Shown: positions 1 to 64,000 of the stretch, piece after piece
Layout of the letters: the number at the start of each line of letters is the position of its first letter
Position numbering within the stretch: the first letter of the stretch is position 1
Notes under the pieces: generated by a model
Told to the model about the DNA's origin: nothing
The model's input: the letters and a program-made list of their open reading frames with translations, nothing else
Database searches by the model: none
Source: Myxococcota bacterium
GTDB taxonomy: Bacteria; Myxococcota; B64-G9
NCBI GenBank assembly: GCA_035453905.1
Contig: DAOTDZ010000014.1
Location: 86,452-150,451, forward strand
Direction of reading: 5' to 3'
Length of the DNA: 64,000 nt
Translations under genes and position numbers: made by a program

Positions 1-1251
1 AGAGCCTGACACGCCGATCACCTGGATGCGCATCCGGCGGCCCTCAACCTCGACGCGCAGGAAGTGGAAGCCGCAGCCGCGGGCCTGGGAGAAGTCGTAG
101 GAGAGCTCTTGCCGCTCGCCGGGCGCGGGGTCGCAGCCCGAGGGCAGCGGCCCGCCGCCGCCGCCGGAGACGATGTAGTGGACCGCCTGCGCGCCCCAGG
201 GGTAGCTCGCGGGCGGGGGCCGGGCGCGGGTCGCGGCGCCGTCGTCCGGCACGTAGAAGCGATCGTAGACGTGGGCGTGGCCCGAGAGCACCAGCTCCAC
301 GTCGTACTGGTGGAAGAGCGCCCCGTAGTACCGCCGCACCGGCTCGATGCACTCACCGTCCCCGCTCTCGGCCATGGTGGTCGAGTAGAGCGGGTGGTGC
401 ATGAACACCACCACGTGCTCGACCGTGGGATCCTCGCGGGCCGTGCGCAGGTGCTCCTCCAGCCAGGTGCGGGGCGTGTTCGACCACCAGCGGGTGCCGA
501 TCTCGAAGGCGATGAACACGGTGTTCTGGTGGCGGAAGGTGTAGAAGGTCTTGAACGAGAACCCGCTCGGCACGCTGGTGCCCGAGACGGGGTTCGAGGG
601 ATCGGTCGAGTAGCTGGTGGGGTCGTCCTCGTAGACGGTGGGGAAGGCCTCGGCGTAGCCGGCGCCCCAGACCGCGGGGTTGCGAGTGAAGAGCTGCTCC
701 TCGAGGTAGGCCTTGAAGTCCCACACCGCGCCCGAGCCCGCGTCGTGGTTGCCGAGCGCGGGGAAGTAGGGGAGAGCGGCCAGCATGCCCGCGTAGCACT
801 CGACCAGCTTGGCGTACGCCCCGTCGTCGTAGCCGTGATCCATCTGGTCGCCGGCCTCGAGCACGAAATCCACGTCGGCGGCCAGGATGGCCTCGGGCAC
901 GGCCAGGCGCTCGGGCACCCCGGAGGTGCAGCTCTCGGTGGCGAACTGGTTGTCGGCGAAGGCGGCGAAGCTGAAGCGCGCGGGCGGGGGACCCGGGTCA
1001 TCCTCGGCCGCGCCCTCGTCCTCGCCCGCCGCGCCGTCGTCCTCGAGCGCCCCGCCTTCATCCTCCTCGACGGTTCCATCATCCTGCGGAACCCCCGCGT
1101 CGTCCTCCGAGGCGCCCCCGTCATCCTCGGCGCAGCACGCATCCTCGGCGTCCACGTCCGCGTCCGGGGGATCGATGCCCACCTGCCCGGCGTCGCATCC
1201 GACCAGGCCGGCCAGCAGCATCATGGAGCAGAGGATTCGAGCCCAAACCAT
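1..1251 (-). CDS. Calcineurin-like metallophosphoesterase, lipoprotein; the C-terminus runs off the window start
   Basis: The reverse-strand frame has no stop before position 1, so it is absent from the supplied ORF track. Translation from the ATG at 1251 gives MVWARILCSMMLLAGLVGCDAG (lipobox LVGC) followed by an acidic linker. Phosphoesterase motifs are present: GDQMDHG, GNHD, FMHHP and GHAHVYDR. Confidence 0.7.
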   Translation of the reverse strand, partial: MVWARILCSMMLLAGLVGCDAGQVGIDPPDADVDAEDACCAEDDGGASEDDAGVPQDDGTVEEDEGGALEDDGAAGEDEGAAEDDPGPPPARFSFAAFADNQFATESCTSGVPERLAVPEAILAADVDFVLEAGDQMDHGYDDGAYAKLVECYAGMLAALPYFPALGNHDAGSGAVWDFKAYLEEQLFTRNPAVWGAGYAEAFPTVYEDDPTSYSTDPSNPVSGTSVPSGFSFKTFYTFRHQNTVFIAFEIGTRWWSNTPRTWLEEHLRTAREDPTVEHVVVFMHHPLYSTTMAESGDGECIEPVRRYYGALFHQYDVELVLSGHAHVYDRFYVPDDGAATRARPPPASYPWGAQAVHYIVSGGGGGPLPSGCDPAPGERQELSYDFSQARGCGFHFLRVEVEGRRMRIQVIGVSGS

Positions 1252-1347
1252 GGGGCCATTGTAGCGCAGATCCCTCGCTTTCCCTCCCCTCCTGTCTTTC
1301 ACCTTTATGAATTCCTTTCCTGGTTTTCGGGCTACAGTGGCCCGGCC

Positions 1348-1773
1348 ATGGACGAGCGCGGACAGGTAGAGCAGGAGCGGCGGCCGACCCGGCGGGTCAT
1401 GCTGAAATACGCCCTGCTGCAGCTTCCGGGCCTGGGGCTGCTCGCGGGCGGGCTGGTGTGGCTCCAGCAGGCCTACGCGCTGAGCGCCTGGTTCGTGGTC
1501 CTGCCCTGCCTGGTGTGGGTGGCCAAGGACGCGCTGCTCTTCCCCTGGCTGTGGCGCGCCTTCGACGACCGCCCCTCGGCGCGCACCCCCGAGCCCCTCG
1601 AGCTGGTCGGCGTGGTCACCGCGGGCGGCCAGGTGCGGGTGCGGGGCGAGCTGTGGCGGGCCGAGCCCGTGGCCGGCGGTCCGCCGCTCCAGGCCGGCCA
1701 GCGCGTGCGCGTGCGCCGGGCCCGCGGCCTCACCCTGTTCGTGGAGGCGGAGGGCGAGGAGCCCCCGCCGTGA
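1348..1773 (+). CDS. NfeD-like membrane protein: two TM helices plus a C-terminal OB-fold
   Basis: This is the C-terminal 141 aa of ORF 64..1773, starting at ATG 1348. The sequence shows TM segments LLQLPGLGLLAGGLVWL and FVVLPCLVWV, then GVVTAGGQVRVRGELWRAEP...GQRVRVRRARGLTLFVEAE, typical of NfeD. The upstream part of the ORF overlaps the opposite-strand phosphoesterase gene and is rejected. Confidence 0.5.
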   Translation: MDERGQVEQERRPTRRVMLKYALLQLPGLGLLAGGLVWLQQAYALSAWFVVLPCLVWVAKDALLFPWLWRAFDDRPSARTPEPLELVGVVTAGGQVRVRGELWRAEPVAGGPPLQAGQRVRVRRARGLTLFVEAEGEEPPP

Positions 1774-2461
1774 GCCGGGGCGCGACCTCGAGCAGCGCGG
1801 CCCGCACTGCGGCGGCCTTCTGCTCGAGGCTCAGCCAGGGCTCGCGCGAGAGCTCGAGCTGCACCCAGGGGATGCCGCCTGGCCGGGAGCGGGTGATGTG
1901 GCCGCCGGGGAACGGCCGGTTGAGCGCGACCCGGGTCCCCAGGTGGCGCCCCAGGGCCTCGGCCATGAGCCGCAGCCAGTTCCCGGGCAGCGTCACCCCG
2001 CCGTTCCCCAGGCAGGCGCGCGGCCGCCGCTGGCCCGGCCTGGGCCCGACTGGCGGGGCCTCGGCCGCCATGGTGTGGCAGTCGAGCCCGAGCGCGGCCC
2101 GCGGCGCGAGGGACGCCAGCCGCGCGTGGTAGGGCGCGTGGTAGGCGGCGAGCAGCAGGGCGCGGAGCGCGTCCGGGAGCGGCGCGCGGAACACCGGTTT
2201 CTTCCAGAAGGTGTGGCCCTTGATGGCCCCGATGGGGCGGCGGTCGGTGGCGGCCCGGTTCACGTCCACGATCGCCCGCGCGATGGGCGTGCTGACGAGC
2301 TCCACGGCCAGCTCCGCCAGCGGGGTGTAGATCTCGGCCGCGCCCTCGTCGCTGTCCTGCCGCAGCTCCTCCGGCCCGATGGCCAGGAGCCCGGCCACCT
2401 CGGGCGGCACCTCGAGCCCGGCGTGGGGCAGGGACACCAGGATGGGCAGGCGCGCGGCCAC
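1730..2461 (-). CDS. N-formylglutamate amidohydrolase family protein
   Basis: ORF 1730..2962 trimmed to the GTG start at 2461. Family motifs are LPILVSLPHAGLEVPPEV and LGLDCHTM. The 3' end overlaps the convergent NfeD gene by 44 bp. Confidence 0.65.
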   Translation of the reverse strand: MAARLPILVSLPHAGLEVPPEVAGLLAIGPEELRQDSDEGAAEIYTPLAELAVELVSTPIARAIVDVNRAATDRRPIGAIKGHTFWKKPVFRAPLPDALRALLLAAYHAPYHARLASLAPRAALGLDCHTMAAEAPPVGPRPGQRRPRACLGNGGVTLPGNWLRLMAEALGRHLGTRVALNRPFPGGHITRSRPGGIPWVQLELSREPWLSLEQKAAAVRAALLEVAPRLTAGAPRPPPPRTG

Positions 2462-2469
2462 GCTTCCCC

Positions 2470-3051
2470 TCAGGGGCAGAGCAGCAGCAGCCGGGCCAGC
2501 ACCTCGGCCTGCTGGTCGAGCCAGGCGCGGTCCATGAGCTGCAGCACGTGCGGCCGGTAGCGGCCCGACAGCCCGGCGCCCTCCTGGAAGTCCAGGCGCG
2601 CGAGCAGCCCCCAGGGCAGGCGCGGCAGCTCCTCCTCGAGCTCGGCGGCGCGCTTCAGCAGCTCGCGCGCGGCGGGGTGGTGGGCGGCGGTGGGGCACAG
2701 GAAGGTGTACTGCGAGCGCAGGCTGGGCGACTCCGGGCGCAGGCCGGACAGCCAGGGCAGCCAGTCGAAGAACCCGCGCGGGCGCAGCTTGAGGTCGAAG
2801 GCCACCTGCTTGGATGACAGGAACAGCTCGGCCCCCGGCAGGTCGGGCGGGGGCGGGTCGGTCTGGAACTGGACGAGCAGCGGCCGGCCCTGCCAGGCGG
2901 TCTCCAGCGTCGCCTGGTCGCACTCCACCGTCTGGCTGTGGTTCCCGCCGCCCCGCACCCACTCGTAGGTGCGCTCGCTCAGCCTGGAGCCGGGCAGCTG
3001 CTGGCCGAGCCGGTAGAGCACGTCGAAGATCGCAGTACGGATGTCGCCCAC
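2470..3051 (-). CDS. Hypothetical protein, about 193 aa
   Basis: This is the C-terminal segment of the listed 2470..5676 ORF. An internal GTG at 3051 is preceded by GGAGG, and that RBS overlaps the TAG stop of the upstream GH31 gene. Third-position GC is high, as in the confident genes here. The protein begins VGDIRTAIFDVLYRLGQ and I recognise no domain. Confidence 0.45.
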   Translation of the reverse strand: MGDIRTAIFDVLYRLGQQLPGSRLSERTYEWVRGGGNHSQTVECDQATLETAWQGRPLLVQFQTDPPPPDLPGAELFLSSKQVAFDLKLRPRGFFDWLPWLSGLRPESPSLRSQYTFLCPTAAHHPAARELLKRAAELEEELPRLPWGLLARLDFQEGAGLSGRYRPHVLQLMDRAWLDQQAEVLARLLLLCP

Positions 3052-3059
3052 GCGGCCTC

Positions 3060-5567
3060 CTAGGGGACGACCTCGATGCGCTGCTCGCCCGGGCCCACCT
3101 TGACGAACAGGCTGCCGCCGGTCTCGGCGGTGAGCGTCCAGCCCGCCCCGGCGGCCTCGAGCTCGGCCAGGCTCGGCAGCCTGGGGAGCGCCTGGCCCTG
3201 GGCCAGGACCCGGGCGGGCGGGGTGTGCCCGAAGGCCACCACCTCGAACACCGCGCCCAGGGTGAAGTCCGTGCCCGGGCGGAGGGTCAGCACCAGGCCG
3301 GCCCCGTCTGGCGCCTGGCCGAGCAGGGTGCCGTCGAAGAGCTCGAGCTGGGTCTCGGGCCCCGGGGCCACCCGCGGCCACAGCAGGCCCGGGGAGCTCG
3401 CGTAGGAGTCCACCTGCGCGGCCCGGGTGGTGGGCGCGATGGCGTCGATGGTCGGCCGGAGCAGCGGCACCACGGCCCCGGCCCGCAGGTAGAGCGGTAG
3501 CTTCTCCAGCGGGGCGGCGATCGTCTCCCGGCCCGGCCCGGCGTGGGCCGAGCCGTCCCACCAGTCGATCCACCCGCCCGCGGGGAAGATCACCTCGCGC
3601 TCGCGCACCCCGCGGTCGAGCACCGGCGCGACCAGCAGGTGGTCGCCGAAGAAGTACTGGTCGTCCGGGTGCTCGCCCTGGGCCGGCTCCTGGAGCCCGA
3701 ACGGGCGCTGCAGGGGCCGCCCGTCCACGGCCAGGCGCCGGGCCAGCGTCCAGGCGTAGGCCCACAGCCGCAGGTGCAGCCGGGTGTAGGTCCGGTACCA
3801 GCCGAGCATCTCCTCGTCGTAGCCCGTGGCCGCGTCGGGCTCCCAGGCCACGGTGTTCGCGCTGTTGCCGATCTGCATCACCGAGGACAGCGCGGTCTGC
3901 TCGAACCAGCGGGTGAAGGTCTCCTTGTCCGGCGGGGAGTGGCGGTAGCCGCCCGTGTCCGCGCCGTAGAAGGGGAAACCCGAGGGCCCGAGCGTCAGCC
4001 CGTAGAACATGGAGGCGGCCAGCCCGCCCACGGCCACGTAGGTCTCGCCGTCCTTGCTGACCTGCTGGCCGTGCCGCACGAGATCCGCGTCCAGATCGCC
4101 CGGCCAGATCACGCTCACGTTCACCTGGTCGCCCCACTTGCCCGCGCGGCCCAGCAGGAAGCCGCCCGTGGCGGGCAGGGTCTCGGCGTACACCTGGTGG
4201 TAGAGCTTGGCGTAGTGGTGGTGCATGCTGCGCTCGTCGCGCCCGTCGTGGAAGCGCCACACGTTGCGCGCGCCCGGCACGCCCGGCACCACGTCCTCGG
4301 CGTAGTCCAGCTTGAAGCCCTCGATGCCCATGTCCGTGTAGCGCCGGATCAGCCCCTGCCACCAGGCGAAGGCGGCCGGGTTGGTGAGGTCGACGGGTTT
4401 CCCCCAGTGGTTGAGCAGCAGCCCGGTCTGGGGCGGGTAGTAGCCCTGCGCCTCCGCCTCGCCCCGCAGCGCGTCGCAGGCCGGGTCCTGGCTGTCTAGG
4501 TAGGGCGTGTGCCACAGCGCCACCCGGTAGCCGAGCTCGTGCGCCTCGGCGATCATCCCGGCCGGGTCGGGGAAGCGGGCGGCCTCGAAGTCGAAGGTGT
4601 TCACCCCGCTGGCGTACGGCCGATCGACCCAGGCCGCGGTGCAGGGCAAGTCGAGGTCGCGCATGGCCTGCAGGTCGGCGACGAACTCGGCCTGATCCGC
4701 GTTCTCGTCGCGCCACAGCCAGGGGCCCAGCGCCCAGGGCGCGGGCAGGCTGGGGTCGCCGGTCGCGTCGAAGTAGCGCCGGGTGAGGTCCAGCGGGTGC
4801 TCGGCGCCGAACAGGTGGAAGACCAGTCCCTGCGCCGTGGCCGGGCCCGTCCCGAAGAGCACGTCCAGGCGATCGGCGGCGGCCGCCGCCGCGTCGATCA
4901 CCCCCGGGGCGTCGCTCTCCACGAACAGCGCCCAGCCGCGCGTGCCCAGCACCAGGGGCACCGGCACGTGGGCCTCGTTGTAGCCGCTCTCGAGCTGCGG
5001 GTCCATCTCGAGCTGCATGGCGCGCACGGCCCCGCGCTGGTTCACCTGGTCCTCGTGGGCGCCCAGGCCGTACAGCCCCTCCTGGGGGTCGAGGCGCGGG
5101 CGCAGGCGCACGTAGGCCAGCGCGTCGCCGCCGGGCTCGGGCACCAGGCTCAGGCGGAAGCGGCCCTCGGCCACGGCCTCGACGCGCAGCAGGGCCGCGA
5201 CCCGCGGCCCGAACAGCAGGCGCACGCCCAGGGCCTGAGCCGAGCGCTCGACCACCTCCCCCGAGGTGACGCTCAGCCAGCGCAGGCCGAGGGGCGGGTG
5301 GAACACGAACACCGGGTCCGGCACCAGGATGGGGTGGGGGTCGTAGTTGAAGTCCTCCTCGAGGGCGTCCACCCGCCCGAGCTGGAGTCCGTCCGCGGGC
5401 AGGTCGAGCAGCAGCTCGTCCCCTCGCTGGAGGCGTAGGCCGGGGCCCGCCTCGTCCCAGGCGACGCTCCAGGCGCCTGCCTCCACGCGGGGTTCGGCCG
5501 AGCCGCCGCCGCAGGCGGTCGCCAGCGCGAGCAGCGGGCACAGGCAGGGGAGGAGGCGCGTCGCCAT
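3060..5567 (-). CDS. Glycoside hydrolase family 31 (alpha-glucosidase / alpha-xylosidase-like) lipoprotein
   Basis: 835 aa. The lipoprotein signal is LLALATACGGGS. GH31 catalytic-region motifs are present: WVDRPYASG, GIEGFKLDYAED and WPGDLDA. Confidence 0.85.
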   Translation of the reverse strand: MATRLLPCLCPLLALATACGGGSAEPRVEAGAWSVAWDEAGPGLRLQRGDELLLDLPADGLQLGRVDALEEDFNYDPHPILVPDPVFVFHPPLGLRWLSVTSGEVVERSAQALGVRLLFGPRVAALLRVEAVAEGRFRLSLVPEPGGDALAYVRLRPRLDPQEGLYGLGAHEDQVNQRGAVRAMQLEMDPQLESGYNEAHVPVPLVLGTRGWALFVESDAPGVIDAAAAAADRLDVLFGTGPATAQGLVFHLFGAEHPLDLTRRYFDATGDPSLPAPWALGPWLWRDENADQAEFVADLQAMRDLDLPCTAAWVDRPYASGVNTFDFEAARFPDPAGMIAEAHELGYRVALWHTPYLDSQDPACDALRGEAEAQGYYPPQTGLLLNHWGKPVDLTNPAAFAWWQGLIRRYTDMGIEGFKLDYAEDVVPGVPGARNVWRFHDGRDERSMHHHYAKLYHQVYAETLPATGGFLLGRAGKWGDQVNVSVIWPGDLDADLVRHGQQVSKDGETYVAVGGLAASMFYGLTLGPSGFPFYGADTGGYRHSPPDKETFTRWFEQTALSSVMQIGNSANTVAWEPDAATGYDEEMLGWYRTYTRLHLRLWAYAWTLARRLAVDGRPLQRPFGLQEPAQGEHPDDQYFFGDHLLVAPVLDRGVREREVIFPAGGWIDWWDGSAHAGPGRETIAAPLEKLPLYLRAGAVVPLLRPTIDAIAPTTRAAQVDSYASSPGLLWPRVAPGPETQLELFDGTLLGQAPDGAGLVLTLRPGTDFTLGAVFEVVAFGHTPPARVLAQGQALPRLPSLAELEAAGAGWTLTAETGGSLFVKVGPGEQRIEVVP

Positions 5568-5672
5568 GGGCTGGACCTCGCGAGGGTTCGGGCTCCCAGG
5601 CAGTCTCCCCGAGGTGGCGCCCCCGCGTCAACGGCCCTCCCGCGGGAGCGACCTCTTTCCAGTTGCTATTCA

Positions 5673-5702
5673 CCAACCGGTTGGTCTACAAACCAGGCGG
5701 TT
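5673..5702. promoter_or_regulatory. Candidate operator: a perfect 12-bp palindrome CCAACCGGTTGG followed by AACCaggcGGTT
   Basis: This lies in the 157-bp divergent intergenic region between the GH31 gene (minus strand) and plsC (plus strand). The two inverted repeats are read directly from the sequence. Confidence 0.3.
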
Positions 5703-5724
5703 GAACGTCCGGGGAGGGACCGAC

Positions 5725-6483
5725 ATGCCCAAGCTTTCCGACACATTGCGAGAAGCTTTCTCGACCGGGTTCACCGCCGCCTGGACCACGATGTGCTTCT
5801 TCATGGTGACCATCCCGCTGCCGCTCTCACCGAAGGGCGCCTTCTCGCAGTGGATCGTGCGGCGCATCTGGGCGCCTGGCCTGCTCAAGGGCAGTGGCAT
5901 CGAGGTGGTCGCCACCGGCCAGGAGCGCCTGGATCCCCGGGGCGCCTACATCTTCATGAGCAACCACCAGAGCCTGGCCGACGTACCGGTGATCTTCGAC
6001 TGCCTGCCGCACAACCTCCGCTTCGTGGCCAAGAAGGAGCTGCTGTACGTGCCCTTCTTCGGCCTGTACCTGTACCTGGCAGGCTACCCGCTGATCGATC
6101 GGCGCAACCGCCGCGAGGCCATCCGCTCCCTGCAGCACGCCGGCGAGCTCATCCGCTCTGGGATTCCGGTGGTCAGCTTCCCCGAGGGCACCCGCACCCG
6201 GGACGGGAACGTGGGCCCGTTCAAGAAGGGCGCGTTCGTGCTGGCGCTCGAGGCCCGGGTGCCGATCGTGCCCGTGGCGATCAGCGGCTCGGACCGCCTC
6301 ATGCGGCGCGGCAGGCTGGCCGCGCGGCCCGGCACCGTGCGGGTGCACTTCGGCGCGCCCATGGACCTGTCCGGCTACGCCCCCGGCGATCGTGATAGGC
6401 TGATGGCCGACGTCCGCGAGGTCATCATCGCCCAGAAGGAGCGGCTCGACCGCGAGGCGGAGGCGGCCGGCGAGCGCGCCTAG
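5725..6483 (+). CDS. plsC: 1-acyl-sn-glycerol-3-phosphate acyltransferase (LPLAT/PlsC family)
   Basis: ATG at 5725 is preceded by GGGGAGGGA. The H(X4)D motif NHQSLAD and the FPEGTR motif are present. The N-terminal extension of listed ORF 5347..6483 is rejected. Confidence 0.8.
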   Translation: MPKLSDTLREAFSTGFTAAWTTMCFFMVTIPLPLSPKGAFSQWIVRRIWAPGLLKGSGIEVVATGQERLDPRGAYIFMSNHQSLADVPVIFDCLPHNLRFVAKKELLYVPFFGLYLYLAGYPLIDRRNRREAIRSLQHAGELIRSGIPVVSFPEGTRTRDGNVGPFKKGAFVLALEARVPIVPVAISGSDRLMRRGRLAARPGTVRVHFGAPMDLSGYAPGDRDRLMADVREVIIAQKERLDREAEAAGERA

Positions 6484-6502
6484 ACGGACCGGAGGTGCTG
6501 GC

Positions 6503-7738
6503 ATGTTCAGCTGCGAGGGCTGTGGGCAGGACATCCCCGAGCAGGCCGTCCATTGCCCCTACTGCGGGGCGCAGTGCGGCGACGGCCCCGCCGATCCGTC
6601 CAGCATCTTCACCCAGCCTCGCAAGGGCCTGCTGTGCCCGGGCTGTGGCCAGCGCACGCTCCAGGAGGGCGACTACTGCATGTGGTGCGGCTTCCGCCTG
6701 GACTCGCTGGCCGAGACCACCGACGGCGGGGGCACCCCTGCGCTGGACCAGGTCACCGAGGTGCAGGGCCGGGTGCTCGACGGCACCCACAAGGCCCGCC
6801 CCGCGGGCGGCGGCAACACCAAGGCCGTGCTGGTGGCCGTCATCCTGGGGCTGTCCATCGCTCTGGTGGTGGTCCTGCTGATGCTGCTCGCCGCCCAGCG
6901 CAGCCTGGCGAGCCTGACCGCGCAGGCCTCGGCCCAGGCCGAGGCCCAGGACGATCTCGGGCCGGCGGAGGCGCGCTACCTGGAGGCGATGGACTATACC
7001 GAGCAGGGCCGCTGGGAGGACGCCGCGGTCATGCTGCGGGCGGCGCTGCTGGCCGACCCGCGCCACGCGGCCGCCCGCGCCAAGCTGGAGGAGGTCGAGC
7101 TCCAGGCCCAGGTGGCGGGCAACGCGCGCCTGGCGAAGGACGATCTGGAGGCCAAGGACTTCGACGGCGCCCTGCAGGCGGTGAACAGGCTCCCGCCCGA
7201 CGCGCTGGAGAAGGATCCCGAGCTGCTCAAGCTGCGCGCCCGGGTGCGCGACGAGTACCGCAAACACCACCTGAGCGAGGCCAGCCTGGCGGAGCAGGGC
7301 GCCGACCTCCAGTCGGCCGAGGCGCACCTGCTGTCCGTGCTGGCGGTCGAGCCGGACGACGCCATGGTCAAGGCGAAGGTGGACGAGCTGCGCGAGAAGC
7401 TGACCAAGGCGAAGCGCCAGGCCCCGGCCAAGGCCTCCGCCGCCGATCTGGCCGAGCTCGCGCCGGATCTCAGCGCCGAGCAGCTCGTGCGGAAGGCCAA
7501 CGAGGCCTGCCAGCAGGGCCGCCACACGCTGGCCGTCGAGAGCCTGCAGCGGGCCCGCAAGCTCGAGCCCGACGAGCCCGAGTACGTGCGGTTGCTCGCC
7601 AACGTGTACGCCCTGCAGGGCAACCGCGCCGAGGCCTTCCGGCTGTACAAGCGCTACCTGGAGCTGTGCCCGAACTGCGTGTACACGCAGACCGTGCGCA
7701 GCACCATCCGCGGCTTCGAGGATCTCGGTCAGCCGTGA
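6503..7738 (+). CDS. Membrane protein with an N-terminal double zinc ribbon, one TM helix and a C-terminal TPR/coiled-coil region
   Basis: Zinc-ribbon motifs are CEGCGQ...CPYCGAQCG and CPGCGQ...CMWCGF. The TM helix is AVLVAVILGLSIALVVVLLMLLAA. TPR-like helices follow. The RBS is GGAGG. Confidence 0.65.
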   Translation: MFSCEGCGQDIPEQAVHCPYCGAQCGDGPADPSSIFTQPRKGLLCPGCGQRTLQEGDYCMWCGFRLDSLAETTDGGGTPALDQVTEVQGRVLDGTHKARPAGGGNTKAVLVAVILGLSIALVVVLLMLLAAQRSLASLTAQASAQAEAQDDLGPAEARYLEAMDYTEQGRWEDAAVMLRAALLADPRHAAARAKLEEVELQAQVAGNARLAKDDLEAKDFDGALQAVNRLPPDALEKDPELLKLRARVRDEYRKHHLSEASLAEQGADLQSAEAHLLSVLAVEPDDAMVKAKVDELREKLTKAKRQAPAKASAADLAELAPDLSAEQLVRKANEACQQGRHTLAVESLQRARKLEPDEPEYVRLLANVYALQGNRAEAFRLYKRYLELCPNCVYTQTVRSTIRGFEDLGQP

Positions 7739-7787
7739 GCGATCCGCCCCGCGGCTGCGCCCCCCGCCAGGTCGGGCTGCGCCCGGG

Positions 7788-10700
7788 TCAATAGCGCTGG
7801 AACCGGACCGTGTAGCTCTGGCAGAGGTTGTTCTGGCCGGTGGCCGGCTTCACGCACACGTAGAAGGTGTTGGAGTTGCCGGTCTGGCAGCTGAAACCGC
7901 CGCCCGGCAGGGAGTAGCAGGTGGTCTGGAAGGGCGGCACGCTGTCGACGCACTCCTGGGTCGAGCAGTTCCCTCGCCACACGTTGAGCCTCAGGTTGCC
8001 CGGATCCGGGCTGAAGGTGACCTGCAGGGTGCCGGCGCCCGGGCTCGGCTGGTTGTAGGCCAGCACATAGCAGTCGTTGTCCTCGCGCAGCCCGGTCTTG
8101 TAGACCAGCACCCCCGGCCGGTCGACGATCATGCTGCCCGGACCGATGGTGCCCACGTTGTAGGGGCTGTTGGCGCAGGTGTCGCCCACGTCGCTGGTGT
8201 CGATGCACTCGCAGCCGTTCGGGTTCAGCCCGTCGACGTTCCAGGTACCGGCGTTGCAGGACTGCACCACGCAGGCGCTCGACACGCAGGCCTCGGTGGC
8301 GTTGGGGAGGTTGCAGACGTTGCCGCAGAAGCCGCAGTGGTTCACGCTGACGGTGACGTCGGTCTCGCACCCGTTGACCGGGTTGCTGTCGCACGAGTCC
8401 CAGCCGGTGTCACAGGATGGGCTGCACACGCTGCCGAAGCAGGTCGTGGTGCCGTGGGGGTTGCTGCAGACGGTGGCGCAGCTCCCGCAGTGGCCCACGT
8501 CGTTGGTGGTGTTGATCTCGCAGCCGTTGGCCCGGTTCGAGTCGCAGGTGTCGAACCCCGGGCTGCAGCTGGCGAAGTCGCAGGAGCCCGCGTTGCAGTA
8601 GGTGCCCGTCGCGTTCACCACCTGGGTGGTGCAGTTGATCCGACCGGCGCAGGTGGTGCCGCAGGCGCTGACCGCGTTGAGGTCGGCCTCGCAGCCGTTC
8701 GGCCGGCTGCCGTCGCAGTCGCCGTAGCCGCCGACGCAGGCGCCGTAGTCGCACACGCCCCCCAGGCACGTCTGGCCGGTCGCGTGCTGGGTGGTCGCGT
8801 TGCAGTTCACCCGGCTGGCGCAGGTCCCGCCGCAGCCGTCGACCAGCCAGATGTTGGTCTCGCAGCCGTTGGCGGCGTTGCCGTCGCAGTCCCCCCAGCC
8901 GTTGAGGCACGCGGTGTAGCCGCAGGTGCCGTTGCCGCAGGTGATGCCCGAGGCGTGCAGCACCGTGAGGTTGCAGTTGACCCGGGCGCCGCAGCTCGGG
9001 CCGCAGGAGGCCACCTGCCAGATGTTGGTCTCGCAGCCGTTGGCCTCGTTCGCGTCGCAGTCGCCGAAGCTCGGGTTGCAGGTGGTGTAGTCGCAGGCGC
9101 CGCCGTTGCAGGACTTGCCGCTGGCGTTCTGCACCTCGCTGTTGCAGTCCACCCGGTTCAGGCAGGTCGTGCCGCAGGAGTTGGTCTGCCAGATGTTCAG
9201 CTCGCAGCCGTTGGCGCGGTTCGAGTCGCAGTTGCCGAAGCCTCCGTCGCAGGTGGTGTAGTCGCAGGCGCCGCTGGCGCAGGTCTCACCCGAGGCGTTC
9301 AGCACCTGGGTGGTGCAGTTGACCCGGTTCAGGCAGGTGGTGCCGCAGGAGCTGGTCTGCCAGATGTTCAGCTCGCAGCCGTTGGCGCGGTTCGCGTCGC
9401 AGCTGTCGTACCCGGGGTCGCACAGGCCGAAGTCGCACACGCCGCTCGCGCAGGTCTCGCCCGAGGCGTGCTGCACCTGGAGGGTGCAGTCGACCCGGCC
9501 CGCGCAGGCCAGCCCGCAGGCGCCGGGCAGCCACAGGTCGGTCTCGCAGCCGTTGGTGGGGTCGCCGTCGCAGTCGCCCCAGCCCGGGCTGCAGCTGGTG
9601 TAGCCGCAGGCGCCGCCGGTGCAGGTGAGCCCGGTGGCGTGTTGCACCTGGGTGCCGCAGTTGACGCGGGTGGCGCAGGTCGAGCCGCAGGAGGCCACCT
9701 GCCAGATGTTCACCTCGCAGCCGTTGGTGCGGTTCGCGTCGCAGTCGCCGAAGCCTGCGTTGCAGGTGGTGTAGTTGCAGGCGCCGCTGGCGCAGCTCTT
9801 GCCGGTGGCGTTCTGCACCTCGCTGTTGCAGTCCAGGCGGCTCCCGCAGGTGGTGCCGCAGGAGTTGGTCTGCCAGATGTTGGCCTCGCAGCCGTTGGTG
9901 CGGTTCGAGTCGCAGCTGTCGAAGCCCGGGTCGCAGGCGCTGAAGTCGCACAGGCCGCTGGCGCAGCTCTCGCCCGAGGCGTTCAGCACCTGGGTGCTGC
10001 AGTTGACCCGGGTCGCGCAGCTCGGACCGCAGGAGGTGAGCTGCCAGATGCTGGCCTCGCAGCCGTTGGTGCGATCTGCGTCGCAGTCGCCGAAGCTCGC
10101 GTCGCAGGTGGTGTAGTTGCAGGCGCCGGACGAGCAGCTCTCGCCCGAGGCGTTCAGCACCTGGGTGTTGCAGTTGACCCGGTTGCCGCAGGCGGTCCCG
10201 CAGGCCGCGGTCTGCCACAGGTTGGCCTCGCAGCCGTTGGTGCGGTTGCCCTCGCAGTCGCCGAAGCCGGTGTTGCAGGACAGGTACTCGCACAGGCCGC
10301 TGGCGCAGGAGGGGCCGACCGCGTTCAGCACCTGGGTGCTGCAGTTGACCCGGCCGGCGCAGGTCAGGCCGCAGGAGGTGGTCTGCCAGATGTTGGCCTC
10401 GCAGCCGTTCGGCCGGCTCGCGTCGCAGTCGCCGAAGCCCGAGTCGCAGCTAGGGCTGCACAGGCCGACGAGGCACTCGTTCGTGCCGTGCACGGCCAGG
10501 CAGGTGGTGGCGCAGTCGCCGCAGTGGGTCTCGTCCGAGGCCGTGTTGGTCTCGCAGCCCGGGCTGGGGGTGCAGTCGCCCCAGTCCGGGTTGCAGCTCA
10601 GCACCTGGCAGCTGCCCGAGGCGCAGGTCGCGGTGGCGTTGGGCAGGCTGCAGCCGGTGTTGCAGGCGGCGCAGTGCACCATGGTGTTGAGCTGCTGCTC

Positions 10701-13700
10701 GCAGCCGTTGGAGCGATCGTTGTCGCAGCTGCCGAAGCCCGAGACGCACTGGTTGAAGTCGCACGCGCCGCTGGCGCAGGCGGTGCCGGTGGCGTGCAGC
10801 ACCTGGGTGGTGCAGTCGACCCGGCCCGCGCAGGTCAGGCCGCAGGAGGTGGTCTGCCAGATGTTGGCCTCGCAGCCGGTGGGGACGAGCCCGTCGCAGT
10901 TGCCCCAGCCCTGCTCGCACCCGTCCAGCGCGCAGCCCGCGGGTGCGCAGTGCTCGCTGGCGTGGTCGAGCGCGCAGATCACGCCACAGCCGCCGCAGTT
11001 CGCCTCGTCGCCGGTGAGATCCACGCAGCTCTGGCCGCAGCAGGCCAGCGGCAGCTGGCAGTCGAGCGCGCCGCCGCCGCAGCGGCACAGGCCGTTGAGG
11101 CAGCCCTCGTTCGGGTCGCACAGCGTGTCGCAGTCGCCGCAGTGCTGCTCCTCGGTCAGGGGATCGAAGCAGCTCGCGCCGCAGCAGATCTCCTGCGCGC
11201 TGCAGTCGGCGCCGGTGCCGCCGCAGGCGCAGCCGCCGTCCTCGCAGCTCTCGCCCGCCTGGCAGGCGGTGGCGCAGTCGCCGCAGTGCTCCTCGTCGCT
11301 GAGCGGATCGATGCAGTCGATGCCGCAGCACAGCTGCAGCGCGTTGCAGTCCGGGCCGACGCCGCCGCACAGGCACAGGCCGTCCGTGCAGGACTCGGCC
11401 GGATCGGAGCAGGGCAGCCCGCAGCCGCCGCAGTTCGCCTCGTCGATGTCGGTGTTGGTCTCGCAGCCGTTGGGCTCCAGGCCGTCGCAGTCGATGAAGG
11501 GCGGGGCGCACTCGCCCGGAGTGCACACCCCCGCCACGCACAGGGCCGGCGCGTTGGGGAAGGTGCACACGTTCCCGCAGCCGTTGCAGTTCTCGGGGTC
11601 CGCCTCGAGGTTCCGCTCGCAGCCGTTGACGTCCTGGCCATCGCAGTCGTCCCAGGGCGCCTCGCACTGGAGCACCCGGCAGGCGCTGGCGACGCACTCG
11701 GCGCTGGCGTGGAACAGGCTGCAGATGTTGTTGCACGCCCCGCAGTTCAGCTCGTCGGTGGCGAGCTCGAAGTCCTCGTCGACCTCGTCGTCGCAGTCGT
11801 TGTCGATGGTGTCGCAGGCCTCGACGCCGTTGTTGGACAGCACGCAGGCGTACTCGCAGCCCGTGGCAGGATCGTGGTCGGCGTCCCAGTAGTTGCTCGC
11901 GCAGGCGCCCAGCTCGCAGCCCGAGTCGACGCAGTTGCCCGTCGCGTGCGGGTAGCTGCAGGCCTGGTTGCAGGCGCCGCAGTTGAGCGGATCGTCGGTC
12001 AGGTCGAAGGTCTCGTCGATCTGATCGTCGCAGTCGTTGTCGATGGTGTCGCAGGCCTCGACGCCGTTGTTGGTGAGCACGCAGGCGTACTCGCAGCCGT
12101 TGGTGGGGTCCCCGTCCACGTCCCACTGGCCCTGGGGACAGCCGACCGCCTCGGCGTGCACCTCGACCAGCCGCACCGGAGCGTCCAGATCGGTGGACTC
12201 GATGCGCACCGCGCCGGTGTCCTGGCCGACCACCTCGGGCGCGTACAGCACGCGGAAGGTGAGCATGTCGGCCGCCGAGGCCAGCACCGCGGGCAGCGCC
12301 GGCAGGTCCACCAGCGAGAAGTCCGGGCTCGAGCCCGCGTTGAGCGAGATGCTGGTGACGTCCAGCGGACCCACGCCCACGTTGGTCACGTAGATGGTGA
12401 CCTCGAGCGACTGACCCCGGTAGACGCTGCCCAGCTCGATGGGCGAGGCCATGGGCGACACGAAGATGTTGGGATCGATGGCGTTGCCGAGCAGCGGCAC
12501 CTCCACCTGCGGGTGGTCGGGGTCGTTGCTGGTGATGCCCAGGATCGCCTCGCGGCCGCCGATGGTCTGGGGCGCGAAGGAGACCCGCGGGCTGGACGAG
12601 TCCGCCGGTCCGAGGTTCGGCAGGCTGGTGGGCACCACGGAGAAGGTTCCGCCGCCGCCCTGGATCGCCAGGTCGGGCACCTCGAGGAAACCCTGGCCCT
12701 GGTTGGTCACCTGCAGGTCGAGGCTGCGGCTGCCGCGCACGTGCACGTTGCCGAAGTCGAGCTGCAGCGGGTCCACGCCGATCGCGGGCGGGATGAAGCC
12801 CTCGCCGCTCACCCCGACCCGGCGCGGGGAGGGGGTGACGTCCGGGGAGTAGACCTCGAGCTGGGCGGTCTCGGCCCCCTCGTCGGCCGGGAGGAAGGTG
12901 AGGCTCACGATCCGGCGCTCGCCCGGCTGGAGCACCTGTGGCGTGGCCTCCGACAGGCTGGGGAGATCGAAGCCCGTGGCCGGATCGGAGGCCAGGCCGA
13001 ACTCGGCGGAGGCGCCCGCCAGCCCGAGGCCGGTGACGGCCAGCGGGGCCAGGCCCTGGTTCGCGATGCCGACCTCCAGCGTGCTGGCGACGTCCACCCG
13101 GACCAGCCCGAACTGGATGGGCGCGGGGTCCACCACCAGATCGGGCTGCACGCCGCGGCCGGTCACGGCCAGGTCGAGCTGGGGCTCGTCGGGATCGTCG
13201 CTGACCACGACCAGGGTGTCGAGGTGCTCGCCGGCCGCGCCCGGGGTGTAGGCCACGTCGAGCTCGAGCACGTCCCCGCGGTTCAGGTACACGGGCAGGC
13301 TGGGCAGGCCCTCGAGCTGGTAGGTCGGGCTGGCCACGCTGGCGAGCTGCACGGCCTCGAGGGTCAGCACGGCGTTGCCCGTGCCCTGGTTGCTCAGGGT
13401 CACCCGCATCCGGGCGGTGCCGCCCAGGGTCACATCGCCGAAGGCGACCGCGGCGGGCTCGGCGGCGATGTCGGCCTCGCCCTTGAACTCGCTGCGCAGC
13501 TGGATCCGCACCAGCGCCTCGTCCGCGTCGTTGGAGATGATGTCCAACACCCCGAAGTCGTTGAAACCGTCGGAGGCCGTGTAGATCACGTCCAGGCTGG
13601 TCTCCGCGCCCGGGGCGATCAGGATGGGCAGGCGGGCCGCGGTGGCCGGATCGAGGACGAAGTCCGCCACGGTGCCGTTCTCGAACGCCAGGTCGGAGAT

Positions 13701-14141
13701 GCGCAGATCCTGGGTACCGGTGTTCCCCACCCGGACGCTGCGGGTGACCGGTAGCCCGACCAGGACCGAGCCGAAGTCGAGCACGTACGTCGGCGGGTCG
13801 CCGGTGGCGGCGGGCTCGACGATCTCGAGCTCCGGGCCGGCGGGCAGCTCGTCCCCGCCGTCGTCGCCGTCGCCGCCGTCCGCGCCCTCGACGCAGAAGC
13901 CGTCCCGGCACACCAGCCCGGAGGGGCAGCTGTCTCCCTGGCCACAGGGTATCGGATCCCCGTCGGCGCCCGGCGTGGTGCAGATGCCCTGCTCGCAGGT
14001 CTGGCCGATCGGGCACTCGTCATCCCGCTGGCAGGTGGTGGCGCCGTCCTCGCCGGGGATGCCGGAGTTGTCCGAACAGGACATCGCCAGCGCGCTCACC
14101 AGGAGCGCCAGGCAGCAGGTGAGCCACGAGGAACGCAGCAT
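7788..14141 (-). CDS. Giant secreted lipoprotein (2118 aa) with three blocks: choice-of-anchor-D-like beta-sandwich repeats, a metal-binding Cys-motif block, and about 16 tandem Myxococcus-type Cys-rich 48-aa repeats
   Basis: Start is ATG 14141 with RBS GAGGAGG. The signal peptide [22 protein letters not shown] has lipobox AMSC. The N-terminal block is Ig-like repeats (PLDVTSISL...VRIESTDLD). The middle block carries [14 protein letters not shown] motifs. The C-terminal block is tandem CGxTCxxRVNCxTQVxNAxGxxCxxGxCDYxxCxxGFGDCDxNRxNGCExNIWQ units. The long plus-strand ORF 8337..13754 is an antisense artefact. Confidence 0.85.
8210..10560. repeat. Intragenic tandem DNA repeat, about 144-bp period and about 16 copies, encoding the 48-aa Cys-rich units
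   Basis: The periodicity is visible in the protein and in the repetitive antisense ORFs 9286..10293 and 9775..10116. Boundaries are approximate. Confidence 0.6.
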
Positions 14142-14299
14142 GGGGACCTCCTCAGGCGGCGCCGGCGGGCATTCGCCACGCCTGGATCTTTCTAGCATCC
14201 TACCACGTTTCGGGCGGGGCTCGGAGGACCGCGCCGAGACGGTGGACAGCGACCGGGCGCCCGGGTAGGCTGCCCCCCAGGACAAGGAAGAGGTTCGTC

Positions 14300-14938
14300 A
14301 TGAGATTCAGGCTGATCGGTGCGCTGAGAGCGTCCGTGCTCCTGGGCTGCGGGTTGGGCTGGGCAGGCGCCTGGACGGGGGGGTGCGTGGCGTTCGGCTC
14401 GACCTCGGCGCGGCCGCTCCCGGCGGCCGAGCCGCCGGCCGAGGCGGTGGCGCCGGAGGCCCTCCTCCCCCTGGCGGTGACCATCGACTACCAGGGCCCA
14501 GAGGGCCGCGATCTCCAGGGCACACGGCAGGTTCGCGCGGCCGCGGTCGAGGTCCTGGCCGCCAGCCCGAGCTTCCGCCTGGCCGACCGCGCCGAGGGCG
14601 GCCACGTCCTGGCCCTGCACCTGGCCAGCGAACGCAAGGGTCGCGTGTGGCTGACGGTGCTGTGCGTGCTGAGCGGCACCGTCTTGCCGGCCATGGTGAC
14701 CGAGGAGCTGCTCATCACCGCCGAGCTGCGTGATCCGTCCGGGCAGGTGCTCGGCGAACGCAAGCTGACCATGGAGCAGACCTCCGTGGTCGAGCTGTTC
14801 ATGCTCTTCGGCATGCCCTTCGCCTGGGAGGGGAAGATCCGGCTCGGCCTGTTCTGCGAGGTGCTCCGCGATCTCGTCGACTGGGCGGGCGGCTTGACCG
14901 GCCAGGCGGCGGCGCCCGCGCCCGTCCCGCCGGGCTGA
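14300..14938 (+). CDS. Hypothetical lipoprotein
   Basis: [13 protein letters not shown] precedes the ATG. The signal is LRASVLLGCGLGWAG. The gene is divergent from the giant lipoprotein gene. Confidence 0.55.
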   Translation: MRFRLIGALRASVLLGCGLGWAGAWTGGCVAFGSTSARPLPAAEPPAEAVAPEALLPLAVTIDYQGPEGRDLQGTRQVRAAAVEVLAASPSFRLADRAEGGHVLALHLASERKGRVWLTVLCVLSGTVLPAMVTEELLITAELRDPSGQVLGERKLTMEQTSVVELFMLFGMPFAWEGKIRLGLFCEVLRDLVDWAGGLTGQAAAPAPVPPG

Positions 14939-14965
14939 CCCGCGCTGGACGTGGAGAGGGAAGGC

Positions 14966-16438
<1,473 letters not shown>

Positions 16439-16492
16439 AGAGCTTTCATACGCTGTCATTTCCCATCATACACCCACCGCCTCGGGGCGACT

Positions 16493-16575
16493 CCGCACCG
16501 GAAATAGATAACCAAACGATTTCAACGAGATAGTTTCTTTTTCAGGCCGGTCCCGCACCGGGCCCCTGCGCGTGC
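16493..16575 (+). promoter_or_regulatory. Putative upstream activating region (UAS) for an enhancer-binding protein, inside an AT-rich island
   Basis: The 9-mer CCGCACCGG occurs twice in direct orientation, at 16493-16501 and 16553-16561. The motif GCACC-N13-GCGTGC is also present, reminiscent of NtrC-type TGCACC...GGTGCA sites. A near-IHF-like ATCAAcgcaTTG lies between this region and the promoter. Confidence 0.3.
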
Positions 16576-16662
16576 GTTTTTCAGTCCCCACCTACCCCTC
16601 CATATCCATGAAAACTTTATTATTTCAATGCGTTGATCTGCCTCGAAGGTGCTCTTGACCCG

Positions 16663-16678
16663 TGGCATGTGCCTTGCT
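16663..16678 (+). promoter_or_regulatory. Sigma-54 (RpoN) -24/-12 promoter: TGGCAT-gtgcc-TTGCT
   Basis: This is an exact match to TGGCAY-N5-TTGCW. GG is at 16664-65 and GC at 16676-77. It sits about 80 bp upstream of ATG 16758, downstream of an NtrC-type activator gene and an AT-rich region that is unusual for this genome. Confidence 0.6.
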
Positions 16679-16757
16679 TGTGCCCCCGCTGCCGGTCCGG
16701 ACCCGAATTCGGGACGGGACCGCGAGGCCACGGGAATCGGAACCAAGGAGCTTCGTC

Positions 16758-18359
16758 ATGAGCGTCGAGCCCAGGCTGTTGGTCGTGGACGATGAGGAAG
16801 TCGTCTGCAAGACCTGCTCCAGGATCTTCGAGGGGCAGGGCTACCGTGTCGAGACCGCCACCGATCCGCAGGCGGGCCTCGCCATGGCGACCAAGGGCAA
16901 GTACGCCGTGATCCTGCTGGACATCAAGATGCCCGCGATGGACGGGCTGGCGTTCCTGGCCGAGCTGCGCAAGCAGGACCCCAGGACCCCGGTCATCATG
17001 GTCACCGGCTACCCCTCGGTGCCGAGCGCGGCCACGGCCATGCGCCTGGGCGCCGCGGACTATGTCTCCAAGCCCTTCACCCCGGACGAGATCACCGGGG
17101 CGGTGCGCCGCGTCCTGGGCGGCGCGGCCACCCACACCGCCCGGCCGGCCGCCGGGCCGCTCGCCAGCGCGAGCGCGCCGGCCCCGGGCGTCTTCACCCC
17201 GATGTCCGAGGAGTTCCTGTTCCTGGGAGAGAGCTGGATCCAGGTCGGGCAGGACGGGACCGTGCGCGCCGGCGCCTTCCTCTCGAAGGACGAGGGCGGC
17301 GAGGCCCGCGAGGTGGTGCTGCCCAGGCCGGGCGACAACGTGTTCCAGGGGTTGCCGCTGGTCGGCTTCCGCAAGGCGGGCAGCGAGCCGCGCAGCGTCC
17401 CCTCGCCGGTCACCGGCGAGGTGGTGGAGGTGAACCCGGCGCTGGCGACCCGTCCCAGCCTGGCGTGGGAGGAGCCCTGCCGCCAGGGCTGGATCGCCCG
17501 CATCCGACCGAGCCGGCTGCCGAGCGACCTGAAGTCGGTCGGCCACCGCGTGGTGGTGCTGGCCTGTCCGGACAAGGCCGCCTGCCAGGCCCGCGCGAAC
17601 GCGCTGGGCGGCCTGGGCTGCGAGGTGCTGCACGCCAAGGACGAGGCGGAGATCGCCGCCCACCTGCGCACCGCCAAGGGCGCCCTGGTGATGGTGGACG
17701 GCAAGGGCTTCGGCGCCCGCGGCCCCGAGCTGGTCGGGCGGGTGAACGCGCTCGCGCCCGAGGCCAAGGTGGTGGCGCTGGGTGAGCCCCAGGCCGAGCT
17801 GGAGAAGCAGTACCGCTCCAGGCGCCTGTTCTACTACGCGGCCGAGCCGGTGTCCGAGCGGGAGCTGATCGATCTGCTCGCCTCCGCGTTCCGCCCGGTC
17901 GTCCGCGGCGCGGCCAGGCAGGCCGCCGCCGGCGGGTTGCCCAGCTTCGTGCGCCGGGTGCGCATCACCAACCGGCACGGCCAGGCCGTGTCGCTGCTCA
18001 CCTCGGGCGGCGTGCTGCTGGAGAGCGGCGGGGTCGGCCGGGAGCTGGTCGAGCGCCTGCTGCGGGGGGCGTTCCCGGTGCGCGTCACCCTGGGACGGGA
18101 GGAGTTGACCCCCATGGAGATCCAGGCCGAGGCCAACGACGCGGATCGCATCCTGGTGCTCGAGGTGGGGGACGCAGGCAGGCTGCCCGGCAGCCTGGGG
18201 CGCAACACCGGCAGCGAGCTGGTGCAGGCCTCCGGCGAGGCCGCCGGCAAGGCGGTCGCCTTCGTGGTCCAGCCCGCCGGCGGCGTGGGCCCGCTCGCCC
18301 TCGACGGGCGCACGGAGCAGGCCCTGGCCGAGGCGCTGGTCCAGGAGATGGTGGTCTGA
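16758..18359 (+). CDS. Atypical response regulator: REC domain + glycine-cleavage-H / lipoate-binding (LbpA-like) domain + degenerate receiver-like domain + C-terminal region of unknown function
   Basis: ATG 16758 is preceded by AAGGAG. The receiver domain reads LLVVDDEEVV...ILLDIKMPAMDG...SKPF. The GcvH-like region is ESWIQVGQDGTVRAGAFL...VVLPRPGDNVFQGLPLVGFRKAGSEPRSVPSPVTGEVVEVNPAL...GWIARI. It aligns with GcvH (hEWv..dGT..vGit...V.LPevG..V......ESVKAAS...PVSGEVVeVN..L...P...N.dPYg.GWlfk), including a lysine at the lipoyl-attachment position. The upstream extension of ORF 16662.. is rejected. Confidence 0.7.
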   Translation: MSVEPRLLVVDDEEVVCKTCSRIFEGQGYRVETATDPQAGLAMATKGKYAVILLDIKMPAMDGLAFLAELRKQDPRTPVIMVTGYPSVPSAATAMRLGAADYVSKPFTPDEITGAVRRVLGGAATHTARPAAGPLASASAPAPGVFTPMSEEFLFLGESWIQVGQDGTVRAGAFLSKDEGGEAREVVLPRPGDNVFQGLPLVGFRKAGSEPRSVPSPVTGEVVEVNPALATRPSLAWEEPCRQGWIARIRPSRLPSDLKSVGHRVVVLACPDKAACQARANALGGLGCEVLHAKDEAEIAAHLRTAKGALVMVDGKGFGARGPELVGRVNALAPEAKVVALGEPQAELEKQYRSRRLFYYAAEPVSERELIDLLASAFRPVVRGAARQAAAGGLPSFVRRVRITNRHGQAVSLLTSGGVLLESGGVGRELVERLLRGAFPVRVTLGREELTPMEIQAEANDADRILVLEVGDAGRLPGSLGRNTGSELVQASGEAAGKAVAFVVQPAGGVGPLALDGRTEQALAEALVQEMVV

Positions 18360-18390
18360 GGTCGCCGCGGGGCGGGAGGACGGGAAGGTC

Positions 18391-19044
18391 ATGTCGCCAC
18401 AGCCAGAGACCGAGAGCAGGCAGGAGAAGGTCTTCCAGGGGGCGGCCGCGCCTGGCGAGCCCTCGGCGGAGCTGAAGACCCTGTTCGAACGCAAGCAGGA
18501 CCACCAGTTCCTGGCGGAGCTGGACAAGCTGCCCGAGGGCGCCAAGGTCAAGATGTGCATCCAGTGCGGGACCTGCGGCGGCATGTGTCCGGTGACGCCG
18601 CTGCTGGACCACTCGCCCCGGCGACTGTTCGCCATGCTGCGCGCCGGCATGACGGACGAGGTGCTGGACGCGGCCACGCCCTGGGTGTGCTCGAGCTGCT
18701 ACCGCTGCACGGTGAACTGCCCGGCGGGCATCAAGATCACCGAGGTGATGTACGCGCTGAAACGCCGGGCGATCCAGGCCGGCCGCAAGGCGAGGAGCTC
18801 GGACTACCAGCGCTTCGCCAGCATCTTCACCCGCATCGTCTCCAGGCATGGGCGCTCGCACGAGATGGGCCTGCTCAGCCGCTACATGATGTTCCACCAC
18901 CCGGTCGCCATGGCCAAGCAGAGCGGCCTGGGCATGCGCCTGATGCTCAAGGGCCGCATGCCGCTCACGCAGGAGAAGATCAAGGATCGCGAGGGGCTGC
19001 GGCGCATGGCCGCCAAGGCCCTCGAGCTCGGGGAGGGGGTGTGA
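18391..19044 (+). CDS. hdrC: Heterodisulfide reductase subunit C-like protein (two [4Fe-4S] ferredoxin motifs)
   Basis: The two cluster motifs are CIQCGTCGGMCP and CSSCYRCTVNCP. The RBS is GGGAGGACGGGAAGG. The stop overlaps the hdrB RBS. Confidence 0.8.
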   Translation: MSPQPETESRQEKVFQGAAAPGEPSAELKTLFERKQDHQFLAELDKLPEGAKVKMCIQCGTCGGMCPVTPLLDHSPRRLFAMLRAGMTDEVLDAATPWVCSSCYRCTVNCPAGIKITEVMYALKRRAIQAGRKARSSDYQRFASIFTRIVSRHGRSHEMGLLSRYMMFHHPVAMAKQSGLGMRLMLKGRMPLTQEKIKDREGLRRMAAKALELGEGV

Positions 19045-19046
19045 GC

Positions 19047-19940
19047 ATGAAGAAGTACCTCTACTACCCGGGCTGCTCGCAGAAGGCCACCTCCCGCGCC
19101 TACGAGGAGGCGCTGCTCGCCATCGCCGCCGACCTGGGGCTGGAGCTGCAGGAGGTCGAGGACTGGAACTGCTGCGGGACCACCCCGGTGATGGCGGTCA
19201 ACAAGGTGCTGGCGCTGAGCCTGGCGGCCCGCAACCTGGCCCTGGCCGAGGCCCAGGGCCAGGGCGAGCTGACCGAGCTGGTCACCCCCTGCCCGAGCTG
19301 CTGGCTGGCCCTGCACAAGGCCCAGCACGCGCTGGCCGACGACGAGGAGATCGCGGGCAAGGTGCGCGCCTCGCTCGAGGCCGGCGGCTACAGCTACAAG
19401 GGCACCATCCGCCCGCGGCACCTGCTCGAGGTGCTGGTGAACGAGGTGGGCGTGGAGGCCATCCAGCAGAAGGCCGGCAAGCCCTTGCAGGGGCTCAAGG
19501 TGGCCCCCTACTACGGCTGCCAGGTGCTGAGGCCGTACGCCCAGGGCGATGACGCCGAGCACCCCCAAAATCTAGAGAAGATCATCCGCGCCACGGGGGC
19601 CGAGGTGGCCGAGTTCCCGCTGCAGTCGGCCTGCTGCGGCGGCACCCTGGTGGCCACCCGACCCGAGGTGGGCTACCAGATGAGCGCGGACATCCTGCGC
19701 GCCATCGAGCGCTCGGGCGCCAACCTCGTCGTCACCCCCTGCAACCTGTGTCAGGCGACGCTCGAGATCGTGCAGCGCAAGACCCCCAAGTTCCTCGGCC
19801 ACAAGACCAAGCTGCCCATCCTGGCCGTGACCCAGCTCATCGGGCTGGCCATGGGCAAGTCGGTGAAGGAGCTCGGGCTGCAGCGCTCGCTGAACGCCAA
19901 GCGCTGCCTGCGCACCATGGGCCGGGAGACGGCCGCCTGA
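19047..19940 (+). CDS. hdrB: Heterodisulfide reductase subunit B-like protein (two CCG domains)
   Basis: The N-terminal CCG domain has YYPGCS...NCCGTTPV...PCPSC. The C-terminal CCG domain has YYGCQ...ACCGGTLV...PCNLC. The start is 2 nt after the hdrC stop. Confidence 0.85.
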   Translation: MKKYLYYPGCSQKATSRAYEEALLAIAADLGLELQEVEDWNCCGTTPVMAVNKVLALSLAARNLALAEAQGQGELTELVTPCPSCWLALHKAQHALADDEEIAGKVRASLEAGGYSYKGTIRPRHLLEVLVNEVGVEAIQQKAGKPLQGLKVAPYYGCQVLRPYAQGDDAEHPQNLEKIIRATGAEVAEFPLQSACCGGTLVATRPEVGYQMSADILRAIERSGANLVVTPCNLCQATLEIVQRKTPKFLGHKTKLPILAVTQLIGLAMGKSVKELGLQRSLNAKRCLRTMGRETAA

Positions 19941-19971
19941 GCGGCCCCCAAGGGACGAAGCGAGGAATCAC

Positions 19972-21942
19972 ATGACTCCCAAGATCGGCGTCTATGTCTG
20001 TCACTGCGGCACCAACATCGCTGGCAAGGTGGACGTGAAGGCCACGGCCGAGACCGCCAAGAAGCTGCCCGGTGTGGTGGTCAGCCGCGACTACATGTTC
20101 ATGTGCTCCGAGCCCGGGCAGGAGCTGATCCAGAAGGACATCCGAGAGCACAACCTGGACCGGGTGGTGGTATGCGCCTGCTCGCCGCTGATGCACGAGA
20201 AGACCTTCCGCCGGGCCTGCTCGCGGGCCGGGCTCAACCAGTACCTGATGCAGATGGTCAACATCCGCGAGCAGTGCTCCTGGGTGACCGAGGACAAGGT
20301 CCAGGCCACCGACAAGGCCCAGGCGCTGGTCGCCGGCGGCGTGGGCAAGGCCTGCTTCCTGCGCCCGATCAACGAGCGCGAGGTGTCGGTCAGCCAGAAC
20401 GTGCTGGTGGTCGGAGGCGGCATCGCCGGGATCCAGGCCGCCCTGCAGTGCGCGGACGCCGGATTTCACGTCTACCTGGTGGAGCGGAAGCAGTCGATCG
20501 GCGGCCACATGGCCATGTTCGACAAGACCTTCCCGACCCTGGACTGCGCGGCCTGCATCCTGACCCCCAAGATGGTCACCGTGGGGCAGCACCCCAACAT
20601 CACCCTGATGATCAACTCGGAGGTGGCCGAGGTGGGCGGCTACGTCGGCAACCTCAAGGTCAAGGTGCGCCGCAAGGCCAGCTACGTCGACCACTCCAAG
20701 TGCAACGGCTGCGGCATCTGCATGGAGAAGTGCCCGGGCAAGGCGACCAACGAGTTCGAGCAGGGCCACGGCAACCGCAAGGCCATCTACACCATGTTCC
20801 CCCAGGCCGTGCCCAACAAGCCCATCATCGACAAGGCGGCCTGCCGCTACTTCACCACCGGCAAGTGCGGCGTGTGCGAGAAGTTCTGCAAGAACAACGC
20901 GATCGACTTCAAGCAGGAGGAGCGGCTGGAGGAGATCGAGGTCGGGGCGGTGGTGCTGGCCACCGGCCACCAGGTGTACGACGGGGCCAAGGTCACCCGC
21001 TACGGCCTCGGCAAGCTGCCCAACGTGATCTCGGCCCTCGAGTTCGAGCGCATGGTGAACGCCGGTGGCTTCACCAAGGGAGAGATCAAGCTGGCCGACG
21101 GCAGCCACCCCAAGGCCGTGGGCATCATCCACTGCACCGGCAGCCGCGACTCCAACCACATGGTGCACTGCTCCTCGGTCTGCTGCATGTACTCGATGAA
21201 GTTCGCCCACCTGATCCGCGAGCACTCCGGCGCCGAGGTGTACAACTTCTACATCGATCTGCGCTGCGTGGGTAAGGGCTACGAGGAGTTCTACAACCGC
21301 ATGCTCGAGGAGGGGGTGCACTTCATCCGCGGCAAGGTGGCCGAGGTCTCGAACGACGCCCGCGACCCGAGCGAGGAGGGCAAGCTCATCGCCCGGGTGG
21401 AGGACACCCTGGCCGGGGTGGTGCGGCGCATCCCGCTGGACATGGTCATCCTGGCCAACGGGATCAGCGCCCAGCCCGACGCGGACGACGTGGGCCGCCT
21501 GTTCGGCGTCTCGCGCAACGCCGGCGGCTTCTTCATCGAGCAGCACCCCAAGCTGAACCCGTTCGGCACCCCCAACGGCAGCGTGTTCATCGCCGGCACC
21601 TGCGCCGGGCCCAAGGACATCCCCAACGCGGTGTCCCAGGGCGCCGCGGCCGCGGCCGGCGCCATGACCGTGCTCCGGCAGGGCAAGGTGCTGCTCGAGT
21701 CCACCGCGGCCCGGGTGAACACCGACCTGTGCTCGGGCTGCCGCACCTGCCTGGACATCTGCCCCTACCGCGCCATCTCCTTCGACGAGGAGCTGAAGCA
21801 GGCGCGGGTGGACGAGACCATGTGCCGCGGCTGCGGCACCTGCGTGGCGGCCTGCCCCTCGGGCGCCATCGAGGGCCGGCACTTCACCGACGAGCAAATC
21901 GCCTCCGAGATCGAGGGCTTGATGCGCACGCTGGGGGCCTGA
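19972..21942 (+). CDS. hdrA: Heterodisulfide reductase subunit A-like FAD / iron-sulfur flavoprotein
   Basis: An N-terminal Cys cluster CHCG precedes the FAD Rossmann motif VLVVGGGIAGIQAA. There is an inserted di-cluster ferredoxin domain with CNGCGICMEKCP and CGVCEKFCKNNA. The C-terminus has CSGCRTCLDICP and CRGCGTCVAACP. The protein is 656 aa, typical of full-length HdrA. Confidence 0.9.
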   Translation: MTPKIGVYVCHCGTNIAGKVDVKATAETAKKLPGVVVSRDYMFMCSEPGQELIQKDIREHNLDRVVVCACSPLMHEKTFRRACSRAGLNQYLMQMVNIREQCSWVTEDKVQATDKAQALVAGGVGKACFLRPINEREVSVSQNVLVVGGGIAGIQAALQCADAGFHVYLVERKQSIGGHMAMFDKTFPTLDCAACILTPKMVTVGQHPNITLMINSEVAEVGGYVGNLKVKVRRKASYVDHSKCNGCGICMEKCPGKATNEFEQGHGNRKAIYTMFPQAVPNKPIIDKAACRYFTTGKCGVCEKFCKNNAIDFKQEERLEEIEVGAVVLATGHQVYDGAKVTRYGLGKLPNVISALEFERMVNAGGFTKGEIKLADGSHPKAVGIIHCTGSRDSNHMVHCSSVCCMYSMKFAHLIREHSGAEVYNFYIDLRCVGKGYEEFYNRMLEEGVHFIRGKVAEVSNDARDPSEEGKLIARVEDTLAGVVRRIPLDMVILANGISAQPDADDVGRLFGVSRNAGGFFIEQHPKLNPFGTPNGSVFIAGTCAGPKDIPNAVSQGAAAAAGAMTVLRQGKVLLESTAARVNTDLCSGCRTCLDICPYRAISFDEELKQARVDETMCRGCGTCVAACPSGAIEGRHFTDEQIASEIEGLMRTLGA

Positions 21943-22070
21943 GCCCCGCACCGGCCCGGCCCGGGTCGAGCGCTCGCTCTCCGGCACCCCGGCCTGGGCG
22001 CGCTGCCCGGGGTGGCAAATCTCCGCCTGGCGGGTTAAGGTCCTGCAGGGGAGGAGAGAGGGCGCCCGAC

Positions 22071-24719
22071 ATGCTCGCTTCCAGGTTGACGACCCTCCTG
22101 GGGATCCTCGGAGTCGCCGCGAGCCTGGGCAGCTGCGGCCCCGAGGGCCCCACCCTCCACGAGCGGCTGGGCCCGCTCCGGCCCGCGCAGCTCGACCGCC
22201 AGGGCCGGCCCATCCTGCCCATCTGGGCCACCGAGCAGGAGCGCCTGGCCGCGCTGCGCGCCGCCCCGCCGCCCGCCGATGATCTCAAGGCCGCGCCCGC
22301 CGCGGGCTACCGGGTGCCGGCGGAGTACGAGCCGACGCAGGCCGTGGTCATGACCTACACCTCCTACGACTACCTGCTGGACGAGATCGCGCCCTACGTG
22401 GCCTCGGCCGGGGCCGAGGTCTGGATGGTGGGCGGTCCGGCCAGCATGTCCGGCGTGCCAGCCGCCCAGTACCGCCGGCTCGCCTGGCCCTACGACTCGG
22501 TCTGGTCGCGGGACTACGGCCCGGTCGGCATCGACGAGGCCAGCCACACGCTCGGCATCGTGGATCCCACCTACCGCCACTACGCCAGCCGGCCGGACGA
22601 CGACGACATCCCCTGCCGGGTGGCCGTGGAGGCGGGCGCCGCCTGCCACACGACCACGCTCATCCTGGACGGCGGCAACTACATGACCGACGGCCGGGGC
22701 TCGGTCTTCCTGACCCGGCGCATCTACGACTGGAACAGCCAGCTCAGCGAGGCCCAGGTGAACCAGCTGCTGCGGGACTACCTGGGCGCCCAGAGCCTGC
22801 ACGTCTTCGACTACGCCGTGGACGAGTACGGCGATCCGGCCGACGGCACCGGGCACATCGACATGTTCGCCAAGCTGCTGCCCGGTTGCGTGGTGCTGGT
22901 GGTCGACACGGACGACGCGCCCTTCGCCGCGGTGTGCGACGCCGCGGCCGCGACCTTCGCCGGCCTCGAGTGCGTGCCCGGCCAGAACTACCAGGTCCTG
23001 CGCGTGCCGGGCTGGTACCAGTCGGACGGCTGGTGGGGGGTCTGGTACACGTACACGAACTCGCTCATCATCAACGACACCGTCCTGGTCCCGTCCTACT
23101 CGGGCGGCCAGGACGCAGCGGCTCGCGCCGTCTACCAGCAGGCCCTGCCGGGCTACACCGTCGCGCTGCTCAACACCGACGAGCCCATCCTGAGCGGCGG
23201 CTCCATCCACTGCATCACCAAGGAGATCCCGTTCATCGAGGACCTGGGCTGCGCCACGCCGGCCGACTGCGATCTGCCCCAGGTCGACCAGCACGCCTGC
23301 ACGGCCGGGGTGTGCGGCATCGTCAGCTGCGACCCGGGCTACGGCGACTGCGACGGCGCGGCGGACGACGGCTGCGAGCAGGACCTGTGGCAGGTCGCCG
23401 CCTGCGGCACGAGCTGCGCCCGGCTGGTGAACTGCCCGAGCGAGCTGCAGCACGCCGCGGGCGAGGGCTGCGCGGCCGGCGCCTGCGACTACGCCAGCTG
23501 CGACGCGGGCTACGGCGACTGCGACGGGGAGCGCGAGGACGGCTGCGAGGCGAACCTGTGGCAGCCCGGGGCCTGCGGCACGACCTGCGCCCAGCGGGTC
23601 GACTGCGCGGCCCTGGTGCAGCACGCCACCGGGCTCGCCTGCGCGGCGGGAGCCTGCGACTACGGGGCCTGCGCCGCGCTGTACGGCGACTGCGACGGCG
23701 ACCGGACCAACGGCTGCGAGCTGGATCTCCGCCTGGACGAGGCGCACTGCGGCGGCTGCCTGACGAGCTGCGCGGACGGCGAGGTGTGCGAGGGCGGCCT
23801 GTGCGAGGTCCCGGCCTGCCCCGCGGGCCTCGCGGACTGCGACGGCCAGCCGGGCGACGGCTGCGAGGTCCAGCTCGGCACCGACGCGGACTGCGCCGGC
23901 TGCGGGGACGACTGCCGGGATCGGTTCGCCCACGCCACCGGCGCGTGCGTCCAGGGCGCCTGCGCGCTGGGCCCGTGCGCGGCCGGCTACGGCGACTGCG
24001 ACGGGAGCGCGGCGGACGGCTGCGAGAGCGAGCACGCCACGGACGAGGCCCACTGCGGCGACTGTCAGACCGCCTGCGCGGCGGGCCAGACCTGCGAGGG
24101 CGGCCTGTGCCGCGACGAGCCCTGCCCCGCGGGTCTCGAGGACTGCGATGGCCAGCCGGGCAACGGCTGCGAGGTCCAGCTCGGCACCGACGCGGACTGC
24201 GCCGGCTGCGGGGACGACTGCCGGGGCCTCTTTCCCCACGGGCAGGGCGCCTGCCTGGCCGGCGCCTGCGCGCTGAGCGCCTGCGAGCCGGGCTTCGCCG
24301 ACTGCGACCTCGAACCGGCCTCGGGCTGCGAGCGCTCGCTCGCCGAGGCCGGCACCTGCGGGGCCTGCAACCGCGCCTGCGCCGCGGGGGAGAGCTGCGT
24401 GCGCTCGGGCGCGAGCTGGACCTGCCAGGGCGGCTGCGCCGACGGCGACGGCGACGGGTTCGCCGACCAGGCCTGCGGCGGTGCCGACTGCAACGACCTG
24501 GCGCCCGGCGTGAACCCGGACGCCGCGGAGCAGTGCAACCTGGCCGACGACGACTGCGACGGGCAGACGGACGAGGACGGGGTGTGCGACCGCCAGCCGG
24601 ACGATGCCAGCGGCTGCGGCTGCGCGGCGTCGGGCGAAGGCGGTCCGGGCGCGGAGCTCGGCCTGCTGCTGCTCGTCGGCCTGGCGGCCGTGGGCCGGCG
24701 GCGGACGGGAGAGAGCTGA
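22071..24719 (+). CDS. Agmatine deiminase / Porphyromonas-type peptidyl-arginine deiminase family enzyme fused to Cys-rich repeats, with a MYXO-CTERM sorting signal
   Basis: RBS GGGAGGAGAGAGG precedes the ATG. The lipoprotein signal is VAASLGSCG. The deiminase fold is marked by WSRDYGP, LDGGNYMTDGRG, TGHIDMFAKLLP and a catalytic Cys in GGSIHCITKEIP. About six repeats of CG(T/D)xCxxxVxC...GxCDYxxCxxGYGDCDGxxxDGCE follow. The C-terminus GCGCAASGEGGPGAELGLLLLVGLAAVGRRRTGES is a MYXO-CTERM tail. Confidence 0.8.
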   Translation: MLASRLTTLLGILGVAASLGSCGPEGPTLHERLGPLRPAQLDRQGRPILPIWATEQERLAALRAAPPPADDLKAAPAAGYRVPAEYEPTQAVVMTYTSYDYLLDEIAPYVASAGAEVWMVGGPASMSGVPAAQYRRLAWPYDSVWSRDYGPVGIDEASHTLGIVDPTYRHYASRPDDDDIPCRVAVEAGAACHTTTLILDGGNYMTDGRGSVFLTRRIYDWNSQLSEAQVNQLLRDYLGAQSLHVFDYAVDEYGDPADGTGHIDMFAKLLPGCVVLVVDTDDAPFAAVCDAAAATFAGLECVPGQNYQVLRVPGWYQSDGWWGVWYTYTNSLIINDTVLVPSYSGGQDAAARAVYQQALPGYTVALLNTDEPILSGGSIHCITKEIPFIEDLGCATPADCDLPQVDQHACTAGVCGIVSCDPGYGDCDGAADDGCEQDLWQVAACGTSCARLVNCPSELQHAAGEGCAAGACDYASCDAGYGDCDGEREDGCEANLWQPGACGTTCAQRVDCAALVQHATGLACAAGACDYGACAALYGDCDGDRTNGCELDLRLDEAHCGGCLTSCADGEVCEGGLCEVPACPAGLADCDGQPGDGCEVQLGTDADCAGCGDDCRDRFAHATGACVQGACALGPCAAGYGDCDGSAADGCESEHATDEAHCGDCQTACAAGQTCEGGLCRDEPCPAGLEDCDGQPGNGCEVQLGTDADCAGCGDDCRGLFPHGQGACLAGACALSACEPGFADCDLEPASGCERSLAEAGTCGACNRACAAGESCVRSGASWTCQGGCADGDGDGFADQACGGADCNDLAPGVNPDAAEQCNLADDDCDGQTDEDGVCDRQPDDASGCGCAASGEGGPGAELGLLLLVGLAAVGRRRTGES

Positions 24720-24791
24720 CGGAGCGGACCTGGCCCTTTGTTGCCAGCGCGGGCGGAATACCACAGAATGGGTCAGCCTCGGGAGGTGCGC

Positions 24792-25997
24792 ATGGGCCGC
24801 AGCGCGTGGGGTGTGCTCGTCCTGGTGCTGGGCGCCTGGCTGACGCTGGCGGGGAATCCTGGCCTGGCACGGGCGGACGGCATGTCCTTCAGGCTGATCG
24901 GCGGCGACGCCGACGTGCGGGCCACGGCCCAGCGGGCCGTCCTGTGGCAACGCGGCGGGACCTGGGAGCTGCACCTGCAGCCGGTCTTCGCGCGCGGGCA
25001 GGGCGCGGCCGCCTGGGTGGTGCCGTTCCCGGTGCGACCCACCGTGTCGGCGGGCAACCCGGACTTCCTCGACCAGCTCGAGGTGGCCACCTCGCCGGTC
25101 TTCCTGCGGGTGTGCGCCGAGGGCGGCGGCTCCTCCTGCTTCGGCTGCATGGACGCGGCCGGGGTCGGGGACGGGGAGGTGCTGGACGGCAGCTCCTTCG
25201 TGCGGGTCTGGGAGCGGGGCCAGGTGGGCGGGCTGGACTACGCGATCCTCTCGGCCCAGGACGGGGACGACCTGGTGGCCTGGCTGGACGCCGAGGGCTT
25301 CGAGGTGCCGGCCGCGGCCGCGGAGCTGCTCGCGGACCTGGAGCTGGAGGGCACCTTCTTCTTCGCCGCGCGGCTGGGGGCCACCCTCGACCCCAGCCTG
25401 CCGCTCGCGCCGGTGCGCTTCGAGCTGCCCGGGCTCGACCCGCCCAGCTACCCGCTGCGGCTGACCGCGGCGGCGGTGCCGGCGGGGCAGAGCCTGGATC
25501 TGACCCTGTGGGTGATCTTCCCGAACAACGAAGGCTGGGTGCCGGACGGCCGCGAGGTGCGGCAGCCCTCCCGGGAGCTCGCGGACCGGGCGGCCCTGGA
25601 CGGGGCCCTGGAGGAGCTCTTCGCCGCCGCTCCGGACGCGCTGGTCTTGCTGCACAGCGCGACCCTGGACGAGACTGGCGCCCTCGAGGGCCAGGTGTGC
25701 GAATGGATGCTGCCGTGCGTGGGCTACGCGGAGGTCGGGCTGGAGGCGCCCGCGGCCTGGGCGCCCGAGATGGAGTACCTCCGGAGCCCGCCCTACCTCG
25801 TGGACCGCTACCAGGCCCGGCTGGGGGCGGGCGGCCTGGAGGCAGACCTGCGTTTCCGGCCGCTCGCAGAGAACGAGTACCTCGGGCGGGTCACCCGCGT
25901 GTACACCCGCTTCACCTGCCGCCAGGAGGGCTCGGCCGGCGCCTGGGTGGCGTTGCTGGCGGCGGGCGTGGCGCTCCGCCTGCGCCGGCGGGCGTGA
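24792..25997 (+). CDS. DUF2330-family secreted protein with a C-terminal TM + Arg-rich anchor (paralog 1)
   Basis: GGGAGG precedes ATG 24792. The signal peptide is GVLVLVLGAWLTLAGNPGLARA. The protein is colinear with the next gene: RAVLW, WELHLQPVF, AAWVVPFPVRP and GNPDFLDQLE. The C-terminus is AWVALLAAGVALRLRRRA. Confidence 0.6.
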   Translation: MGRSAWGVLVLVLGAWLTLAGNPGLARADGMSFRLIGGDADVRATAQRAVLWQRGGTWELHLQPVFARGQGAAAWVVPFPVRPTVSAGNPDFLDQLEVATSPVFLRVCAEGGGSSCFGCMDAAGVGDGEVLDGSSFVRVWERGQVGGLDYAILSAQDGDDLVAWLDAEGFEVPAAAAELLADLELEGTFFFAARLGATLDPSLPLAPVRFELPGLDPPSYPLRLTAAAVPAGQSLDLTLWVIFPNNEGWVPDGREVRQPSRELADRAALDGALEELFAAAPDALVLLHSATLDETGALEGQVCEWMLPCVGYAEVGLEAPAAWAPEMEYLRSPPYLVDRYQARLGAGGLEADLRFRPLAENEYLGRVTRVYTRFTCRQEGSAGAWVALLAAGVALRLRRRA

Positions 25998-26016
25998 CCG
26001 GGTCGGGGAGGCTCGC

Positions 26017-27210
26017 GTGGATCGGCCGGCGTCTCTCGCGCTGCTCGTCGCCCTGCTCGGGGCCGGGTCCGTGGCCCGGGCCGACGGGCTGGCGTTCCGG
26101 GTGGAGGGCGGCCAGGCCGAGGTGCGGCCCACGGCCCAGCGGGCGGTCCTGTGGCTGCGGCGCGGGGTGTGGGAGCTCCACCTGCAGCCCGTGTTCGAGC
26201 GGGAGGCGGGCCGGGCGGCCTGGGTGGTGCCCTTCGCGGTGCGGCCCGAGGTGAGCCTGGGGAACCCCGACTTCCTCGACCAGCTCGAGCTGCTGACCGC
26301 GCCCGTGTTCCTCGAGGTGTGCCGGCCGGAGGAGGAGTCCTGCTTCGGCCAGGGCGGGAGCTCGGACACCGCCGGGGAGGTCCGCGCCGGGACGGCCGCG
26401 CCGGAGGTGTGGGAGCGCGGCCAGGTCGGGACGCTCGACTACGTGATCCTGTCCGCCAGGGACGGAGACGATCTCCTGGCCTGGCTGCGGGCCGAGGGGT
26501 ACGCGGTGCCGAACACCGCCATCATCCCCGTGAGGGTCCTGGCCCGGGAGGGCGCCTTCTTCTTCGCCGCCCGGCTGTCCGCCGGCGTCGATCCGGACCT
26601 GCCGCTGCCGAGCCTGCGTTTCCTGCTGCCCGGCCTGCAGAACCCCGCCTACCCGCTGCGCCTGACGGCAGCCGGGGTCCCGGCCGGCGAGCACCTCGAC
26701 CTCAGCCTGTGGGTGATCACCCCGCTGGGACAGGACTGGCTGCCCGCGGAGCGCCGCGTCGCCTCGCCGCCACCCGCGCTGGACGATGCGGCGGCCCTCG
26801 ACGCGGCCCTGGGGGACATCTACCTGGAGGACCCGGACGGCCTGGCGCTGCTCTACAGCGCTTCGCCGCGGGAGACCGGCGGCTTCGACGGCCAGGTGTG
26901 CGGCTGGCAGTACGGCTGCGTGGACTTCGCGGCGCTGGGCCTGGCGCGGCCCGACGCCTGGTGCCCGGAGCTGCAGCTCGTGCGGGACGACGCCGCCTGG
27001 GTGCAGCGGTTCCAGGCGCGCCTGCACGCGACCGGGCTGACCACGGACCTGCGCCTGCGGCCCCGGGCGGCGACCGAGTACCTCGACCGCGTGGAGCGCG
27101 TCTACCTGCGCTGGGTGTGCCGCGACGCCCAGGCCACGTCCGGCTGGTGGGTCCTGCTGGCCCTGGGGCTGGGGCTCGGGCTGCGGCGGCGCCGGCGCGC
27201 TGGCCCTTGA
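26017..27210 (+). CDS. DUF2330-family secreted protein with a C-terminal TM + Arg-rich anchor (paralog 2)
   Basis: GTG start. About 55 % identity to the preceding gene over the full length. The C-terminus is GWWVLLALGLGLGLRRRRRAGP. Confidence 0.6.
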   Translation: MDRPASLALLVALLGAGSVARADGLAFRVEGGQAEVRPTAQRAVLWLRRGVWELHLQPVFEREAGRAAWVVPFAVRPEVSLGNPDFLDQLELLTAPVFLEVCRPEEESCFGQGGSSDTAGEVRAGTAAPEVWERGQVGTLDYVILSARDGDDLLAWLRAEGYAVPNTAIIPVRVLAREGAFFFAARLSAGVDPDLPLPSLRFLLPGLQNPAYPLRLTAAGVPAGEHLDLSLWVITPLGQDWLPAERRVASPPPALDDAAALDAALGDIYLEDPDGLALLYSASPRETGGFDGQVCGWQYGCVDFAALGLARPDAWCPELQLVRDDAAWVQRFQARLHATGLTTDLRLRPRAATEYLDRVERVYLRWVCRDAQATSGWWVLLALGLGLGLRRRRRAGP

Positions 27211-27255
27211 TGCCGGGCGGGATTCGGGACACATTCGGGCAGGAGGAGCGCGGGC

Positions 27256-27915
27256 GTGGCGGCCCCCGAGCGCGACATGGCCGGGTTCATCCGCACCCAC
27301 ACCCGGGTGGGCTCGCCGCTCCTCTGCCCGGAGCTCAGGCTGCACCTCATCACCGCCGAGTGCCACCTGTGGCGGGCCGGCGAGGCCGAGGTGCAGGCGC
27401 TCGGCATCCCCGAGCCCTACTGGGCCTTCTGCTGGGCCGGCGGCCAGGCGCTGGCCCGGCACCTGCTCGATCACCCTCAGCTCGCCCGTGGGCGGCGGGT
27501 GCTGGACTTCGGGTCCGGCGGGGCGGTCGAGGGCATCGCCGCGGCCCGGGCCGGCGCCGCGTGCGTGCTGGCCGTGGACATCGACCCCTGGGCCGCCGAG
27601 GCCGCCCGGATGAACGCGGCCCTCAACGGCGTGGCGCTCTCGACCGCCACCCGTGATCCCATCGGGGAGGGCTGCGAGGAGCACGAGCTGGTGCTGGCCG
27701 GCGACGTGGCCTACGAGCCCGCCTTCGCCGGTCGGGTGCTGGCCTGGCTGCGCTCGCTGGCCGGGCAGGGCCGCGAGGTGCTGCTCGCGGATCCCGGGCG
27801 CGGGTACCTGGCGACCGCGGACCTCGAGGCGCTGGCCAACCTGCGCGCCCCGGCGGACGTGGACGACGACGCGAGGCACCTGCGGGAGACCACGGTCTAC
27901 CGCGTGAGGCCCTGA
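27256..27915 (+). CDS. Class I SAM-dependent methyltransferase (small-domain / PrmA-like)
   Basis: Motif I is VLDFGSGGAVEGIAAA. The acidic-loop motif LAVDIDP and motif LAGDVAYEP are present. Confidence 0.55.
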   Translation: MAAPERDMAGFIRTHTRVGSPLLCPELRLHLITAECHLWRAGEAEVQALGIPEPYWAFCWAGGQALARHLLDHPQLARGRRVLDFGSGGAVEGIAAARAGAACVLAVDIDPWAAEAARMNAALNGVALSTATRDPIGEGCEEHELVLAGDVAYEPAFAGRVLAWLRSLAGQGREVLLADPGRGYLATADLEALANLRAPADVDDDARHLRETTVYRVRP

Positions 27916-27921
27916 GGAGAG

Positions 27922-28971
27922 GTGACCCGCATGGCCCGGCCCGAGAACCCCGATCCCCTGGCGGCGCTGGCGCCCTGGGCGCTCTCGCCCCGCGCGGCCG
28001 CGCCGATCGTCGCCGGGCACATCAACCTGACCTTCCGAGTGGAGGCTGACCAGGGGCGCTTCGCCCTGCAGTGGGTCAACCCCATCTTCCGCCCGGAGGT
28101 GAACCAGGACATCGAGGCGCTCACCACCCACCTGGCCGGCCAGGGCCTGGTCACCCCGCGCCTGGTGCGCACCCGGGCAGGCGGGCTGTGGGCGCCCGGG
28201 CCGGACGGCGGCGTGTGGCGGGTCATGACCTGGATCGAGGGGGACCTGCTGCTCGAGGCGGACTCGCCCGCGCGGGCCGCGGCGGCCGGCGAGCTGCTCG
28301 GGCGCTTCCACGCCGCCCTGTGGGAGCACCCGCACCGCTTCCTGCACACCCGCCCGGGGGTGCACGACACCCCCGGACACCTGGCGCACCTGCGAGCGGC
28401 GCTCGCGGCCGGGCGCGGCCACCGGCTGCTCGACCAGGCCGCGCCGCTGGGCGAGGCGATCCTGGCCGCGGCCGGGCGCTGTCCGCTGCCGGCGGCCCTC
28501 CCGGCGCGCATCGTGCACGGCGACCCCAAGCTGTCCAACGTGGTGTTCGGCCCGGACGGCCGGGCCCTGGCGTGGATCGACCTCGACACCCTGGCGCGCA
28601 TGCCGCTCGCGCTCGAGCTCGGCGACGCCTTCCGCTCCTGGTGCAGCCCCCGGGGAGAGGAGGTCGAGGCGGCCTTCGCGCCCGAGTTCTTCGAGGCCGG
28701 CCTGGCGGGCTGGGCGCGGGCGGTCGGCGCGCGGCCGACCCCGGCTGAGCGGGAGGCCATCCCCGGCGCGGTGGAGCTCATCGCCCTGGAGCTCGCGGCG
28801 AGGTTCTGCGCCGACGCCCTGGAGGAGTCCTACTTCGGCTGGGATCGCGGCCGCTACCCGGGCGCCGGCGAGCACAACCTGGCGCGCGCCCGCGCGCAGC
28901 TCGCCCTGGCCCGGTCGGTGCGCGCGCAGCTCGCGGACCTGCACCGCGCGGCCGCGCGCCTGCTGGCTTGA
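27922..28971 (+). CDS. Phosphotransferase-enzyme-family (APH / homoserine-kinase-II-like) protein
   Basis: The catalytic loop HGDPKLSNVVF and the IDLDT motif are present. The N-terminal nucleotide-binding region is HINLTFRVE. Confidence 0.6.
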   Translation: MTRMARPENPDPLAALAPWALSPRAAAPIVAGHINLTFRVEADQGRFALQWVNPIFRPEVNQDIEALTTHLAGQGLVTPRLVRTRAGGLWAPGPDGGVWRVMTWIEGDLLLEADSPARAAAAGELLGRFHAALWEHPHRFLHTRPGVHDTPGHLAHLRAALAAGRGHRLLDQAAPLGEAILAAAGRCPLPAALPARIVHGDPKLSNVVFGPDGRALAWIDLDTLARMPLALELGDAFRSWCSPRGEEVEAAFAPEFFEAGLAGWARAVGARPTPAEREAIPGAVELIALELAARFCADALEESYFGWDRGRYPGAGEHNLARARAQLALARSVRAQLADLHRAAARLLA

Positions 28972-29024
28972 CAGACCGCCGCGGGCGGCCGGATGCTCGC
29001 GCGGGGGACGCGGAGGGACCGAGC

Positions 29025-30350
29025 ATGCACATGAACCGGTTGCATCGGCCGGCGCTGGCCGGCCTGGGCCTGCTGCTGTCCGTGCTCGCGCTGGGCTGCC
29101 TGCGCCCGGCCGGGGCCGAGGAGCCGGTGCGGGTGGTCATGCCCGGCCTGCAGGCCCACGCCGGGGTGCCCGACGGGGCCGCCCAGGTGCTGGGCGATCT
29201 GGTGCTGGAGGGGCTGCTCAACCGGCACGGCCTGCGGGCCCTGGGCCCCTCGGACATGCGCACGCTGCTGCAGGCCGAGGAGCAGAAGCGGCTGCTCGGC
29301 TGCTACGACGAGGCCTGCATGGTCAGCCTGGTGGGCGCCCTGGGGGCGGACTGGCTGGTGGGCGGCAGCGTGGGCCGGCTCGAGGACCAGTACGTGCTCA
29401 GCCTGGTGCTGATCGAGGCCAAGGAGGCCCGGGTGACGGCGCGCGTCTCCGCGCAGCTCGACTCCCTGAAGGCGGCCCCGGCCCAGGTCGGCCCGCTGGT
29501 GGACCGGCTGCTCGGGCAGCGGCCGCGGGTGCGCGTGCCGAGCGCCCTGGTGGCGCCGCCGCCGGCGGTCGAGCGCGCCCCCCTGGAGCTCACGGACTTC
29601 CGGCGGCGGGCGGAGGGCTACGTGGCCAGCCTGAAGCGCGGCCCCTACGCCCCGGCCCTGGTCGAGGAGCGCCGGGCGCTGCTCGAGGACCTGGCCATCA
29701 CCCCGCTCGCGCCGATGTTCCTGCGGAAGCTCAACACCTTCTGGGCCATCCCGGGCGCCGTGGACGCGGACACCCGGCTGCAGGTGCGGACCGCCACCGA
29801 GGAGGGGAGCGCGCGGGACGCCCGGCTGCGCTTGCTGGAGTGGTTCGCCCTGGTCGACCAGCTCGAGCTGCTGAAGGCCGCCCACGCGCGCGGGCTGGAG
29901 ATGGAGAAGAGCGGCGCCGGGACCCGCCTGCAGGCCCTGCCCTTCGAGGTGAAGCCGGCCCTGCCCGAGGAGCTGCCCGACAGCCCCGAGCGGCGGGCCT
30001 ACCTGGAGGCCCGGGCCGGGGCGGTGCAGGCGGTCGAGCGCGCCCTCCAGGGGCTGGAGGCCGGCAACCCCCTGGCCTTCGCCCAGGAGTGGTTCCAGCC
30101 TGGGGACATGTCGTCGAGCGGCCCGAAGGCCACCTTCGAGGAGCTCCGCAAGCACCGCCAGAACGGGTTCAGCCTGCGCCTGTGCCCCCTGTTCACCGTG
30201 TCGACCGACGATCTGCGCCAGGCCGTCGAGCGCTTCCGGGCGAAGGGCGAGGTGGAGTTGTGCGTGCTCCGGACGCGGGGCGAGTTCGCCAGCCAGCAGA
30301 CGCTGGAGCTGGCGCAGAAGAGCACCCAGTGGCGCATCCGGGCCTGGTGA
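29025..30350 (+). CDS. Hypothetical secreted/lipoprotein, helix-rich
   Basis: GGAGGGACCGAGC precedes ATG 29025. The signal is LAGLGLLLSVLALGCLRPAGA. No recognisable domain. ORF 28968.. is trimmed. Confidence 0.5.
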   Translation: MHMNRLHRPALAGLGLLLSVLALGCLRPAGAEEPVRVVMPGLQAHAGVPDGAAQVLGDLVLEGLLNRHGLRALGPSDMRTLLQAEEQKRLLGCYDEACMVSLVGALGADWLVGGSVGRLEDQYVLSLVLIEAKEARVTARVSAQLDSLKAAPAQVGPLVDRLLGQRPRVRVPSALVAPPPAVERAPLELTDFRRRAEGYVASLKRGPYAPALVEERRALLEDLAITPLAPMFLRKLNTFWAIPGAVDADTRLQVRTATEEGSARDARLRLLEWFALVDQLELLKAAHARGLEMEKSGAGTRLQALPFEVKPALPEELPDSPERRAYLEARAGAVQAVERALQGLEAGNPLAFAQEWFQPGDMSSSGPKATFEELRKHRQNGFSLRLCPLFTVSTDDLRQAVERFRAKGEVELCVLRTRGEFASQQTLELAQKSTQWRIRAW

Positions 30351-30360
30351 GCCGGGTGGA

Positions 30361-31122
30361 TCAGAAGCGGCGATCGCGCAGGAACGGCTGGCGGGCGCGG
30401 ACCTCGGCCACCCGGGCCGGCTCGAGCTCGGCCAGCAGCAGGCCCTCCTGGGCGCCGCCCGCGGCCAGGGGCTCGCCCAGCGGGCCATAGATGGCCGAGC
30501 CGCCCGCGTAGGTCAGCCCGCCGCCCTGGCCCACCCGGTTGACCCCCACCAGGCAGCACTGGTTCTCCACCGCCCGGGCCGGCAGCAGCGTGTCCCAGGC
30601 GCGCTGGCGCGTGTCGGGCCAGGAGGCGATCACCAGCATCAGCCAGCACTCCTCGGCCACCAGGCGGAAGAGCTCCGGGAAGCGCAGGTCGTAGCACACG
30701 AAGGCGGAGGCGCGGCCGCCGCCGAGCGGGAAGGTGACCGGCCCCGGACCGGGCTCGTGCTGGCGATCCTCCCCGGCGTAGCCGAACAGGTGGCTCTTGA
30801 CGTAGGTGGCCTGGAGCTCGCCGTCCGGGCCCACCAGCCTGGCCGCGTTTCGCCCGCGGCCGGCCGCGCCGGCGAGCACCAGCCCGCCCAGCACCGCGAG
30901 CCCGTGGCGCCGGGCCAGGGCTCGCAGGAAGGCCGTGGTCGGCCCGTCGTCCGCCTCGGCGGTGAAGGCCGGGTTCAGCGAGAAGCCGGTGGCGAACATC
31001 TCCGGCAGCACCAGCAGCTCGGCCCCCGCCGCCCGGGCGCGTGCGGCGAAGCCCTCCACCCGGGCGTAGTTGGCCTGGCGATCCTCCCAGGCCACCTCGA
31101 GCTGCAGCGCGGCCAGCTTCAT
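30361..31122 (-). CDS. Carbon-nitrogen hydrolase (nitrilase-superfamily, omega-amidase-like)
   Basis: MKLAALQLEVAWEDRQANY...LLVLPEMF(E)...VKSHLF(K)...AFVCYDLRFPE(C) supplies the E-K-C triad context. ATG 31122 overlaps the stop of the upstream aminotransferase in an ATGA arrangement. The longer ORF 30361..31719 is rejected. Confidence 0.8.
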   Translation of the reverse strand: MKLAALQLEVAWEDRQANYARVEGFAARARAAGAELLVLPEMFATGFSLNPAFTAEADDGPTTAFLRALARRHGLAVLGGLVLAGAAGRGRNAARLVGPDGELQATYVKSHLFGYAGEDRQHEPGPGPVTFPLGGGRASAFVCYDLRFPELFRLVAEECWLMLVIASWPDTRQRAWDTLLPARAVENQCCLVGVNRVGQGGGLTYAGGSAIYGPLGEPLAAGGAQEGLLLAELEPARVAEVRARQPFLRDRRF

Positions 31123-32288
31123 GACCGGCGCCAGCGCCGCAGACGGGCGATGGCCTCCTCCAGGGTGTCGTCCCGCTTGCAGAAGGCCAGGCGCACCTGA
31201 TCCCGGCCCCCGCGCCGCTCCTGGTAGAACACGGAGAAGGGGATGGCGGCGACCCCGGCCTGGGCGGCCAGCCGGCGGCAGAACTCGAGATCGTCCGTGG
31301 CCCCCAGGCCCCCGATGCGCCAGGTGGCGTAGTAGGTGCCGGCGGGCCGGCTCACCTCCAGGCCGAGCTCGGTCAGGGCGTCGCACAGCCGCGCGCGCCG
31401 CCGGGTGTAGGCCTCGAGCAGCTCCCGGTAGTAGTCGTCCGCGAAGCCCAGCCCCACGGCCATGGCGCGCTGCAGGGGGCCCGGGGTGCAGAACGTCAGG
31501 AACTGGTGGGCGGCGCGCACCGCGGCCGTGAGCGGCGGCGCGGCCACGGCGTAGCCCACCTTCCAGCCGGTCATGGAGAAGGTCTTGGCCGTGGAGGAGA
31601 TGACGATGCTCGCCTCGCGCAGGCCCGGCACCTCGAGCAGGCTCACGTGCCGGCGCCCGTCGTAGACCAGGTGCTCGTACACCTCGTCGCCGATGGCCAC
31701 CGCCCCGTGCCGCTGGCACAGCTCACCCAGGAAGCGGAGCTCCTCGGCCGAGTACACCTTGCCGCACGGGTTCTGGGGGTTGTTCACCAGGACGGCCCGG
31801 GTGCGGGGGTTGAAGGCCCGCTCCAGCGCCCGCTGATCCAGCTCGAAACCCGGGCCCTGCAGCGGGACGCACACCGGCCGCGCCCCGGCCCGCGCCACCA
31901 TGGCCGGGTACAGGTCGTAGAAGGGCTCGAGCAGGATCACCTCGTCGCCCGGGTCGAGCAGCCCGAGCAGCGCCGAGGCCAGCCCCTCGGTGGCCCCGGC
32001 GGTCACCGTCACCTCGCGCTCGGGGTCCACCTCCAGGCCGTGGAAGCGCCGGAGCTTGGCCGCCACCGCCTGGCGCAGCTCGGGCACGCCGGGGCTGGGG
32101 GCGTACTGGTTGGGGCCCCGCAGGAGGTCCTCGGCCGCCAGGCGGCGGAGCTCCTCGGGGCCGTCGAAGTCCGGGAAGCCCTGGGACAGGTTGACCGCTC
32201 CCAGCCGGTTGGCGAGCTGGGTCATCTCGGTGAAGATGGAGGTGCCGAACGGGGCCAGGCTGGCGCTCACCTGTCGCTTGGGATCCAT
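31119..32288 (-). CDS. PLP-dependent class-I aminotransferase (glutamine transaminase K / methionine aminotransferase-like)
   Basis: ATG 32288 is preceded by GGAGGT. PLP-lysine context is VISSTAKTFSMTGWKVGY. Also present are LSQGFPDF and NNPQNPCGKVY. Confidence 0.85.
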   Translation of the reverse strand: MDPKRQVSASLAPFGTSIFTEMTQLANRLGAVNLSQGFPDFDGPEELRRLAAEDLLRGPNQYAPSPGVPELRQAVAAKLRRFHGLEVDPEREVTVTAGATEGLASALLGLLDPGDEVILLEPFYDLYPAMVARAGARPVCVPLQGPGFELDQRALERAFNPRTRAVLVNNPQNPCGKVYSAEELRFLGELCQRHGAVAIGDEVYEHLVYDGRRHVSLLEVPGLREASIVISSTAKTFSMTGWKVGYAVAAPPLTAAVRAAHQFLTFCTPGPLQRAMAVGLGFADDYYRELLEAYTRRRARLCDALTELGLEVSRPAGTYYATWRIGGLGATDDLEFCRRLAAQAGVAAIPFSVFYQERRGGRDQVRLAFCKRDDTLEEAIARLRRWRRS

Positions 32289-32371
32289 GCGTACCTCCAC
32301 CCGACGATTAGTCCAGCCAGGCCCGGCTCGCAAGCCTTGTGTTCGGCCCGATTCTGGGCCAGCATGCGCCC

Positions 32372-32584
32372 ATGGACGAGGTGAAGAACGTCTCGGTGCG
32401 CGTGGTGAACTGCCGGACCTGCTGGGCCGAGGGCGAGTGCAAGGTGGAGATCACCTTCAACGAGCTTGGCCGGGTGACCGAGGCCAAGGTGCTGGAGCTC
32501 TCCCCGGGCTGGGTGTACCGGCCCCACGGTCAGGCCGGCGGCCAGGCGCCCATCTGCCCGGCCTGCCAGGCCAAGCCCGCCTGA
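32372..32584 (+). CDS. Small Cys-containing hypothetical protein (about 70 aa; CxxC...CxxC)
   Basis: Third-position GC is very high throughout the ORF. CRTCWAEGEC and CPACQ are present. It occupies an otherwise intergenic region between two minus-strand genes, so it remains uncertain. Confidence 0.35.
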   Translation: MDEVKNVSVRVVNCRTCWAEGECKVEITFNELGRVTEAKVLELSPGWVYRPHGQAGGQAPICPACQAKPA

Positions 32585-32585
32585 G

Positions 32586-33249
32586 TCACCCGAGCAGGTT
32601 CAGCAGCTCGTGGGCGCGCTCGATCAGCTCGCGCGCCTTGTCCGGATCATGGTTGCGCCCCTCGTGGAACAGCAGCGTGTCGCCCTGCCCCTCGAGCTGG
32701 AGGCCGGTGCCCGCGTAGCGCATGAGGGAGAGGCGCAGGCTCGGCTGGAGCTTCGCGCGCACCGCGGCCTCGTCCGCCCCCTGCAGCACGAAGGCCCTGG
32801 AGAACTGCGGGTCCTCCTCGAAGTTGATGTCCTGGCCGCCGAACAGCTTGCCTAGGAAGTCCAGCATGGCGCGCTGGCGCCGCAGGAAGAAGTGCGGCAG
32901 CTTCAGGCGCGGGGCTTGCAAGATGCAGAGGGTCTGGTTGTGGACGGTCTGGTTCTTGCCGTGGCCGGTCACGTACTTGTAGTCCGCCAGGCACAGCTGG
33001 CCGCCGCGCACCGCGCCCGTGAGCACGTTCCGGGCGCGCTTGGAGTGGCCCAGGGTGAACAGCTTGAAGGTGCCGAAACGCGCCACCAGGGACGGATCCT
33101 CGCGCTGGAAGCGGAGATCCAGCTCGAGGGCCGCGGCCATCCAGGCCTGGCGGCGCCGCTTGGCCTGGAACCAGGCCAGCCAGACGAAGAAGGCGGTCAG
33201 GCTGATCAGCCCGGCCACCACCAGGATCACCAGGGTCCGCTCGTCCAAG
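32586..33249 (-). CDS. Hypothetical membrane protein (single N-terminal TM helix)
   Basis: TTG start at 33249 follows GGAGGTGAgc and is 2 nt after the stop of the small zinc-ribbon gene, which suggests translational coupling. The TM helix is LVILVVAGLISLTAFFVWLAWF. The N-terminal extension of ORF 32586..33428 is rejected. Confidence 0.5.
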
Positions 33250-33250
33250 C

Positions 33251-33475
33251 TCACCTCCACAGCTTTCGCCACAGCCGTCGCCACAGGCTCACCCGCGGCG
33301 GCGGGGTGTGCTCGAACACGGTCTCCTCGAGGTCGGCGCGCTCCGGGTTGGCCACCTCGCGGATGTTGCGCAGGCACTGGCCGCAGATGTTGCTGCCCTT
33401 GACGTTCGGCTCCCCGCAGTAGGGGCAAGGGACGCGCTCCTGCTTGGCCTGGGTGGGTCGGACCGGCGGTGGCAT
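33251..33475 (-). CDS. Small zinc-ribbon protein (74 aa)
   Basis: RBS GGGGAGG precedes the ATG. The zinc ribbon is CPYCGEPNVKGSNICGQC. The C-terminus is Arg/Trp-rich. Confidence 0.5.
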   Translation of the reverse strand: MPPPVRPTQAKQERVPCPYCGEPNVKGSNICGQCLRNIREVANPERADLEETVFEHTPPPRVSLWRRLWRKLWR

Positions 33476-33506
33476 CCCGTGCCTCCCCTCGCGAGCGTCC
33501 GGCGTC

Positions 33507-34643
33507 TCAGGGCGAGGCCGCCCGCAGACGGATCAGGCCGTTGTCCATCAGGCGCTGGAGCAGGCGCAGGGTCTCCAGCTCGCCGAAGGCCGTGGAGCTG
33601 ACCAGGCGGGCCACGCTCGAGTGGCCGTCCAGGCGCATGGCCAGGTGCACCTCGCGCGGGCCGAGGCGCGCCTCGGCCAGGCGCAGGCGCGGTCCGGCCA
33701 GCTCGGGCACGGCCGCGGGCGGCAGGGCCGAATACAGGGCCTCGAGCAGCTCGGCCCGGGCCCGCAGCTGGAGCTGCGCCGCCCGCGGGTGGTCGGGCTC
33801 CAGGCCCATGGCGGTCGCCAGCGGCTCGAGGGCCTCCTCGGCCCGGCCGCCGAGCAGCAGCTGCGCGCCGCGCTCCACCAGCTGCTCGACCGCGGCCATG
33901 CCCGCGGAGGCGGTCGGATCCACCCGCACGAAGCCCTGGCGGTGGGCCTCGAACAGCTGCTGATGGATGCGGAACCGGCTGCCGCCCATGCGCAGGCACA
34001 GCTTGCCCACCGAGATGGGCCAGCACAGCCCCTCCAGCTCGCGCAGCACGGAGTGGGGCGGATCGGCGGCCGCCTCCTCTGGCGGGCGGCAGCCGCGGGC
34101 TTGCACCAGCACGCGGCTGTGGGGCAGCACGGTGCGGATGCGGGCCCACTCGTCGCGGCGGCGGGCCGCCTCGAACAGGAGCTCGCGCGTGTCGACGGGC
34201 GCGGGCAGCAGCTCCTGCTCGGGCAGCGGATCGTCGTCCCGGAAGCCGCTGCCGAAGGGGGCGAAGTGGAAACTGCCCTCGCCCTGGAACAGGAGGTCCA
34301 TGGCCGTCTCGAAGGCGTGCAGCGCTTGCACCCGGCGCAGCGCCCCCGCGGACACCAGCCCCTGGGAGCGGAGCGCGGCCAGGAGCGGCTGTCCGCGCAG
34401 GGTGGACTCGAGGGTGCGCTGGAGCTGCGCCTCGCTCAGGTAGCCCCAGGACAGGAGCGCCGGCCGGATGTCGGCCCGCACCGGGTCGCCCACCACCAGG
34501 GAGATGAGCACGCCCTCGCGGAAGGCGAGCCGGCTCTCCTCCAGCTCCGCGCTGACGGTCAGGTTCCCGCTCATGCGGGACTGGTGCACGATCTGGAGCA
34601 GATCGGTCAGCGCCAGGCTGTCGAAGGTGCCGGCCAGCGGCAT
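33507..34643 (-). CDS. DUF4388 domain-containing protein
   Basis: GGAGGA precedes ATG 34643. The N-terminal signature of DUF4388 is GTFDSLALTDLLQIVHQSRMSGNLTV. Confidence 0.65.
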   Translation of the reverse strand: MPLAGTFDSLALTDLLQIVHQSRMSGNLTVSAELEESRLAFREGVLISLVVGDPVRADIRPALLSWGYLSEAQLQRTLESTLRGQPLLAALRSQGLVSAGALRRVQALHAFETAMDLLFQGEGSFHFAPFGSGFRDDDPLPEQELLPAPVDTRELLFEAARRRDEWARIRTVLPHSRVLVQARGCRPPEEAAADPPHSVLRELEGLCWPISVGKLCLRMGGSRFRIHQQLFEAHRQGFVRVDPTASAGMAAVEQLVERGAQLLLGGRAEEALEPLATAMGLEPDHPRAAQLQLRARAELLEALYSALPPAAVPELAGPRLRLAEARLGPREVHLAMRLDGHSSVARLVSSTAFGELETLRLLQRLMDNGLIRLRAASP

Positions 34644-34736
34644 GGGTCCTCCCCGTCGGCGCCATTGTGCCCCGGACCTCCGGCGGGCGCAAGCGTAGCC
34701 GGGAAGCGTTGCGCCGCGGGCGGTTCCGTGGCATCC

Positions 34737-36809
34737 ATGGGCTCCAGGGAGGTCCTGCGCGCCGTGAACGAAGTGGGACGCCTGGGTGAGCTGGTGGTGC
34801 TGCTCGGGGTGGGGGTGCTGGCCGCCCTGGTCATGGCCCGCATGCGCCTGCCGGTCATCGCCGGGCTGCTGCTGGCCGGCGCCCTGGCCGGGCCGCACGG
34901 GCTCGCCCTGGTGACCTCCTCCGAGGCCGTGGCCACCGTGGCCGAGGTGGGCGTCATCCTGCTGCTCTTCAGCGTGGGCCTGGAGCTCTCGCTCGCCAAG
35001 CTGGCGCGCATCGGCTGGACCGCGGCGCTGGGGGGCCTGCTGCAGGTGGCCGGCACCAGCCTGGCGGTGCTGGCCGTGGTGGTGACGTTCGGCGGCGCGT
35101 GGGAGCGAGGCCTGGCCTTCGGTTTCATGGTGGCGCTGTCCTCCACGGCCATCGTGCTGCGCGGGCTCCAGGACCGCGGCGAGGTGGACGCCCCCCACGG
35201 GCGCTTCATCGTGGGCACGCTGGTGCTGCAGGACCTGTGCGTGGTGCCCATGATGCTGGTGATACCGCTGCTGGCGGGCGGCTCCGGCCCCTCGGTGGCC
35301 GGGCTGGCCTGGGCGCTGGGCAAGGCCGTGGTCATCCTGGCCGGCCTCGTGCTGCTGGCGCGCCTGGCGCTGCCGTGGTTGCTGCGCCGGGTGGATCGCA
35401 CCCGCTCCCGGGAGGTGTTCTTCCTGTCCGTGGTGGTGGTCTGCCTGGGCACGGCCTACCTCACCCACCTGGCGGGCCTGTCGCTCGCCCTGGGGGCCTT
35501 CCTGGCCGGCATGCTGCTCGCGGACGGCGACTTCTCCCACCGCGCCCTGGGCGACATCCTGCCCATGCGCATCCTGTTCACCAGCGTGTTCTTCCTGTCG
35601 CTGGGCATGCTGTTCAACCCCCGGGTGGTGCTCGAGCACCCCCTGTGGGTCGCTGGGCTGTTCCTGGCCCTGCTCGTGGGCAAGGGCCTGCTGGCCGCGC
35701 TGGCCGGCCTGGCCATGCGCTTCCCGGCCCGGGTGGCCGCGCTATCCGGGCTGGCCCTGGCCCAGTTCTCCGAGTTCTCCTTCGTGCTGGCCAAGGAGTC
35801 GCAGGCGGCCGGCCTGCTGGGCGCCGTGGAGGCCGAGCTGCTGCTGGCCGCGGGGGTCCTGACCATGTTCGTCACCCCGCTCACCCTGCGCTTCTTCCCC
35901 CGCCTGGCCGCCGGCGCGGCGCTGCTGCGGCCGCTCGAGCGCCTGCTGGGCGCGCGCGGCATCACCGAGGTCTCTCCGGACCACGCCGCGCTGCACGGCC
36001 ACGTGGTGGTGGTGGGCCACGGCGTGGCGGGGCGCCTGCTGACTGCGGCGCTGCGGGAGACGGGGCAGCCCTACCTGATCATCGAGCTCAACGCGGATAC
36101 CGTGCGGGCCGCACGGATGGCCGGCGAGCCGGCCTACTACGGCGACATCACCAGCCCCGAGACCCTGGCCCACGCCCGGGTGAGGGAGGCCCGGGTGGTG
36201 ATCGTATCCATCAACGATCCGGAGGCGGCGCGCCGGGCGGTGATCGAGTCCCGCCGCAACGCGCCGGACACACCGGTCGTGGTGCGCACCCGCTACCTGG
36301 CCGACACGCAAGCGCTCCACGAGCTCGGCGCCACAGACGTGGTGAACGAGGAGCTCGAGGCGGGCATGGAGCTGATGGCCCGCGTGCTGCGGCTGCTCGG
36401 GGTCGGCAGCAACGAGCTGGCCGACCAGCTACGCCTGGCCCGCCGCCGCCACCAGCCGGCCGTGCGCAAGCTGACCATCCCCCGCAGGCAGCTCATCGAG
36501 ATCCCCGAGCTGGCCGCCCTCAAGGTGGACACCTACCGGGTGCCGCCGCAGGCGTGGGCCCTCGGGCGCACCCCGGCCGAGCTCAGGTTGCGCTCGGTGA
36601 CCGGGGCCTGGGTGGTGGGCCTGGGGCGGGATGGCAACCTGGTGGGCGGCTCGGTGACCGACAGCCGGCTGGAGATGGGCGACAGGGTGTTCCTGGTAGG
36701 CACCGGCGATCAGCTCAAGGCCGCGGCCGAGCTGTTGACCCGGGGCCCGGCCCAGGGATCCGTGGATGCGAACCTGCAGGAGGAGGACGGCGGAGAAGGA
36801 GAGGCCTAG
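34737..36809 (+). CDS. Monovalent cation:proton antiporter-2 (CPA2, KefB/KefC-like) with RCK (TrkA-N / TrkA-C) domains
   Basis: Twelve or thirteen TM helices precede an NAD-binding fold GHVVVVGHGVAGRL and a TrkA-C domain. The 5' portion of listed ORF 33444.. overlaps the DUF4388 gene and is rejected. Confidence 0.85.
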   Translation: MGSREVLRAVNEVGRLGELVVLLGVGVLAALVMARMRLPVIAGLLLAGALAGPHGLALVTSSEAVATVAEVGVILLLFSVGLELSLAKLARIGWTAALGGLLQVAGTSLAVLAVVVTFGGAWERGLAFGFMVALSSTAIVLRGLQDRGEVDAPHGRFIVGTLVLQDLCVVPMMLVIPLLAGGSGPSVAGLAWALGKAVVILAGLVLLARLALPWLLRRVDRTRSREVFFLSVVVVCLGTAYLTHLAGLSLALGAFLAGMLLADGDFSHRALGDILPMRILFTSVFFLSLGMLFNPRVVLEHPLWVAGLFLALLVGKGLLAALAGLAMRFPARVAALSGLALAQFSEFSFVLAKESQAAGLLGAVEAELLLAAGVLTMFVTPLTLRFFPRLAAGAALLRPLERLLGARGITEVSPDHAALHGHVVVVGHGVAGRLLTAALRETGQPYLIIELNADTVRAARMAGEPAYYGDITSPETLAHARVREARVVIVSINDPEAARRAVIESRRNAPDTPVVVRTRYLADTQALHELGATDVVNEELEAGMELMARVLRLLGVGSNELADQLRLARRRHQPAVRKLTIPRRQLIEIPELAALKVDTYRVPPQAWALGRTPAELRLRSVTGAWVVGLGRDGNLVGGSVTDSRLEMGDRVFLVGTGDQLKAAAELLTRGPAQGSVDANLQEEDGGEGEA

Positions 36810-36855
36810 CAGGGCTGGCGTGGACCGATCCGACCGATCGGTCCGGTCGCTCAGC

Positions 36856-37902
36856 CTACTGGCAATCGGCCGGGCACCGCGTCGCGTTCTCGCCCTTCTT
36901 CGTGTTGCACACGCCGTCGCCGCAGCAGGCGCCCTTGCGCACGCAGTCCGCGGCGCAGGCGGCGCAGGTCTCGCCGCCGGTGCACACGCCGTTGCCGCAC
37001 ACCTCGCCCGTGGGCTCGCAGTCGGGGTCGGCGCCCGGGGCGCAGGCCGCGTTGCACACGCCGTTCGCGGAGCAGTCCGGGGCCGGGGTGTTGCCGGTGA
37101 AGGCGTTGATGTAGCTCTCGAAGGTGTCCGCGCGGCTGCTCACGCCGTAGTCCAGGCAGGCCGCGTCGCCGTAGCTGGTCATGCCGCCCACGTACACGGT
37201 GCCGTTGCGGCTGACGAAGGCCGGGCCGCCCGAGTCGCCGGAGCAGGGGCCGCCCTCGGACAGGGGCTGGTAGTAGTAGAGCCGGTCGGTGCTCAGCAGG
37301 TGGTCCAGGGTGCCCACCACGTGCAGCTTGTCGCCGAAGGCGTACTGGGAACCGCTCTCGACCGTGCCGAAGCCGGCGAAGTCGAGCGCCAGGTGGCCTT
37401 CGTCCGCGGCGGTGAAGCCCAGGCTCTGGGGCAGGGCCGGGACCGGGCTGGCCACGTTCGCGGGCACCGCGCTGGTCAGGCGGGCGAGGGCGATGTCGTT
37501 GGCCATGGTGGTCGAGCTGTAGCCCGGGTGCACCGCGATCGCGGACACCATGTAGAAGTCGCTGTAGCTCAGGGTGCCGGCGTTGTACTCGCGGATCGAG
37601 CTCTGGCCCAGGTAGATGGCCAGGCCCGACGCGCGGGTGCCCTTGAGGCAGTGGGCCGCGGTCAGCACCACGTTCGGGGTGATCAGGGTGCCGGAGCAGA
37701 AGGGGGAGATGCTGATGCCCTGCCTGGAGTTCTGGTGCAGGGAGACCACCGCGTCGTACTCACCGCCCGAGGCGGGCGAGCCGTTGTAGATCGCGTTCTG
37801 GTGCTTGACCAGGTTGTTCTCGGTGGTGAGGCCGTCACCACAGGCCTGGAAGGCCACCGCACCCACGAGCGCCAGCGCGACCAGCATCAGATTCCGCCGC
37901 AT
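36856..37902 (-). CDS. Secreted trypsin-like serine protease (S1 family) with a C-terminal Cys-rich extension
   Basis: The signal peptide is present. The catalytic triad contexts are TAAHC, NDIAL and GDSGGP. Confidence 0.85.
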   Translation of the reverse strand: MRRNLMLVALALVGAVAFQACGDGLTTENNLVKHQNAIYNGSPASGGEYDAVVSLHQNSRQGISISPFCSGTLITPNVVLTAAHCLKGTRASGLAIYLGQSSIREYNAGTLSYSDFYMVSAIAVHPGYSSTTMANDIALARLTSAVPANVASPVPALPQSLGFTAADEGHLALDFAGFGTVESGSQYAFGDKLHVVGTLDHLLSTDRLYYYQPLSEGGPCSGDSGGPAFVSRNGTVYVGGMTSYGDAACLDYGVSSRADTFESYINAFTGNTPAPDCSANGVCNAACAPGADPDCEPTGEVCGNGVCTGGETCAACAADCVRKGACCGDGVCNTKKGENATRCPADCQ

Positions 37903-38197
37903 GAGACTCTCCTCCGTTCCGACCGTTTTCGAACTGTCCGACCCTAGACTTACCTTTTCCCGAAATCCAGAATTTTCTTGCCCCTGGTGCAGGGCGTCAA
38001 TAGCCTACGGATACACGCCGTCACTTCAAGCCTCATGCCAGCCCCAGGCGCCCCGGCCAAGATCTCAATCCACTGAATTCATAGAGTAATTTGCAGTGTA
38101 GGATGTTGTGCTCCGGGGTGATCCTGTAGCCTGAAATTGATCCTTCGAACGCTGGTGTTCTCTTATGGTTCTGAATTTACTATTGTTTATTTCTTGT

Positions 38198-38221
38198 AGC
38201 CCGGTTTTCAAAACGGGGACG
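38198..38221 (-). terminator. Candidate hairpin downstream of the plsC-like gene
   Basis: CCCGGTTTTcAAAACGGGG forms an imperfect stem with one mismatch and no clear U-tract. It lies inside the AT-rich island. Confidence 0.2.
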
Positions 38222-38236
38222 GAGTTGCTTTCAGAG

Positions 38237-39001
38237 CTACGAAATCCTGGCTCGGCAGCGGAGGTGGAGCTCGTTCACGCGAGCCCACACGGCCTTCGCG
38301 AATTCGCTGGAATCTCTGAAGTCCTTGGGATGCAGCGGCGCGCCGACCTCCACGGCCACCTGCTCCCCGGTCACCACCCGGTCCATGGTCTTGGGCACCA
38401 CCCGGTAGGTGCCGTCGAGGCCGACCGGGATGATGGACAGCCCTTGCTCGTGGGCCGCCTCGATGGAGCCGGTGCGGATCTCCTGGCGGAGCTGGCCATC
38501 CGCGGAGCGCGTCCCCTCGGGGAACACCACCACGGCGGTCGATTCCTTGCACATGCGCAGGGTCTTCTCCAGCGCCTTGCGCCGGCTCTCCTTGCTGCCC
38601 CGCTTGATGAAGATGGTCCCGCCCGCGTAGGCGTGCATCCCGATGAAGGGCAGGTAGGCGACCAGGTCCTTGGACAGGAAGGCCACCGTGTCCAGGGCCT
38701 CCATGAGCACGGGGATGTCCACGTAGCTCTGGTGGTTGGAGACGAACATCATCCCGCGGCTGTCCGGCCGGGGGAGGTTCTCCTGACCGGTCACCTCGAG
38801 CTTGATGCCGAGCACGTAGCGGCGGACGTTCTTGGCCCACAGCACCATCATGTGGAGCTTCTTGAGGAGCTCCTCTCGCCGGTAGCGCCGGGTCACGAGC
38901 AGGGTCAGGGGCAACGGAACGACCAGGGCGTGGGGTGCAGACGCCGCGGCCGCGGCGACGAACCTGGCGAGCATGTTGAGGTGACCGAGCTTCAGTCGCA
39001 T
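38237..39001 (-). CDS. Lysophospholipid acyltransferase (PlsC/LPLAT family), second paralog
   Basis: GGGAGGTCGCC precedes ATG 39001. Motifs are NHQSYVD and FPEGTR. The N-terminal extension of ORF 38237..39403 is rejected. Confidence 0.75.
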   Translation of the reverse strand: MRLKLGHLNMLARFVAAAAASAPHALVVPLPLTLLVTRRYRREELLKKLHMMVLWAKNVRRYVLGIKLEVTGQENLPRPDSRGMMFVSNHQSYVDIPVLMEALDTVAFLSKDLVAYLPFIGMHAYAGGTIFIKRGSKESRRKALEKTLRMCKESTAVVVFPEGTRSADGQLRQEIRTGSIEAAHEQGLSIIPVGLDGTYRVVPKTMDRVVTGEQVAVEVGAPLHPKDFRDSSEFAKAVWARVNELHLRCRARIS

Positions 39002-39131
39002 GGCGACCTCCCGTACGGACATGGGGCGCATACTACTGTCCGTTTGGGTCGCAAGGCAATAGGTTCGTGCTGCACGGGCACTTGCGCAGTCCCGCGAGCC
39101 TGGACATGCTAGCGGTGGAGAGGAGGCGCCC

Positions 39132-39692
39132 ATGCCCGAGGACGCTCGAGGGTTGCGCGTGTGGCTGTGGGCACCGCTCACCGGGCTCGTCACCGCGGGG
39201 CTGGCCCTGGCCCTTCTGCTCGCCTGGCCCCCGTCGCAGCCGGACGATCCGGCCGGGCGCATGCCGGACTTCCTGGCGCAAGACGGCGGGACCCAGCCGC
39301 CCCCGGTCGCGGTCCACTGCCTGCGCCCGGGTGGACCCGGGCCCCTGCCGCAGGCGGATGGCACCTGCCGGGTGGGAGACCTGCTCTCGATCAAGGCGGC
39401 CACGAGGCGGGGCGAGCACTACCTGTCCGCGGCCTCCCTGGGGCCCGACGGCGCCGTGCGCTGGTACTTCCCCTCCGCCGGGGTGGCTAGCCTGGTGGTC
39501 GGTCCGGGCGGGCTGGCCAGCCGGGGCGCCCTCGTGGGCTCTGACCACCCGGCGGGTCGCCACGCGCTGTTCGTCCTGCTGAGCGCTGCCCCGCTGGCGG
39601 AGGCCGAGGCGCGCCTGGCACTCGAGCAGGTGCGCGCCGGGTGGCAGCCTGGGCCGCGGGTGCTGGAGGCCGAGTTCGAGGTCCTGCGGTGA
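39132..39692 (+). CDS. Hypothetical secreted protein
   Basis: GGAGAGGAGG precedes the ATG. The signal/TM segment is VWLWAPLTGLVTAGLALALLLAW. It is immediately upstream of a kinase gene. Confidence 0.5.
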   Translation: MPEDARGLRVWLWAPLTGLVTAGLALALLLAWPPSQPDDPAGRMPDFLAQDGGTQPPPVAVHCLRPGGPGPLPQADGTCRVGDLLSIKAATRRGEHYLSAASLGPDGAVRWYFPSAGVASLVVGPGGLASRGALVGSDHPAGRHALFVLLSAAPLAEAEARLALEQVRAGWQPGPRVLEAEFEVLR

Positions 39693-39708
39693 TCCCCCCG
39701 TTTCGGTT

Positions 39709-41271
39709 GTGACCCGCGCGGTTGGGTGGTATCCTGCCCCCCGTTCTCCGCGAGGTGCCCAGGTGTCGAACCTCGAGCCCGGACAGGCCTTCGGTCCCTA
39801 CGAGCTCCAGCGCCGGCTGGCGCGCGGCGGCATGGGCGAGATCTGGCTGGCCGAGCGCAAGGGCATGGCCGGCTTCTCCAAGCAGGTGGTGATCAAGACC
39901 ATCCTCGAGGACAACCTCGAGGAGCCCGGCGTGGTGCAGATGTTCCTGGACGAGGGACGCATCGCGGCCAACCTGCACCACCCGAACATCGCCCAGACCT
40001 ACGACCTCGGCGAGGTGAAGAGCACCTACTACATCGCCATGGAGTACGTGCACGGCCACGATCTGCGCGACCTGCTGCTGGTCCATCTGGAGAAGGGCCA
40101 GCTCATCCCGCTCAACATCTTGCTGAGGGTCACGGCCCAGGTGTGCGACGGGCTGCACTACGCCCACCACTGGAAGACCCCCGAGGGGCTGCCGGCCGGG
40201 ATCGTGCACCGCGACATCAGCCCGCAGAACATCCTCGTCACCTTCGACGGCGCATCCAAGATCATCGACTTCGGCATCGCCCGCGCGATGGCCGGCGCCT
40301 CCAAGACGCGCACCGGCGTGATCAAGGGCAAGTGCGCCTACATGTCCCCGGAGCAGGTCCAGGCCGAGAGCCTCGACGGCCGCTCGGACCTGTTCTCGCT
40401 GGGCGTGGTGATGTACGAGCTGATCACCGGCCGGCGGCTGTTCAAGCGCGACACCGAGATGGCCACCCTGGAGGCGGTCATCCGCACCAGCATCCCGCCG
40501 CCCACCAAGCTCGATCCGAGCGTGCCCAAGCCGGTCGAGGAGCTGGTGCTGAGGGCGCTGCAGCGCTCGCCCAAGAAGCGCTTCCAGACGGCCCAGGAGA
40601 TGCAGCTGGCCGTGGAGGAGGTCATGCAGGCGACCGGCCTGCTGGCCACCTCGGCCCACCTGTCGGCCTTCATGCGCAAGCTGTTCTCCGAGGACGTGGA
40701 GCTGAACCGGGAGCGGCTGCGGGCCCTGAAGGCCAAGCTGCCGGCCACCCCGGGCGCGACGGACGCCGCGGCCCCGATGCTGGAGCGCACCAAGCCCTTC
40801 GAGGTGGATCTCAGCAAGGGGTTGACCGGCGGGACCGAGGGCATCACCCGCGATCTGCGCGGCAAGCGCAAGGGCAAGGGCCGGGGACCCACCCCGCTGG
40901 CCTGGCTGCTGCTGGCCGGCCTGCTGGCCCTGGTGGCCGGCGGGCTCTTCGTCCTGTTCTACGACTTCGGCGGCCCGGCCGCCGGGACCGACGCCGGCCT
41001 GGCCGGCGAGCCCGCGCTCGACGCCGGGCCCGCCGCGGCCCTCGACGCCGGCCCTGCGGTCCCGGGTCTTCAAGGGACGGATGCCGTGGTCCCCGACGCC
41101 GGGGCGGCCGAGGCGGAGGGGGCCGACGCGGGTGTCCGGCCGCCGGCGGCGGACGACAGGCCCGCGCCCAGGCCGCCCGCGGGCAAGCGCAAGAAGGTCA
41201 AGCCGCCCGTGGGCCCGAAGCAGCCCGGAGATCCCAAGACCGATCCGCTCGACATCAAGCTCGAGCGCTGA
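39709..41271 (+). CDS. Ser/Thr protein kinase with a C-terminal TM segment and Pro/Ala-rich tail
   Basis: Kinase motifs are GRGGMGEIWLA, VIKTI, HRDISPQNIL, DFG and SPEQ. The TM helix is LAWLLLAGLLALVAGGLFVLF. The exact start is uncertain (GTG 39709 or GTG 39763). Confidence 0.85.
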   Translation: MTRAVGWYPAPRSPRGAQVSNLEPGQAFGPYELQRRLARGGMGEIWLAERKGMAGFSKQVVIKTILEDNLEEPGVVQMFLDEGRIAANLHHPNIAQTYDLGEVKSTYYIAMEYVHGHDLRDLLLVHLEKGQLIPLNILLRVTAQVCDGLHYAHHWKTPEGLPAGIVHRDISPQNILVTFDGASKIIDFGIARAMAGASKTRTGVIKGKCAYMSPEQVQAESLDGRSDLFSLGVVMYELITGRRLFKRDTEMATLEAVIRTSIPPPTKLDPSVPKPVEELVLRALQRSPKKRFQTAQEMQLAVEEVMQATGLLATSAHLSAFMRKLFSEDVELNRERLRALKAKLPATPGATDAAAPMLERTKPFEVDLSKGLTGGTEGITRDLRGKRKGKGRGPTPLAWLLLAGLLALVAGGLFVLFYDFGGPAAGTDAGLAGEPALDAGPAAALDAGPAVPGLQGTDAVVPDAGAAEAEGADAGVRPPAADDRPAPRPPAGKRKKVKPPVGPKQPGDPKTDPLDIKLER

Positions 41272-41288
41272 GCGCGGGGCGAGAGCAC

Positions 41289-44219
41289 ATGACATCGATG
41301 GCCGTGCGCCTGGGGCTGGTGGGCTGGCTCGTGTGTGTCCTGGCCGCGCTGCCGGCGCCCGTGGCGGCCCAGGCCGGGGGCACGACGCTCGACGCGGACG
41401 AGGCCGACGTGCAGTTCGAGCTCGGCAACGCCGCCTACAAGCGCAAGGACTTCCGCAGCGCCCTGTCCCACTACTTCGCCTCCAACCGCCTGGCGCCGAA
41501 CCGCAACGTGGTCTACAACCTGGCCCGCTGCTTCGAGGCCCTGGGGCAGCACGTGGAGGCGTACCGCTACTACCAGGTGTTCGGCAGCGGCGCGCTGAAG
41601 GACGCGGAGCGCAAGGCGCTGGACGAGGCGCTGGCCCGCATGCGGCCTTTCGTGGCCTTGCTGCGCGTGGAGAGCCAGCCGCCGGGCGCGACCATCTTCC
41701 TCAACCGGCGGGAGCTCGGCTCCTACGGCCTGACCCCGGCCGTGCTGGCCGTGGCCCCGGGCACCTACCGGGTCCTGCTGGCGCGGGACGGCCACCGCGA
41801 CTTCGAGAGCGCGGCGGCGGTGGCGGCGGTGGGCCGGGAGGTGGCGGTGCGCGGGGAGCTGGCGCGCCTGGTGGGGCGGCTGCGCGTGCTGGGCGAGCCG
41901 GCCGGGGCCGAGGTGCGGGTGGAGGATCCGGCCGGGACCCTGGTGCGCGCGCTGCCCGCCGAGCTGGAGGTGAGCCCGGGCGCGGTCCGGGTGGTGATCA
42001 CCCGCGAAGGCTTCCAGCCCCTGGAGCGCAGCGTGCGCATCGAGGTCGGACAGACCGAGAGCCTGGAGGTGAGCCTGGCGCCGCAGACCGGCACGCTGCT
42101 GGTCGAGAGCGCCGAGCGGGACGCGCTGATCCTGGTGGATGGGAAGCCCGCGGGCTTCACCCCGGCCGTGCTCGATCGGCTGCCGGTCGGCCGGCACGAG
42201 GTGGTCGTCCGCCAGGATGGCTTCCTGCCCTTCCGCACCGAGGTGGAGGTGGCCCCCGACGCGCGCGTGGTGGTGGAGGCCACGCTGCAGATCGTGGAGG
42301 ACGTGGCCGCCGCCTCGCGCCTCCAAGAGAGCGTGCGCGACGCGCCCGCCTCGGTCAGCCTGATCCCGCGCCGCGAGCTGGAGGCCTTCGGCTTCTCGAG
42401 CGCCGCCGACGCCCTGACCGGCCAGCGGGGCGTGTACCTGACCGACGACGGCACCTACAAGTCGATCGGGCTGCGGGGCTACAGCCCCTTCGGGCAGTAC
42501 GGCAACCGCCTGCTCGTCCAGCTGGACGGCCACTCGCTCAACGACGACTGGATCGGTTCGTCCTACATCGGCTTCGACCTGCTCAGCGATCTCGGCGCGG
42601 TCGAGCGCCTCGAGCTGATCCGCGGCCCGGGCTCGGCCCTGTACGGCACCGGCGCCTTCTTCGGCGTGCTGAACCTGGTGTCCCCCCAGCGCACCCGGGA
42701 GGAGTACGTCTCGGGGGGGTTCGGCCTGGTCGGCCCGGGCACGCTGCGGGGGCGCGCCACGGGCAGCGCCTCCCTCGGCGAGGAGGCGGGCTTCTGGCTG
42801 AGCGCCGGCGGGCTGTACGGGCAGGGGCAGGACTACCGCTCGCCGGCCAGGGTGGGCTCGGCCGAGGCGCCGGACGGGGTGGCCCACGGGATGGGCGAGG
42901 CCGTGGCCGCCTCCGCGCTGGGCAAGGTCTTCTGGCGCGACCTGACCCTGCAGTTCTACCACCACCTGCGCGACAAGCAGGTGCCCAGCGCCTCCTTCGG
43001 CACCATCTTCGGCGACACCCGCACCCACAGCGACGACGCCCGCTCGTTCGTCGAGCTGCGCTACGAGCCCCGCTTCGGCGAGACGTTCCAGCTCCTCGGG
43101 CGCCTGTCCTACGATCACTACGGCTACGACGGCGCCTTCGCCTACGACGATCCGGACGCCGGCCTGGCCCGGGAGTTCTACCGCGGCGACTGGACCACCC
43201 TGGAGCTGCGCGGGCTGGTCACCCCTGGCTACGGCCTGCGCCTGACGGTGGGCGGCGCGTTCGAGCAGCACTTCGCCAACCCGGGGGTGGGCGTGTACGG
43301 CGCCACCGGCGAGGTGTACTACCGCGAGCTGCACCCGTTCCAGACCTTCGCCGGCTACCTGGTGCTGGACTACGCCCCGCTCGACTGGCTGGCACTCTCG
43401 GCCGGGGCCCGCTTCGATGGCTCGCTGCTGTCCGACCTGCCCGACGAAGCCGGGGGCGTCGAGGACCGCTTCCTGTACTCGGTGAACCCCCGCCTGGCGG
43501 TGATCTTCAAGCCCGGCGCGGACGACACCCTGAAGCTGATGGCCGGCACCGCCTTCCGCGCCCCGTCCATCTACGAGCTGACCTACTGGGACGGGGGCCT
43601 GACCCAGGTGCAGAGCCCGGGGCTCGAGCCCGAGGGCATCTACACCGGCGAGCTGGAGTACACCCGCCGGCTGCCCGCGGGGTTCTCGATCACCGCGGCG
43701 GTGTTCCTGAACTACATCCAGGAGCTGATCGCCCAGCGGGGCTCCGGTGACGAGAGCGACCCGCTGTACTACGTGAACCAGGACGAGGCGGTCTGGACGC
43801 TGGGCGGGGAGCTCGAGCTGCGGCGCGAGTTCCGCGAGGGCTGGATGCTGGGGCTGCAGTACTCCTACCAGCGCACCCGCGTGGACGGCCTGCTCGACGG
43901 CGCCGAGCTGCCCAACTCGCCCGAGCACCTGGCCGGGGTGCGGGCGGTGGTGCCGCTGGCCGGGCGCTACCTGCAGCTCGCCACCCGGCTGGCCGTGGAG
44001 GCGGGCCGGCTCGATCGCCAGGGCGGACGCACGGGCACGGCCGTGCTGTGGGACGCCACCCTGTCCGGGGAGCTCGACGCGTTCGGCCTGCGCTACGCGC
44101 TGGGCGCGCGCAACCTGCTCGACTGGCGCGTGGAGCATCCGGTGGGCGAGGACATCCTGGACCTCACCCAGCGCCAGCCCGGCCTGGGGCTGTTCCTCGA
44201 TCTGTCCTGGGCGTACTAG
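41289..44219 (+). CDS. TonB-dependent outer-membrane receptor with an N-terminal TPR-like region and three PEGA domains
   Basis: The signal peptide precedes PEGA units (PPGATIFLNRRELG...APGTYRV, TLLVESAERDALILVDGKPAGFTP). The plug is GLRGYSPFGQYGNRLLVQLDGHSLND. A 22-strand barrel region follows and the C-terminus is aromatic (SWAY). The upstream part of ORF 39726.. is rejected. Confidence 0.8.
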   Translation: MTSMAVRLGLVGWLVCVLAALPAPVAAQAGGTTLDADEADVQFELGNAAYKRKDFRSALSHYFASNRLAPNRNVVYNLARCFEALGQHVEAYRYYQVFGSGALKDAERKALDEALARMRPFVALLRVESQPPGATIFLNRRELGSYGLTPAVLAVAPGTYRVLLARDGHRDFESAAAVAAVGREVAVRGELARLVGRLRVLGEPAGAEVRVEDPAGTLVRALPAELEVSPGAVRVVITREGFQPLERSVRIEVGQTESLEVSLAPQTGTLLVESAERDALILVDGKPAGFTPAVLDRLPVGRHEVVVRQDGFLPFRTEVEVAPDARVVVEATLQIVEDVAAASRLQESVRDAPASVSLIPRRELEAFGFSSAADALTGQRGVYLTDDGTYKSIGLRGYSPFGQYGNRLLVQLDGHSLNDDWIGSSYIGFDLLSDLGAVERLELIRGPGSALYGTGAFFGVLNLVSPQRTREEYVSGGFGLVGPGTLRGRATGSASLGEEAGFWLSAGGLYGQGQDYRSPARVGSAEAPDGVAHGMGEAVAASALGKVFWRDLTLQFYHHLRDKQVPSASFGTIFGDTRTHSDDARSFVELRYEPRFGETFQLLGRLSYDHYGYDGAFAYDDPDAGLAREFYRGDWTTLELRGLVTPGYGLRLTVGGAFEQHFANPGVGVYGATGEVYYRELHPFQTFAGYLVLDYAPLDWLALSAGARFDGSLLSDLPDEAGGVEDRFLYSVNPRLAVIFKPGADDTLKLMAGTAFRAPSIYELTYWDGGLTQVQSPGLEPEGIYTGELEYTRRLPAGFSITAAVFLNYIQELIAQRGSGDESDPLYYVNQDEAVWTLGGELELRREFREGWMLGLQYSYQRTRVDGLLDGAELPNSPEHLAGVRAVVPLAGRYLQLATRLAVEAGRLDRQGGRTGTAVLWDATLSGELDAFGLRYALGARNLLDWRVEHPVGEDILDLTQRQPGLGLFLDLSWAY

Positions 44220-44238
44220 CGGGGAGGCGGGGAGTAGA

Positions 44239-45333
44239 TCAGTTGCAGCCGGCCGGAGCGCCGATCACGCCCTCGACGAACTCCATCATCGAGAGCTTCT
44301 CGTTGTCGGGGATGTCCACGCCCTGGGCCACCCACACGCTGCCGTCCTGCTTGTTGATCGGGCCGTAGAACACGTCCCAGGTGCCGGCCACGAGCTCGGC
44401 CTGCTTGGTGGCCACCTCGTCCCGGACGGCCTGCGTCACCGCGTCGTTGTAGGCGCCCACGGCCACGATGCCGTCCGCGATCGAGCCCCAGTAGCTGTGG
44501 CTGGTCCAGGTGCCGTCCTTGACCGCCTGCACGCGGCGCGAGTAGTAGGGGCCCCAGTGCCAGACGGCGCTGGTCAGGATGGCGGTGGGCACGAAGCTCA
44601 GCGTGTCCGAGTCATAGCCGATGGCCCAGGCGCCGGCGGCCGCGGCGCGCTCGGCGGTGGCGGTCGAGTCCTGGTGCTGCGCCAGGAGATCGCAGCCGGC
44701 GGCCAGCAGCTCGTCGGCCGCGGCGGCCTCCAGGGTCGGATCGAACCAGGTGCAGGTCCAGCGCACCTCGACCGTGGCGGTCGGGTTCACGCTGCGCACG
44801 CCCAGGGTGAAGGCGTTGAGCATGCGGATGACCTCGGGGATGGGGAAGGCCGCCACGTAGCCGATGCGGCCGTTCGTGGTCATGCGCCCGGCCACGATGC
44901 CGGTCAGGTAGCGGGCCTGGTACATGCGGCCGAAGTAGTTGGCCAGGTTCGTGCCGGCCTTGTAGCCCGAGCAGTGCTCGAACTTGACCTCGGGGAACTG
45001 CGCGGCCGCCGTCTCGGTGGGATCCATGTAGCCGAAGGAGGTGGTGAAGATGATGTCGTTGCCGTCCGCCACCAGATCTGCGAGCACCGGGCCGAGGGCC
45101 TCGGCGGTCTCGGCCACGCTGTCGACGTAGGTGGTCTCCACGTCGTCCACCTCGAGCTCCACCTGCAGCCGGCCCTGGTCGTGGGCGTAGGTCCAGCCCA
45201 GATCACCGGGCTGGCTGATGTACACCCAGGCCGCCTTGGTCGTGGTGTCCTCGTCTCCGCCGTCGTCGCAGGCCGCGATCAGGCCGCCGAACGCAAACAC
45301 GCCCAGAACCACACCCCACATCTTGGAACGCAT
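44239..45333 (-). CDS. BMP-family (PnrA/Med-like) ABC-transporter substrate-binding lipoprotein
   Basis: GGAGG precedes ATG 45333. The lipobox is LIAAC. BMP-family features include WVYISQPGDLGWTY and GYVAAFPIPEV. Confidence 0.75.
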   Translation of the reverse strand: MRSKMWGVVLGVFAFGGLIAACDDGGDEDTTTKAAWVYISQPGDLGWTYAHDQGRLQVELEVDDVETTYVDSVAETAEALGPVLADLVADGNDIIFTTSFGYMDPTETAAAQFPEVKFEHCSGYKAGTNLANYFGRMYQARYLTGIVAGRMTTNGRIGYVAAFPIPEVIRMLNAFTLGVRSVNPTATVEVRWTCTWFDPTLEAAAADELLAAGCDLLAQHQDSTATAERAAAAGAWAIGYDSDTLSFVPTAILTSAVWHWGPYYSRRVQAVKDGTWTSHSYWGSIADGIVAVGAYNDAVTQAVRDEVATKQAELVAGTWDVFYGPINKQDGSVWVAQGVDIPDNEKLSMMEFVEGVIGAPAGCN

Positions 45334-45359
45334 GTCGTCCTCCCTCTTGCGTTTCCCTC

Positions 45360-46586
45360 TTACTCGAGGGCTTCGATCCGGTCCTGCCGGATGGTCCATA
45401 GGTCCACACGCCCGTCCATCAGATCCCCCCGCTCGTCCATGTCGACCGTCCCCGTCGTCCCCTCGTAGTCGAGGTTCATCCCCTGAGCCGCCAGCTCCAT
45501 GGCCTGCTCCAGATCGTTCCAGCCGAGCTGCTCTCCGGGCGCCGAGGCGACCTGGCCGACCTGGTCGCGGATCGCGGCGCCCGAGGGGGCCGCGCCGGAC
45601 TCCTCGGCGGCCCGGGCCATGGCCAGCACCAGGACCATGGCCGCGTCGTAGTAGAAGTAGGCCGCGTTGAGCGGCGCCTCGCCCTCCCAGCGGCTGGCGA
45701 AGTCCTCGGCGAAGGCGTCGGTGATCGAGGCCTGCCCCAGCGCGGGCGCCACGCCCACCGCGCCGTCCAGGACGCCCGGCGGCACGTTGTCCAGGAACAC
45801 GTCGGCCTTGAGCGCGGGCGCCAGGTAGAAGCGGGCCTGACCGCCGCGCACGCTCCACTCCTGGACGATCTGCGCCCCGGTGCTGGCGTAGGACATCAGC
45901 GCGATGGCGTCGGGCTTGGACTCCAGGATCGGGGTGAGCAGCCGGTTGAAGTCGGGCGGCACCCCGGGCTGGAAGGAGACCGAGGTCAGGGTCTGGATGT
46001 TGCGGCCGATGAGCTCGTTGACCAGGATGTTGTTCAGCCCCAGGCCGTACAGATCGCCGACGTAGATGATCTGGGCCAGGCGCACCCCGTCGGCCTGCAT
46101 CCGTTCGGCCATGGCGCGGCCCAGCTCGCGGGCGGTGGGGCAGGTGCGGAACCAGAAGCCGTTGTCGGCCAGCGTGCTGAAGAAGGGCGAGGTCACTCCG
46201 CCCGAGATGACCACCACGTTGCGGGTGGCGGCCACGGGCGCGAGCTGCTTGCCCATCTCCTCGTCCTGGGGCCCGAGGATGGCCACCACGCCCTCGTCCA
46301 TCAGCTCCTGGGCGGCGTCGAAGCCGCGCCTGAGATCGGAGTGGGTGTCCTTGGTGACCAGCCACAGGGGCCGCCCGGCGATGCCGCCGGCCTCGTTGAC
46401 CTGATCGAGGACCTGCAGGATGGCGCGCTCGATGTTGGCGCCCTCGGAGGCGATGTCCCCGGTGAAGGGCAGCAGCGCCCCCACCTTGAGGGCGTCCGCG
46501 GGAGGGCCTCCGGCCGGCTCCACGCAGCCCGCGGCCAGGAGGATGAGGCCAAGCGCCAGCCAGGCCGGGCAGCGTTCGGTGCTCAT
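45360..46586 (-). CDS. Type-I periplasmic binding protein (LivJ/branched-chain-amino-acid-type ABC substrate-binding lipoprotein)
   Basis: ATG 46586 is 2 nt after the stop of the upstream TonB-receptor gene. The lipobox is LLAAGC. LKVGALLPFTGDIASEG is typical of the Leu/Ile/Val-binding family. Confidence 0.75.
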   Translation of the reverse strand: MSTERCPAWLALGLILLAAGCVEPAGGPPADALKVGALLPFTGDIASEGANIERAILQVLDQVNEAGGIAGRPLWLVTKDTHSDLRRGFDAAQELMDEGVVAILGPQDEEMGKQLAPVAATRNVVVISGGVTSPFFSTLADNGFWFRTCPTARELGRAMAERMQADGVRLAQIIYVGDLYGLGLNNILVNELIGRNIQTLTSVSFQPGVPPDFNRLLTPILESKPDAIALMSYASTGAQIVQEWSVRGGQARFYLAPALKADVFLDNVPPGVLDGAVGVAPALGQASITDAFAEDFASRWEGEAPLNAAYFYYDAAMVLVLAMARAAEESGAAPSGAAIRDQVGQVASAPGEQLGWNDLEQAMELAAQGMNLDYEGTTGTVDMDERGDLMDGRVDLWTIRQDRIEALE

Positions 46587-46588
46587 GG

Positions 46589-48757
46589 TCACAGCTCCAT
46601 CCACAGCTGGAGGTAAATCGTGCGCGGCGCCAGCGGGTAGTCGACCCCGCCATAGCCGGGGTCCGGACCCTCGACGCCGATCAGGTTGGTGCCGATCAGC
46701 CGGATCTCGGACTTGTGCCCCTGCAGCAGCTCCAGATCGAAGAGCGCCAGGGAGGCGTTCAGCATGACGTACGGATCGAGCGCGTAGACCTCGCCCGCCT
46801 CCAGCGCGTTCTCGTCGCTGGCGTCCCGTGTGTCCACGTAGCTGAGCTCCAGCGTGAGCCGCAGCGGCAGCCAGGGGAGCTGGCCGCGCACGCCCGCGTG
46901 CATCAGCCAGGTCGGGTAGGTGCTGCTCTCGGATCCGAGCAGGTCGGCCACGTAGCCCGGCTGCCCCAGGTCGCGGACCAGGTAAGCCATGGACAGGTTC
47001 AGGTAGCCCTGGATCCACCGCTTCCAGCGCGCCCTGATCTCGGTCTCCCAGGACAGCAGGCCCATCTCGGCCACGTTGCGGGCCACCTTGTTCACGCCCT
47101 GCAGGGTGAACTCGGCCTTGTCCTGCAGGTAGGAGTAGGCCAGATCGGTGCTCACCTGGAGGAAGTCCCAGGGCTCGTACGAGACCTGCAGCTCGAAGGT
47201 GTCCACGCGCTGCGGCTCGAGGTCCGGGTTGCCCTGGATGTCGCCCGAGCGCATGGGCTCGCCGTACAGCAGCAGCGGGGCCGGCGCCTTGAAGGCGTGG
47301 CCGTACAGCAGCTTGAGGTAGAGCTTGTCGAGCGGCTGGTACACCGCGCCCGCGCGGCCGCTGACCTGGCTGCCGTAGATGTTGTGCCAGTCGTAGCGGA
47401 TGCCGCCGGTCAGGCTGAGCGTCTTCTCGATCGGCGTCCAGGACACCTGGAGGTAGGCGTCCGGGTTCAGGAAGGCCTCGATGCCGGCGTGGGTGGAGGT
47501 GGACTCGCGCACGTCGCCCGGCTCCAGGGAGCCGACCTTCGTCTTGAGCACGTGCAGGTACGAGGGCAGCAGCTCCTCGTCGTAGATCACGCCCACCCCG
47601 GCCACGAACGCCAGCGAGGGCAGGGCCTGGTACTGCGCGCCCAGGTGCAGCTCGCCGCCCTGGTAGCGGTACTTGCGCTCCACGTAGTAGATGTCGCTGC
47701 CGAGCTCGATGCGGTCGCGGGGGCCGGGGCTGCCGCGGAAGTACAGCCCGTCCACCTCGAGGCGCCAGTCCGTGGACAGCTTGAACTCGCCGCGCAGGTC
47801 GACGTATCCCTGCTGGATCGAGACCTGGTTATCGATGGTGCGGCCGGACTCGTCCAGGCCGCTGCCGAGCTGGAGCCAGTCGGCGAACTCCGCCCCGCGA
47901 TCGAGGTAGGACATGTAGCCGGTCATGGACACCTGGCCGGCGTCGCCCAGGCCATAGGCCAGCTTGAGCAAGCCCGTACCCGAGGTCTGCTCCAGGCCCT
48001 CGGCCCGGGTGTCGTTGGCCCGCGAGGCGGGCAGCTTCGGGGACGGGGAAGACCCGGGCAGGGTCAGCTCGGACAGGTCGCGGTAACCCAGCCGCCCGGC
48101 CACCAGGACGTCCAGCTCGCCCGTCTTGAAACCGACCGCCAGGTCGGTGCTCCCGCCAAGCTTGGTCCCGTCGAAGCCGCCGCCCAGGATCACCCGGCCG
48201 CCCGCGAGGTCGTCGCCCTTGAGGGTGATGATGTTCACCACGCCCAGGAAGGCGTCCGCGCCGTACAAGGCCGAGGCCGGTCCGCGGATGACCTCCACCC
48301 GCTCGATGGCGCTCATGGGGATCAGCTCCGGGCCGAGCCAGTTGGCCCCGGTCTGGCGCATGGCTACGGTGTGGCCGTCGATCATCACCTTGATGAGACC
48401 GCTCTCGGAGCGCAGCCCGCTGCCCACGCCGCGCACGCCCACGTCCGGGGAGATGTGGTTGTCGACCAGGTACACCCCGGCCACGTGGCGCAGCACGTCC
48501 GCGACGGAGTCGTAGCCCCAGGCCCGGATCTCCTGGGCGTTCAACACGGTGACCACGGCCGGAGCCTCCTCGACGGTCTGCTCGGTCTTGGTGGCCGAGA
48601 CCACCACGTTGAGCAGGTCCTCGAGGTTCAACTCCTCGAAGTCCTTGACGTCATCCCCGATGTCGCCCTGCGCTTCCTCCTCGGCCTGGCCAGCCAGAGG
48701 CAGTCCTAACCCGATCGAGGCAACCAGGATGGAGACGAACCGGAGTGGCGTTAGCAT
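46589..48757 (-). CDS. TonB-dependent outer-membrane receptor
   Basis: ATG is at 48757. A signal peptide is followed by a plug (VVVSATKTEQTVEEAPAVVTVLNAQEI, IRGPASALYGADAFLGVVNIIT). A barrel follows, and the C-terminus is aromatic (YLQLWMEL). Confidence 0.8.
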   Translation of the reverse strand: MLTPLRFVSILVASIGLGLPLAGQAEEEAQGDIGDDVKDFEELNLEDLLNVVVSATKTEQTVEEAPAVVTVLNAQEIRAWGYDSVADVLRHVAGVYLVDNHISPDVGVRGVGSGLRSESGLIKVMIDGHTVAMRQTGANWLGPELIPMSAIERVEVIRGPASALYGADAFLGVVNIITLKGDDLAGGRVILGGGFDGTKLGGSTDLAVGFKTGELDVLVAGRLGYRDLSELTLPGSSPSPKLPASRANDTRAEGLEQTSGTGLLKLAYGLGDAGQVSMTGYMSYLDRGAEFADWLQLGSGLDESGRTIDNQVSIQQGYVDLRGEFKLSTDWRLEVDGLYFRGSPGPRDRIELGSDIYYVERKYRYQGGELHLGAQYQALPSLAFVAGVGVIYDEELLPSYLHVLKTKVGSLEPGDVRESTSTHAGIEAFLNPDAYLQVSWTPIEKTLSLTGGIRYDWHNIYGSQVSGRAGAVYQPLDKLYLKLLYGHAFKAPAPLLLYGEPMRSGDIQGNPDLEPQRVDTFELQVSYEPWDFLQVSTDLAYSYLQDKAEFTLQGVNKVARNVAEMGLLSWETEIRARWKRWIQGYLNLSMAYLVRDLGQPGYVADLLGSESSTYPTWLMHAGVRGQLPWLPLRLTLELSYVDTRDASDENALEAGEVYALDPYVMLNASLALFDLELLQGHKSEIRLIGTNLIGVEGPDPGYGGVDYPLAPRTIYLQLWMEL

Positions 48758-48915
48758 GCGCGCGTTCTCTCGGGGCAAGTGTTCATGTACCGGACTTGGT
48801 GTATGCCAGGATCGCCCTTTTTGCAATACCTATCTTCAATCATTTCCGGAGACTGGTTCCAATTCTGGAGCCGAACGGGTAGCATCGGCTGTCGCCCACG
48901 CGGAGGTGGATTCCG

Positions 48916-49404
48916 GTGAGAGCAGCTCCCCTGGCGGGATTCTTCCTGGTGATGCTCCCTGGCCTGGCCCTGGCCGCTGATCCGGCGGCCGCACCGGTGC
49001 AGCAGCAGCACCGGCTGGTGACGCTCGAGCTCGACGGGCCAGCGTTGCGGGTCCTGGCCTCCCAGGTCGTCCCCCTGCCGTTGCCCAAGCGCCGGGGAGG
49101 GGAGGCGGTCGGCTCCGGCCACCCCTGGCGCGCCCGGCTGCTCGGCCCCGGAGGCGCGGTGCTGCACACCCTCGGCCTCGGCGATCCCACCGAGCTGCGC
49201 GTGGAGCACGCCGACGACGCGGGCCGGATCCGCGCCCAGCGCGTCCGCCGGGAGGGCCCGGTGGTGTTCTGCCTGCGCCTGCCGCTGACCGCAGGCCGGC
49301 TCGAGCTCCAGCGGCTCGATCCCGCCCGGCCGCGGGAGCGGCGGGCCCCGGAGGACGCCTGGCAGGGCGTCGGCGCGGTGGAGCTCCCGGGGGTGGCGCC
49401 GTGA
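48916..49404 (+). CDS. Hypothetical small secreted protein
   Basis: GTG start. The signal is LAGFFLVMLPGLALA. The stop overlaps the GTG start of the M64 gene as GTGA. Confidence 0.4.
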   Translation: MRAAPLAGFFLVMLPGLALAADPAAAPVQQQHRLVTLELDGPALRVLASQVVPLPLPKRRGGEAVGSGHPWRARLLGPGGAVLHTLGLGDPTELRVEHADDAGRIRAQRVRREGPVVFCLRLPLTAGRLELQRLDPARPRERRAPEDAWQGVGAVELPGVAP

Positions 49405-51953
49405 GCCGCCCGCGCGCGGCCCTGGCCGCCTGCCTGGTCAGCCTGGGCCTGGCGCTGTCCGCCGCGGCCTACGACGTGGAGACCGTGCAGACCTCCGGGG
49501 ACTCCGCCAACCGCATCGATCTGGTCATCCTGGGGGACGGCTACAGGGTCGAGGACCAGGCCAAGCTGACGAGCGACGTGCAGTCCTTCCTCACGCGCTT
49601 CTGGCAGCAGACCCCCTACGCGGAGTACCGCAACTTCTTCAACGTGAAGCTCATCCACGTCATCTCGAACGAGAACGGGGCGGACAACGGCTCGTACGGC
49701 GCGGTGCGCGACACGGCCCTGGGCGCCTACTACAACTGCTACAACATCGATCGCCTGATCTGCCTCGACACCTGGGCCGTGTACCAGGCGGCCAACGCGG
49801 ACGCGCCCGAGTGGGACTTCCTGTTCGTGATGGTGAACGATCCCAAATACGGGGGCTCCGGGGGCTCGATCTCGGTCTTCTCCGTGCACGCCCTGGCTGG
49901 AGACATCGCCATCCACGAGTTCGGGCACTCGTTCGGCGGGCTGGCCGACGAGTACGAGGACGCCTACCCGGGCTACCCGGGCTGCGGCTCGGACTGCCCG
50001 GAGCCCAACGTGACCACCCGGACGGTGCGCGAGGAGGTCAAGTGGAACCCGTGGATCGACGCGGCCACGCCGGTTCCCACGCCCGAGACCGGGACCTACT
50101 GGGACGCGGTGGGGGTGTTCGAGGGAGCCCGCTACCAGACCACGGGTGTCTTCCGCCCGAAGCAGGCCTGCTTCATGCGCCAGTACGGAGTCCCGTTCTG
50201 TGAGGTGTGCGAGGAGGCCCTGGTGCTGTCGGTCTACCAGCAGGTCTCGCCGCTCGACAGCGCCTCCCCGGCCGGCCCGGTCAGCCTCGGGAGCTGCGAC
50301 CTGGCCAGCTTCGAGGTCGCCTACCCGCGGCCGGTGCCGGACACCGTGGAGGTCACCTGGCGCGTGGACGGCCAGGTCGTCCAGACGGGTGGCGCGGGGT
50401 TCGAGCTGGACGCCTCCGGGCTGTCGATCGGCGCCCATCAGCTCGAGGCCGAGATCGCCGATCTGACTCCGCTGGTGCGAACCGACCCCTCGTCGCTCCT
50501 GGTGGAGCGCCAGATCTGGACGGTCCAGGTGACCGGGACGCCGGTCTGCCTCATCGGCGGGGAGTGCATCCCCGATGGCACGCTGAACCCCGCCAACCCC
50601 TGCGAGATCTGCCAGGCGGCGAGCCAGCCCGGCGCCTGGAGCCCGCTCTCCGGGGTGGCCTGCGGCGACGGCCTCTACTGCAACGGCGCGGAGGCATGCC
50701 AGGCCGGCGCCTGCCAGGCCGGCGCGGCGCCCTGCCAGGACGACGGTCTGGCCTGCACGCTCACCTGCGACGAGGCCGGGCAGCGCTGCAACCTGCCCCA
50801 GGCAGGCTGGTGCGCCATCGCCGGGGTGTGCAGGACGGCGGGCGAGGCCGAGCCCGGCAACCCCTGCCGCACCTGCCAGCCGGGCGTGGATCCCTCGGCC
50901 TGGGTCCCCGACGACAGCGCCACCTGCGGCGACGGGGAGTTCTGCGACGGCCCGGAGACCTGCCAGGGCGGCGTCTGCCAGGCCGGCGCGGCGCCCTGCC
51001 AGGACGACGGCCTGGCCTGCACGGACACCTGCGACGAGGCCGGGCAGCGCTGCGACGTGCCCCAGGCGGGCTGGTGTGCCATCGCCGGGGTGTGCGCGAC
51101 CGCCGGGGAGGCCGAGCCCGGGAACCCCTGCCGGACCTGCCAGCCCGGGCTGGACCCGCTGGCCTGGACGGCGGACGATGGCCGGGCCTGCGAGGACGGC
51201 CTCTACTGCAACGGCGCGGAGACCTGCCTGGCCGGCGCGTGCCAGGCCGGCGCGGCGCCCTGCCAGGACGACGGCCTGGCCTGCACGGACACCTGCGACG
51301 AGGCCGGGCAGCGCTGCGACGTGCCCCAGGCGGGCTGGTGTGCCATCGCCGGGGTGTGCGCGACCGCCGGGGAGGCCGAGCCCGGGAACCCCTGCCGGAC
51401 CTGCCAGCCCGGGCTGGACCCGCTCGCCTGGAGCCCGGACGACACGGCGGGCTGCGACGACGCGCGGCCCTGCACGACCAGCGACCATTGCCAGGCGGGC
51501 GCCTGCGTGGGCCAGCTCAGCCCGGGCTGCTGCACCGTGGCGGCCGACTGCGACGACGGGCTCGCCTGCACCCAGGACGCGTGCGACGCGGGCCAGAGCG
51601 CTTGCTCCAGCTCGCTGTCGGCCGGGGCCTGCCTGGTGGACGGCGTCTGCGCCCTCGCGGGAGAGGCCTCGCCGGGCAACGCCTGCCTGACCTGTCAGCC
51701 CGGCACGGCGCCGCGGGCCTGGACGTCGGCCGAGGGCGCGGCCTGCGACGATGGCGACCCGTGCACCGCGGGGGGCGCCTGCCTGGCGGGCGCCTGCGCG
51801 CCGGGTGAGCGCCTGTGCGACCCGAGTTGCCCCTGCGAGGAGCCCGCCATGAAGGGCGGCTGTGGGTGCGGGGCGGGGACGGGCCAGGCGCCGGGCGCCC
51901 TGCTGTCCGTGCTGCTCGGGTGGCTGTGGGTGCGGCGCCGGCCGCGGGCGTGA
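49401..51953 (+). CDS. M64-family (IgA-peptidase-like) zinc metallopeptidase fused to three 88-aa Cys-rich repeats, with a MYXO-CTERM sorting signal
   Basis: The signal peptide is present. The zinc site is HEFGHSFGGLADEY. Three 88-aa repeats have the form CGDGxYCNGAETC.AGACQAGAAPCQDDGLACTDTCDEAGQRCDVPQAGWCAIAGVC. The C-terminus GGCGCGAGTGQAPGALLSVLLGWLWVRRRPRA is a MYXO-CTERM tail. The antisense ORF 48840..51488 is rejected. Confidence 0.8.
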   Translation: MSRPRAALAACLVSLGLALSAAAYDVETVQTSGDSANRIDLVILGDGYRVEDQAKLTSDVQSFLTRFWQQTPYAEYRNFFNVKLIHVISNENGADNGSYGAVRDTALGAYYNCYNIDRLICLDTWAVYQAANADAPEWDFLFVMVNDPKYGGSGGSISVFSVHALAGDIAIHEFGHSFGGLADEYEDAYPGYPGCGSDCPEPNVTTRTVREEVKWNPWIDAATPVPTPETGTYWDAVGVFEGARYQTTGVFRPKQACFMRQYGVPFCEVCEEALVLSVYQQVSPLDSASPAGPVSLGSCDLASFEVAYPRPVPDTVEVTWRVDGQVVQTGGAGFELDASGLSIGAHQLEAEIADLTPLVRTDPSSLLVERQIWTVQVTGTPVCLIGGECIPDGTLNPANPCEICQAASQPGAWSPLSGVACGDGLYCNGAEACQAGACQAGAAPCQDDGLACTLTCDEAGQRCNLPQAGWCAIAGVCRTAGEAEPGNPCRTCQPGVDPSAWVPDDSATCGDGEFCDGPETCQGGVCQAGAAPCQDDGLACTDTCDEAGQRCDVPQAGWCAIAGVCATAGEAEPGNPCRTCQPGLDPLAWTADDGRACEDGLYCNGAETCLAGACQAGAAPCQDDGLACTDTCDEAGQRCDVPQAGWCAIAGVCATAGEAEPGNPCRTCQPGLDPLAWSPDDTAGCDDARPCTTSDHCQAGACVGQLSPGCCTVAADCDDGLACTQDACDAGQSACSSSLSAGACLVDGVCALAGEASPGNACLTCQPGTAPRAWTSAEGAACDDGDPCTAGGACLAGACAPGERLCDPSCPCEEPAMKGGCGCGAGTGQAPGALLSVLLGWLWVRRRPRA
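50650..51441. repeat. Three tandem 264-bp repeats inside the M64 gene; copies 2 and 3 share an identical stretch of more than 180 bp
   Basis: Direct comparison of 50976-51160 with 51240-51423 shows identical sequence. Copy 1 (about 50650-50913) is diverged. Confidence 0.75.
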
Positions 51954-51961
51954 GGCGCGGG

Positions 51962-52393
51962 TCAGCCGTCTTCGGGATCCTGCGGGGAGTCCGCGCAGGG
52001 GTGCGCGGCCAGGAGGGCGTCGGCCTGGGCCTCCAGGTCGGGCCGGCGGAGGCCGCCGTGCAGGTAGAGCTTGTGCCCCTCGAACGAGCAGGGCGCCGGG
52101 TCGAGCCGGGGGATCGCCTCGCGCTCGCCCTGCAGGTGCTGGGCGAGCGCGCCGTCCAGGAAGTCGAGCCCGAGCGAGATGGCCCGGTCGTCCGGCAGGT
52201 CCGGCACGTCCAGGATGAACTCCATCAGCCGATCGGCGGGCAGGTCATGGAGGCGCAGCTCCAGCCGCCGGGCGCCCTGGTGGTGCCCGAAGACGAGGGT
52301 GATGGACTCGTTTGCCCGCAGGCGTGCGGCGTGGCGCTCGGTGAGCATCTGGGCGGCCTGGACTGCCAGGTGCAGGAGATCGTCGGGTTCCAT
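51962..52393 (-). CDS. Hypothetical protein
   Basis: The ORF shows GC3 bias. It is convergent with the M64 gene. No recognisable domain. Confidence 0.4.
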   Translation of the reverse strand: MEPDDLLHLAVQAAQMLTERHAARLRANESITLVFGHHQGARRLELRLHDLPADRLMEFILDVPDLPDDRAISLGLDFLDGALAQHLQGEREAIPRLDPAPCSFEGHKLYLHGGLRRPDLEAQADALLAAHPCADSPQDPEDG

Positions 52394-52434
52394 GGGGCCG
52401 ATTCTACCCGATCCGGCGAGCTGAGAGCAGGGTG

Positions 52435-52470
52435 TGTGGTGTGAATTTCACGGCCACTGTGAATCCTGAC
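52435..52470. promoter_or_regulatory. Candidate operator: palindrome GTGAAtTTCAC with a flanking direct repeat of TGTGAAT
   Basis: The sequence is gtGTGAATTTCACggccacTGTGAATcc. It lies in a 270-bp lower-GC divergent intergenic region between genes at 52393 (minus) and 52665 (plus). Confidence 0.25.
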
Positions 52471-52664
52471 AACAGCACCTGGCCAGGTTGAGGCGGACAT
52501 CGAGTCTTGTTTTCCTCCATCTGGTCGAATGCTAGTCCCCTCGGCCTCTTTCTGGCCCGGAATTTGCTTGGAAGTCGCCGAGGAATCGCTCAACGAAGAC
52601 ACGCCCTTGAAGAGGCAATCGATTCTGCCCGTCTTCTGGCACGGTCTTCTGGAGGAGCTCTCGG

Positions 52665-53480
52665 ATGGAAGCCTGCGCAACCCAACTCGGTGCTGCACCC
52701 AAGCTCGCGCCCCAGACCGGGGAGCCCCAGGTCCACATCGACCTCACCGATCCCCGCCAGCGGGCGCTGTACGACCGGCGCTACGGGCGGACGCTCCAGA
52801 GGCTTCGCTCCTGGCTGCGCCAGGACGACCACCACCGCGCCCGCCAGCTCGAGCGCGGGCTGGCCCGCCAGGGGCTGGCGCTTCGCGACCTGAAGGTCTT
52901 CGAGCTGGGCTTCGGCGCCGGTGAGCTCCTGCTGCGCTTCGAGCCGAGCTGCAGCCTGCACGGCTGTGATTCCTCCGAGGCCAGCGTGCTGGCGCTGGGG
53001 CACGACGCGCGCCTGGCGAGGTACCGCGAGCGCATGCTAGCCCTGTCGGCTCGGGACGGCGGGCCCGCGTATCCCTCCAGCGGCTACGACGTGGTCATCG
53101 CCTCGGACGGGCTGGAACCGCGGGCGCGCGCCGCGCAGACCCTTCTGAGCTTGCTCCGCCACACGCGGCCTGGCGGTCTGGGTGTGTTCTTCTTCGACGG
53201 CCAGGCGCACGATCTGGCCGCCTGCGCCCGCCTGCTGCGCGGCGCCGGCTGGGTGCTGCTCGAGGGGCAGGCGGGCAGCCGCCTCGGCGTCCGCGCCTGG
53301 GATCTGCGCGGCGCGGGCGCGCCGGGGCCGCTCGCGCGGCTCGGCGGGGCGGCGGATCGGGTGGCGGGCGCGCTCCTCGGGCTCGCGCCGGCGGGGCTGC
53401 GCCAGCTGTGCGAGTCCCCGCTGGCCGCCCTGCGCGTGCGCCCGTCCCGGCTGATGCTCGTGGCCCGGCGACCTGCCTGA
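52665..53480 (+). CDS. Class I SAM-dependent methyltransferase
   Basis: Motif I is VFELGFGAGELLL. The acidic motif is CDSSEA. Motif IV-like sequence is VVIASDGLE. Confidence 0.5.
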   Translation: MEACATQLGAAPKLAPQTGEPQVHIDLTDPRQRALYDRRYGRTLQRLRSWLRQDDHHRARQLERGLARQGLALRDLKVFELGFGAGELLLRFEPSCSLHGCDSSEASVLALGHDARLARYRERMLALSARDGGPAYPSSGYDVVIASDGLEPRARAAQTLLSLLRHTRPGGLGVFFFDGQAHDLAACARLLRGAGWVLLEGQAGSRLGVRAWDLRGAGAPGPLARLGGAADRVAGALLGLAPAGLRQLCESPLAALRVRPSRLMLVARRPA

Positions 53481-53532
53481 GCCGCGTTTCCGTTCACCCG
53501 CCCCGGCCGATCCTGGTAGGATGCCTGCCGGC

Positions 53533-54150
53533 ATGCGCTCCGTCCTTCCACTTCCCGTGTCCTGCGCGGCCGCGTGCCTGGCGCTGGCGGGTCTGCTCGC
53601 GGGCGGGCTCCAGGCGCAGCCCGCTGTCCCGCCCGCGAAGGCGGACCCGCGCCTCGAGCGCATGCTGGCCTGGGCCGAGGCCCGGCTCGGCACGGAGTAC
53701 CGCTTCGGCGGGCGGCTCACCCGGCGGCTGCCCGGGCTCGACTGCCTCGGTCTGATCTTCCTGGCCCACGCCCGCGCCGTGGGGGGCTCCTGGCGCGACT
53801 ACTCCGTGGTGCCCAGCCGGATGCTGCGCCTGCGCCAACTCGGGCCGGAGGTCGGCCGCTGGGCCTGGGACGAGGCGCCGCCGCCCTGCCCCGGAGACCT
53901 GCGGCGCGGAGACGTGCTGATCCTCTCCTGGCCCTGGGAGATCGAGGACGAGGTCCTCCAGCGCACGCCCGCGGGCCTGGCGCTGCGCAGCGCCCACGTG
54001 GGGCTGTACCTGGGCGCGGGGCGCTGCCTGCACGCCAGCCCCTTCGCTGGGCGCGTGGTCATCGAGCCCCTGGAGGCCCTGCTCCGGGAGCAGGGCTACC
54101 TCGGCATGATCGCCGTCCGCCCCTTCGGGGCGAGCACGCACGGGAGGTGA
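53533..54150 (+). CDS. NlpC/P60 (C40) family peptidase, secreted
   Basis: The signal peptide is present. YRFGG and the catalytic Cys in GLDCLGLIF are followed by HVGLYLGAGRCLHAS (His). Confidence 0.7.
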   Translation: MRSVLPLPVSCAAACLALAGLLAGGLQAQPAVPPAKADPRLERMLAWAEARLGTEYRFGGRLTRRLPGLDCLGLIFLAHARAVGGSWRDYSVVPSRMLRLRQLGPEVGRWAWDEAPPPCPGDLRRGDVLILSWPWEIEDEVLQRTPAGLALRSAHVGLYLGAGRCLHASPFAGRVVIEPLEALLREQGYLGMIAVRPFGASTHGR

Positions 54151-54156
54151 GGGAGC

Positions 54157-55614
54157 ATGCAGCGGCTGGGGTGCCTGACGGTCGGTCTGCTGGGTGTGTG
54201 GAGCCTGGGCATGCGGGTCGAGGACGTGCCCGATCCCATGCGCGCGGCCGGGAGCTTCGTCATGGACGCGGCCCGGGTGCTGGACCCGGGCACGGCCGGG
54301 GAGCTCGACGAGACCTGCCGCAGGCTCGAGCGGGACACGGGCGTCGAGCTGGCTGTGGTGACCGTGGACCGGCTGGAGGGTCTGGCGGTCGAGGTGTATG
54401 CCCGCCGCCTGTTCGACCGGCTGGGCCTGGGCAAGAGCTGGCGGGACAACGGCGTGCTGGTGCTCCTGTCCCGGGACGATCGCGAGATCCGCATCGAGGT
54501 CGGGGCGGGGCTGCTGCAGGTACTGACGGACGAGAAGGCCGGGGCGCTGCTGGACCAGCACGCCATCCCGCGCTTCAAGGCGGGCCAGACCTCGGCCGGG
54601 CTCCTCGATCTCGCGCGAGGCCTGGCTGTCGCGCTCGGTCAGGCCCGCGCGCAGGGGCTCATCCGGGCCGAGGCCGGAGAGGGCCCGCCCGCCGGCGCCG
54701 ATGGGGGTCCAGCCGAGGCGGCGCACGCGCAGCCCGCGGCCCCGGTCCAGGCGCCGCCCGGACCGTCGGCCGCGGGCGGGTCGCCCTCGCCAGAGACCGC
54801 GGAGGCGCCGCGGGACTACTGGGCGGAGGCGCGGCGAGAAGAGCAGATGCTGGGCGGGCTGGCCCTGGGCGCGGGCATGGCGGGCTTCAGCCTGCTCGGC
54901 GCGGGGCTGCTGTCGCTGATCGTCCTGCTGCGCCGCACGCGGGCCGGCAAGAAGAAGACGCTGGGGCGCGGGGTGCTCTTCCCCGTGCTGCTGTGGTGCG
55001 GCGCCGTGGCCGGGGGGATCGCGGTCGGAGCGGAGACGGACGACGCGACCTGGCCGGTGGGGGTCGGCTTGGGCGCGGGCGGGCTGTTCACCACGCTGCA
55101 CTTCCTGCTGCGCCGCCGCCTGCGGCGCCACATGGAGAGCTACCGGCGGCCGTGCGGCAAGTGCAGGGCGCGCATGGACCTGGTGGACGAGCAGGCCGAC
55201 GACGCCCTGCTGAGCACCGAGGAGCAGGCCGAGGAGCGCATCGGGGGCGCGGACTGGGAGCTCTGGAACTGCCCCGGCTGCGGCGCCCAGGAGAAGATCG
55301 AGGTGAGCCTCGGCGGCGCCTCGCGCTGCGGCAAGTGCAAGCGGCGCACCCTGATCGTCAAGCGCACGACCCTGCGCTCCGCCACCTACGATCACGGCGG
55401 CGAGGTGCGGGTGGACGAGACCTGCCACAACCCGAACTGCCGCCACCACTCCTCGCACACGCACTCCACCCCCCGGTTGACTCGCCCGAGCCCGTCCTCG
55501 GGCGGCTCCCGCTCGTCCTCGAGCTCCTCCTCGCGATCCTCCTCCTCGTCTTCGTCCTCGGGTGGCTTCGGAGGAGGCCGCTCTGGCGGCGGGGGCGCCT
55601 CGCGCAAGTGGTGA
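54157..55614 (+). CDS. TPM-domain (TLP18.3/Psb32/MOLO-1) protein with TM helices, a C-terminal zinc-ribbon region and a Gly/Ser-rich tail
   Basis: TPM motifs are VLDPGTAGELDETCRRLERDTGVELAVVTV and DNGVLVLLSRDDREIRIEVGAGL. Zinc-ribbon Cys pairs are CGKCRARM...CPGCGAQ...CGKCKRR. The tail is SSGGFGGGRSGGGG. Confidence 0.75.
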   Translation: MQRLGCLTVGLLGVWSLGMRVEDVPDPMRAAGSFVMDAARVLDPGTAGELDETCRRLERDTGVELAVVTVDRLEGLAVEVYARRLFDRLGLGKSWRDNGVLVLLSRDDREIRIEVGAGLLQVLTDEKAGALLDQHAIPRFKAGQTSAGLLDLARGLAVALGQARAQGLIRAEAGEGPPAGADGGPAEAAHAQPAAPVQAPPGPSAAGGSPSPETAEAPRDYWAEARREEQMLGGLALGAGMAGFSLLGAGLLSLIVLLRRTRAGKKKTLGRGVLFPVLLWCGAVAGGIAVGAETDDATWPVGVGLGAGGLFTTLHFLLRRRLRRHMESYRRPCGKCRARMDLVDEQADDALLSTEEQAEERIGGADWELWNCPGCGAQEKIEVSLGGASRCGKCKRRTLIVKRTTLRSATYDHGGEVRVDETCHNPNCRHHSSHTHSTPRLTRPSPSSGGSRSSSSSSSRSSSSSSSSGGFGGGRSGGGGASRKW

Positions 55615-55715
55615 GGCGGCCCGCCGCTGGGCGTGACCGGAATCACAGCGCCTGGCTGAATTCGGGCCATGCTTCCGTCGTCTCGTGCGGTGAGCTCTTA
55701 CGAGGGAGGAGACCC

Positions 55716-56744
55716 ATGCGCTCGATCCTGCCTGCCATCGTGGTGACCTGCTCGTGCCTGGCCTGGTCCGCGGGGGGCTGCGGTGGCTCCGAGGACCCGC
55801 TGCCGTTGCCGGAGGTGGAGGTGACCCTGGCGAACCTGTGCGATGAGATGGCCGAGGTGAGCTGCTACAACATGTTCACCTGCTGCACCGGCGAGCAGAT
55901 CGAGGACGTCCTCGGCATCGCCATCTCGCTCGAGCCCGCGGACTGCCGCCGGGACATGGCGCTGCTCTGCCAGGAGCGCTTCGCCCCGATCCTGTGGGCG
56001 GCCCAGAAGGGCTCGGTGGGCGTCGACACCCTGGCGATCGGCGGGTGCCTGCAGTTGATGCTGGTGCGGGGCGCCTGCTTCGAGCACGTGAGCACCATTC
56101 CCTGGGAGGAGGCCTGCGAGGCGGACCAGGTGGTGGGCACGGTCCAGCCGGGCGGCGCCTGCGTGTACGGGTGGGAGTGCGCCAACGGCGGCTTCTGCGC
56201 TCCGGACGCCCGCTGCGTGGCCCTGCCGGGCCCGGGGCAGGAGTGCGACGACGTGTGCGCCGCGGGCCTGTTCTGCAACCGGCGGACCTACCGCTGCGAG
56301 AACCAGCTCGGCTCGGGCCAGGCCTGCAACGACTCCTCCTTCTGCCAGGCGGGCCTGTTCTGCAAGTTCGACGGCGAGGGCGCGGGCGCCTGCACCTCCC
56401 CGCGCGCCGTGGGGCAGCCCTGCGAGGGCGACCAGGACTGCGCCACCAGCTACTGCCAGCCGGGCGTGTGCGCCGGGAGCACCCTCGAGTGCTTCGAGAA
56501 CTCGGACTGCCCGGGCCAGTGCGTGGGCTCGGACTCATCCTGCTTCAGCGACTACGACTGCGGCAGCCGCTGCTCCATCTCGCACGACCCCTGCTACTCG
56601 GACTACGACTGCACCGAGGGCGGGTCGTGCGTGCCCGACACCTGCGACCAGCAGGGCTGCTCCGGGCAGCCGGTGTGCGCGGAGCGCTGGCTGATCCTGG
56701 ACTACTGCGAGGGCACCCTGGGGATGTTCCTGGGCGAGGACTGA
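55716..56744 (+). CDS. Cys-rich secreted lipoprotein, hypothetical
   Basis: GGGAGGAGACCC precedes the ATG. The signal is AIVVTCSCLAWSAGGCGG. The protein has about 50 cysteines in about 340 aa, in CxxGxFC-type spacing. Confidence 0.6.
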   Translation: MRSILPAIVVTCSCLAWSAGGCGGSEDPLPLPEVEVTLANLCDEMAEVSCYNMFTCCTGEQIEDVLGIAISLEPADCRRDMALLCQERFAPILWAAQKGSVGVDTLAIGGCLQLMLVRGACFEHVSTIPWEEACEADQVVGTVQPGGACVYGWECANGGFCAPDARCVALPGPGQECDDVCAAGLFCNRRTYRCENQLGSGQACNDSSFCQAGLFCKFDGEGAGACTSPRAVGQPCEGDQDCATSYCQPGVCAGSTLECFENSDCPGQCVGSDSSCFSDYDCGSRCSISHDPCYSDYDCTEGGSCVPDTCDQQGCSGQPVCAERWLILDYCEGTLGMFLGED

Positions 56745-56757
56745 GCGCGACGGCGGC

Positions 56758-58281
56758 TCAGTACTCGAACAACCTGAGCTCGGCCAGCTCCTGCGGGTCC
56801 TCGCTCGGGCCCAGCGGGGAGAAGGCCTGGCGGGTGCGGGCGCCCCGGTCGTTGTCGTAGACCACGAGATCGAAGGCGAACACCTCTCCGCTCGCGGGCG
56901 GCGCCTCGCTGTAGCCCAGCTCCGTCCAGGGGATGCGCGCCAGGAAGGTCCAGCCCTGGCCCTCGCGGCAGTCGTCCTCGGGGCGCTGGCCGGAGAGCTC
57001 GAAGCGGAAGTCGACCCCGACCGGCTGCCAGGCCCCGCCGCCCAGGGCGTCGAAGGCGGTGCTGCCCGACAGGTCGAACAGGGCGCGGCGGGACACGCGC
57101 TCCCCGCCCGCGCTCGCCCGGATCAGGGTCAACTCCACGGCGTCATCGCGCTGGATGGCCTGGCGATCGCCCTCGCCGCGCTGCTGGGCGCAGAAGGTCT
57201 CGTCGCGGCTGCTCACGGCCAGCCCCAGCGCCGTCGGATCCCACAGCGCGCGGACCTCGACCGCCTCCTGCCCGGGCGCCGGGCGCAGGGCCAGCGGCGC
57301 GGCGCCGCTGGAGAGGTAGGCCCCGGGCTCCTCGGCGAAGGCGGCGCTGTCCCGGGGGACCGCCCGGGCGTCGAGCAGGCGGGTCTTGCGGAACACCTCG
57401 CCGGCCAGGGCCGGGTCGTAGGCCGGCCCGCCGGCCCAGGCGCCGGGCCAGCGGGTGAGCGCCAGGGCGCCCTGGCCGTCCACCTGGCGGAGCTCCAGCC
57501 CGAGCCGCATGCGCCGGTTCGGCCCGGGCCCGTCGTTGGCCTCGAGCTGGTCGATCGGCACGGCGGCGAAGTAGCGCGCGCCGTCCTCCAGTGCGGTGAA
57601 GTCGTGCAGCACGCTCACCCCGAGCGGGTTCCACAGCTCCTGGTAGCGCTCGGGGCCCAGGGCCAGGACCAGATCGTCTGCGCCGCGCTCGTCCTCCAGG
57701 CTGTCGGCCAGCCCGTCGAGCGCCACCACCAGCGCGTCGCCGGTCCACAGATCCTCGCCGTGCGTGGCGCCGGCCCCCCGCAGGCGGACGTCGAGGAACA
57801 GGTGGCGCCGGTTGGCGGCCAGGCTGACCTCGGCCGGCCCGAGCCGGAGGCTCCACGGCAGCCCCTCGGGCTCGAGTCCGGCCGCGGGATCCGCCAGGGC
57901 GGGACCGGCGTGGACCACGGCGGCCTCCACCCGCGTGAGGAACAGGCTCGCCAGCAGGGGGCCTTCGCCCTCGCGCAGCTCGGGGCTGAAGGCCCAGGCC
58001 CGGGGCTGGCCCTGCGCGGTGAGCCCGAGCAGCTCGAGGCGGAAGGGGCCGGCGGGGTGGATCGGCCCCAGGCGCGTGCTGCCACCGCCGCCCGGCGCGC
58101 GGAGCCCGGGCTCGACGGCGCCGTCCGGCGTGACCAGGCCGAGCGACAGCTCCGTCCAGCCGTCCATGGCGCCCTCGCCCACCGGCACCAGGTTGACGAA
58201 CAGCTCGTCCGCCGCCTGGCTGGCGCAGCCGGCGAGCCACGCCGCGGACAGGCCGAGCAGGGCGGTCAGGCGCAGGCGCAT
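56758..58281 (-). CDS. Hypothetical lipoprotein (possible carbohydrate-binding/DOMON-like C-terminal half)
   Basis: The lipobox is AAWLAGCAS. The C-terminal EVFAFDLVVYDND resembles CBM9/DOMON-like folds. This is a tentative call. Confidence 0.55.
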   Translation of the reverse strand: MRLRLTALLGLSAAWLAGCASQAADELFVNLVPVGEGAMDGWTELSLGLVTPDGAVEPGLRAPGGGGSTRLGPIHPAGPFRLELLGLTAQGQPRAWAFSPELREGEGPLLASLFLTRVEAAVVHAGPALADPAAGLEPEGLPWSLRLGPAEVSLAANRRHLFLDVRLRGAGATHGEDLWTGDALVVALDGLADSLEDERGADDLVLALGPERYQELWNPLGVSVLHDFTALEDGARYFAAVPIDQLEANDGPGPNRRMRLGLELRQVDGQGALALTRWPGAWAGGPAYDPALAGEVFRKTRLLDARAVPRDSAAFAEEPGAYLSSGAAPLALRPAPGQEAVEVRALWDPTALGLAVSSRDETFCAQQRGEGDRQAIQRDDAVELTLIRASAGGERVSRRALFDLSGSTAFDALGGGAWQPVGVDFRFELSGQRPEDDCREGQGWTFLARIPWTELGYSEAPPASGEVFAFDLVVYDNDRGARTRQAFSPLGPSEDPQELAELRLFEY

Positions 58282-58286
58282 GCCCT

Positions 58287-59651
58287 TCAGCGGCCCTCCA
58301 GGCCGTGCTTCTTCAGCAGATCCTTGAGGTGGTGCCGATCGAGCCGGGCCTCGCGGGCGGCGGCCGACAGGTTGCCGCGGTGGCGGGCCAGGAGATCGAG
58401 CAGGTAGGCGCGCTCGAAGGCGTCCACCACCCGCCCCTTGGCGTCCTTGAAGGCGGCGCCCCCCTGGCGGGCCGTGCCCTCCCCGATGGCGCGCTCGAGC
58501 TCGGCCACGAAGGCGCGCGGCTCGAACGGGCGGCCGCTGGCGGCGCCGAGCAGCGCCGCCGCGCGATCGACCGCGTTGCGCAGCTCACGGATGTTCCCCG
58601 GCCAGGGGTAGGCCTGCAGCGCGGTCAGCGCCCCGGCCGGCAGCGCCTCGGCCCGCCAGCCCTCGCGCTCGCCAGCCGCCCGGACCAGGAAGTGCGCCAG
58701 GAGCTGGGGCAGATCCTCGCTCCGCTCGCGCAGCGGGGGCAGGCGCAGGGACACCACCGCCAGGCGGTAGAACAGGTCCTCACGGAAGCGCCCCTCGGCC
58801 ACCTCGCGGCGCAGCTCGCGGTGGGTGGCCGCGATCAGCCGGACGTCCACCTCCACGGGGCGATCCGCGCCAACCGGCCGGATCTGCTTGCGCTCCAGCG
58901 CCCGCAGCAGCTTGGGCTGCAGCTCGGCCGCGAGCTCACCGACCTCGTCGAGCAGCAGGGTGCCGCCGCGGGCCTGCTCGAAGCAGCCCGCCCGGTCGGC
59001 CTGGGCGCCGGTGAAGGCCCCCTTGCGGTGGCCGAACAGCTCGCTCTCTGCGAGATCGCGGGGGATGGCGGTGCAGTCCAACACCACGAAGGGGGCGTCC
59101 CGGCGGGGGCTGGCCCGGTGGATGGCCTCGGCCAGCGCCTCCTTGCCGGTGCCCGTCTCGCCCTCCAGCAGCACGGTGACCTCGCTGCCGGCCACCTCCG
59201 CGGCGGTGGCGAAGATCTCGCGCATGCGGCGGCTCTGCCCGAGCACCCCGTGGAAGCTGGACGCCTCGAGGGGCGCCGGGCGCAGCCCGCGCTCCTCCGG
59301 CACGATCTTGAGCGCGGTCTGCCCGAGCCGCACCAGCGCGCCCGGGGCCAGCACCAGCTCCCGCACCCTCGAGCCCTCGTAGAAGGTGCCGTTGGTGCTG
59401 CCCGGGTCCTGGAGCCACACCCCTCCGGGCGCCAGCTTGGCCAGCAGGTGGCGACGGGAGACCGTCCCGTCGACCAGCACCAGCTCGCAGGCGGGATCGG
59501 TGCCGATCTGGATGGGCTCGGGCCCCACGGCGCAGGCCCGGCCCGCGTCCGGTCCCTCGACCACCAGCAGGCGCAGCGCGCCCAGGTCGCGGCGCACGTC
59601 CTCGCTCGGCCCGGCTAGCAGGCTGGTGGTCCTGGAGTCGTCCTGGCTCAT
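58287..59651 (-). CDS. Sigma-54-dependent transcriptional activator with an N-terminal FHA domain
   Basis: The FHA domain reads IQIGTDPACELVLVDGTVSRRHLLAKLAPGGVWLQDPGSTNGTF. The AAA+ module has GETGTGKE, the GAFTGA loop and WPGNIREL. A C-terminal Fis-type HTH is present. Confidence 0.9.
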   Translation of the reverse strand: MSQDDSRTTSLLAGPSEDVRRDLGALRLLVVEGPDAGRACAVGPEPIQIGTDPACELVLVDGTVSRRHLLAKLAPGGVWLQDPGSTNGTFYEGSRVRELVLAPGALVRLGQTALKIVPEERGLRPAPLEASSFHGVLGQSRRMREIFATAAEVAGSEVTVLLEGETGTGKEALAEAIHRASPRRDAPFVVLDCTAIPRDLAESELFGHRKGAFTGAQADRAGCFEQARGGTLLLDEVGELAAELQPKLLRALERKQIRPVGADRPVEVDVRLIAATHRELRREVAEGRFREDLFYRLAVVSLRLPPLRERSEDLPQLLAHFLVRAAGEREGWRAEALPAGALTALQAYPWPGNIRELRNAVDRAAALLGAASGRPFEPRAFVAELERAIGEGTARQGGAAFKDAKGRVVDAFERAYLLDLLARHRGNLSAAAREARLDRHHLKDLLKKHGLEGR

Positions 59652-59751
59652 GCGGCGCCATTCTACCCGCCGCGAGCCGGCCTGGGAAGCTTCAACCGGG
59701 CGCTTCCGCCGGGCGCCCCCTTGCTGGTAGACTCCCGCCCGGAGAGCTTCC

Positions 59752-60660
59752 TTGAGGTGGACGAAGCACAGCGCGCGGGCGGCGGTCCTCCTGGGCCTGG
59801 CCTTGCTCGCCGGGGCCGCGGCGCCCGGGCGGGCGGACGGGCTCGACCAGGCCGCCGCGGACGCCGCCGCCCTGGAGACCCGCCGGTTCGTGGCCGAGGC
59901 CCGCGAGCGCTACCGCGCCTTCGAGCTGCCGGCCGCGCTCGAGCGGCTGGAGGCGGCGCGCGCCCGCTGGGCCCAGGCCTGCCCGGCCCTGGACGAGGAG
60001 CTCGCCAGCGCGCCCTTCCTGCTCGAGGGGCAGGTGCGCTTCGCCGCGGGCGAGCGCGCCCGGGCGCTGGAGGCCTTCGGCCAGGCGGTGGCCGTGAGCC
60101 CCGCGCTCGCGCCCGATCCGCGCGAGTGGTCGCCCAAGCTGGTGGCGGCCTTCGCCGAGGCGCGCGCGGGCCGGGAGGCGCTGCCCCAGGCCCGGCTCTC
60201 GCCGCTTCGGCTCTCGCCCGCTGGTGCGGAGCTCGCGCTGGACGGCCGCGCGCTGGGCGCGCCGCCGGGCCCGCTGTCGCTCCCGCCGGGCGACCACTGC
60301 CTGGTCGCGCGCGCCCCCGGCCACCGGCCGGGCGCGCTGGTGCTGCGCCTGGCGCCGGGGGAGGAGCGCGCCGTGGAGCTCGCGCTCGTGGCCGAGGCCG
60401 GGCCGGAGCCTGTGGCGCTGCCCGCCGCCGCGCCCGAGCCGGCGCCCGGGGCCGCCCTGCCGGCCCTGGAGCCGCGCGCGTTGGTCGCGCCCGAGCCGGC
60501 GCCCGCGCCGGTGGAGACCGTCTGGTACGAACGCTGGTGGGTCTGGACGCTGGTCGGCGCCGCCGTGCTGGGCGGCGCGGCCACGGCCCTGGGCGTGCTG
60601 CTCGCCCCCGGCGAGGGCGATCCCGGGCTGCAGGTGGTCATCACCCGCCCGCCGAGGTAG
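59752..60660 (+). CDS. Secreted PEGA-domain protein with a C-terminal TM helix
   Basis: TTG start. The signal is AAVLLGLALLAGAAAPGRA. The PEGA-like beta domain is LRLSPAGAELALDGRALGAPPGPLSLPPGDHCLVARAPG. The TM helix is WWVWTLVGAAVLGGAATALGVLLA. Confidence 0.5.
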   Translation: MRWTKHSARAAVLLGLALLAGAAAPGRADGLDQAAADAAALETRRFVAEARERYRAFELPAALERLEAARARWAQACPALDEELASAPFLLEGQVRFAAGERARALEAFGQAVAVSPALAPDPREWSPKLVAAFAEARAGREALPQARLSPLRLSPAGAELALDGRALGAPPGPLSLPPGDHCLVARAPGHRPGALVLRLAPGEERAVELALVAEAGPEPVALPAAAPEPAPGAALPALEPRALVAPEPAPAPVETVWYERWWVWTLVGAAVLGGAATALGVLLAPGEGDPGLQVVITRPPR

Positions 60661-60663
60661 GCC

Positions 60664-62220
60664 GTGCCGGGCTGCTACAGGCTCATCGGCCGCATCGGGG
60701 CCGGAGGGATGGCCGAGGTCTTCGAGGGGCTGGCCCTGGGGGAGGCCGGCTTCGAGAAGCGGGTGGCCATCAAGCGCATCCTGCCCTCGCTGGCGCGGGA
60801 TCCGGCCCTCACCGGCTTGCTGGTCGAGGAGGCCCGGGTCGCCAGCCGGCTGGCCCACGGCAACCTGGTGCAGGTCCTCGACCTGGGCCGCGCCGGGGGT
60901 GACTACTACCTGGTGATGGAGCTCGTGGACGGGGCGGATCTGGCCAGCCTGCAGCGGCACCTGCCCGGGCTCGGCCTCGAGCTCCCACCCGGCCTGGCGG
61001 TGTGGATCTGCCGGCAGGTGCTGGCGGGCCTGCACTTCGTGCACCAGCTCGGCGACGCGGACGGCCAGCCGCTGCACCTGGTGCACCGCGACGTCAGCCC
61101 GGGCAACATCCTGGTCTCGCGCGCCGGCCAGGTGAAGCTGACCGACTTCGGCATCGTGAAGGCCCGCGACCGGGCCATCCACACCGAGGCCGGCCTGATC
61201 CGGGGCAAGGCCGCCTACATGCCGCCCGAGCAGGCCGCCGGGGAGCCCCTCGATCAGCGCGCGGATCTCTTCTCCCTGGGCGTGGTGCTGCACGAGCTGC
61301 TGGTCGGGCGAGCGCTCTTCGCCGGGGACTCGCCGGCGGCGGTGCTGCGGCGGGTGGTGTCCCTCGAGCGCGAGCCCGCCCCGGCGCCCTCCAGCCTGCG
61401 GCCCGGGCTGCCCGCGACGCTGGACGCGGTGGTCGGGTGCGCGCTGGCACCCTGCCCCGCGGGGCGCTACCCCAGCGCCCGGGCGTTCGACGAGGCGCTG
61501 GAGGCGGCCGCCCTGGAGGCCGGCCTGCGCGGCTCGGCCGCGGAGCTCGAGGACTGGCTGGCGCGCGCCATGCCGCCCGCCCGGCTCGAGCCGCTGCCGG
61601 CGGGCGCGGGCTGCATCGAGCTCGGGCCCGCGTCCGCCGCGCCGGTCGGGACCCTCCCGCTCGCCCGGGCGGTCGCGCCCATCTCCGCCCCCGGGCGCGC
61701 CGGCGGGCGAGGGGCCTGGCTCGGGCTCGGGGTGGTGCTGCTCGCGGGCGCGGCCGCCGTGGGCTGGAGGTTCCTGTCCCCGGAGGAGGGCGCGCCCGTG
61801 GCGCGGCCCGGCGCCGTGGCTGCCCCCGCGGCGCCCCCGACCTCCCCCGACCGCGGAGCCGATCTGGCGGCGCCCGGCCTGCGCCAGGGGCGAGGCTGCC
61901 TGCACGCCTGCGCGGGCGCGCAGCCCGCCCCGGTCCGGCCCGGGGCCAAGCCCGGGCGGCCGGCGCCTGGCCCGGTGACGCCCGCGGGGGAGGGCACCCT
62001 GTTCCTCAACTCCGAGCCGTGGGCGCGCATCCTGGTGGACGGCCGGGACACGGGCGCCACCACGCCCACGGTCGAGGGGCTGCGCCTGCGGGCCGGCCGC
62101 CACTCCATCACCCTCGTCAACCCGGAGCTGGAGCTGCGCCTGGACGCCGAGGTCGAGCTCGACCGGGACGAGGTCCTCAAGCGCTTCTTCGATCTGCGCA
62201 GGGATGGCCAGCAGCGCTGA
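60664..62220 (+). CDS. Ser/Thr protein kinase with a TM segment and a C-terminal PEGA domain
   Basis: GTG start is 4 nt after the previous stop. Kinase motifs are GAGGMAEVF, VAIKRI, HRDVSPGNIL, DFG and PPEQ. The PEGA domain is TLFLNSEPWARILVDGRDTGATTPTVEGLRLRAGRHSITLVNPE. Confidence 0.85.
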   Translation: MPGCYRLIGRIGAGGMAEVFEGLALGEAGFEKRVAIKRILPSLARDPALTGLLVEEARVASRLAHGNLVQVLDLGRAGGDYYLVMELVDGADLASLQRHLPGLGLELPPGLAVWICRQVLAGLHFVHQLGDADGQPLHLVHRDVSPGNILVSRAGQVKLTDFGIVKARDRAIHTEAGLIRGKAAYMPPEQAAGEPLDQRADLFSLGVVLHELLVGRALFAGDSPAAVLRRVVSLEREPAPAPSSLRPGLPATLDAVVGCALAPCPAGRYPSARAFDEALEAAALEAGLRGSAAELEDWLARAMPPARLEPLPAGAGCIELGPASAAPVGTLPLARAVAPISAPGRAGGRGAWLGLGVVLLAGAAAVGWRFLSPEEGAPVARPGAVAAPAAPPTSPDRGADLAAPGLRQGRGCLHACAGAQPAPVRPGAKPGRPAPGPVTPAGEGTLFLNSEPWARILVDGRDTGATTPTVEGLRLRAGRHSITLVNPELELRLDAEVELDRDEVLKRFFDLRRDGQQR

Positions 62221-62247
62221 GCCGGGCGGGCCTGGGTCGGGGGATCC

Positions 62248-63921
62248 TCAGTCGATGCCGTCGTCCATGAACAGGGTGCAGACCGAGCCGTCGGCCCGGG
62301 GGCAGGTGAAGTACATGGTGATGGAGGCCATGATCGGGTTGACCGTGCCGGTGCAGCCGCTGGCGGTGTAGATGGTCTCGTGATCGATGCAGCCGCCCGC
62401 GCCCAGCACGTCCGCCGCGACCTGCTCGAAGGCCAGGCTGCACCCGGTCTGCGCCACCGGGATCGGCAGCTCGGGCGGAGCCGTCCCGGCCAGGCAGTCG
62501 CCGCTCACCCAGTAGGAGCGGGCCACCTGCGGGCAGGACACCGCGTCGCAACCCTCGCTGCCCACGCAGTCCCCCGGGCAGTTGCAGCGGGTCTCGCCCT
62601 GGCCGCAGGTCCCGTCCCCGCAGCGGGCGCACACGAAGCAGGGGCAGTTGACGCCCATGCACGCCAGGGTCACGTCGTCCAGGACGGTGAAGGGGATGGG
62701 GGTCAGGCCGGCGCAGCACTTCCCCTCCGTGTCCGGGTCCTCGAACTGCCCGCCCTCGGCCACGCAGCCCGGCTCGACGCACAGGCCGGTCTGGGGGTCG
62801 CACTGGCCGTCGCCGCACACGCCGTCCATCAGGCAGGCCTGGAAGATGAAGCAAGAGGCGTCACAGCCCTCGCAGCCGCAGCCCTCGGCGCCGTACGGTC
62901 CCGGGCAGGTGCAGTCGCAGATGCCGGTGCAGGCGGCCGTGCACATGGGCGAGGCGTCGCAGGTGGCCGCGTCCGGGAGCCCGGAGCAGTTCGTGTTGCG
63001 GCAGTCCACCACGCACTGACCGTCCGCGGGCTGGCACACGAAGCCCTCGGCGCAGCCGGCCGGGGAGGCGTGGCACAGGCAGGGATCGGCGAACCACTCG
63101 ATGGGGTACCACCTGCCGTCCTGGCCGCAGCTGTAGCAGCCCGGCTCCTCGGCCAGGTGGTTGCCGCAGGCGCAGGGCTGGGTCTCCCCGGGCACGCACT
63201 CGGGCACCGGGCAGTCCGCCCCGCAGGTGCAGAAGTTCTCCTCGGGGCCGCACACGTCGTCCCCGCAGGGCAGGCACACGTAGCACAGGCAGTCGAACGA
63301 GTCGCAGGTGAGCTCGCCCTGGACCACCATGGGCATGCTGTCGGTCATCTTCTCCAGCCCCTCGCAGCAGCGCTGGGCGCCGTCGAAGTCCACGAAGCGG
63401 TCGCCGAGCCCGTGGCAGTCGCTCTGGCACTGGAGCTCCGGCGAGCCGACGCACTCCCAGCGCCCGTCCGCGCCGCAGGTGCACCAGGGCACGCTGGTGC
63501 CGTCCGCGCAGGCGTAAGGGCGCACACCCCCGGGCACGCACTCGCCGCAGTCTTCGGCGCAGATGCAGGGGTCCTCGCCCGCGCCGCAGATCCCGTCGCC
63601 GCAGGCCACGCACACGGTCACCAGGGCGTCGAAGGAGACGCAGCCCCCGCCAGCCGGATCGTAGGGGGTGTACTCGCGGGCGGCCAGGCCCTCGCAGCAG
63701 GGGGTCTGGGCCGGGGTGAGGTTCACCGCGCGCTCTCCGGCCTCGACGCAGTTCGGCTCGCACACGCAGTGCCCGGCCGCCTCGTCGCACACCGAGGGGC
63801 AGTGCTGGATGGTCATGCACGGCTCGTCCGTCTGGCAGGGCACCTTGCACTCGCAGCGCCGCTCCGCGTTGCAGAAGGCCGGGCAGTTCAGCACCTGGCA
63901 GTCCTCGTCATCCGCGCACAT
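62248..63921 (-). CDS. Extremely Cys-rich secreted protein (about 16 % Cys), hypothetical; the N-terminus may extend beyond the listed start
   Basis: CxC/CxxC patterns are periodic (CGDGICG, CGDDVCG, CGDGTCG, CGDGQCD). No signal peptide is seen from the listed Met, so the true start may be upstream of 63921 or off the window. Confidence 0.45.
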   Translation of the reverse strand: MCADDEDCQVLNCPAFCNAERRCECKVPCQTDEPCMTIQHCPSVCDEAAGHCVCEPNCVEAGERAVNLTPAQTPCCEGLAAREYTPYDPAGGGCVSFDALVTVCVACGDGICGAGEDPCICAEDCGECVPGGVRPYACADGTSVPWCTCGADGRWECVGSPELQCQSDCHGLGDRFVDFDGAQRCCEGLEKMTDSMPMVVQGELTCDSFDCLCYVCLPCGDDVCGPEENFCTCGADCPVPECVPGETQPCACGNHLAEEPGCYSCGQDGRWYPIEWFADPCLCHASPAGCAEGFVCQPADGQCVVDCRNTNCSGLPDAATCDASPMCTAACTGICDCTCPGPYGAEGCGCEGCDASCFIFQACLMDGVCGDGQCDPQTGLCVEPGCVAEGGQFEDPDTEGKCCAGLTPIPFTVLDDVTLACMGVNCPCFVCARCGDGTCGQGETRCNCPGDCVGSEGCDAVSCPQVARSYWVSGDCLAGTAPPELPIPVAQTGCSLAFEQVAADVLGAGGCIDHETIYTASGCTGTVNPIMASITMYFTCPRADGSVCTLFMDDGID

Positions 63922-64000
63922 GTCGACGCAGTGGCACTGCTCGTCCGAGCCGCAGTAAGCCTGGCAGTTGAGCGCCTGGCAGTCCGCGGTTCCGCGGCAG

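Follow-up and report, generated by a model that had tools for sequence, protein, structure and literature searches.

What does a deiminase carried on a cysteine-rich stalk act upon, and on which side of the cell envelope does it do so? The gene that raises this question lies at 22071..24719 (+ strand) of the window, that is, the whole stretch of 64,000 nucleotides analyzed here, and comes from a MAG of an uncultured member of the Myxococcota. The gene is complete, and its uninterrupted 882-aa translation reads as a lipoprotein-type precursor in which a PPAD-like deiminase is followed by a Cys-rich stalk and then by a MYXO-CTERM tail. A JGI gene call, made independently, yields the same 882 residues on contigs 215 and 319 kb long, the identical protein is found on >11 metagenome contigs, and the GC3 of the gene (0.87) is similar to that of the neighboring genes. 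An earlier note on this DNA had proposed the same layout of deiminase head, Cys-rich stalk, and MYXO-CTERM; Pfam and NCBIfam matches bear it out, as does the anatomy of the repeats, and the four motifs quoted there are all found (RDYGP, residues 147 to 151; DGGNYMTDGRG, residues 200 to 210; GHIDMF, residues 261 to 266; and GGSIHCITKEIP, residues 376 to 387). That the host is predatory or social, as the note has it, is an assumption. The stalked, tail-bearing architecture is real and recurrent: it reappears in ∼10 Myxococcota relatives, as a minority form within the family, and the majority of the members of the window clade are short exported proteins.

The head of the protein is a catalytic domain with the guanidino-group-modifying (pentein) fold (residues 81 to 387, 22311..23231, +), assigned through Pfam, AF2, and Foldseek. 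The profile search that the earlier note had proposed places this domain in the PAD_porph family from end to end (PF04371, E=7.8e-40, 137.5 bits vs a cutoff of 25, with the model matched over all of its 321 positions). Residues D148, H262, D264, N330, C381, and W145 align to D130, H236, D238, N297, C351, and W127 of PPAD, respectively, and are invariant among 120 homologs; the catalytic residues expected from the motifs are thus all five intact on the PPAD alignment (C381, H262, N330, D148, D264). The AF2 model of the domain has a pLDDT of 90.9, and Foldseek with this model gives a probability of 1.00 to both PPAD and AguA structures (five-bladed α/β propeller). The best Foldseek matches are PPAD (5ak7/4ytb, E ∼3e-27, 31% identity), with AguA next (1.5e-23, ∼21% identity), and phmmer against the PDB returns the same order (PPAD, E=1.2e-28; AguA, 7e-17). 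PPAD is also the nearest solved structure, with 34-36% identity over ∼294 aa, and the analogy to PPAD drawn in the earlier note is therefore sustained, since it is the nearest characterized relative both by sequence and by fold. In addition to the Pfam family and the five catalytic residues, the window deiminase shares with PPAD of P. gingivalis (4YT9/4YTB/5AK7) the Trp wall, an equivalent of R154 (R174), and the motifs GGNYMTDG and YTNSLI. It is predicted to be a catalytically competent member of the PF04371 family, with a Cys-His-Asn/Asp-Asp active site.

Phylogenetic analysis of the sequences places the deiminase outside the PPAD clade, in a distinct, uncharacterized sister clade of exported enzymes. 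In a neighbor-joining tree with 100 bootstraps, the window clade (A) is monophyletic in 94/100 and the PPAD clade (B) in 88/100, and 84/100 unite clades A and B to the exclusion of context-validated AguA. On average, clade A sequences are 27% identical to those of clade B and 22% identical to AguA. Members of the window clade come from Myxococcota, Bdellovibrionota/Oligoflexia, and Elusimicrobiota; the loci nearest to the window deiminase are all Myxococcota MAGs, and its best match among GTDB species representatives has 59-63% identity. Enzymes of the PPAD type occur widely among uncultured bacteria of the FCB group. An exhaustive search reveals that the PF04371 proteins form a continuum with many loop variants.

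The second characterized relative, AguA (EC 3.5.3.12; E. faecalis 2JER; TIGR03380), shares with the window deiminase the pentein fold, the Cys/His/Asp chemistry, and the Pfam family, but it is only 21-25% identical and is cytoplasmic, whereas the window deiminase is predicted to be exported. The AguA equivalog model scores far below its cutoff (TIGR03380, 79.7 bits vs 381.8), as does PRK13551 (81.7 bits vs 483). The FN[AGS]WG channel loop is absent and YRHYASR is found instead; the reference for this loop was a set of four AguA-type sequences, three of them with agmatine-operon context, all of which carry FNAWGG or FNGWGK. In tblastn searches for AguB, PtcA, an antiporter, and ArcC, neither the window nor 87 related loci (1.0 Mb) gave a match. 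The failed equivalog cutoff, the replaced FNxWGG loop, the predicted export, and the missing pathway neighbors together lead us to reject an ordinary AguA, the periplasmic form of which the earlier note had set against its own proposal. A CN-hydrolase encoded 5.6 kb downstream was considered as a candidate AguB and rejected, its 55 bits falling far short of the AguB cutoff of 410 bits; it is YafV/omega-amidase-like and adjoins a partner methionine-type aminotransferase. Genomic neighborhood analysis by Pfam found no conserved gene neighborhood across the seven loci inspected, and tblastn of 11 window neighbors against the 87 loci returned only 3 trypsin matches.

Two loops of the catalytic domain bear on the substrate. 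The clade-specific basic loop (Y168-R169-H170-Y171-A-S-R174-P-D-D177-D178, 22572..22604, +) is the counterpart of the R152/R154 loop of PPAD, whose two arginines bind the substrate carboxylate; this and the other residue roles in PPAD follow published work (PMC4893104, PMC4487231). Conservation of the loop is high, with R169 and H170 present in 115 of the 120 homologs, R174 in 118, and D177 in every one. Elsewhere, the corresponding segment is YN-RPRP in PPAD and its clade, and FNAWGG with an insertion lacking basic residues in AguA. R174 corresponds to PPAD R154; the position of R152, an indispensable residue of PPAD, is taken by H170 or by a gap, depending on the alignment, the window loop being 2 residues longer, and the conserved R169 and H170 lie beside the R152-aligned site but displaced from it. 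In the other loop (P256-A-D258-G-T-G-H262-I-D264-M, 22836..22865, +), an invariant sequence without Tyr233 stands in place of the PPAD Michaelis loop. Here P256, D258, T260, G261, H262, and D264 are all invariant in the homologs, and at this site the invariant sequence of the PPAD clade is Y-I-x-H-[IV]-D-C-W. PPAD Tyr233/Ile234 align to G259/T260 of the PADGTGH loop, an uncertain alignment across a loop that is 3 residues longer.

The comparison of active-site residues with PPAD and AguA that the earlier note had suggested thus has a divided outcome: R174 matches R154 and the AguA loop is missing, but R152 has no residue of its kind at the aligned position and Tyr233/Ile234 are absent. Because one of the two carboxylate-binding arginines is aligned and Tyr233/Ile234 are missing, PPAD-like specificity is not simply transferable, and the replacement of these two residues by a longer, invariant PADGTG loop means that the binding mode may differ from that of PPAD. 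The basic entrance loop (R169, H170, and R174, the last equivalent to PPAD R154), as against an aromatic one in AguA, would favor arginine substrates with a free carboxylate. Agmatine may also be accepted, since the acidic D258 sits at -4 from the catalytic His, as does D220 of plant AIH, which binds the agmatine amine (PMC6447857). The most likely substrates predicted from these residues are arginines with an adjoining free carboxylate (the C-terminal Arg of peptides, or free L-arginine), agmatine being less likely.

Downstream of the catalytic domain lies the Cys-rich stalk (23247..24464, +), in which a regex search and the repeat anatomy reveal a half-repeat (residues 394 to 419) and then seven repeats, each 49-61 aa long (starting at residues 420, 477, 534, 583, 636, 685, and 738), one more than the six counted in the earlier note. 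The repeats follow the consensus C-x2-G-x2-DCDG-x4-GCE...CGxCGxxC...CxxGxC, and the region after the catalytic domain (residues 388 to 882) contains 68 Cys in total. At the DNA level, the stalk includes tandem arrays of 171 nt x2.5 and 306 nt x2 (78-80% match). The repeats match NCBIfam NF041328 ('MXAN_6577-like cysteine-rich') weakly (22 bits vs a cutoff of 100); they have no Pfam family, and no further NCBIfam Cys-rich repeat model matches at E<=0.1. The module is common to at least 241 Myxococcota proteins. By these sequence comparisons, the stalk repeats are a genuine Myxococcota module of the MXAN_6577/Stig1-like type. The AF2 model of repeats 3-7 consists of β-hairpin modules (pLDDT 91.3), and its comparison with the PDB gives nothing at E<0.001, with a weak resemblance to EGF arrays. 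Between the stalk and the tail, residues 806 to 835 (24486..24575, +) form a MopE-type 'putative metal-binding' Cys/Asp motif (PF11617, E=1.5e-07, 32 bits vs a cutoff of 27), which also precedes the tail in orthologs P0002-P0009 and P0022.

Both ends of the precursor carry export signals. At the N-terminus, a signal peptide ending in a lipobox (LGS|C22, 22071..22136, +) predicts N-terminal lipidation: MLASRLTTLLGILGVAASLGSC matches the PROSITE PS51257-type pattern, with the lipobox AASLGS-C22. This lipoprotein signal (MLASRLTTLLGILGVAASLGS|C22) had been overlooked in the earlier note. A lipobox is present in 51 of the 119 clade members, being conserved among those from Myxococcota, and in 8 of the 9 stalked orthologs; of 120 members of the PPAD clade, one has it. 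At the C-terminus, the MYXO-CTERM sorting signal (24609..24704, +) is composed of S-GCGC (residues 848 to 851), a spacer, a hydrophobic helix (residues 863 to 875), and RRR (residues 876 to 878). NCBIfam TIGR03901 matches residues 847 to 878 above its cutoff (23.3 bits vs 20), and GC_trans_RRR reaches 15.6 against a cutoff of 15.85. The GCGC-hydrophobic-RRR tail named in the earlier note is thereby confirmed, with all three parts located, and its layout matches the tripartite motif described for MYXO-CTERM (PMC11980579). The presence of the tail in orthologs, proposed as a check, also holds: the stalked relatives retain it (P0002, P0003, P0004, P0007, P0008, P0009, P0011, P0022, P0058, P0362, L014, L015, L017, and L023). 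Experimental proof of cleavage, lipidation, and T2SS-dependent surface exposure is confined to TraA and MXAN_4924, and MrtX orthologs have been reported from every known genus of Myxococcota (PMC11980579); among the ∼40 window ORFs scanned, there is no myxosortase (CPBP protease) or T2SS gene. We infer the surface location and the lipidation of the deiminase, its display being predicted from the sorting tag. The published sorting model makes no provision for a protein that has both an N-terminal lipobox and MYXO-CTERM.

Our best explanation, which we hold with about even confidence, is a surface-displayed deiminase that would act on carboxylate-bearing Arg substrates (peptide C-termini or free Arg). 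In this scheme, the precursor would cross the inner membrane by Sec, Cys22 of the lipobox would be lipidated, and the numerous cysteines of the stalk would form disulfides in the periplasm. The MYXO-CTERM would be processed by a myxosortase (an MrtX-type CPBP protease) following lipidation of Cys849/851, and the rigid repeat stalk would keep the enzyme head clear of the membrane. The head, displayed at the surface, would hydrolyze the guanidino group of an Arg-type substrate to a ureido group and ammonia.

With respect to the substrate, an extracellular or periplasmic agmatine deiminase, converting environmental agmatine to N-carbamoylputrescine and ammonia, for example in nitrogen scavenging, would fit the shared Pfam family, the annotation 'agmatine deiminase family protein' given by all sources, the strong AguA fold match (E ∼1e-23), the invariant Asp four residues before the catalytic His, at the D220 position of plant AIH, and the lipobox found in at least one AguA-like protein (Bacillus cereus). 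However, the AguA equivalog model is missed by 300 bits, a basic loop replaces FNxWGG whereas the substrate channel of AguA is negatively charged (PMC6447857), aguB, ptcA, the antiporter, and arcC are absent from the 87 loci and the window, and the tree groups the deiminase with PPAD, so that we consider agmatine an improbable main substrate. We give still less credence to an endo-type protein citrullinase that would modify internal Arg of prey or neighbor surface proteins or neutralize Arg-rich cationic peptides: the substitute loop, 3 residues longer, could itself shut the cleft, the conserved basic loop points to a free carboxylate, and the loop alignment is uncertain, although G259/T260 are invariant at the Tyr233 gate, where human PADs have Ser/Thr and accept internal Arg (PMC4487231), and the clade is concentrated in the predatory lineages Myxococcota and Bdellovibrionota, plus Elusimicrobiota. 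Similarly slim are the chances that the clade represents a new PF04371 substrate class acting on another guanidino compound (guanidino acids, or an Arg-containing envelope component or secondary metabolite). Its clade-unique, invariant specificity loops, the many loop variants of the PF04371 continuum, and a neighborhood with no conserved hint of a pathway are compatible with this, but it is less parsimonious, given that R174 equals PPAD R154 and that the guanidinium-binding Asp pair and the Trp wall are shared.

With respect to location, the deiminase could instead be kept by its N-terminal lipid anchor in the periplasm or at the inner leaflet of the outer membrane, or be released, the tail being non-functional or a transient inner-membrane anchor. 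Most clade members have a signal peptide or lipobox alone and no tail, the scanned window ORFs include no myxosortase, and the dual anchor is without precedent in the published model. We nevertheless judge this arrangement unlikely, since the tail exceeds the curated TIGR03901 cutoff, is conserved with the stalk in ∼10 or more orthologs despite fast repeat turnover, and has similar counterparts in three more window proteins, and since the genera of Myxococcota known to date are all reported to have MrtX orthologs (PMC11980579).

Like PPAD, the deiminase is predicted to be exported with a C-terminal sorting signal for tethering at the outer surface. Unlike PPAD, it belongs to a sister clade, does not keep R152 in position, has PADGTG for Tyr233/Ile234, lacks the Ig-like domain, and comes from Myxococcota rather than Bacteroidota; the T9SS C-terminal domain of PPAD contrasts with a predicted MYXO-CTERM/myxosortase/T2SS route and an N-terminal lipobox. 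With TraA and MXAN_4924 of M. xanthus, the protein shares an N-terminal export signal, a head, a Cys-rich stalk, and the MYXO-CTERM elements (Cys motif, TM helix, and Arg cluster), but its head is an enzyme instead of a PA14-like receptor and it carries a lipoprotein-type signal peptide.

In most descriptions, PPAD figures as a unique bacterial citrullinating enzyme, one linked to rheumatoid arthritis. If the window clade citrullinates extracellular peptides or proteins, bacterial citrullination would reach past Porphyromonas to environmental and predatory bacteria, and a new enzyme class would be added to the MYXO-CTERM surface cargo. Tentatively, and with considerable doubt, the clade may constitute a new group of extracellular protein/peptide citrullinases in predatory and environmental Gram-negatives, here surface-displayed and lipid-tethered at both ends. 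Lacking the Tyr gate of PPAD, it might even accept internal Arg, which would suggest a role in remodeling prey or neighbor proteins or in disarming Arg-rich cationic peptides. If free arginine or agmatine is merely deiminated for nitrogen, the protein is an exported hydrolase of an ordinary kind, with an anchor typical of its lineage. With a lipobox and MYXO-CTERM on a single polypeptide, the protein also offers a concrete case for testing how lipidation, a step not yet settled, proceeds in the myxosortase pathway.

In the literature searched, no deiminase is described among myxosortase-dependent enzymes. Other hydrolases that would be displayed via MYXO-CTERM include the phytase-like phosphatase labeled myxosortase-dependent by NCBIfam (NF045638) and, by its tail, an M64 peptidase of the same window, the catalytic domains of both being different from that of the deiminase. 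The M64 peptidase (49401-51953), which also has a Cys-rich stalk, and two DUF2330 proteins of the window carry MYXO-CTERM-like tails that score just below cutoff.

By chemistry and fold, the window protein (22071-24719 (+)) is a PF04371 deiminase. It is encoded by a single, uninterrupted ORF of 882 codons, whose translation contains all of the deiminase motifs quoted in the earlier note. An identical 882-aa product is predicted by the JGI gene caller on a 215-kb and a 319-kb metagenome contig, the same protein occurs on at least 11 metagenome contigs, and a partial copy at NCBI is entitled 'agmatine deiminase family protein, partial [Myxococcota bacterium]'. The G+C content of the window (68-80%) and its other genes, which encode Ser/Thr kinases, sigma-54 activators with FHA domains and PEGA domains, are consistent with Myxococcota. 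The protein opens with a signal peptide (aa 1-22; 22071-22136 (+)) ending in a lipobox (LGS/C), a feature missing from the earlier description. The catalytic head (aa 81-387) covers the entire Pfam PAD_porph model (E=7.8e-40) and is followed by a Cys-rich stalk (aa 394-798), a MopE-type motif (Pfam PF11617, aa 806-835) and a MYXO-CTERM tail (aa 847-878; 24609-24704 (+); TIGR03901 23.3 bits, cutoff 20) composed of GCGC (848-851), a hydrophobic stretch (863-875) and RRR (876-878).

The stalk comprises a half-repeat and seven repeats of 49-61 aa each, where the earlier note had counted six. Each repeat carries a C-x2-G-x2-DCDG-x4-GCE motif and five more cysteines; of the 495 residues C-terminal to the catalytic domain (aa 388-882), 68 are Cys. 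Its DNA contains recent tandem duplications (171 nt x 2.5 and 306 nt x 2, 78-80% match). No Pfam model matched the repeats, and NF041328 ('MXAN_6577-like cysteine-rich') matched weakly. The repeat module is common to 241 proteins, nearly all from Polyangiales, Sandaracinaceae, Minicystis, Labilithrix and Archangium, some of which bear Kelch, LamG, fibrinogen-C or Ig heads and some of which are annotated as MYXO-CTERM proteins. Repeats 3-7 are modelled by AF2 as small beta-hairpin modules (pLDDT 91.3), with no PDB counterpart at E<0.001 and a faint likeness to EGF arrays. The stalk is therefore a real extracellular module that is typical of the lineage.

Among PDB sequences, the closest to the head is the Porphyromonas gingivalis peptidylarginine deiminase (PPAD; E=1.2e-28, 294 aligned residues, 36% identical); agmatine deiminase (AguA) proteins match much more weakly (7e-17 at best). 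Foldseek with the AF2 model of the head (pLDDT 90.9) gives the same ranking (PPAD, E ~3e-27, 31% identity; AguA, ~1e-23, 20-22% identity), so that PPAD, named in the earlier note as the closest functional analogy, is the nearest characterised relative by sequence and by fold. Residues D148, H262, D264, N330, C381 and W145 align to PPAD D130, H236, D238, N297, C351 and W127, assigned to the chemistry by mutagenesis and structure (PMC4893104, PMC4487231), and this catalytic set with W145 is invariant across 120 homologues. The AguA equivalog is rejected, as the TIGR03380 score of 79.7 bits falls far short of the 381.8-bit cutoff. The comparison set comprised four AguA-type genes on plasmid records: an Enterococcus aguA (beside ptcA, a permease and arcC), a Vibrio aguA (beside permease and carbamoyltransferase genes), a Pseudomonas gene (beside aguB) and a Bacillus cereus family member without agmatine-operon context. 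In the alignment, all four have FN[AG]WG[GK] and an insertion in place of the YRHYASR of the window protein, and EGG(S/A).H.DG in place of the DGGNYMTDG common to the window protein and PPAD.

A catalytic-domain search returned >313 relatives (41-66% identity). HMMER, run exhaustively against 1.84 billion cluster representatives, retrieved 3776 PF04371-type proteins at E<=1e-3, 168 of them at E<=1e-30, with only ~30 clusters above 180 bits. The loci confirmed in GTDB species genomes number 369 and belong to Myxococcota MAGs, Oligoflexus, Pseudobacteriovorax, Bacteriovoracaceae, Silvanigrella, Bdellovibrio and many Elusimicrobiota. The reverse search with a PPAD fragment recovered a separate large set (1488 hits, 47-59% identity) from MAGs of Cloacimonadota, Bacteroidota, Ignavibacteria, Marinimicrobia and even Thermoplasmata; T9SS tails or dockerins are frequent among them. 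Equivalents of PPAD R152, R154, Y233 and I234 are invariant in the PPAD-type proteins P0121-P0240; with such proteins abundant in these groups, PPAD is not unique to Porphyromonas at the sequence level. Of 100 bootstraps of a neighbor-joining tree of 47 sequences, 94 recover the clade of the window protein (clade A) as monophyletic and 88 the PPAD clade (clade B), while 84 group the two together against AguA. Phylogenetically, the window protein thus appears to be neither AguA nor PPAD, and to belong to a sister clade of PPAD.

In the specificity loop, clade A has an invariant Y-R-H-Y-x-x-R-x-x-D-D and clade B an equally invariant Y-N-R-P-R-P; preceding the catalytic His, P-A-D-G-T-G-H-I-D-M-F is invariant in clade A and Y-I-x-H-[IV]-D-C-W in clade B. 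While clade B keeps all of R152, R154, Y233 and I234, clade A retains only the R154 equivalent (R174) at the aligned position; a second Arg and a His (R169, H170) lie 2-3 residues upstream, the loop is 2 residues longer, and the Tyr233 gate is missing. The active-site comparison proposed in the earlier note yields intact catalytic residues and specificity loops unlike those of either PPAD or AguA. In PPAD, the C-terminal carboxylate is held by R152 together with R154, the latter binding the peptide carbonyl before it as well, and Tyr233 prevents substrates from extending beyond the C-terminus (PMC4487231). The channel of plant AIH is negatively charged (PMC6447857) and lined by Trp91 and Trp125, and the agmatine amine is held via D220, the A360 backbone and a D89-bound water. 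An anionic group on the substrate would suit the basic R/H/R entrance loop better than agmatine's cationic amine. The invariant D258 sits four residues before the catalytic His, as does the amine-binding D220 of plant AIH; since PPAD is likewise acidic there (E232), the position is not diagnostic. Genomic context points the same way as the basic loop, since homologues of AguB, PtcA, agmatine/putrescine permease and carbamate kinase are absent from the window and from 1.0 Mb around 87 clade-A loci. Loop and context together favour, as the putative substrate, an arginine whose alpha-carboxylate is free, be it L-Arg itself or the C-terminal residue of a peptide. A more far-reaching reading, in which clade A citrullinates outside the cell in predatory bacteria and may be endo-acting and held by two lipid anchors, we consider rather unlikely.

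A nearby CN-hydrolase (30361-31122 (-)) was rejected as an AguB, being YafV/omega-amidase-like and partnered by a methionine-type aminotransferase; this omega-amidase and methionine/glutamine-type aminotransferase pair (30361-32288 (-)) looks like a glutaminase-II or methionine-salvage pair. No neighbor of the deiminase is conserved across the loci compared. Trypsin-family serine protease genes lie ~1-6 kb from clade-A deiminase genes at four unrelated loci (L009 890-1891; L018 ~10659-11198; L040 ~7364-8017; L069 ~299-958), and the window encodes one 12 kb from the deiminase (36856-38004 (-)). This proximity is notable because PPAD relies on an Arg-specific protease to generate its substrates, although it may be due to chance.

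A signal peptide is present in every clade-A protein examined with an intact N-terminus. Myxococcota members mostly carry a lipobox (strict pattern, 51/119 versus 1/120 in the PPAD clade), and Oligoflexia and Elusimicrobiota members have SPase-I-type signals. The C-terminal regions are highly variable: most end 10-50 residues past the catalytic Cys motif, and others carry a PKD and P-domain, a lamin-tail domain, a PT-rich linker or a 1000-aa extension. A clade-A deiminase with 58-60% identity (L018 6001-~10200, from Myxococcota MAG RA.bin29; P0361) has a non-Cys-rich extension of ~1000 aa in place of the stalk. This C-terminal region is a domain-swapping hot-spot. The tail, whose absence from orthologues the earlier note had named as counting against its reading, is kept: the Cys-rich, MopE and MYXO-CTERM layout recurs in P0002, P0003, P0004, P0007, P0008, P0009, P0022, P0362, L015 and L017, with related tails in P0011 and P0058/L023. 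The seven-repeat stalk of the window protein is among the longest, only that of P0362 being clearly longer.

MYXO-CTERM has been shown to direct TraA and MXAN_4924 to the M. xanthus surface: MrtX, a CPBP protease, performs the cleavage, the invariant Cys is presumed to be lipidated, and export is by the T2SS; MrtX orthologues are reported from all known Myxococcota genera (PMC11980579). No myxosortase gene was found among the ORFs scanned in the 64-kb window. The architecture of the window protein (head, Cys-rich stalk, MYXO-CTERM) parallels that of TraA, and the protein belongs in the same class as the 'myxosortase-dependent' enzymes of NCBIfam. Lipobox and MYXO-CTERM occur together on the window protein, and the pair is conserved in 8 of 9 stalked orthologues (P0002-P0009, P0022, P0011), which would imply anchoring at both ends, a dual lipid anchor; the published myxosortase model does not consider this combination (PMC11980579). 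The gene is already annotated generically in databases and its architecture recurs in MAGs; no deiminase is mentioned in either myxosortase paper (one being PMC11980579), and a full-text search for peptidylarginine deiminase with Myxococc- returned nothing on such an enzyme.

Other window proteins have comparable tails. Tandem DUF2330 genes (24792-25997 and 26017-27210 (+)), the first 72 bp past the deiminase stop, both encode a terminal Cys, hydrophobic, RRRR tail, which in TIGR03901 scores 19.0 bits for the second, slightly under the cutoff of 20, and below reporting for the first; DUF2330 genes were not found next to deiminase homologues at other loci. An 850-aa Peptidase_M64 (49401-51953 (+); Pfam E=1e-51) is another stalked enzyme of MYXO-CTERM-like design in the window, having four Cys-rich repeats of ~85 aa, of a different type from those of the deiminase, and a GGCGCG...hydrophobic...RRRPRA tail (TIGR03901 16.4 bits, under the cutoff of 20). 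Upstream of the deiminase and in the same direction lies an HdrC/HdrB/HdrA-like heterodisulfide-reductase cluster (16659-21942 (+)), with a response-regulator-GCV_H fusion and a sigma-54 response regulator encoded ahead of it; the deiminase ATG is 128 bp downstream of the HdrA-like stop, and a functional connection is not evident. A giant 2169-aa protein (7791-14297 (-)) with ASH/HYDIN-like Ig domains and a Stig1-type Cys-rich segment is a further large extracellular Cys-rich protein.

Follow-up and report, generated by a model that had tools for sequence, protein, structure and literature searches.

We propose that the gene at positions 49401-51953 (plus strand, as are the features of this gene described below) of the 64,000-nucleotide window, by which we mean the whole stretch of DNA analysed here, from an uncultured Myxococcota bacterium, probably encodes a surface zinc endopeptidase of MEROPS family M64 that stands on an old stalk of cysteine-rich modules evolving in concert. 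The Sec system would export the precursor through its N-terminal signal peptide, after which the C-terminal MYXO-CTERM signal, consisting of a GCGC motif with its Cys, then a transmembrane helix and then a cluster of Arg, would retain the protein in the inner membrane. [quoted passage not shown] Once displayed, the enzymatic head, consisting of the catalytic domain and an Ig-like beta-sandwich, would be spaced from the membrane by five disulfide-rich modules, much like the head of TraA on its Cys-repeat stalk; this stalk role we infer by analogy and from structural models. The secretion route, the lipidation and any substrates of the protease are likewise proposed at the level of inference. 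The repeat array itself would be old and would evolve in concert as its 264-bp units recombine within the gene, by gene conversion or by unequal exchange, with a 185-bp tract of identity as the latest such event.

Catalytic head and sorting signal

The open reading frame begins with a GTG that is the first possible in-frame start, and its product of 850 amino acids is 100% identical to NCBI protein HRY95894.1 ('MAG TPA: M64 family metallopeptidase [Myxococcota bacterium]'); the M64 protease is already annotated and named in GenBank, in a Myxococcota MAG. The assignment to M64 made in the original prediction passes a profile search, with Pfam Peptidase_M64 (PF09471) matching aa 29-229 with a score of 176.2 bits where the gathering cut-off is 26 (E = 1.1e-51), and both motifs and fold agree. 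The catalytic domain (aa ~25-280; 49473-50240), as delineated by PF09471, phmmer, Foldseek and the AF2 model, matches PDB 4DF9 over aa 31-274 in phmmer (E = 4e-33). The AF2 model, with a pLDDT of about 97-98 in this domain, matches 9QDI, 4DF9 and 3P1V in Foldseek with E = 1e-23 to 1e-21 and an rmsd of 2.4-2.8 Å over ~265 columns, and IgAse with E = 5e-14. The zinc-binding motif H172-E-F-G-H176-S-F-G-G180-L-A-D183-E184-Y185 (49914-49955) reads HExxHxxxGxxD and then Glu and Tyr, the arrangement described for igalysins, where Asp is the third ligand, one extra residue stands ahead of the Gly and the Glu and Tyr that follow are family-specific (PMC12237041). H172, E173, H176, D183 and E184 are invariant among 64 homologues, as are C257 and M259 of the sequence C257-F-M259-R260 (50169-50180), which matches CxMR, the Met-turn of IgAse (PMC12237041). 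By profile, motifs and predicted fold, the product is a genuine member of the M64/igalysin family.

A Sec signal peptide can be read from the sequence at aa 1-23 (49401-49469), with cleavage predicted between AAA and YD; the AF2 model places a helix at aa 4-18, and the signal peptides of orthologues stop just before the same YDVE. C-terminal to the catalytic domain lies an all-beta, Ig/FN3-like sandwich (aa ~285-378; 50253-50534), predicted by AF2 with strands at 287-378 and a pLDDT of about 96-98, and matching FN3-like and PKD-like modules over about 100 columns in Foldseek.

At the other end of the chain, a MYXO-CTERM-type sorting signal spans 51855-51950. Such signals are tripartite and located at the extreme C-terminus, with a signature containing an invariant Cys (generically GCGC), followed by a helix of hydrophobic residues and a cluster rich in Arg (PMC11980579, PMC3325183). 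All three parts are readable in the tail ...KGGCGCGAGTGQAPGALLSVLLGWLWVRRRPRA, as a GGCGCG signature with its Cys, a hydrophobic helix (833-844 in the AF2 model) and RRRPRA. The predicted MYXO-CTERM anchor is present in its tripartite layout but scores under the HMM cut-off, TIGR03901 matching aa 819-847 with 16.4 bits where the curated cut-off is 20 (E = 0.0091); the deiminase of the same window scores 23.3 with this HMM. The orthologues end in the same kind of tail, a rough regular expression finds MYXO-CTERM-like tails in 79 of the 120 nearest M64 homologues, and several M64 homologues carry the JGI name MYXO-CTERM protein. The tethered layout of an enzyme head followed by Cys-rich repeats and a MYXO-CTERM-type tail, as first described from the sequence, holds.

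Cysteine-rich modules and the 185-bp tract

Between head and tail, three full modules of 88 aa, each with 12 Cys, occupy aa 383-470 (50547-50810), 471-558 (50811-51074) and 559-646 (51075-51338). They are followed by an extended fourth module with an extra Cys-rich insert (aa 647-741; 51339-51623) and a truncated fifth (aa 744-~806; 51630-51818). The three 88-aa modules originally predicted thus stand as the full units, and the extended and truncated units bring the array to five copies. Across 24 modules 18 columns are invariant, mostly Cys, Gly and Asp. No Pfam family matches the modules at E <= 10, the DUF4215 family (PF13948) included, and NCBIfam and PDB likewise give no match, the module being one without a solved structural relative; AF2 models module 2 alone with a pLDDT of 92.9. 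Six disulfides are predicted per module. An exhaustive search with the module profile retrieved 5,728 (about 5,700) protein clusters at 50% identity. As a by-product of this analysis we therefore describe a widespread 88-aa Cys-rich module that lies outside Pfam, NCBIfam and PDB and for which a confident AF2 model exists. Within the whole 64-kb window, an HMM of the M64 module finds no other match. The deiminase (22071-24719) combines PAD_porph with Cys repeats and MYXO-CTERM, and the suggestion of a family of enzymes on Cys-repeat stalks applies to this shared architecture only, as the deiminase repeats are not homologous to the M64 module.

At the DNA level, TRF over 50659-51444 reports a period of 264 with 3.0 copies and 88% matches. 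The more than 180 bp of identical DNA noted originally is borne out as an exact direct repeat of 185 bp, a putative gene-conversion tract at 50976-51160 (with variable paralogous sites at 51077, 51085 and 51109) and its copy at 51240-51424, the end coordinate first given having been one base short. A run of this length has a chance probability of 0.85^185, or about 9e-14, and 0/185 positions of the tract are mismatched, as compared with 24/79 in the adjoining rest of the 264-bp period (Fisher p = 1.6e-14). In the register defined by the Cys residues, copy 1 comprises the 3' 99 nt of unit 2 and the 5' 86 nt of unit 3, and copy 2 the 3' 99 nt of unit 3 and the 5' 86 nt of unit 4. Module 3 is a mosaic, its 3' part being that of module 2, while its middle matches unit 1 at 61/79 positions and unit 2 at only 55/79 (70%).

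The original prediction offered two causes for this identity, a very recent 264-bp in-frame tandem duplication and ongoing gene conversion, of which the latter is the better. That a very recent in-frame duplication of one 264-bp unit added the third module would be in keeping with the period of 264, the 3.0 copies and the 185-bp exact repeat, yet we regard it as highly improbable. A new copy made by slippage or unequal crossover must give identity over the full 264 bp at offset 264, and here only 185 bp are identical, the other 79 bp differing at 24 sites. Three full modules are moreover present in each of six orthologues (P0002-P0005, P0008 and P0010) that share 51-65% identity with P0001, the layout of P0008 (three full, one extended of the module 4 type, one terminal) being identical, and every assembly of the same genome gives 850 aa. 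Purifying selection on a conserved disulfide scaffold, acting alone and without exchange of DNA between units, could account for the 18 columns kept invariant over 24 modules; as the cause of the likeness between modules it is nonetheless scarcely credible, given that the tract is identical at every synonymous site across 61 codons and that identity drops abruptly from 100% to 70% inside one unit. The modules also group by protein and not by position in a neighbour-joining tree, with a between-protein identity of 51% at equal and 50% at unequal positions, and this clustering by genome points to concerted evolution by gene conversion. Concerted evolution of an old array is thus the reading we retain.

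Other lineages show the same repeat behaviour, with runs at offset 264 of 129, 65, 59 and 58 bp in L004 and of 48, 34 and 33 bp in L007.

Independent assemblies of the same genome

The same genome has been assembled independently at least 11 times, and each assembly that spans the whole gene yields 850 aa. The original suggestion was that the stalk may differ in length from strain to strain; all five recorded protein variants, from at least 11 contigs, are of 850 aa, with no copy-number variation seen, and the number of modules does vary among more distant relatives, in which 0 to 3 full modules per protein are found. These contigs depart from the window at the paralogous sites 51077/51085, 51341/51349 and 51373 alone, the flanks being otherwise identical over 5.5-7.8 kb. 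Denoting the states at 51077/51085 and 51341/51349 as a (T..C) or b (C..T), the window is a,a, and L010/L017, the only other assembly state with a perfect tract, carries the other haplotype in both copies (b,b). The JGI contigs L015 and L016 break the identity of the tract at two sites (51341 C and 51349 T), and the MEGAHIT k141 contig L011 at three, including 51373 C. An assembly artefact behind the identical stretch had been named as one finding that would overturn the original prediction, and this applies in part: the tandem arrangement is real, and perfect identity is a minority state among the assemblies.

We accordingly lean towards the view that the perfect 185-bp identity is a product of assembly, in which copies that differ at two or three sites (copy 1 T..C, copy 2 C..T) formed a de Bruijn bubble that was popped, one variant being written twice. 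The a,b state occurs in seven or eight of about 11 contigs, including five from JGI (215-319 kb) and the MEGAHIT k141 contig, and the window and L010/L017 (coverage 4x) each hold one variant twice, as collapse predicts. Furthermore, the longest exact repeat in the a,b state is 101 bp and hence resolvable only with large k, and the Logan contig L012 breaks within unit 1, at window position 50740. The window's contig of 214,451 bp compares with a JGI contig of 215,218 bp, which hints that the same reads were re-assembled. Gene conversion running in both directions within a clonal population would, on the other hand, leave these same haplotypes (a,b; a,a; b,b), and the a,a and b,b states may have arisen by conversion in place of collapse. 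As most assemblies show two or three mismatches, the zero-mismatch state of the window is probably exaggerated, with copies holding two or three true differences collapsed into one. Extra exact 264-bp copies may also have been hidden by the assembler, although the k141 assembly (L011) speaks against this. A collapse of this kind is compatible with the concerted evolution of an old array and concerns only how recent or how perfect the tract is. As a by-product, the gene offers a worked example of how near-identical intragenic repeats in short-read MAGs may acquire a false perfect identity, and a caution that 'recent duplications' should not be dated from a single assembly.

An upstream partner and comparison with known systems

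Directly upstream of the protease gene, on the same strand, lies an open reading frame of 162 aa (48916-49404) with a signal peptide and no known family, whose TGA stop codon shares bases with the GTG at which the protease gene begins (GTGA). It precedes the M64 gene directly in L001, L002, L003, L004, L005, L007 and L009, and the 4-bp ATGA/GTGA overlap is also found in L005, L007 and L009. Elsewhere the same domain is fused to the enzyme, N-terminally in P0011 and C-terminally in P0074, P0083, P0100, P0109 and P0119. Searches of Pfam, NCBIfam and PDB return no match for it. On this sequence evidence it is a conserved, previously unrecognised partner of M64 peptidases, and a further by-product of the analysis is an M64 partner domain without a family, which lies ahead of the protease gene in this clade and in other lineages is joined to one end or the other of the enzyme.

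Further elements of the neighbourhood were considered and set aside. The upstream genes for a TonB-dependent receptor and a binding protein, as an uptake locus, show synteny only in the closest relative, L004, and the downstream 143-aa open reading frame, as part of the unit, is likewise conserved only there. The minus-strand frames within the repeats (50675-51082 and 51203-51679) are mirror-frame ORFs of the kind that high-GC DNA typically yields.

A more far-reaching joint reading would take the three haplotype states as real, the record of a clonal population caught in two-way conversion within the stalk; the 12-Cys module as a domain so far missing from the catalogues, with a new fold, that forms the rigid stalk of thousands of surface proteins in Myxococcota; and the translationally coupled upstream frame as a dedicated M64 partner, be it an inhibitor, a chaperone or an in-trans pro-domain. 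We consider this combination doubtful. Taken alone, the enzyme family, the sorting signal, the head-on-stalk layout and the concerted evolution of repeats carry little weight, all of them being known.

Among known systems, the igalysins of MEROPS M64 (BF3526, PDB 4DF9 and 9QDI; BACOVA_00663, 3P1V; Thomasclavelia ramosa IgAse, 9QDH, 9I4Z, 9EKK and 9QA6) share the catalytic fold, the HExxHxxxGxxD motif with its Glu and Tyr, and the CxMR Met-turn. The Bacteroides M64 chains have about 150 residues ahead of the catalytic domain, whereas the window protein has no N-terminal domain in its chain. The separate upstream frame may take the place of that domain, although Pfam, a PDB profile search and hhalign against P0034 give no support for it as the counterpart. 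The C-terminus of IgAse consists of wrapping, zinc-binding and LPXTG-like segments, in contrast to the Cys-module stalk with MYXO-CTERM seen here, and specificity for IgA is not to be expected in an environmental Myxococcota bacterium.

The Dictyostelium repeat PF00526 (Dicty_CTDC) resembles the modules in its CxDGxxC(T/N)xxxxC-type motif, and it matches 4/40 module-bearing proteins and two hits of the module profile; the window's modules differ in having no match to PF00526 even at E <= 10. In surface proteins of Gram-positive cocci such as alpha C/Rib and SasG/Aap, tandem repeats evolve in concert and their copy number often differs between strains. Near-identical intragenic DNA repeats homogenised by recombination within a surface-protein gene are common to those systems and to this gene, but here 11 assemblies agree in length and only part of the unit has been homogenised.

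The closest parallel in layout is found in TraA of Myxococcus xanthus, in which a PA14 head is followed by TIGR04201 Cys-rich tandem repeats, described as a 'rigid stalk', and by MYXO-CTERM (PMC3325183, PMC11980579). Both proteins combine a functional head, a stalk of Cys-rich tandem repeats and a MYXO-CTERM surface anchor. TIGR04201 is absent from the window protein (a whole-protein NCBIfam scan at E <= 1 returns MYXO-CTERM alone), and its repeats therefore belong to a different family; where TraA presents a PA14 lectin-like receptor head, the window protein carries a protease.

The M64 protease and its upstream partner

The ORF at 49401-51953 (+) encodes an 850-aa protein and opens at the earliest in-frame start past the preceding stop, a GTG that shares bases with the TGA of an upstream ORF (GTGA). 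The product is 100% identical to HRY95894.1 (GenBank, 'MAG TPA: M64 family metallopeptidase [Myxococcota bacterium]', 214-kb contig), and G+C is ~72% all along the window. A Sec signal peptide that ends between AAA and YD can be read at the N-terminus, and the mature part of the orthologues starts at the same YDVE. The Peptidase_M64 profile (Pfam) bears out the family originally predicted at 176 bits against a cut-off of 26, and phmmer places aa 31-274 with the Bacteroides M64 structures 4DF9 (E = 4e-33) and 3P1V (E = 3e-28). An AF2 model of the whole protease, made from an alignment of 64 homologues (mean pLDDT 84, ~98 in the catalytic domain), matches 9QDI, 4DF9 and 3P1V in Foldseek at E = 1e-23 to 1e-21 with an rmsd of 2.4-2.8 A, and the T. 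ramosa IgAse at 5e-14. Igalysins are defined in the 2025 IgAse paper by HExxHxxxGxxD, with the Asp as third ligand, then Glu and Tyr, and by a CxMR Met-turn (PMC12237041); the window protein carries H172EFGH176SFGG180LAD183E184Y185 and C257FM259R, and these residues are invariant in the homologue alignment. As profile, phmmer, fold and motifs all agree, we assign the protein to M64 and predict it to be an enzyme. An all-beta sandwich with FN3-like and PKD-like Foldseek neighbours follows at aa ~285-378, again confidently modelled.

[quoted passage not shown] All three are present in the protease tail, KGGCGCGAGTGQAPGALLSVLLGWLWVRRRPRA, so the predicted anchor is readable in layout, although TIGR03901 scores it at 16.4 bits, under the cut-off of 20. 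Similar tails occur in ~79 of the 120 closest M64 homologues by a rough regex, several being named MYXO-CTERM accordingly by JGI. The precursor would be exported by Sec, then lipidated at the Cys and cleaved by myxosortase, and finally displayed at the surface in a T2SS-dependent manner (PMC11980579, PMC3325183).

The upstream ORF (48916-49404, +; a secreted product of 162 aa with a signal peptide) has no family match in Pfam, NCBIfam or PDB. It lies directly 5' of the M64 gene in seven other loci (L001, L002, L003, L004, L005, L007 and L009), the 4-bp start/stop overlap recurring in L005, L007 and L009, and in the window the two genes are translationally coupled through the GTGA overlap. Its domain is joined to the M64 N-terminus in the homologue P0011 (E = 1e-15) and to the C-terminus in P0074 (Geothrix), P0083, P0100, P0109 and P0119. 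Separate genes in one lineage and one fused gene in another point to an accessory domain of M64 peptidases that has gone unrecognised, making the ORF a candidate accessory, inhibitor or pro-domain. Upstream of the protease operon, and divergent from it, are genes for a TonB-dependent receptor, a Bmp-family binding protein and a Peripla_BP_6 protein (44239-48826, -; L004 830-5308); a functional link to the protease is unsupported because this synteny is seen only in L004, the closest relative.

The Cys-rich module stalk

By tblastn and HMM the protease contains five copies of one Cys-rich module: full units 1-3 (aa 383-470, 471-558 and 559-646; 88 aa and 12 Cys each), unit 4, extended by an additional Cys-rich insert (aa 647-741), and the truncated unit 5 (aa 744-~806). 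The original prediction counted three. When 1.84 billion cluster representatives were searched exhaustively with an HMM, 5,728 contained the module at E <= 1e-3 and 449 still did so at E <= 1e-30, some proteins having up to 70 matched stretches. Among the named carriers are hypothetical proteins of Polyangiales and Myxococcota, a subtilisin-like convertase and a 'MYXO-CTERM domain-containing protein'; partner domains in a sample of 40 include TIG, beta-helix, malectin, LTD and others, with Dicty_CTDC also matched in 4. The module is thus common yet uncurated. In L003 (7000-7700), from an uncultured Myxococcaceae MAG, the M64 orthologue has a PGxDAAQ low-complexity tandem repeat in place of the Cys modules; an assembly gap, written as a run of N, breaks this repeat, and MYXO-CTERM resumes in another frame. 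The linker is interchangeable, and assemblies break at repeats.

Origin of the 185-bp tract

We conclude that the identical tract is most plausibly the trace of gene conversion, or of an equivalent exchange inside the gene, in an array that is itself old. TRF reports a period of 264 over 50659-51444 (3.0 copies, 88% matches), and the longest exact run at that offset is 185 bp (50976-51160 = 51240-51424), in keeping with the >180 bp originally noted. Units are elsewhere 77-85% identical and 0.85^185 is about 9e-14, so the run is not due to chance. In the Cys-defined register, copy 1 spans the 3' 99 nt of unit 2 and the 5' 86 nt of unit 3, and copy 2 the 3' 99 nt of unit 3 and the 5' 86 nt of unit 4. 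Whether it arises by slippage or by unequal crossover, a fresh tandem copy must be identical at offset 264 over all 264 bp of the period, but in the remaining 79 bp (50897-50975 vs 51161-51239) only 55/79 positions match, and this segment of unit 3 is nearer to unit 1 (61/79). The mosaic of 0/185 against 24/79 mismatches has a Fisher p of 1.6e-14. Furthermore, P0002-P0005, P0008 and P0010, each 51-65% identical to the protease P0001, all carry three full modules, and P0008 has the same layout (3 full, extended, terminal), which argues that the array is old. Neighbour-joining of 27 modules clusters them by protein: units 1-3 fall together in P0001, P0003 and P0008, as do units 2 and 3 in P0002 and P0004. 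Mean between-protein identity is alike at equal (51%) and unequal (50%) positions, which argues for concerted evolution. L004 has its own runs at offset 264 (129, 65, 59 and 58 bp, and a 254-bp near-identical block), as does L007 (48, 34 and 33 bp); no such run occurs in L005 or L009. The very recent 264-bp in-frame duplication originally proposed is therefore contradicted, and its alternative, gene conversion, is favoured; the tandem repeat is present in the window but was wrongly described as a duplication.

Whether the perfect identity is an assembly product was addressed with other assemblies of the same genome. The exact upstream-ORF product is found on 11 contigs, and the protease 90% cluster holds five variants on at least 11 contigs, every one 850 aa; independent contigs match the window base for base across 5.5-7.8 kb save at paralogous positions of the tract, and a Logan contig ends within unit 1. 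Arrangement and module count are therefore solid. Stalk length, predicted to vary between strains, did not vary among these assemblies; among relatives, full modules vary from 0 to 3 per protein. At 51077/51085 (copy 1) and 51341/51349 (copy 2) the window reads T/C in both copies, and L010/L017 (metaSPAdes, 4x) and two NCBI MAG proteins read C/T in both, each with 0 mismatches in the tract. Five JGI contigs (L015, L016) and P0283 read T/C then C/T (2 mismatches, longest run 101 bp), as does L011 (MEGAHIT k141), which adds 51373 C (3 mismatches). The zero-mismatch tract is a minority state among assemblies. Bubble-popping in a collapsed repeat leaves a single variant in both copies, and we think it fairly probable that the assembler sharpened the identity in this way, so that only its perfection would be artefactual; the alternative, that conversion really ran in both directions in a clonal population, would give the same three haplotypes. 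The conversion inference stands under either reading, because the tract is >=98% identical beside a 70% identical segment.

Other Cys-rich and sorted proteins

The window is densely packed with secreted Cys-rich proteins, among them a trypsin-family protease whose C-terminal tail is rich in Cys (36859-38004, -) and a Cys-rich 342-aa lipoprotein-like ORF of no family (55716-56744, +). A 2,169-aa protein (7791-14297, -; 10% Cys) has Cys-rich repeats that are MXAN_6577-like, along with five choice-of-anchor D domains, and an ORF of 16% Cys and GC3 0.97 continues past the window end (62251-63999, -; no Pfam/NCBIfam match). Adjacent paralogous ORFs at 24720-25997 (+) and ~26000-27210 (+) end in ...C(R)(Q/D)...hydrophobic stretch...RRRR; with a single Cys, TM helix and Arg cluster, these tails resemble a Cys-containing sorting signal of a variant kind at the C-terminus, and match no NCBIfam model.

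The deiminase (22071-24719, +) joins PAD_porph (agmatine/peptidyl-arginine deiminase-type) to ~450 aa of a Cys-rich repeat of a different type (CxxGYGDCDG...GCE; weak MXAN_6577-like match) and carries a metal-binding motif of MopE; its MYXO-CTERM scores 23.3 bits, over the cut-off. The M64 module HMM matches no other ORF of the window. The proposed family of enzymes on Cys-repeat stalks thus holds as a common layout, with stalks that are not homologous. This layout of head, Cys-repeat stalk and MYXO-CTERM, shared by the deiminase and the M64 protease, is that already described for TraA in 2012 (PMC3325183).

Follow-up and report, generated by a model that had tools for sequence, protein, structure and literature searches.

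A probable five-gene signalling module with an FHA-type sigma-54 activator and a PEGA-domain Ser/Thr kinase in a small group of uncultured Myxococcota

FHA-domain enhancer-binding proteins of Myxococcus xanthus were the subject of Jelsbak, Givskov and Kaiser (2005, PNAS 102:3010; cited in PMC12288465). Like these proteins, the enhancer-binding protein described here (bEBP) belongs to the Myxococcota and joins an FHA domain to a sigma-54 AAA+ domain and a Fis-type helix-turn-helix (HTH). As for the window bEBP, the input proposed for them is a Ser/Thr kinase, which those authors reportedly put in the place of the histidine kinase and receiver domain. To our knowledge, this kinase link has been proposed but not demonstrated for the Myxococcus FHA-type activators. 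The preliminary description of the locus, which spoke of a route known in Myxococcus development, was right about the presence of such activators there and overstated the kinase link. No named M. xanthus protein was identified as an ortholog of our bEBP, and the comparison allows no conclusion on a role in development. Unlike in M. xanthus, the genes for a candidate kinase, its partner in the membrane and a lipoprotein of the periplasm lie side by side here with a promoter that is a candidate target, so that the long-proposed route could be tested from end to end.

Three other systems share parts of this design. The actinobacterial regulators GarA and OdhI, switched by PknB/PknG, have a Thr-containing disordered N-terminal tail and an FHA domain, as does our bEBP, and the phosphorylated N-terminal Thr of GarA binds its own FHA domain. 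GarA, however, is a small metabolic regulator without AAA+ or DNA-binding domain, and it keeps the canonical Gly-Arg where the bEBP family has T, S or A. PknB-type PASTA kinases recruit FHA partners through pThr. The kinase of our locus resembles them in its cytoplasmic Hanks domain, juxtamembrane linker with a putative phospho-Thr, single transmembrane helix and extracytoplasmic sensor; it differs in having one PEGA domain in place of PASTA repeats, Ser for the catalytic-loop Lys, and a second PEGA membrane protein with which it is probably co-transcribed. With the NtrC family the bEBP shares GAFTGA, the arrangement of a −24/−12 promoter with an activator site upstream of it, and the AAA+ core (TM 0.88 to FleQ, FlrC and NtrC1 by structure comparison; about 0.88 with 40–47% identity when ZraR is included). 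NtrC-family proteins have a receiver domain and His-Asp input, whereas the input to the FHA domain would be Ser/Thr phosphorylation.

The window is a stretch of 64,000 nt. As shown in Table 1, it contains most of a probable five-gene signalling module that is conserved in a small clade of uncultured Myxococcota; gene content, synteny, conserved domains and residues, and a conserved promoter with its upstream site were all observed. The positions and strands first given for the bEBP, PEGA protein and kinase genes were correct, as was the account of an FHA, sigma-54 AAA+ and HTH protein divergent from a PEGA-protein/PEGA-kinase operon. The unit drawn then (58287–62220) extends on both sides, into a CBM9-like lipoprotein gene and a dockerin gene. 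The divergent bEBP and PEGA partner genes are separated by 100 bp. Only 3 nt lie between the PEGA partner stop and the kinase start, which suggests a single operon, and the dockerin gene is convergent on the kinase gene. The CBM9-like gene begins 5 nt downstream of the bEBP stop, and the two form an operon under a sigma-70-type promoter, whose layout is matched (TTGACA/TTGCAA-N17-TAGGAT) at the bEBP operons of lineages L001, L003, L005, L007 and L010. The window also holds a second kinase gene and a second bEBP gene.

Table 1. Features of the module. Positions are those of the window, or window-equivalent where they lie beyond its end.
Feature	Position	Strand	Detail
CBM9-like lipoprotein gene	56758–58281	−	507 aa, lipobox LAGC
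FHA-type sigma-54 bEBP gene	58287–59651	−	454 aa
C-terminal Fis-type HTH region of bEBP	58308–58454	−	near-invariant in orthologs, helical in model
Recognition segment of HTH	58314–58361	−	AAREARLDRHHLKDLL
AAA+ sigma-54 interaction domain of bEBP	58548–59243	−	Pfam and ortholog alignment
Walker B of bEBP	58935–58958	−	
GAFTGA of bEBP	59004–59021	−	
Walker A of bEBP	59139–59162	−	
FHA domain of bEBP	59286–59597	−	aa 19–122
N-terminal T-T-S-L-L peptide of bEBP (T9-x-x-L12)	59616–59630	−	candidate phospho-acceptor and FHA self-ligand
Sigma-70-like promoter of bEBP operon	59660–59688	−	TTCCCA-N17-TAGAAT; ends 8 nt before start codon
PEGA partner protein gene	59752–60660	+	302 aa
PEGA domain of partner	60214–60384	+	preceded by signal peptide, then helical N-domain
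WYxxWWVW and transmembrane helix of partner	60523–60606	+	
Cytoplasmic tail of partner	60634–60657	+	VVITRPPR
Hanks-type Ser/Thr kinase gene	60664–62220	+	518 aa; C-terminal extracytoplasmic PEGA domain
Catalytic loop of kinase	61084–61107	+	HRDVSPGN, Ser for canonical Lys
Activation-loop HTEAG of kinase	61180–61194	+	T174 aligns with PknB T171
Juxtamembrane G-T330-L-P-L333 of kinase	61648–61662	+	candidate pT-x-x-[L/I] docking site for FHA
Transmembrane helix of kinase	61714–61776	+	hydropathy analysis
PEGA domain of kinase	61993–62199	+	aa 444–512
Dockerin/Cys-rich lipoprotein gene, 3' part	62248–64000 (window end)	−	full length 710 aa
Start of dockerin gene	64380	−	beyond window end
Sigma-54 promoter of dockerin gene	64433–64448; L013 5204–5219	−	TGGTCTGCTTCCTGCT; beyond window end
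Upstream site of dockerin gene	64527–64545	−	CTGGAGGCCGCACCCCCCA; beyond window end

Close relatives of the bEBP all come from uncultured MAGs. Lineages were defined as bEBP clusters at 85% identity, which gave 12 clusters from metagenomes, few and related. Except in L010, all bEBP orthologs with visible flanks (56–62% identical) have the divergent PEGA gene and the CBM9-like gene after the bEBP. An orthologous kinase follows the PEGA gene and adjoins the bEBP in 7/10 informative lineages, so the pairing put forward in the preliminary description is conserved. In 6/6 lineages whose contig reaches far enough, a dockerin gene is present along with the kinase gene.

The 5' part of the dockerin gene was traced on L013, which is the window's own contig (2 mismatches in 15,714 nt) and carries the full gene at 5272–7404. 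Promoters were scored with a sigma-54 PWM built on general consensus frequencies, not a curated matrix. A search for RpoN −24/−12 elements upstream of 59752, suggested in the preliminary description, found none in this divergent intergenic region (best PWM score 1.5, a score of at least 1.5 being reached at 1001 window positions); it is the dockerin gene that has the sigma-54 promoter. Its GG-N10-GC element is 45–55 nt from the dockerin start codon, on the upstream side, in 7/7 loci where this start is visible (the window contig, L003, L004, L009, L007, L020 and L022) and is among the top 1–3 PWM matches in each 12–21 kb locus, the window contig's copy being the weakest of the set at 11.5 bits. 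When five loci were aligned, the TGG/TGCT block made up 8/24 invariant columns and mean column identity was 57%. A TGGGG-N8-CCCCA palindrome (TGG-N7/8-ACCCnCCA) precedes −24/−12 by 76–87 nt in six loci and by 149 nt in L022, with two copies each in L007 and L020; elsewhere in the window the motif is not enriched (18 matches vs 16.6 expected). These elements make the dockerin gene the likely target of the bEBP. The organism uses sigma-54. Besides the second bEBP gene, the window contains a sigma-54-type promoter that scores 19.9 bits with the PWM.

The gene order might instead have arisen by chance in genomes rich in kinases and sigma-54 activators, with a different activator serving the dockerin promoter. 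Myxobacterial genomes are indeed expanded in both families (PMC8538405), and the additional kinase and bEBP of the window fit such a view. However, the five-gene order recurs in lineages with bEBPs of only 57–65% identity and completely different flanking genes. The promoter and its upstream site have been retained in genomes that range over 46–74% GC, and along with that site the HTH of the bEBP has stayed nearly invariant. We regard chance as a very improbable explanation.

In the bEBP, Sigma54_activat and AAA_lid_14 score 226 and 62 bits with Pfam, and none of the motifs Walker A (GETGTGKE), Walker B (DEVGE) and GAFTGA is disrupted. HTH_8 falls short of its cut-off (19.3 against 22 bits); the C-terminus belongs to the most conserved regions in the orthologs and is helical in the AF2 model (whole-protein pLDDT 91.8).

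The kinase scores 112 bits with Pkinase, is closest to PknB/PknA among PDB sequences (best match PknB, E 6e-38) and is 43–51% identical to its orthologs over the full length. Its own C-terminal PEGA domain, as first described, was recovered exactly at the cut-off (20.8 bits) and is strongly conserved among orthologs. The G-loop, K37, E56, D143, N148, D161-F-G, T174, E189 and R268 are kept, with T174 invariant among orthologs. In the catalytic loop, however, S145 stands for the Lys with which canonical Hanks kinases contact the gamma-phosphate, and a catalytically weak or dead kinase could act as a transmembrane scaffold that passes a conformational signal from the PEGA domain. The same Ser is invariant in six orthologs and common to 106/120 nearest homologs, hence a stable family trait and not decay; the remaining catalytic residues and activation-loop Thr are invariant; and RIO-type kinases have Ser at this position, yet are active. 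A literature search yielded no paper on whether HRDVSPxN kinases are active. A scaffold role seems improbable, and the early question of pseudokinase residues comes down to this one Ser.

The N-terminal region of the bEBP matches Pfam FHA at 44 bits (cut-off 20.7), with GarA/OdhI FHA domains as best PDB sequence matches (E 3e-9). S65, R66, H68, S85 and N87 are conserved, and Ser-Arg-x-His and Ser-x-Asn-Gly are invariant in 18 orthologs. The phosphate-binding arginine of the canonical Gly-Arg is absent (T51 here; T/S/A in 18/18 orthologs). Since its loss co-varies with gain of an Arg after the Ser (20/22 vs about 90/95), the family comparison points to a phosphate contact that is relocated, not lost.

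T-x-x-[L/I] is the classical FHA ligand type, and both proteins offer one. T9 of the bEBP is invariant with L/I at +3 in 18/18 orthologs, and it lies in a tail predicted to be disordered, since residues 1–15 have pLDDT <50. Among 117 Myxococcota FHA-bEBPs, 90 have T in the T9 column and 111 have L/I/V at +3; the T-x-x-[L/I] motif is general in this group (105/115). In the kinase, G-T330-x-x-[L/I] is present in 15/15 orthologs, while other columns of the juxtamembrane linker are 27–50% conserved.

With modest confidence, we favour a route from an envelope cue through the kinase and a pThr/FHA switch to sigma-54 transcription of the dockerin gene. All phosphorylation and binding steps below are inferred, as are what the signal is and which way it regulates. 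An envelope or extracellular cue, possibly glycan-related, would act on the PEGA/CBM9-like periplasmic parts and turn the kinase on. The kinase would autophosphorylate at T174 and T330, the FHA domain would dock on pT330, and the kinase would then phosphorylate T9. Next, pT9 might engage an FHA domain, either in the cis manner of GarA/OdhI or in the trans manner of Chk2; self-recognition is a hypothesis here. Engagement could change how the AAA+ ring assembles, and the activator at TGGGG-N8-CCCCA would remodel sigma-54 RNA polymerase at the dockerin promoter. The kinase-to-FHA-bEBP route suggested at first gains from the conserved pair, the catalytic residues and the two motifs, and is weakened by the missing canonical FHA Arg.

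Alternatively, kinase and activator may share a process, such as envelope or matrix biology, without being a direct kinase-substrate pair. The FHA-like domain could then serve regulation or oligomerisation independently of phosphorylation, or read the pThr of another protein. Loss of the canonical Arg in all orthologs would fit this, as would the higher score of the Yop-YscD_cpl model (60 bits), which describes a non-pThr-binding type. The genes also separate: sister lineages L001 and L005 have the bEBP, PEGA partner and CBM9-like gene without kinase or dockerin gene, and L022 has PEGA, kinase and dockerin genes without adjacent bEBP. On the other hand, the other pThr-pocket residues are invariant, the Arg appears relocated, and two invariant T-x-x-[L/I] motifs lie where a docking site and a self-ligand are expected. 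We consider a shared process without direct pairing doubtful, though possible.

Under that alternative the kinase would have another substrate, such as the conserved Thr in the cytoplasmic tail of the PEGA partner (h-h-h-T-[RKH]-P). The partner, first described as secreted, is rather bitopic, with a signal peptide, periplasmic helical and PEGA domains, one C-terminal transmembrane helix (aa 267–285) and a 17-residue cytoplasmic tail. Its PEGA score of 18.7 is just under the cut-off of 20.8, and 7/8 orthologs match PEGA (best E 8.6e-9). The tail Thr occurs in 8/8 kinase-linked partners and in neither of the two kinase-less ones. Against its being a kinase target, the L007 partner ends two residues after the Thr and so cannot offer a +3 residue, and half of the tails in the wider family lack the Thr.

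A CBM9 fold is supported for the lipoprotein encoded beside the bEBP, by sequence (an ortholog matches CBM9_1, E 6e-13; profile against PDB 1i82, E 2.4e-4) and by its model (Foldseek TMt 0.66–0.70 to CBM9 structures 1i82/7nwn). The dockerin gene product matches Dockerin_1 at 32.6 bits.

The three genes named in the preliminary description, for the FHA activator, the PEGA partner and the kinase, lie where it had placed them in the window, which comes from an uncultured Myxococcota MAG of ~76% GC. The unit that it drew around them (58287-62220) was real in its genes but too short in extent, and we add the genes for a CBM9-like lipoprotein and a dockerin/Cys-rich protein (see the table). The 454-aa activator matches Sigma54_activat (PF00158, 226 bits) and AAA_lid_14 (62 bits), and its AAA+ fold resembles FleQ, FlrC and NtrC1 in structure comparison. 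Walker A (GETGTGKE) and Walker B (DEVGE) are invariant. In the GAFTGA motif (aa 211-216), G211, F213, T214, G215 and A216 are invariant among 18 orthologs and A212 is conserved in at least 90%. The C-terminal HTH_8 match reaches 19.3 bits, under the cut-off of 22; the HTH region is near-invariant in the orthologs, some of which carry PF02954, and forms confident helices in the AF2 model. Apart from this weak HTH profile score every feature looked for was found, and the protein belongs to the sigma-54 enhancer-binding family. Its nearest relatives are 56-62% identical, after which identity falls to about 50%.

The activator and PEGA-partner genes are divergent, separated by a gap of 100 bp. On the activator side, a sigma-70-like element kept in the activator genes of several loci ends only 7-10 nt ahead of the start codon, which suggests that the activator mRNAs are leaderless or near-leaderless. 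On the other side, upstream of 59752, the preliminary description had suggested looking for a sigma-54 promoter. None was found: the best site in the gap, CGGGCGCCCCCTTGCT, scored 1.5 bits, and 1001 window positions score as well or better. All sigma-54 scores come from a PWM based on approximate consensus frequencies (TGGCAC-N5-TTGCW), not from a curated matrix. A scan of the window for the sigma-54 consensus with 3 mismatches was uninformative (215 matches, 233 expected), and no terminators or RNA families were found in 56000-64000.

The kinase gene starts 3 nt past the stop codon of the PEGA-partner gene. Its product, a 518-aa kinase of the Hanks type (Pkinase, 112 bits), matches PknB with E 6e-38 in PDB sequence comparison and is like the PknB-type receptor kinases in topology. 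The C-terminal PEGA domain (PF08308) scores 20.8 bits, equal to the cut-off, and PF08308 is present in several kinase orthologs. When six orthologs were aligned with PknB, M16, A17, E18, V19, K37, E56, D143, N148, D161, F162, G163, E189 and R268 were invariant, and H141-R142-D143 was also kept. The G-loop glycines were found wherever the gene call covers them (that of locus L007 is incomplete there), and the activation-loop T174, which aligns with PknB T171, is invariant. The one catalytic residue lost is the catalytic-loop Lys, replaced by Ser (HRDVSPGN). RIO-type kinases, which are active, have Ser here as well. As this Ser is kept throughout the orthologs and in 106/120 of the nearest homologs, it is a stable family trait, not decay. 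A literature search for activity of HRDVSP-type kinases found no report. An inactive kinase had been named in the preliminary description as fatal to its proposal; with all catalytic residues but this Lys kept, pseudokinase status is not indicated by the sequence. A pseudokinase scaffold, for which the Lys to Ser change would speak, is quite improbable.

The PEGA partner is a 302-aa protein that scores 18.7 bits with PF08308, under the cut-off of 20.8, and 7/8 partner orthologs match PEGA (best E 8.6e-9). It had been described as secreted. In addition to the signal peptide, a C-terminal transmembrane helix with a 17-residue tail behind it is present, so the protein is membrane-anchored and not freely secreted. 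The gene behind the activator starts 5 nt past the activator stop codon, and its 507-aa product is a lipoprotein with the lipobox LAGC. A Pfam scan of this lipoprotein gave no match; an ortholog matches CBM9_1 with E 6e-13, and the family profile matches the Thermotoga CBM9 structure 1i82 with E 2.4e-4. A modest AF2 model (pLDDT 65) matched the CBM9 modules 1i82/7nwn in Foldseek with TMt 0.66-0.70, so that both profile and predicted fold are of the CBM9/DOMON type. The family is rare: a scan with a 4-sequence alignment found just 5 loci among 185,579 species genomes and 7 loci in a metagenome collection.

Beyond the kinase gene, a Cys-rich ORF stays open to the window end. It was followed on L013, the locus on the same contig that reaches past the window end and differs from the window contig by 2 mismatches in 15,714 nt. 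There the protein is 710 aa long with 99 cysteines, and its signal peptide is of the lipoprotein type. A type I dockerin match (PF00404, 32.6 bits, cut-off 22.9) covers aa 36-81, which lie beyond the window, and three further orthologs score above or near the cut-off. Together with the periplasmic CBM9-like and PEGA parts, this dockerin/Cys-rich lipoprotein as the likely output suggests that the cell surface or matrix is sensed.

The comparison covered loci of the nearest activator relatives, loci reached via the CBM9-like protein and one reached via the kinase. Clustering of the activators at 85% identity gave 12 lineages, 10 of them informative. An orthologous kinase gene directly follows the PEGA gene in seven lineages (window, L003, L004/L009 group, L007 group, L020, L021 and L025/L027). 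Over their full length these kinases share 43-51% identity; that of L021 instead matches at 57-67% in two segments. Past the kinase, six of these lineages show the dockerin/Cys-rich gene; the contig of the seventh stops earlier. In the sister lineages L001 and L005 the PEGA partner is found opposite the activator and CBM9-like gene, and a 910-aa fn3 protein takes the place of both kinase and dockerin gene. The L010 locus is rearranged, and L022, found by its kinase, has PEGA partner, kinase and dockerin-like gene and no adjacent activator. The link between kinase and activator is thus frequent, not obligatory. Adjacency by chance is very improbable, and, with the kinase next to the activator in 7 of the 10 informative lineages, the lack of conservation that the preliminary description had named as a second possible refutation did not materialize. 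In L022 the dockerin-like gene has a sigma-54 site and an upstream palindrome, and a PilZ-AMIN gene lies divergent in the activator's place.

A candidate sigma-54 promoter with an upstream activator site was found ahead of the dockerin gene in 7/7 loci. As listed in the table, the -24/-12 sites score 11.5 to 18.7 bits, and each is among the top 1-3 PWM matches of both strands in its 12-21 kb locus. Every dockerin gene has the GG-N10-GC element 45-55 nt ahead of its start. In a five-locus alignment of genomes of 46-74% GC, the TGG/TGCT block accounts for 8/24 invariant columns, at a mean column identity of 57%. Another block is conserved as well, an imperfect palindrome, TGG-N7/8-ACCCnCCA (TGGGGAGTCTACCCCCCA in L003). 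It precedes the -24 element by 76-87 nt in six loci and by 149 nt in L022, and is present twice in L007 and L020. Palindrome and -24/-12 element together show the classical geometry of an enhancer-binding-protein site. On the window contig both are situated just past the window end. Elsewhere in the window the upstream-site motif was matched 18 times with up to 2 mismatches (16.6 expected), always with exactly 2, so there is no second local target of this motif in the window. We consider it highly probable that the dockerin gene is sigma-54-dependent, and probable, with somewhat less assurance, that this activator serves its promoter. An Arg/Gly difference in the activator HTH was tried as a tracker of dockerin-gene presence and dropped, as it is not clean: L003 has Gln. 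The kinase-less loci L001 and L005 were also scanned for the upstream and sigma-54 sites; they gave only chance-level motif matches and a conserved TGGCACGAT with 11-nt GG-GC spacing. The segment that these loci keep on the PEGA-gene strand, listed in the table, has GG and GC 11 nt apart, not 10, and is no canonical sigma-54 promoter.

Coordinates of genes, sites and residues in the window and in related loci
Feature	Locus	Position	Strand	Sequence or remark	Score (bits)
CBM9-like lipoprotein gene	window	56758-58281	-		
Activator gene	window	58287-59651	-		
Activator aa 51, co-varying	window	59499-59501		proteins P0001-P0120 (117 FHA-type activators)	
Activator aa 66, co-varying	window	59454-59456		proteins P0001-P0120 (117 FHA-type activators)	
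Sigma-70-like element of activator genes	window	59660-59688	-	TTCCCA-N17-TAGAAT	
Sigma-70-like element of activator genes	L001, L003, L005, L007, L010	just upstream of 7001		TTGACA/TTGCAA-N17-TAGGAT	
Divergent gap, best sigma-54 match	window	59652-59751		CGGGCGCCCCCTTGCT	1.5
PEGA-partner gene	window	59752-60660	+		
PEGA-partner cytoplasmic tail	window	60634-60657	+		
Kinase gene	window	60664-62220	+		
Cys-rich ORF, open to window end	window	62248-63921	-		
Dockerin/Cys-rich protein	window	62248-64000	-		
Dockerin -24/-12 site	window contig (L013)	64433-64448 (window-equivalent)		TGGTCTGCTTCCTGCT	11.5
Dockerin upstream site	window contig (L013)	64527-64545 (window-equivalent)			
Dockerin -24/-12 site	L003			TGGCACGTTATTTGCT	18.7
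Dockerin -24/-12 site	L004			TGGCGCGAATCTTGCT	14.1
Dockerin -24/-12 site	L009			TGGCGCGGTTCTTGCT	14.2
Dockerin -24/-12 site	L007			TGGCACGGTATGTGCT	13.7
Dockerin -24/-12 site	L020			TGGCACGGTATGTGCT	13.6
Dockerin -24/-12 site	L022			TGGCACAGGTCATGCA	14.1
PEGA partner, kinase, dockerin-like gene and divergent PilZ-AMIN gene	L022	1218-9472			
Segment kept on PEGA-gene strand	L001	6877-7000		TCTGGCACGAT	
Segment kept on PEGA-gene strand	L005	6875-7000		TCTGGCACGAT	
Sigma-54-like site	L010	9084-9099	+	GGGCATGGCGCTTGCT	15.0
ASH/HYDIN and STIG1-like ORF	window	7788-14285	-		
NtrC-type activator gene	window	14951-16438	+		
Sigma-54-type site	window	16663-16678	+	TGGCATGTGCCTTGCT	19.9
Response_reg + GCV_H gene	window	16758-18359	+		
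Second Hanks-type kinase gene	window	39709-41271	+		
Peptidase_M64 gene	window	49401-51953	+		
Sigma-54-like site	window	52553-52568	+	TGGCCCGGAATTTGCT	14.4
Methyltransferase to Cys-rich operon	window	52665-56744	+		
342-aa Cys-rich protein gene	window	55716-56744	+		

The FHA domain of the activator (PF00498, 44 bits, cut-off 20.7) is a beta-sandwich with pLDDT >95 in the AF2 model. Its closest solved structures are the FHA domains of GarA/OdhI (GarA, E 3e-9), proteins in which, as in the activator, the FHA domain comes with a Thr-bearing N-terminal tail. All 117 sequences compared have S65, H68, S85, N87 and G88, so that the conserved Ser-x-x-His and Asn-Gly features are present. The phosphate-binding arginine of the canonical Gly-Arg is absent; the window has T51, and 18/18 orthologs have T, S or A. 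Because the FHA domain lacks this arginine and the kinase lacks the catalytic-loop Lys, activator and kinase are filed as divergent members of their families. Among 117 Myxococcota FHA activators, those with Arg at position 51 have Gly, Thr or Ala at position 66 in 20/22, whereas those with another residue at 51 have Arg at 66 in about 90/95. This near-perfect pairing (R/G versus non-R/R) suggests that the arginine has shifted between loops, and from the co-variation we infer that the phosphate contact may be relocated and the pocket not dead.

Many FHA domains favour ligands of the type T-x-x-[L/I], and two candidates of this type are conserved in the module. The first is T9-x-x-[L/I] at the N-terminus of the activator, invariant in 18 orthologs. 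In the wider FHA-activator family T is found in 90/117 and L, I or V at +3 in 111/117, and a T..[LIV] precedes the FHA core in 105/115. As residues 1-15 have pLDDT <50 in a model of overall pLDDT 91.8, this tail is predicted to be disordered and accessible. The model was also considered as a test of tail docking and set aside, the tail being of low confidence throughout and uninformative on binding. The second is the juxtamembrane G-T330-x-x-[L/I] of the kinase, in which Thr and the +3 L/I are kept in 15/15 orthologs and the adjoining columns are 27-50% conserved. Assignment of T9 and T330 as the sites used is tentative, at somewhat less than even confidence.

A shared process without direct phospho-signalling must be weighed here, with either a phospho-independent FHA domain, as the missing Gly-Arg arginine would allow, or a kinase acting on the partner tail. 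The cytoplasmic tail of the partner reads h-h-h-T-[RKH]-P in 8/8 kinase-linked partners (L003, L004, L007, L009, L020, L021, L022 and the window) and AVVSWQ in both kinase-less ones. As an FHA ligand this Thr is a minor alternative only, since the L007 partner stops two residues after it, which leaves position +3 empty, and about half of the tails in the wider WYxxWWFW family lack it. With the paired residues 51 and 66 in the FHA domain, we regard an indirect relation as unlikely, and control of the activator by the kinase through pThr and FHA as slightly favoured.

According to the mechanism we propose, the sensor and activator operons would be expressed from sigma-70-type promoters. A periplasmic cue, possibly related to glycan or matrix, would act on the PEGA and CBM9-like parts and switch the kinase on. 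Kinase pT330 would then recruit the FHA domain of the activator, and the kinase would phosphorylate T9. Bound by an FHA domain of its own molecule (in cis, like GarA) or of another one (in trans, like Chk2), pT9 would change AAA+ assembly, and the activator on the palindrome would drive sigma-54 transcription of the dockerin/Cys-rich lipoprotein gene. The core idea of the preliminary description, a kinase-to-FHA-activator route with PEGA parts as sensors, survives every computational test available, with corrections, and gains a candidate target promoter, a candidate binding site and candidate phosphosites.

FHA-type sigma-54 activators have reportedly been described in Myxococcus, and, as far as we know, the kinase that acts on each of them, the residues involved and the promoter served have yet to be worked out. 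The module offers candidates for all three: a kinase with docking T330, the acceptor T9, and a binding site with sigma-54 promoter before a single neighbour gene. Literature searches found no report of a kinase-FHA-bEBP pair and nothing relevant on PEGA kinases. The likeness of the activator to the M. xanthus FHA-type activators (Jelsbak et al. 2005) is one of architecture. Specialists would expect to see kinase and FHA protein side by side in myxobacteria; what the module adds is a small circuit, specified in all its parts, on which a proposal open since 2005 could be examined. It is possible, though rather doubtful, that this is the first self-contained circuit from Ser/Thr kinase through FHA activator to sigma-54 promoter with every part identifiable from sequence, and with it a general switch of FHA activators, in which a juxtamembrane pT-x-x-[L/I] gives docking and an N-terminal T-x-x-[L/I] is phosphorylated and read by an FHA domain in which the phosphate-binding arginine has passed from the Gly-Arg to the Ser-Arg loop, driving assembly of the AAA+ ring. 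Both the T9 motif and the shifted arginine seem general in Myxococcota FHA activators, so any result would carry over to the larger family. Despite the uncultured source organisms, the circuit could be rebuilt from purified proteins or inside a reporter strain.

Other sigma-54 features were seen in and around the window. Its best sigma-54-type site comes right after an NtrC-type activator gene (RR + Sigma54_activat + HTH_8) and lies 80 nt upstream of a gene with Response_reg and GCV_H domains, and the region 14951-18359 looks like a second, classical sigma-54 circuit. A further sigma-54-like site is located in an AT-rich gap ~97 nt upstream of an operon (methyltransferase / NlpC-P60 / TPM / Cys-rich 342-aa protein) that converges on the CBM9-like gene. 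In L004/L009 another operon (189 aa, PIG-L, MFS), also led by a sigma-54-like site, has the same convergent position. The site in the rearranged L010 locus is 26 nt ahead of a gene which stands immediately behind those of the activator and a cyclase; the 723-aa product of this gene has an N-terminus resembling a signal peptide. Exported-looking Cys-rich proteins in the window include, besides the dockerin protein, a Peptidase_M64 protein with Cys-rich C-terminal repeats and the 342-aa protein, which has no Pfam match at E up to 0.001 and only marginal EB/Dickkopf-like ones (E ~0.02). The window also contains a 2165-aa ORF with ASH/HYDIN Ig-like and STIG1-like domain matches and a second Hanks-type kinase gene.
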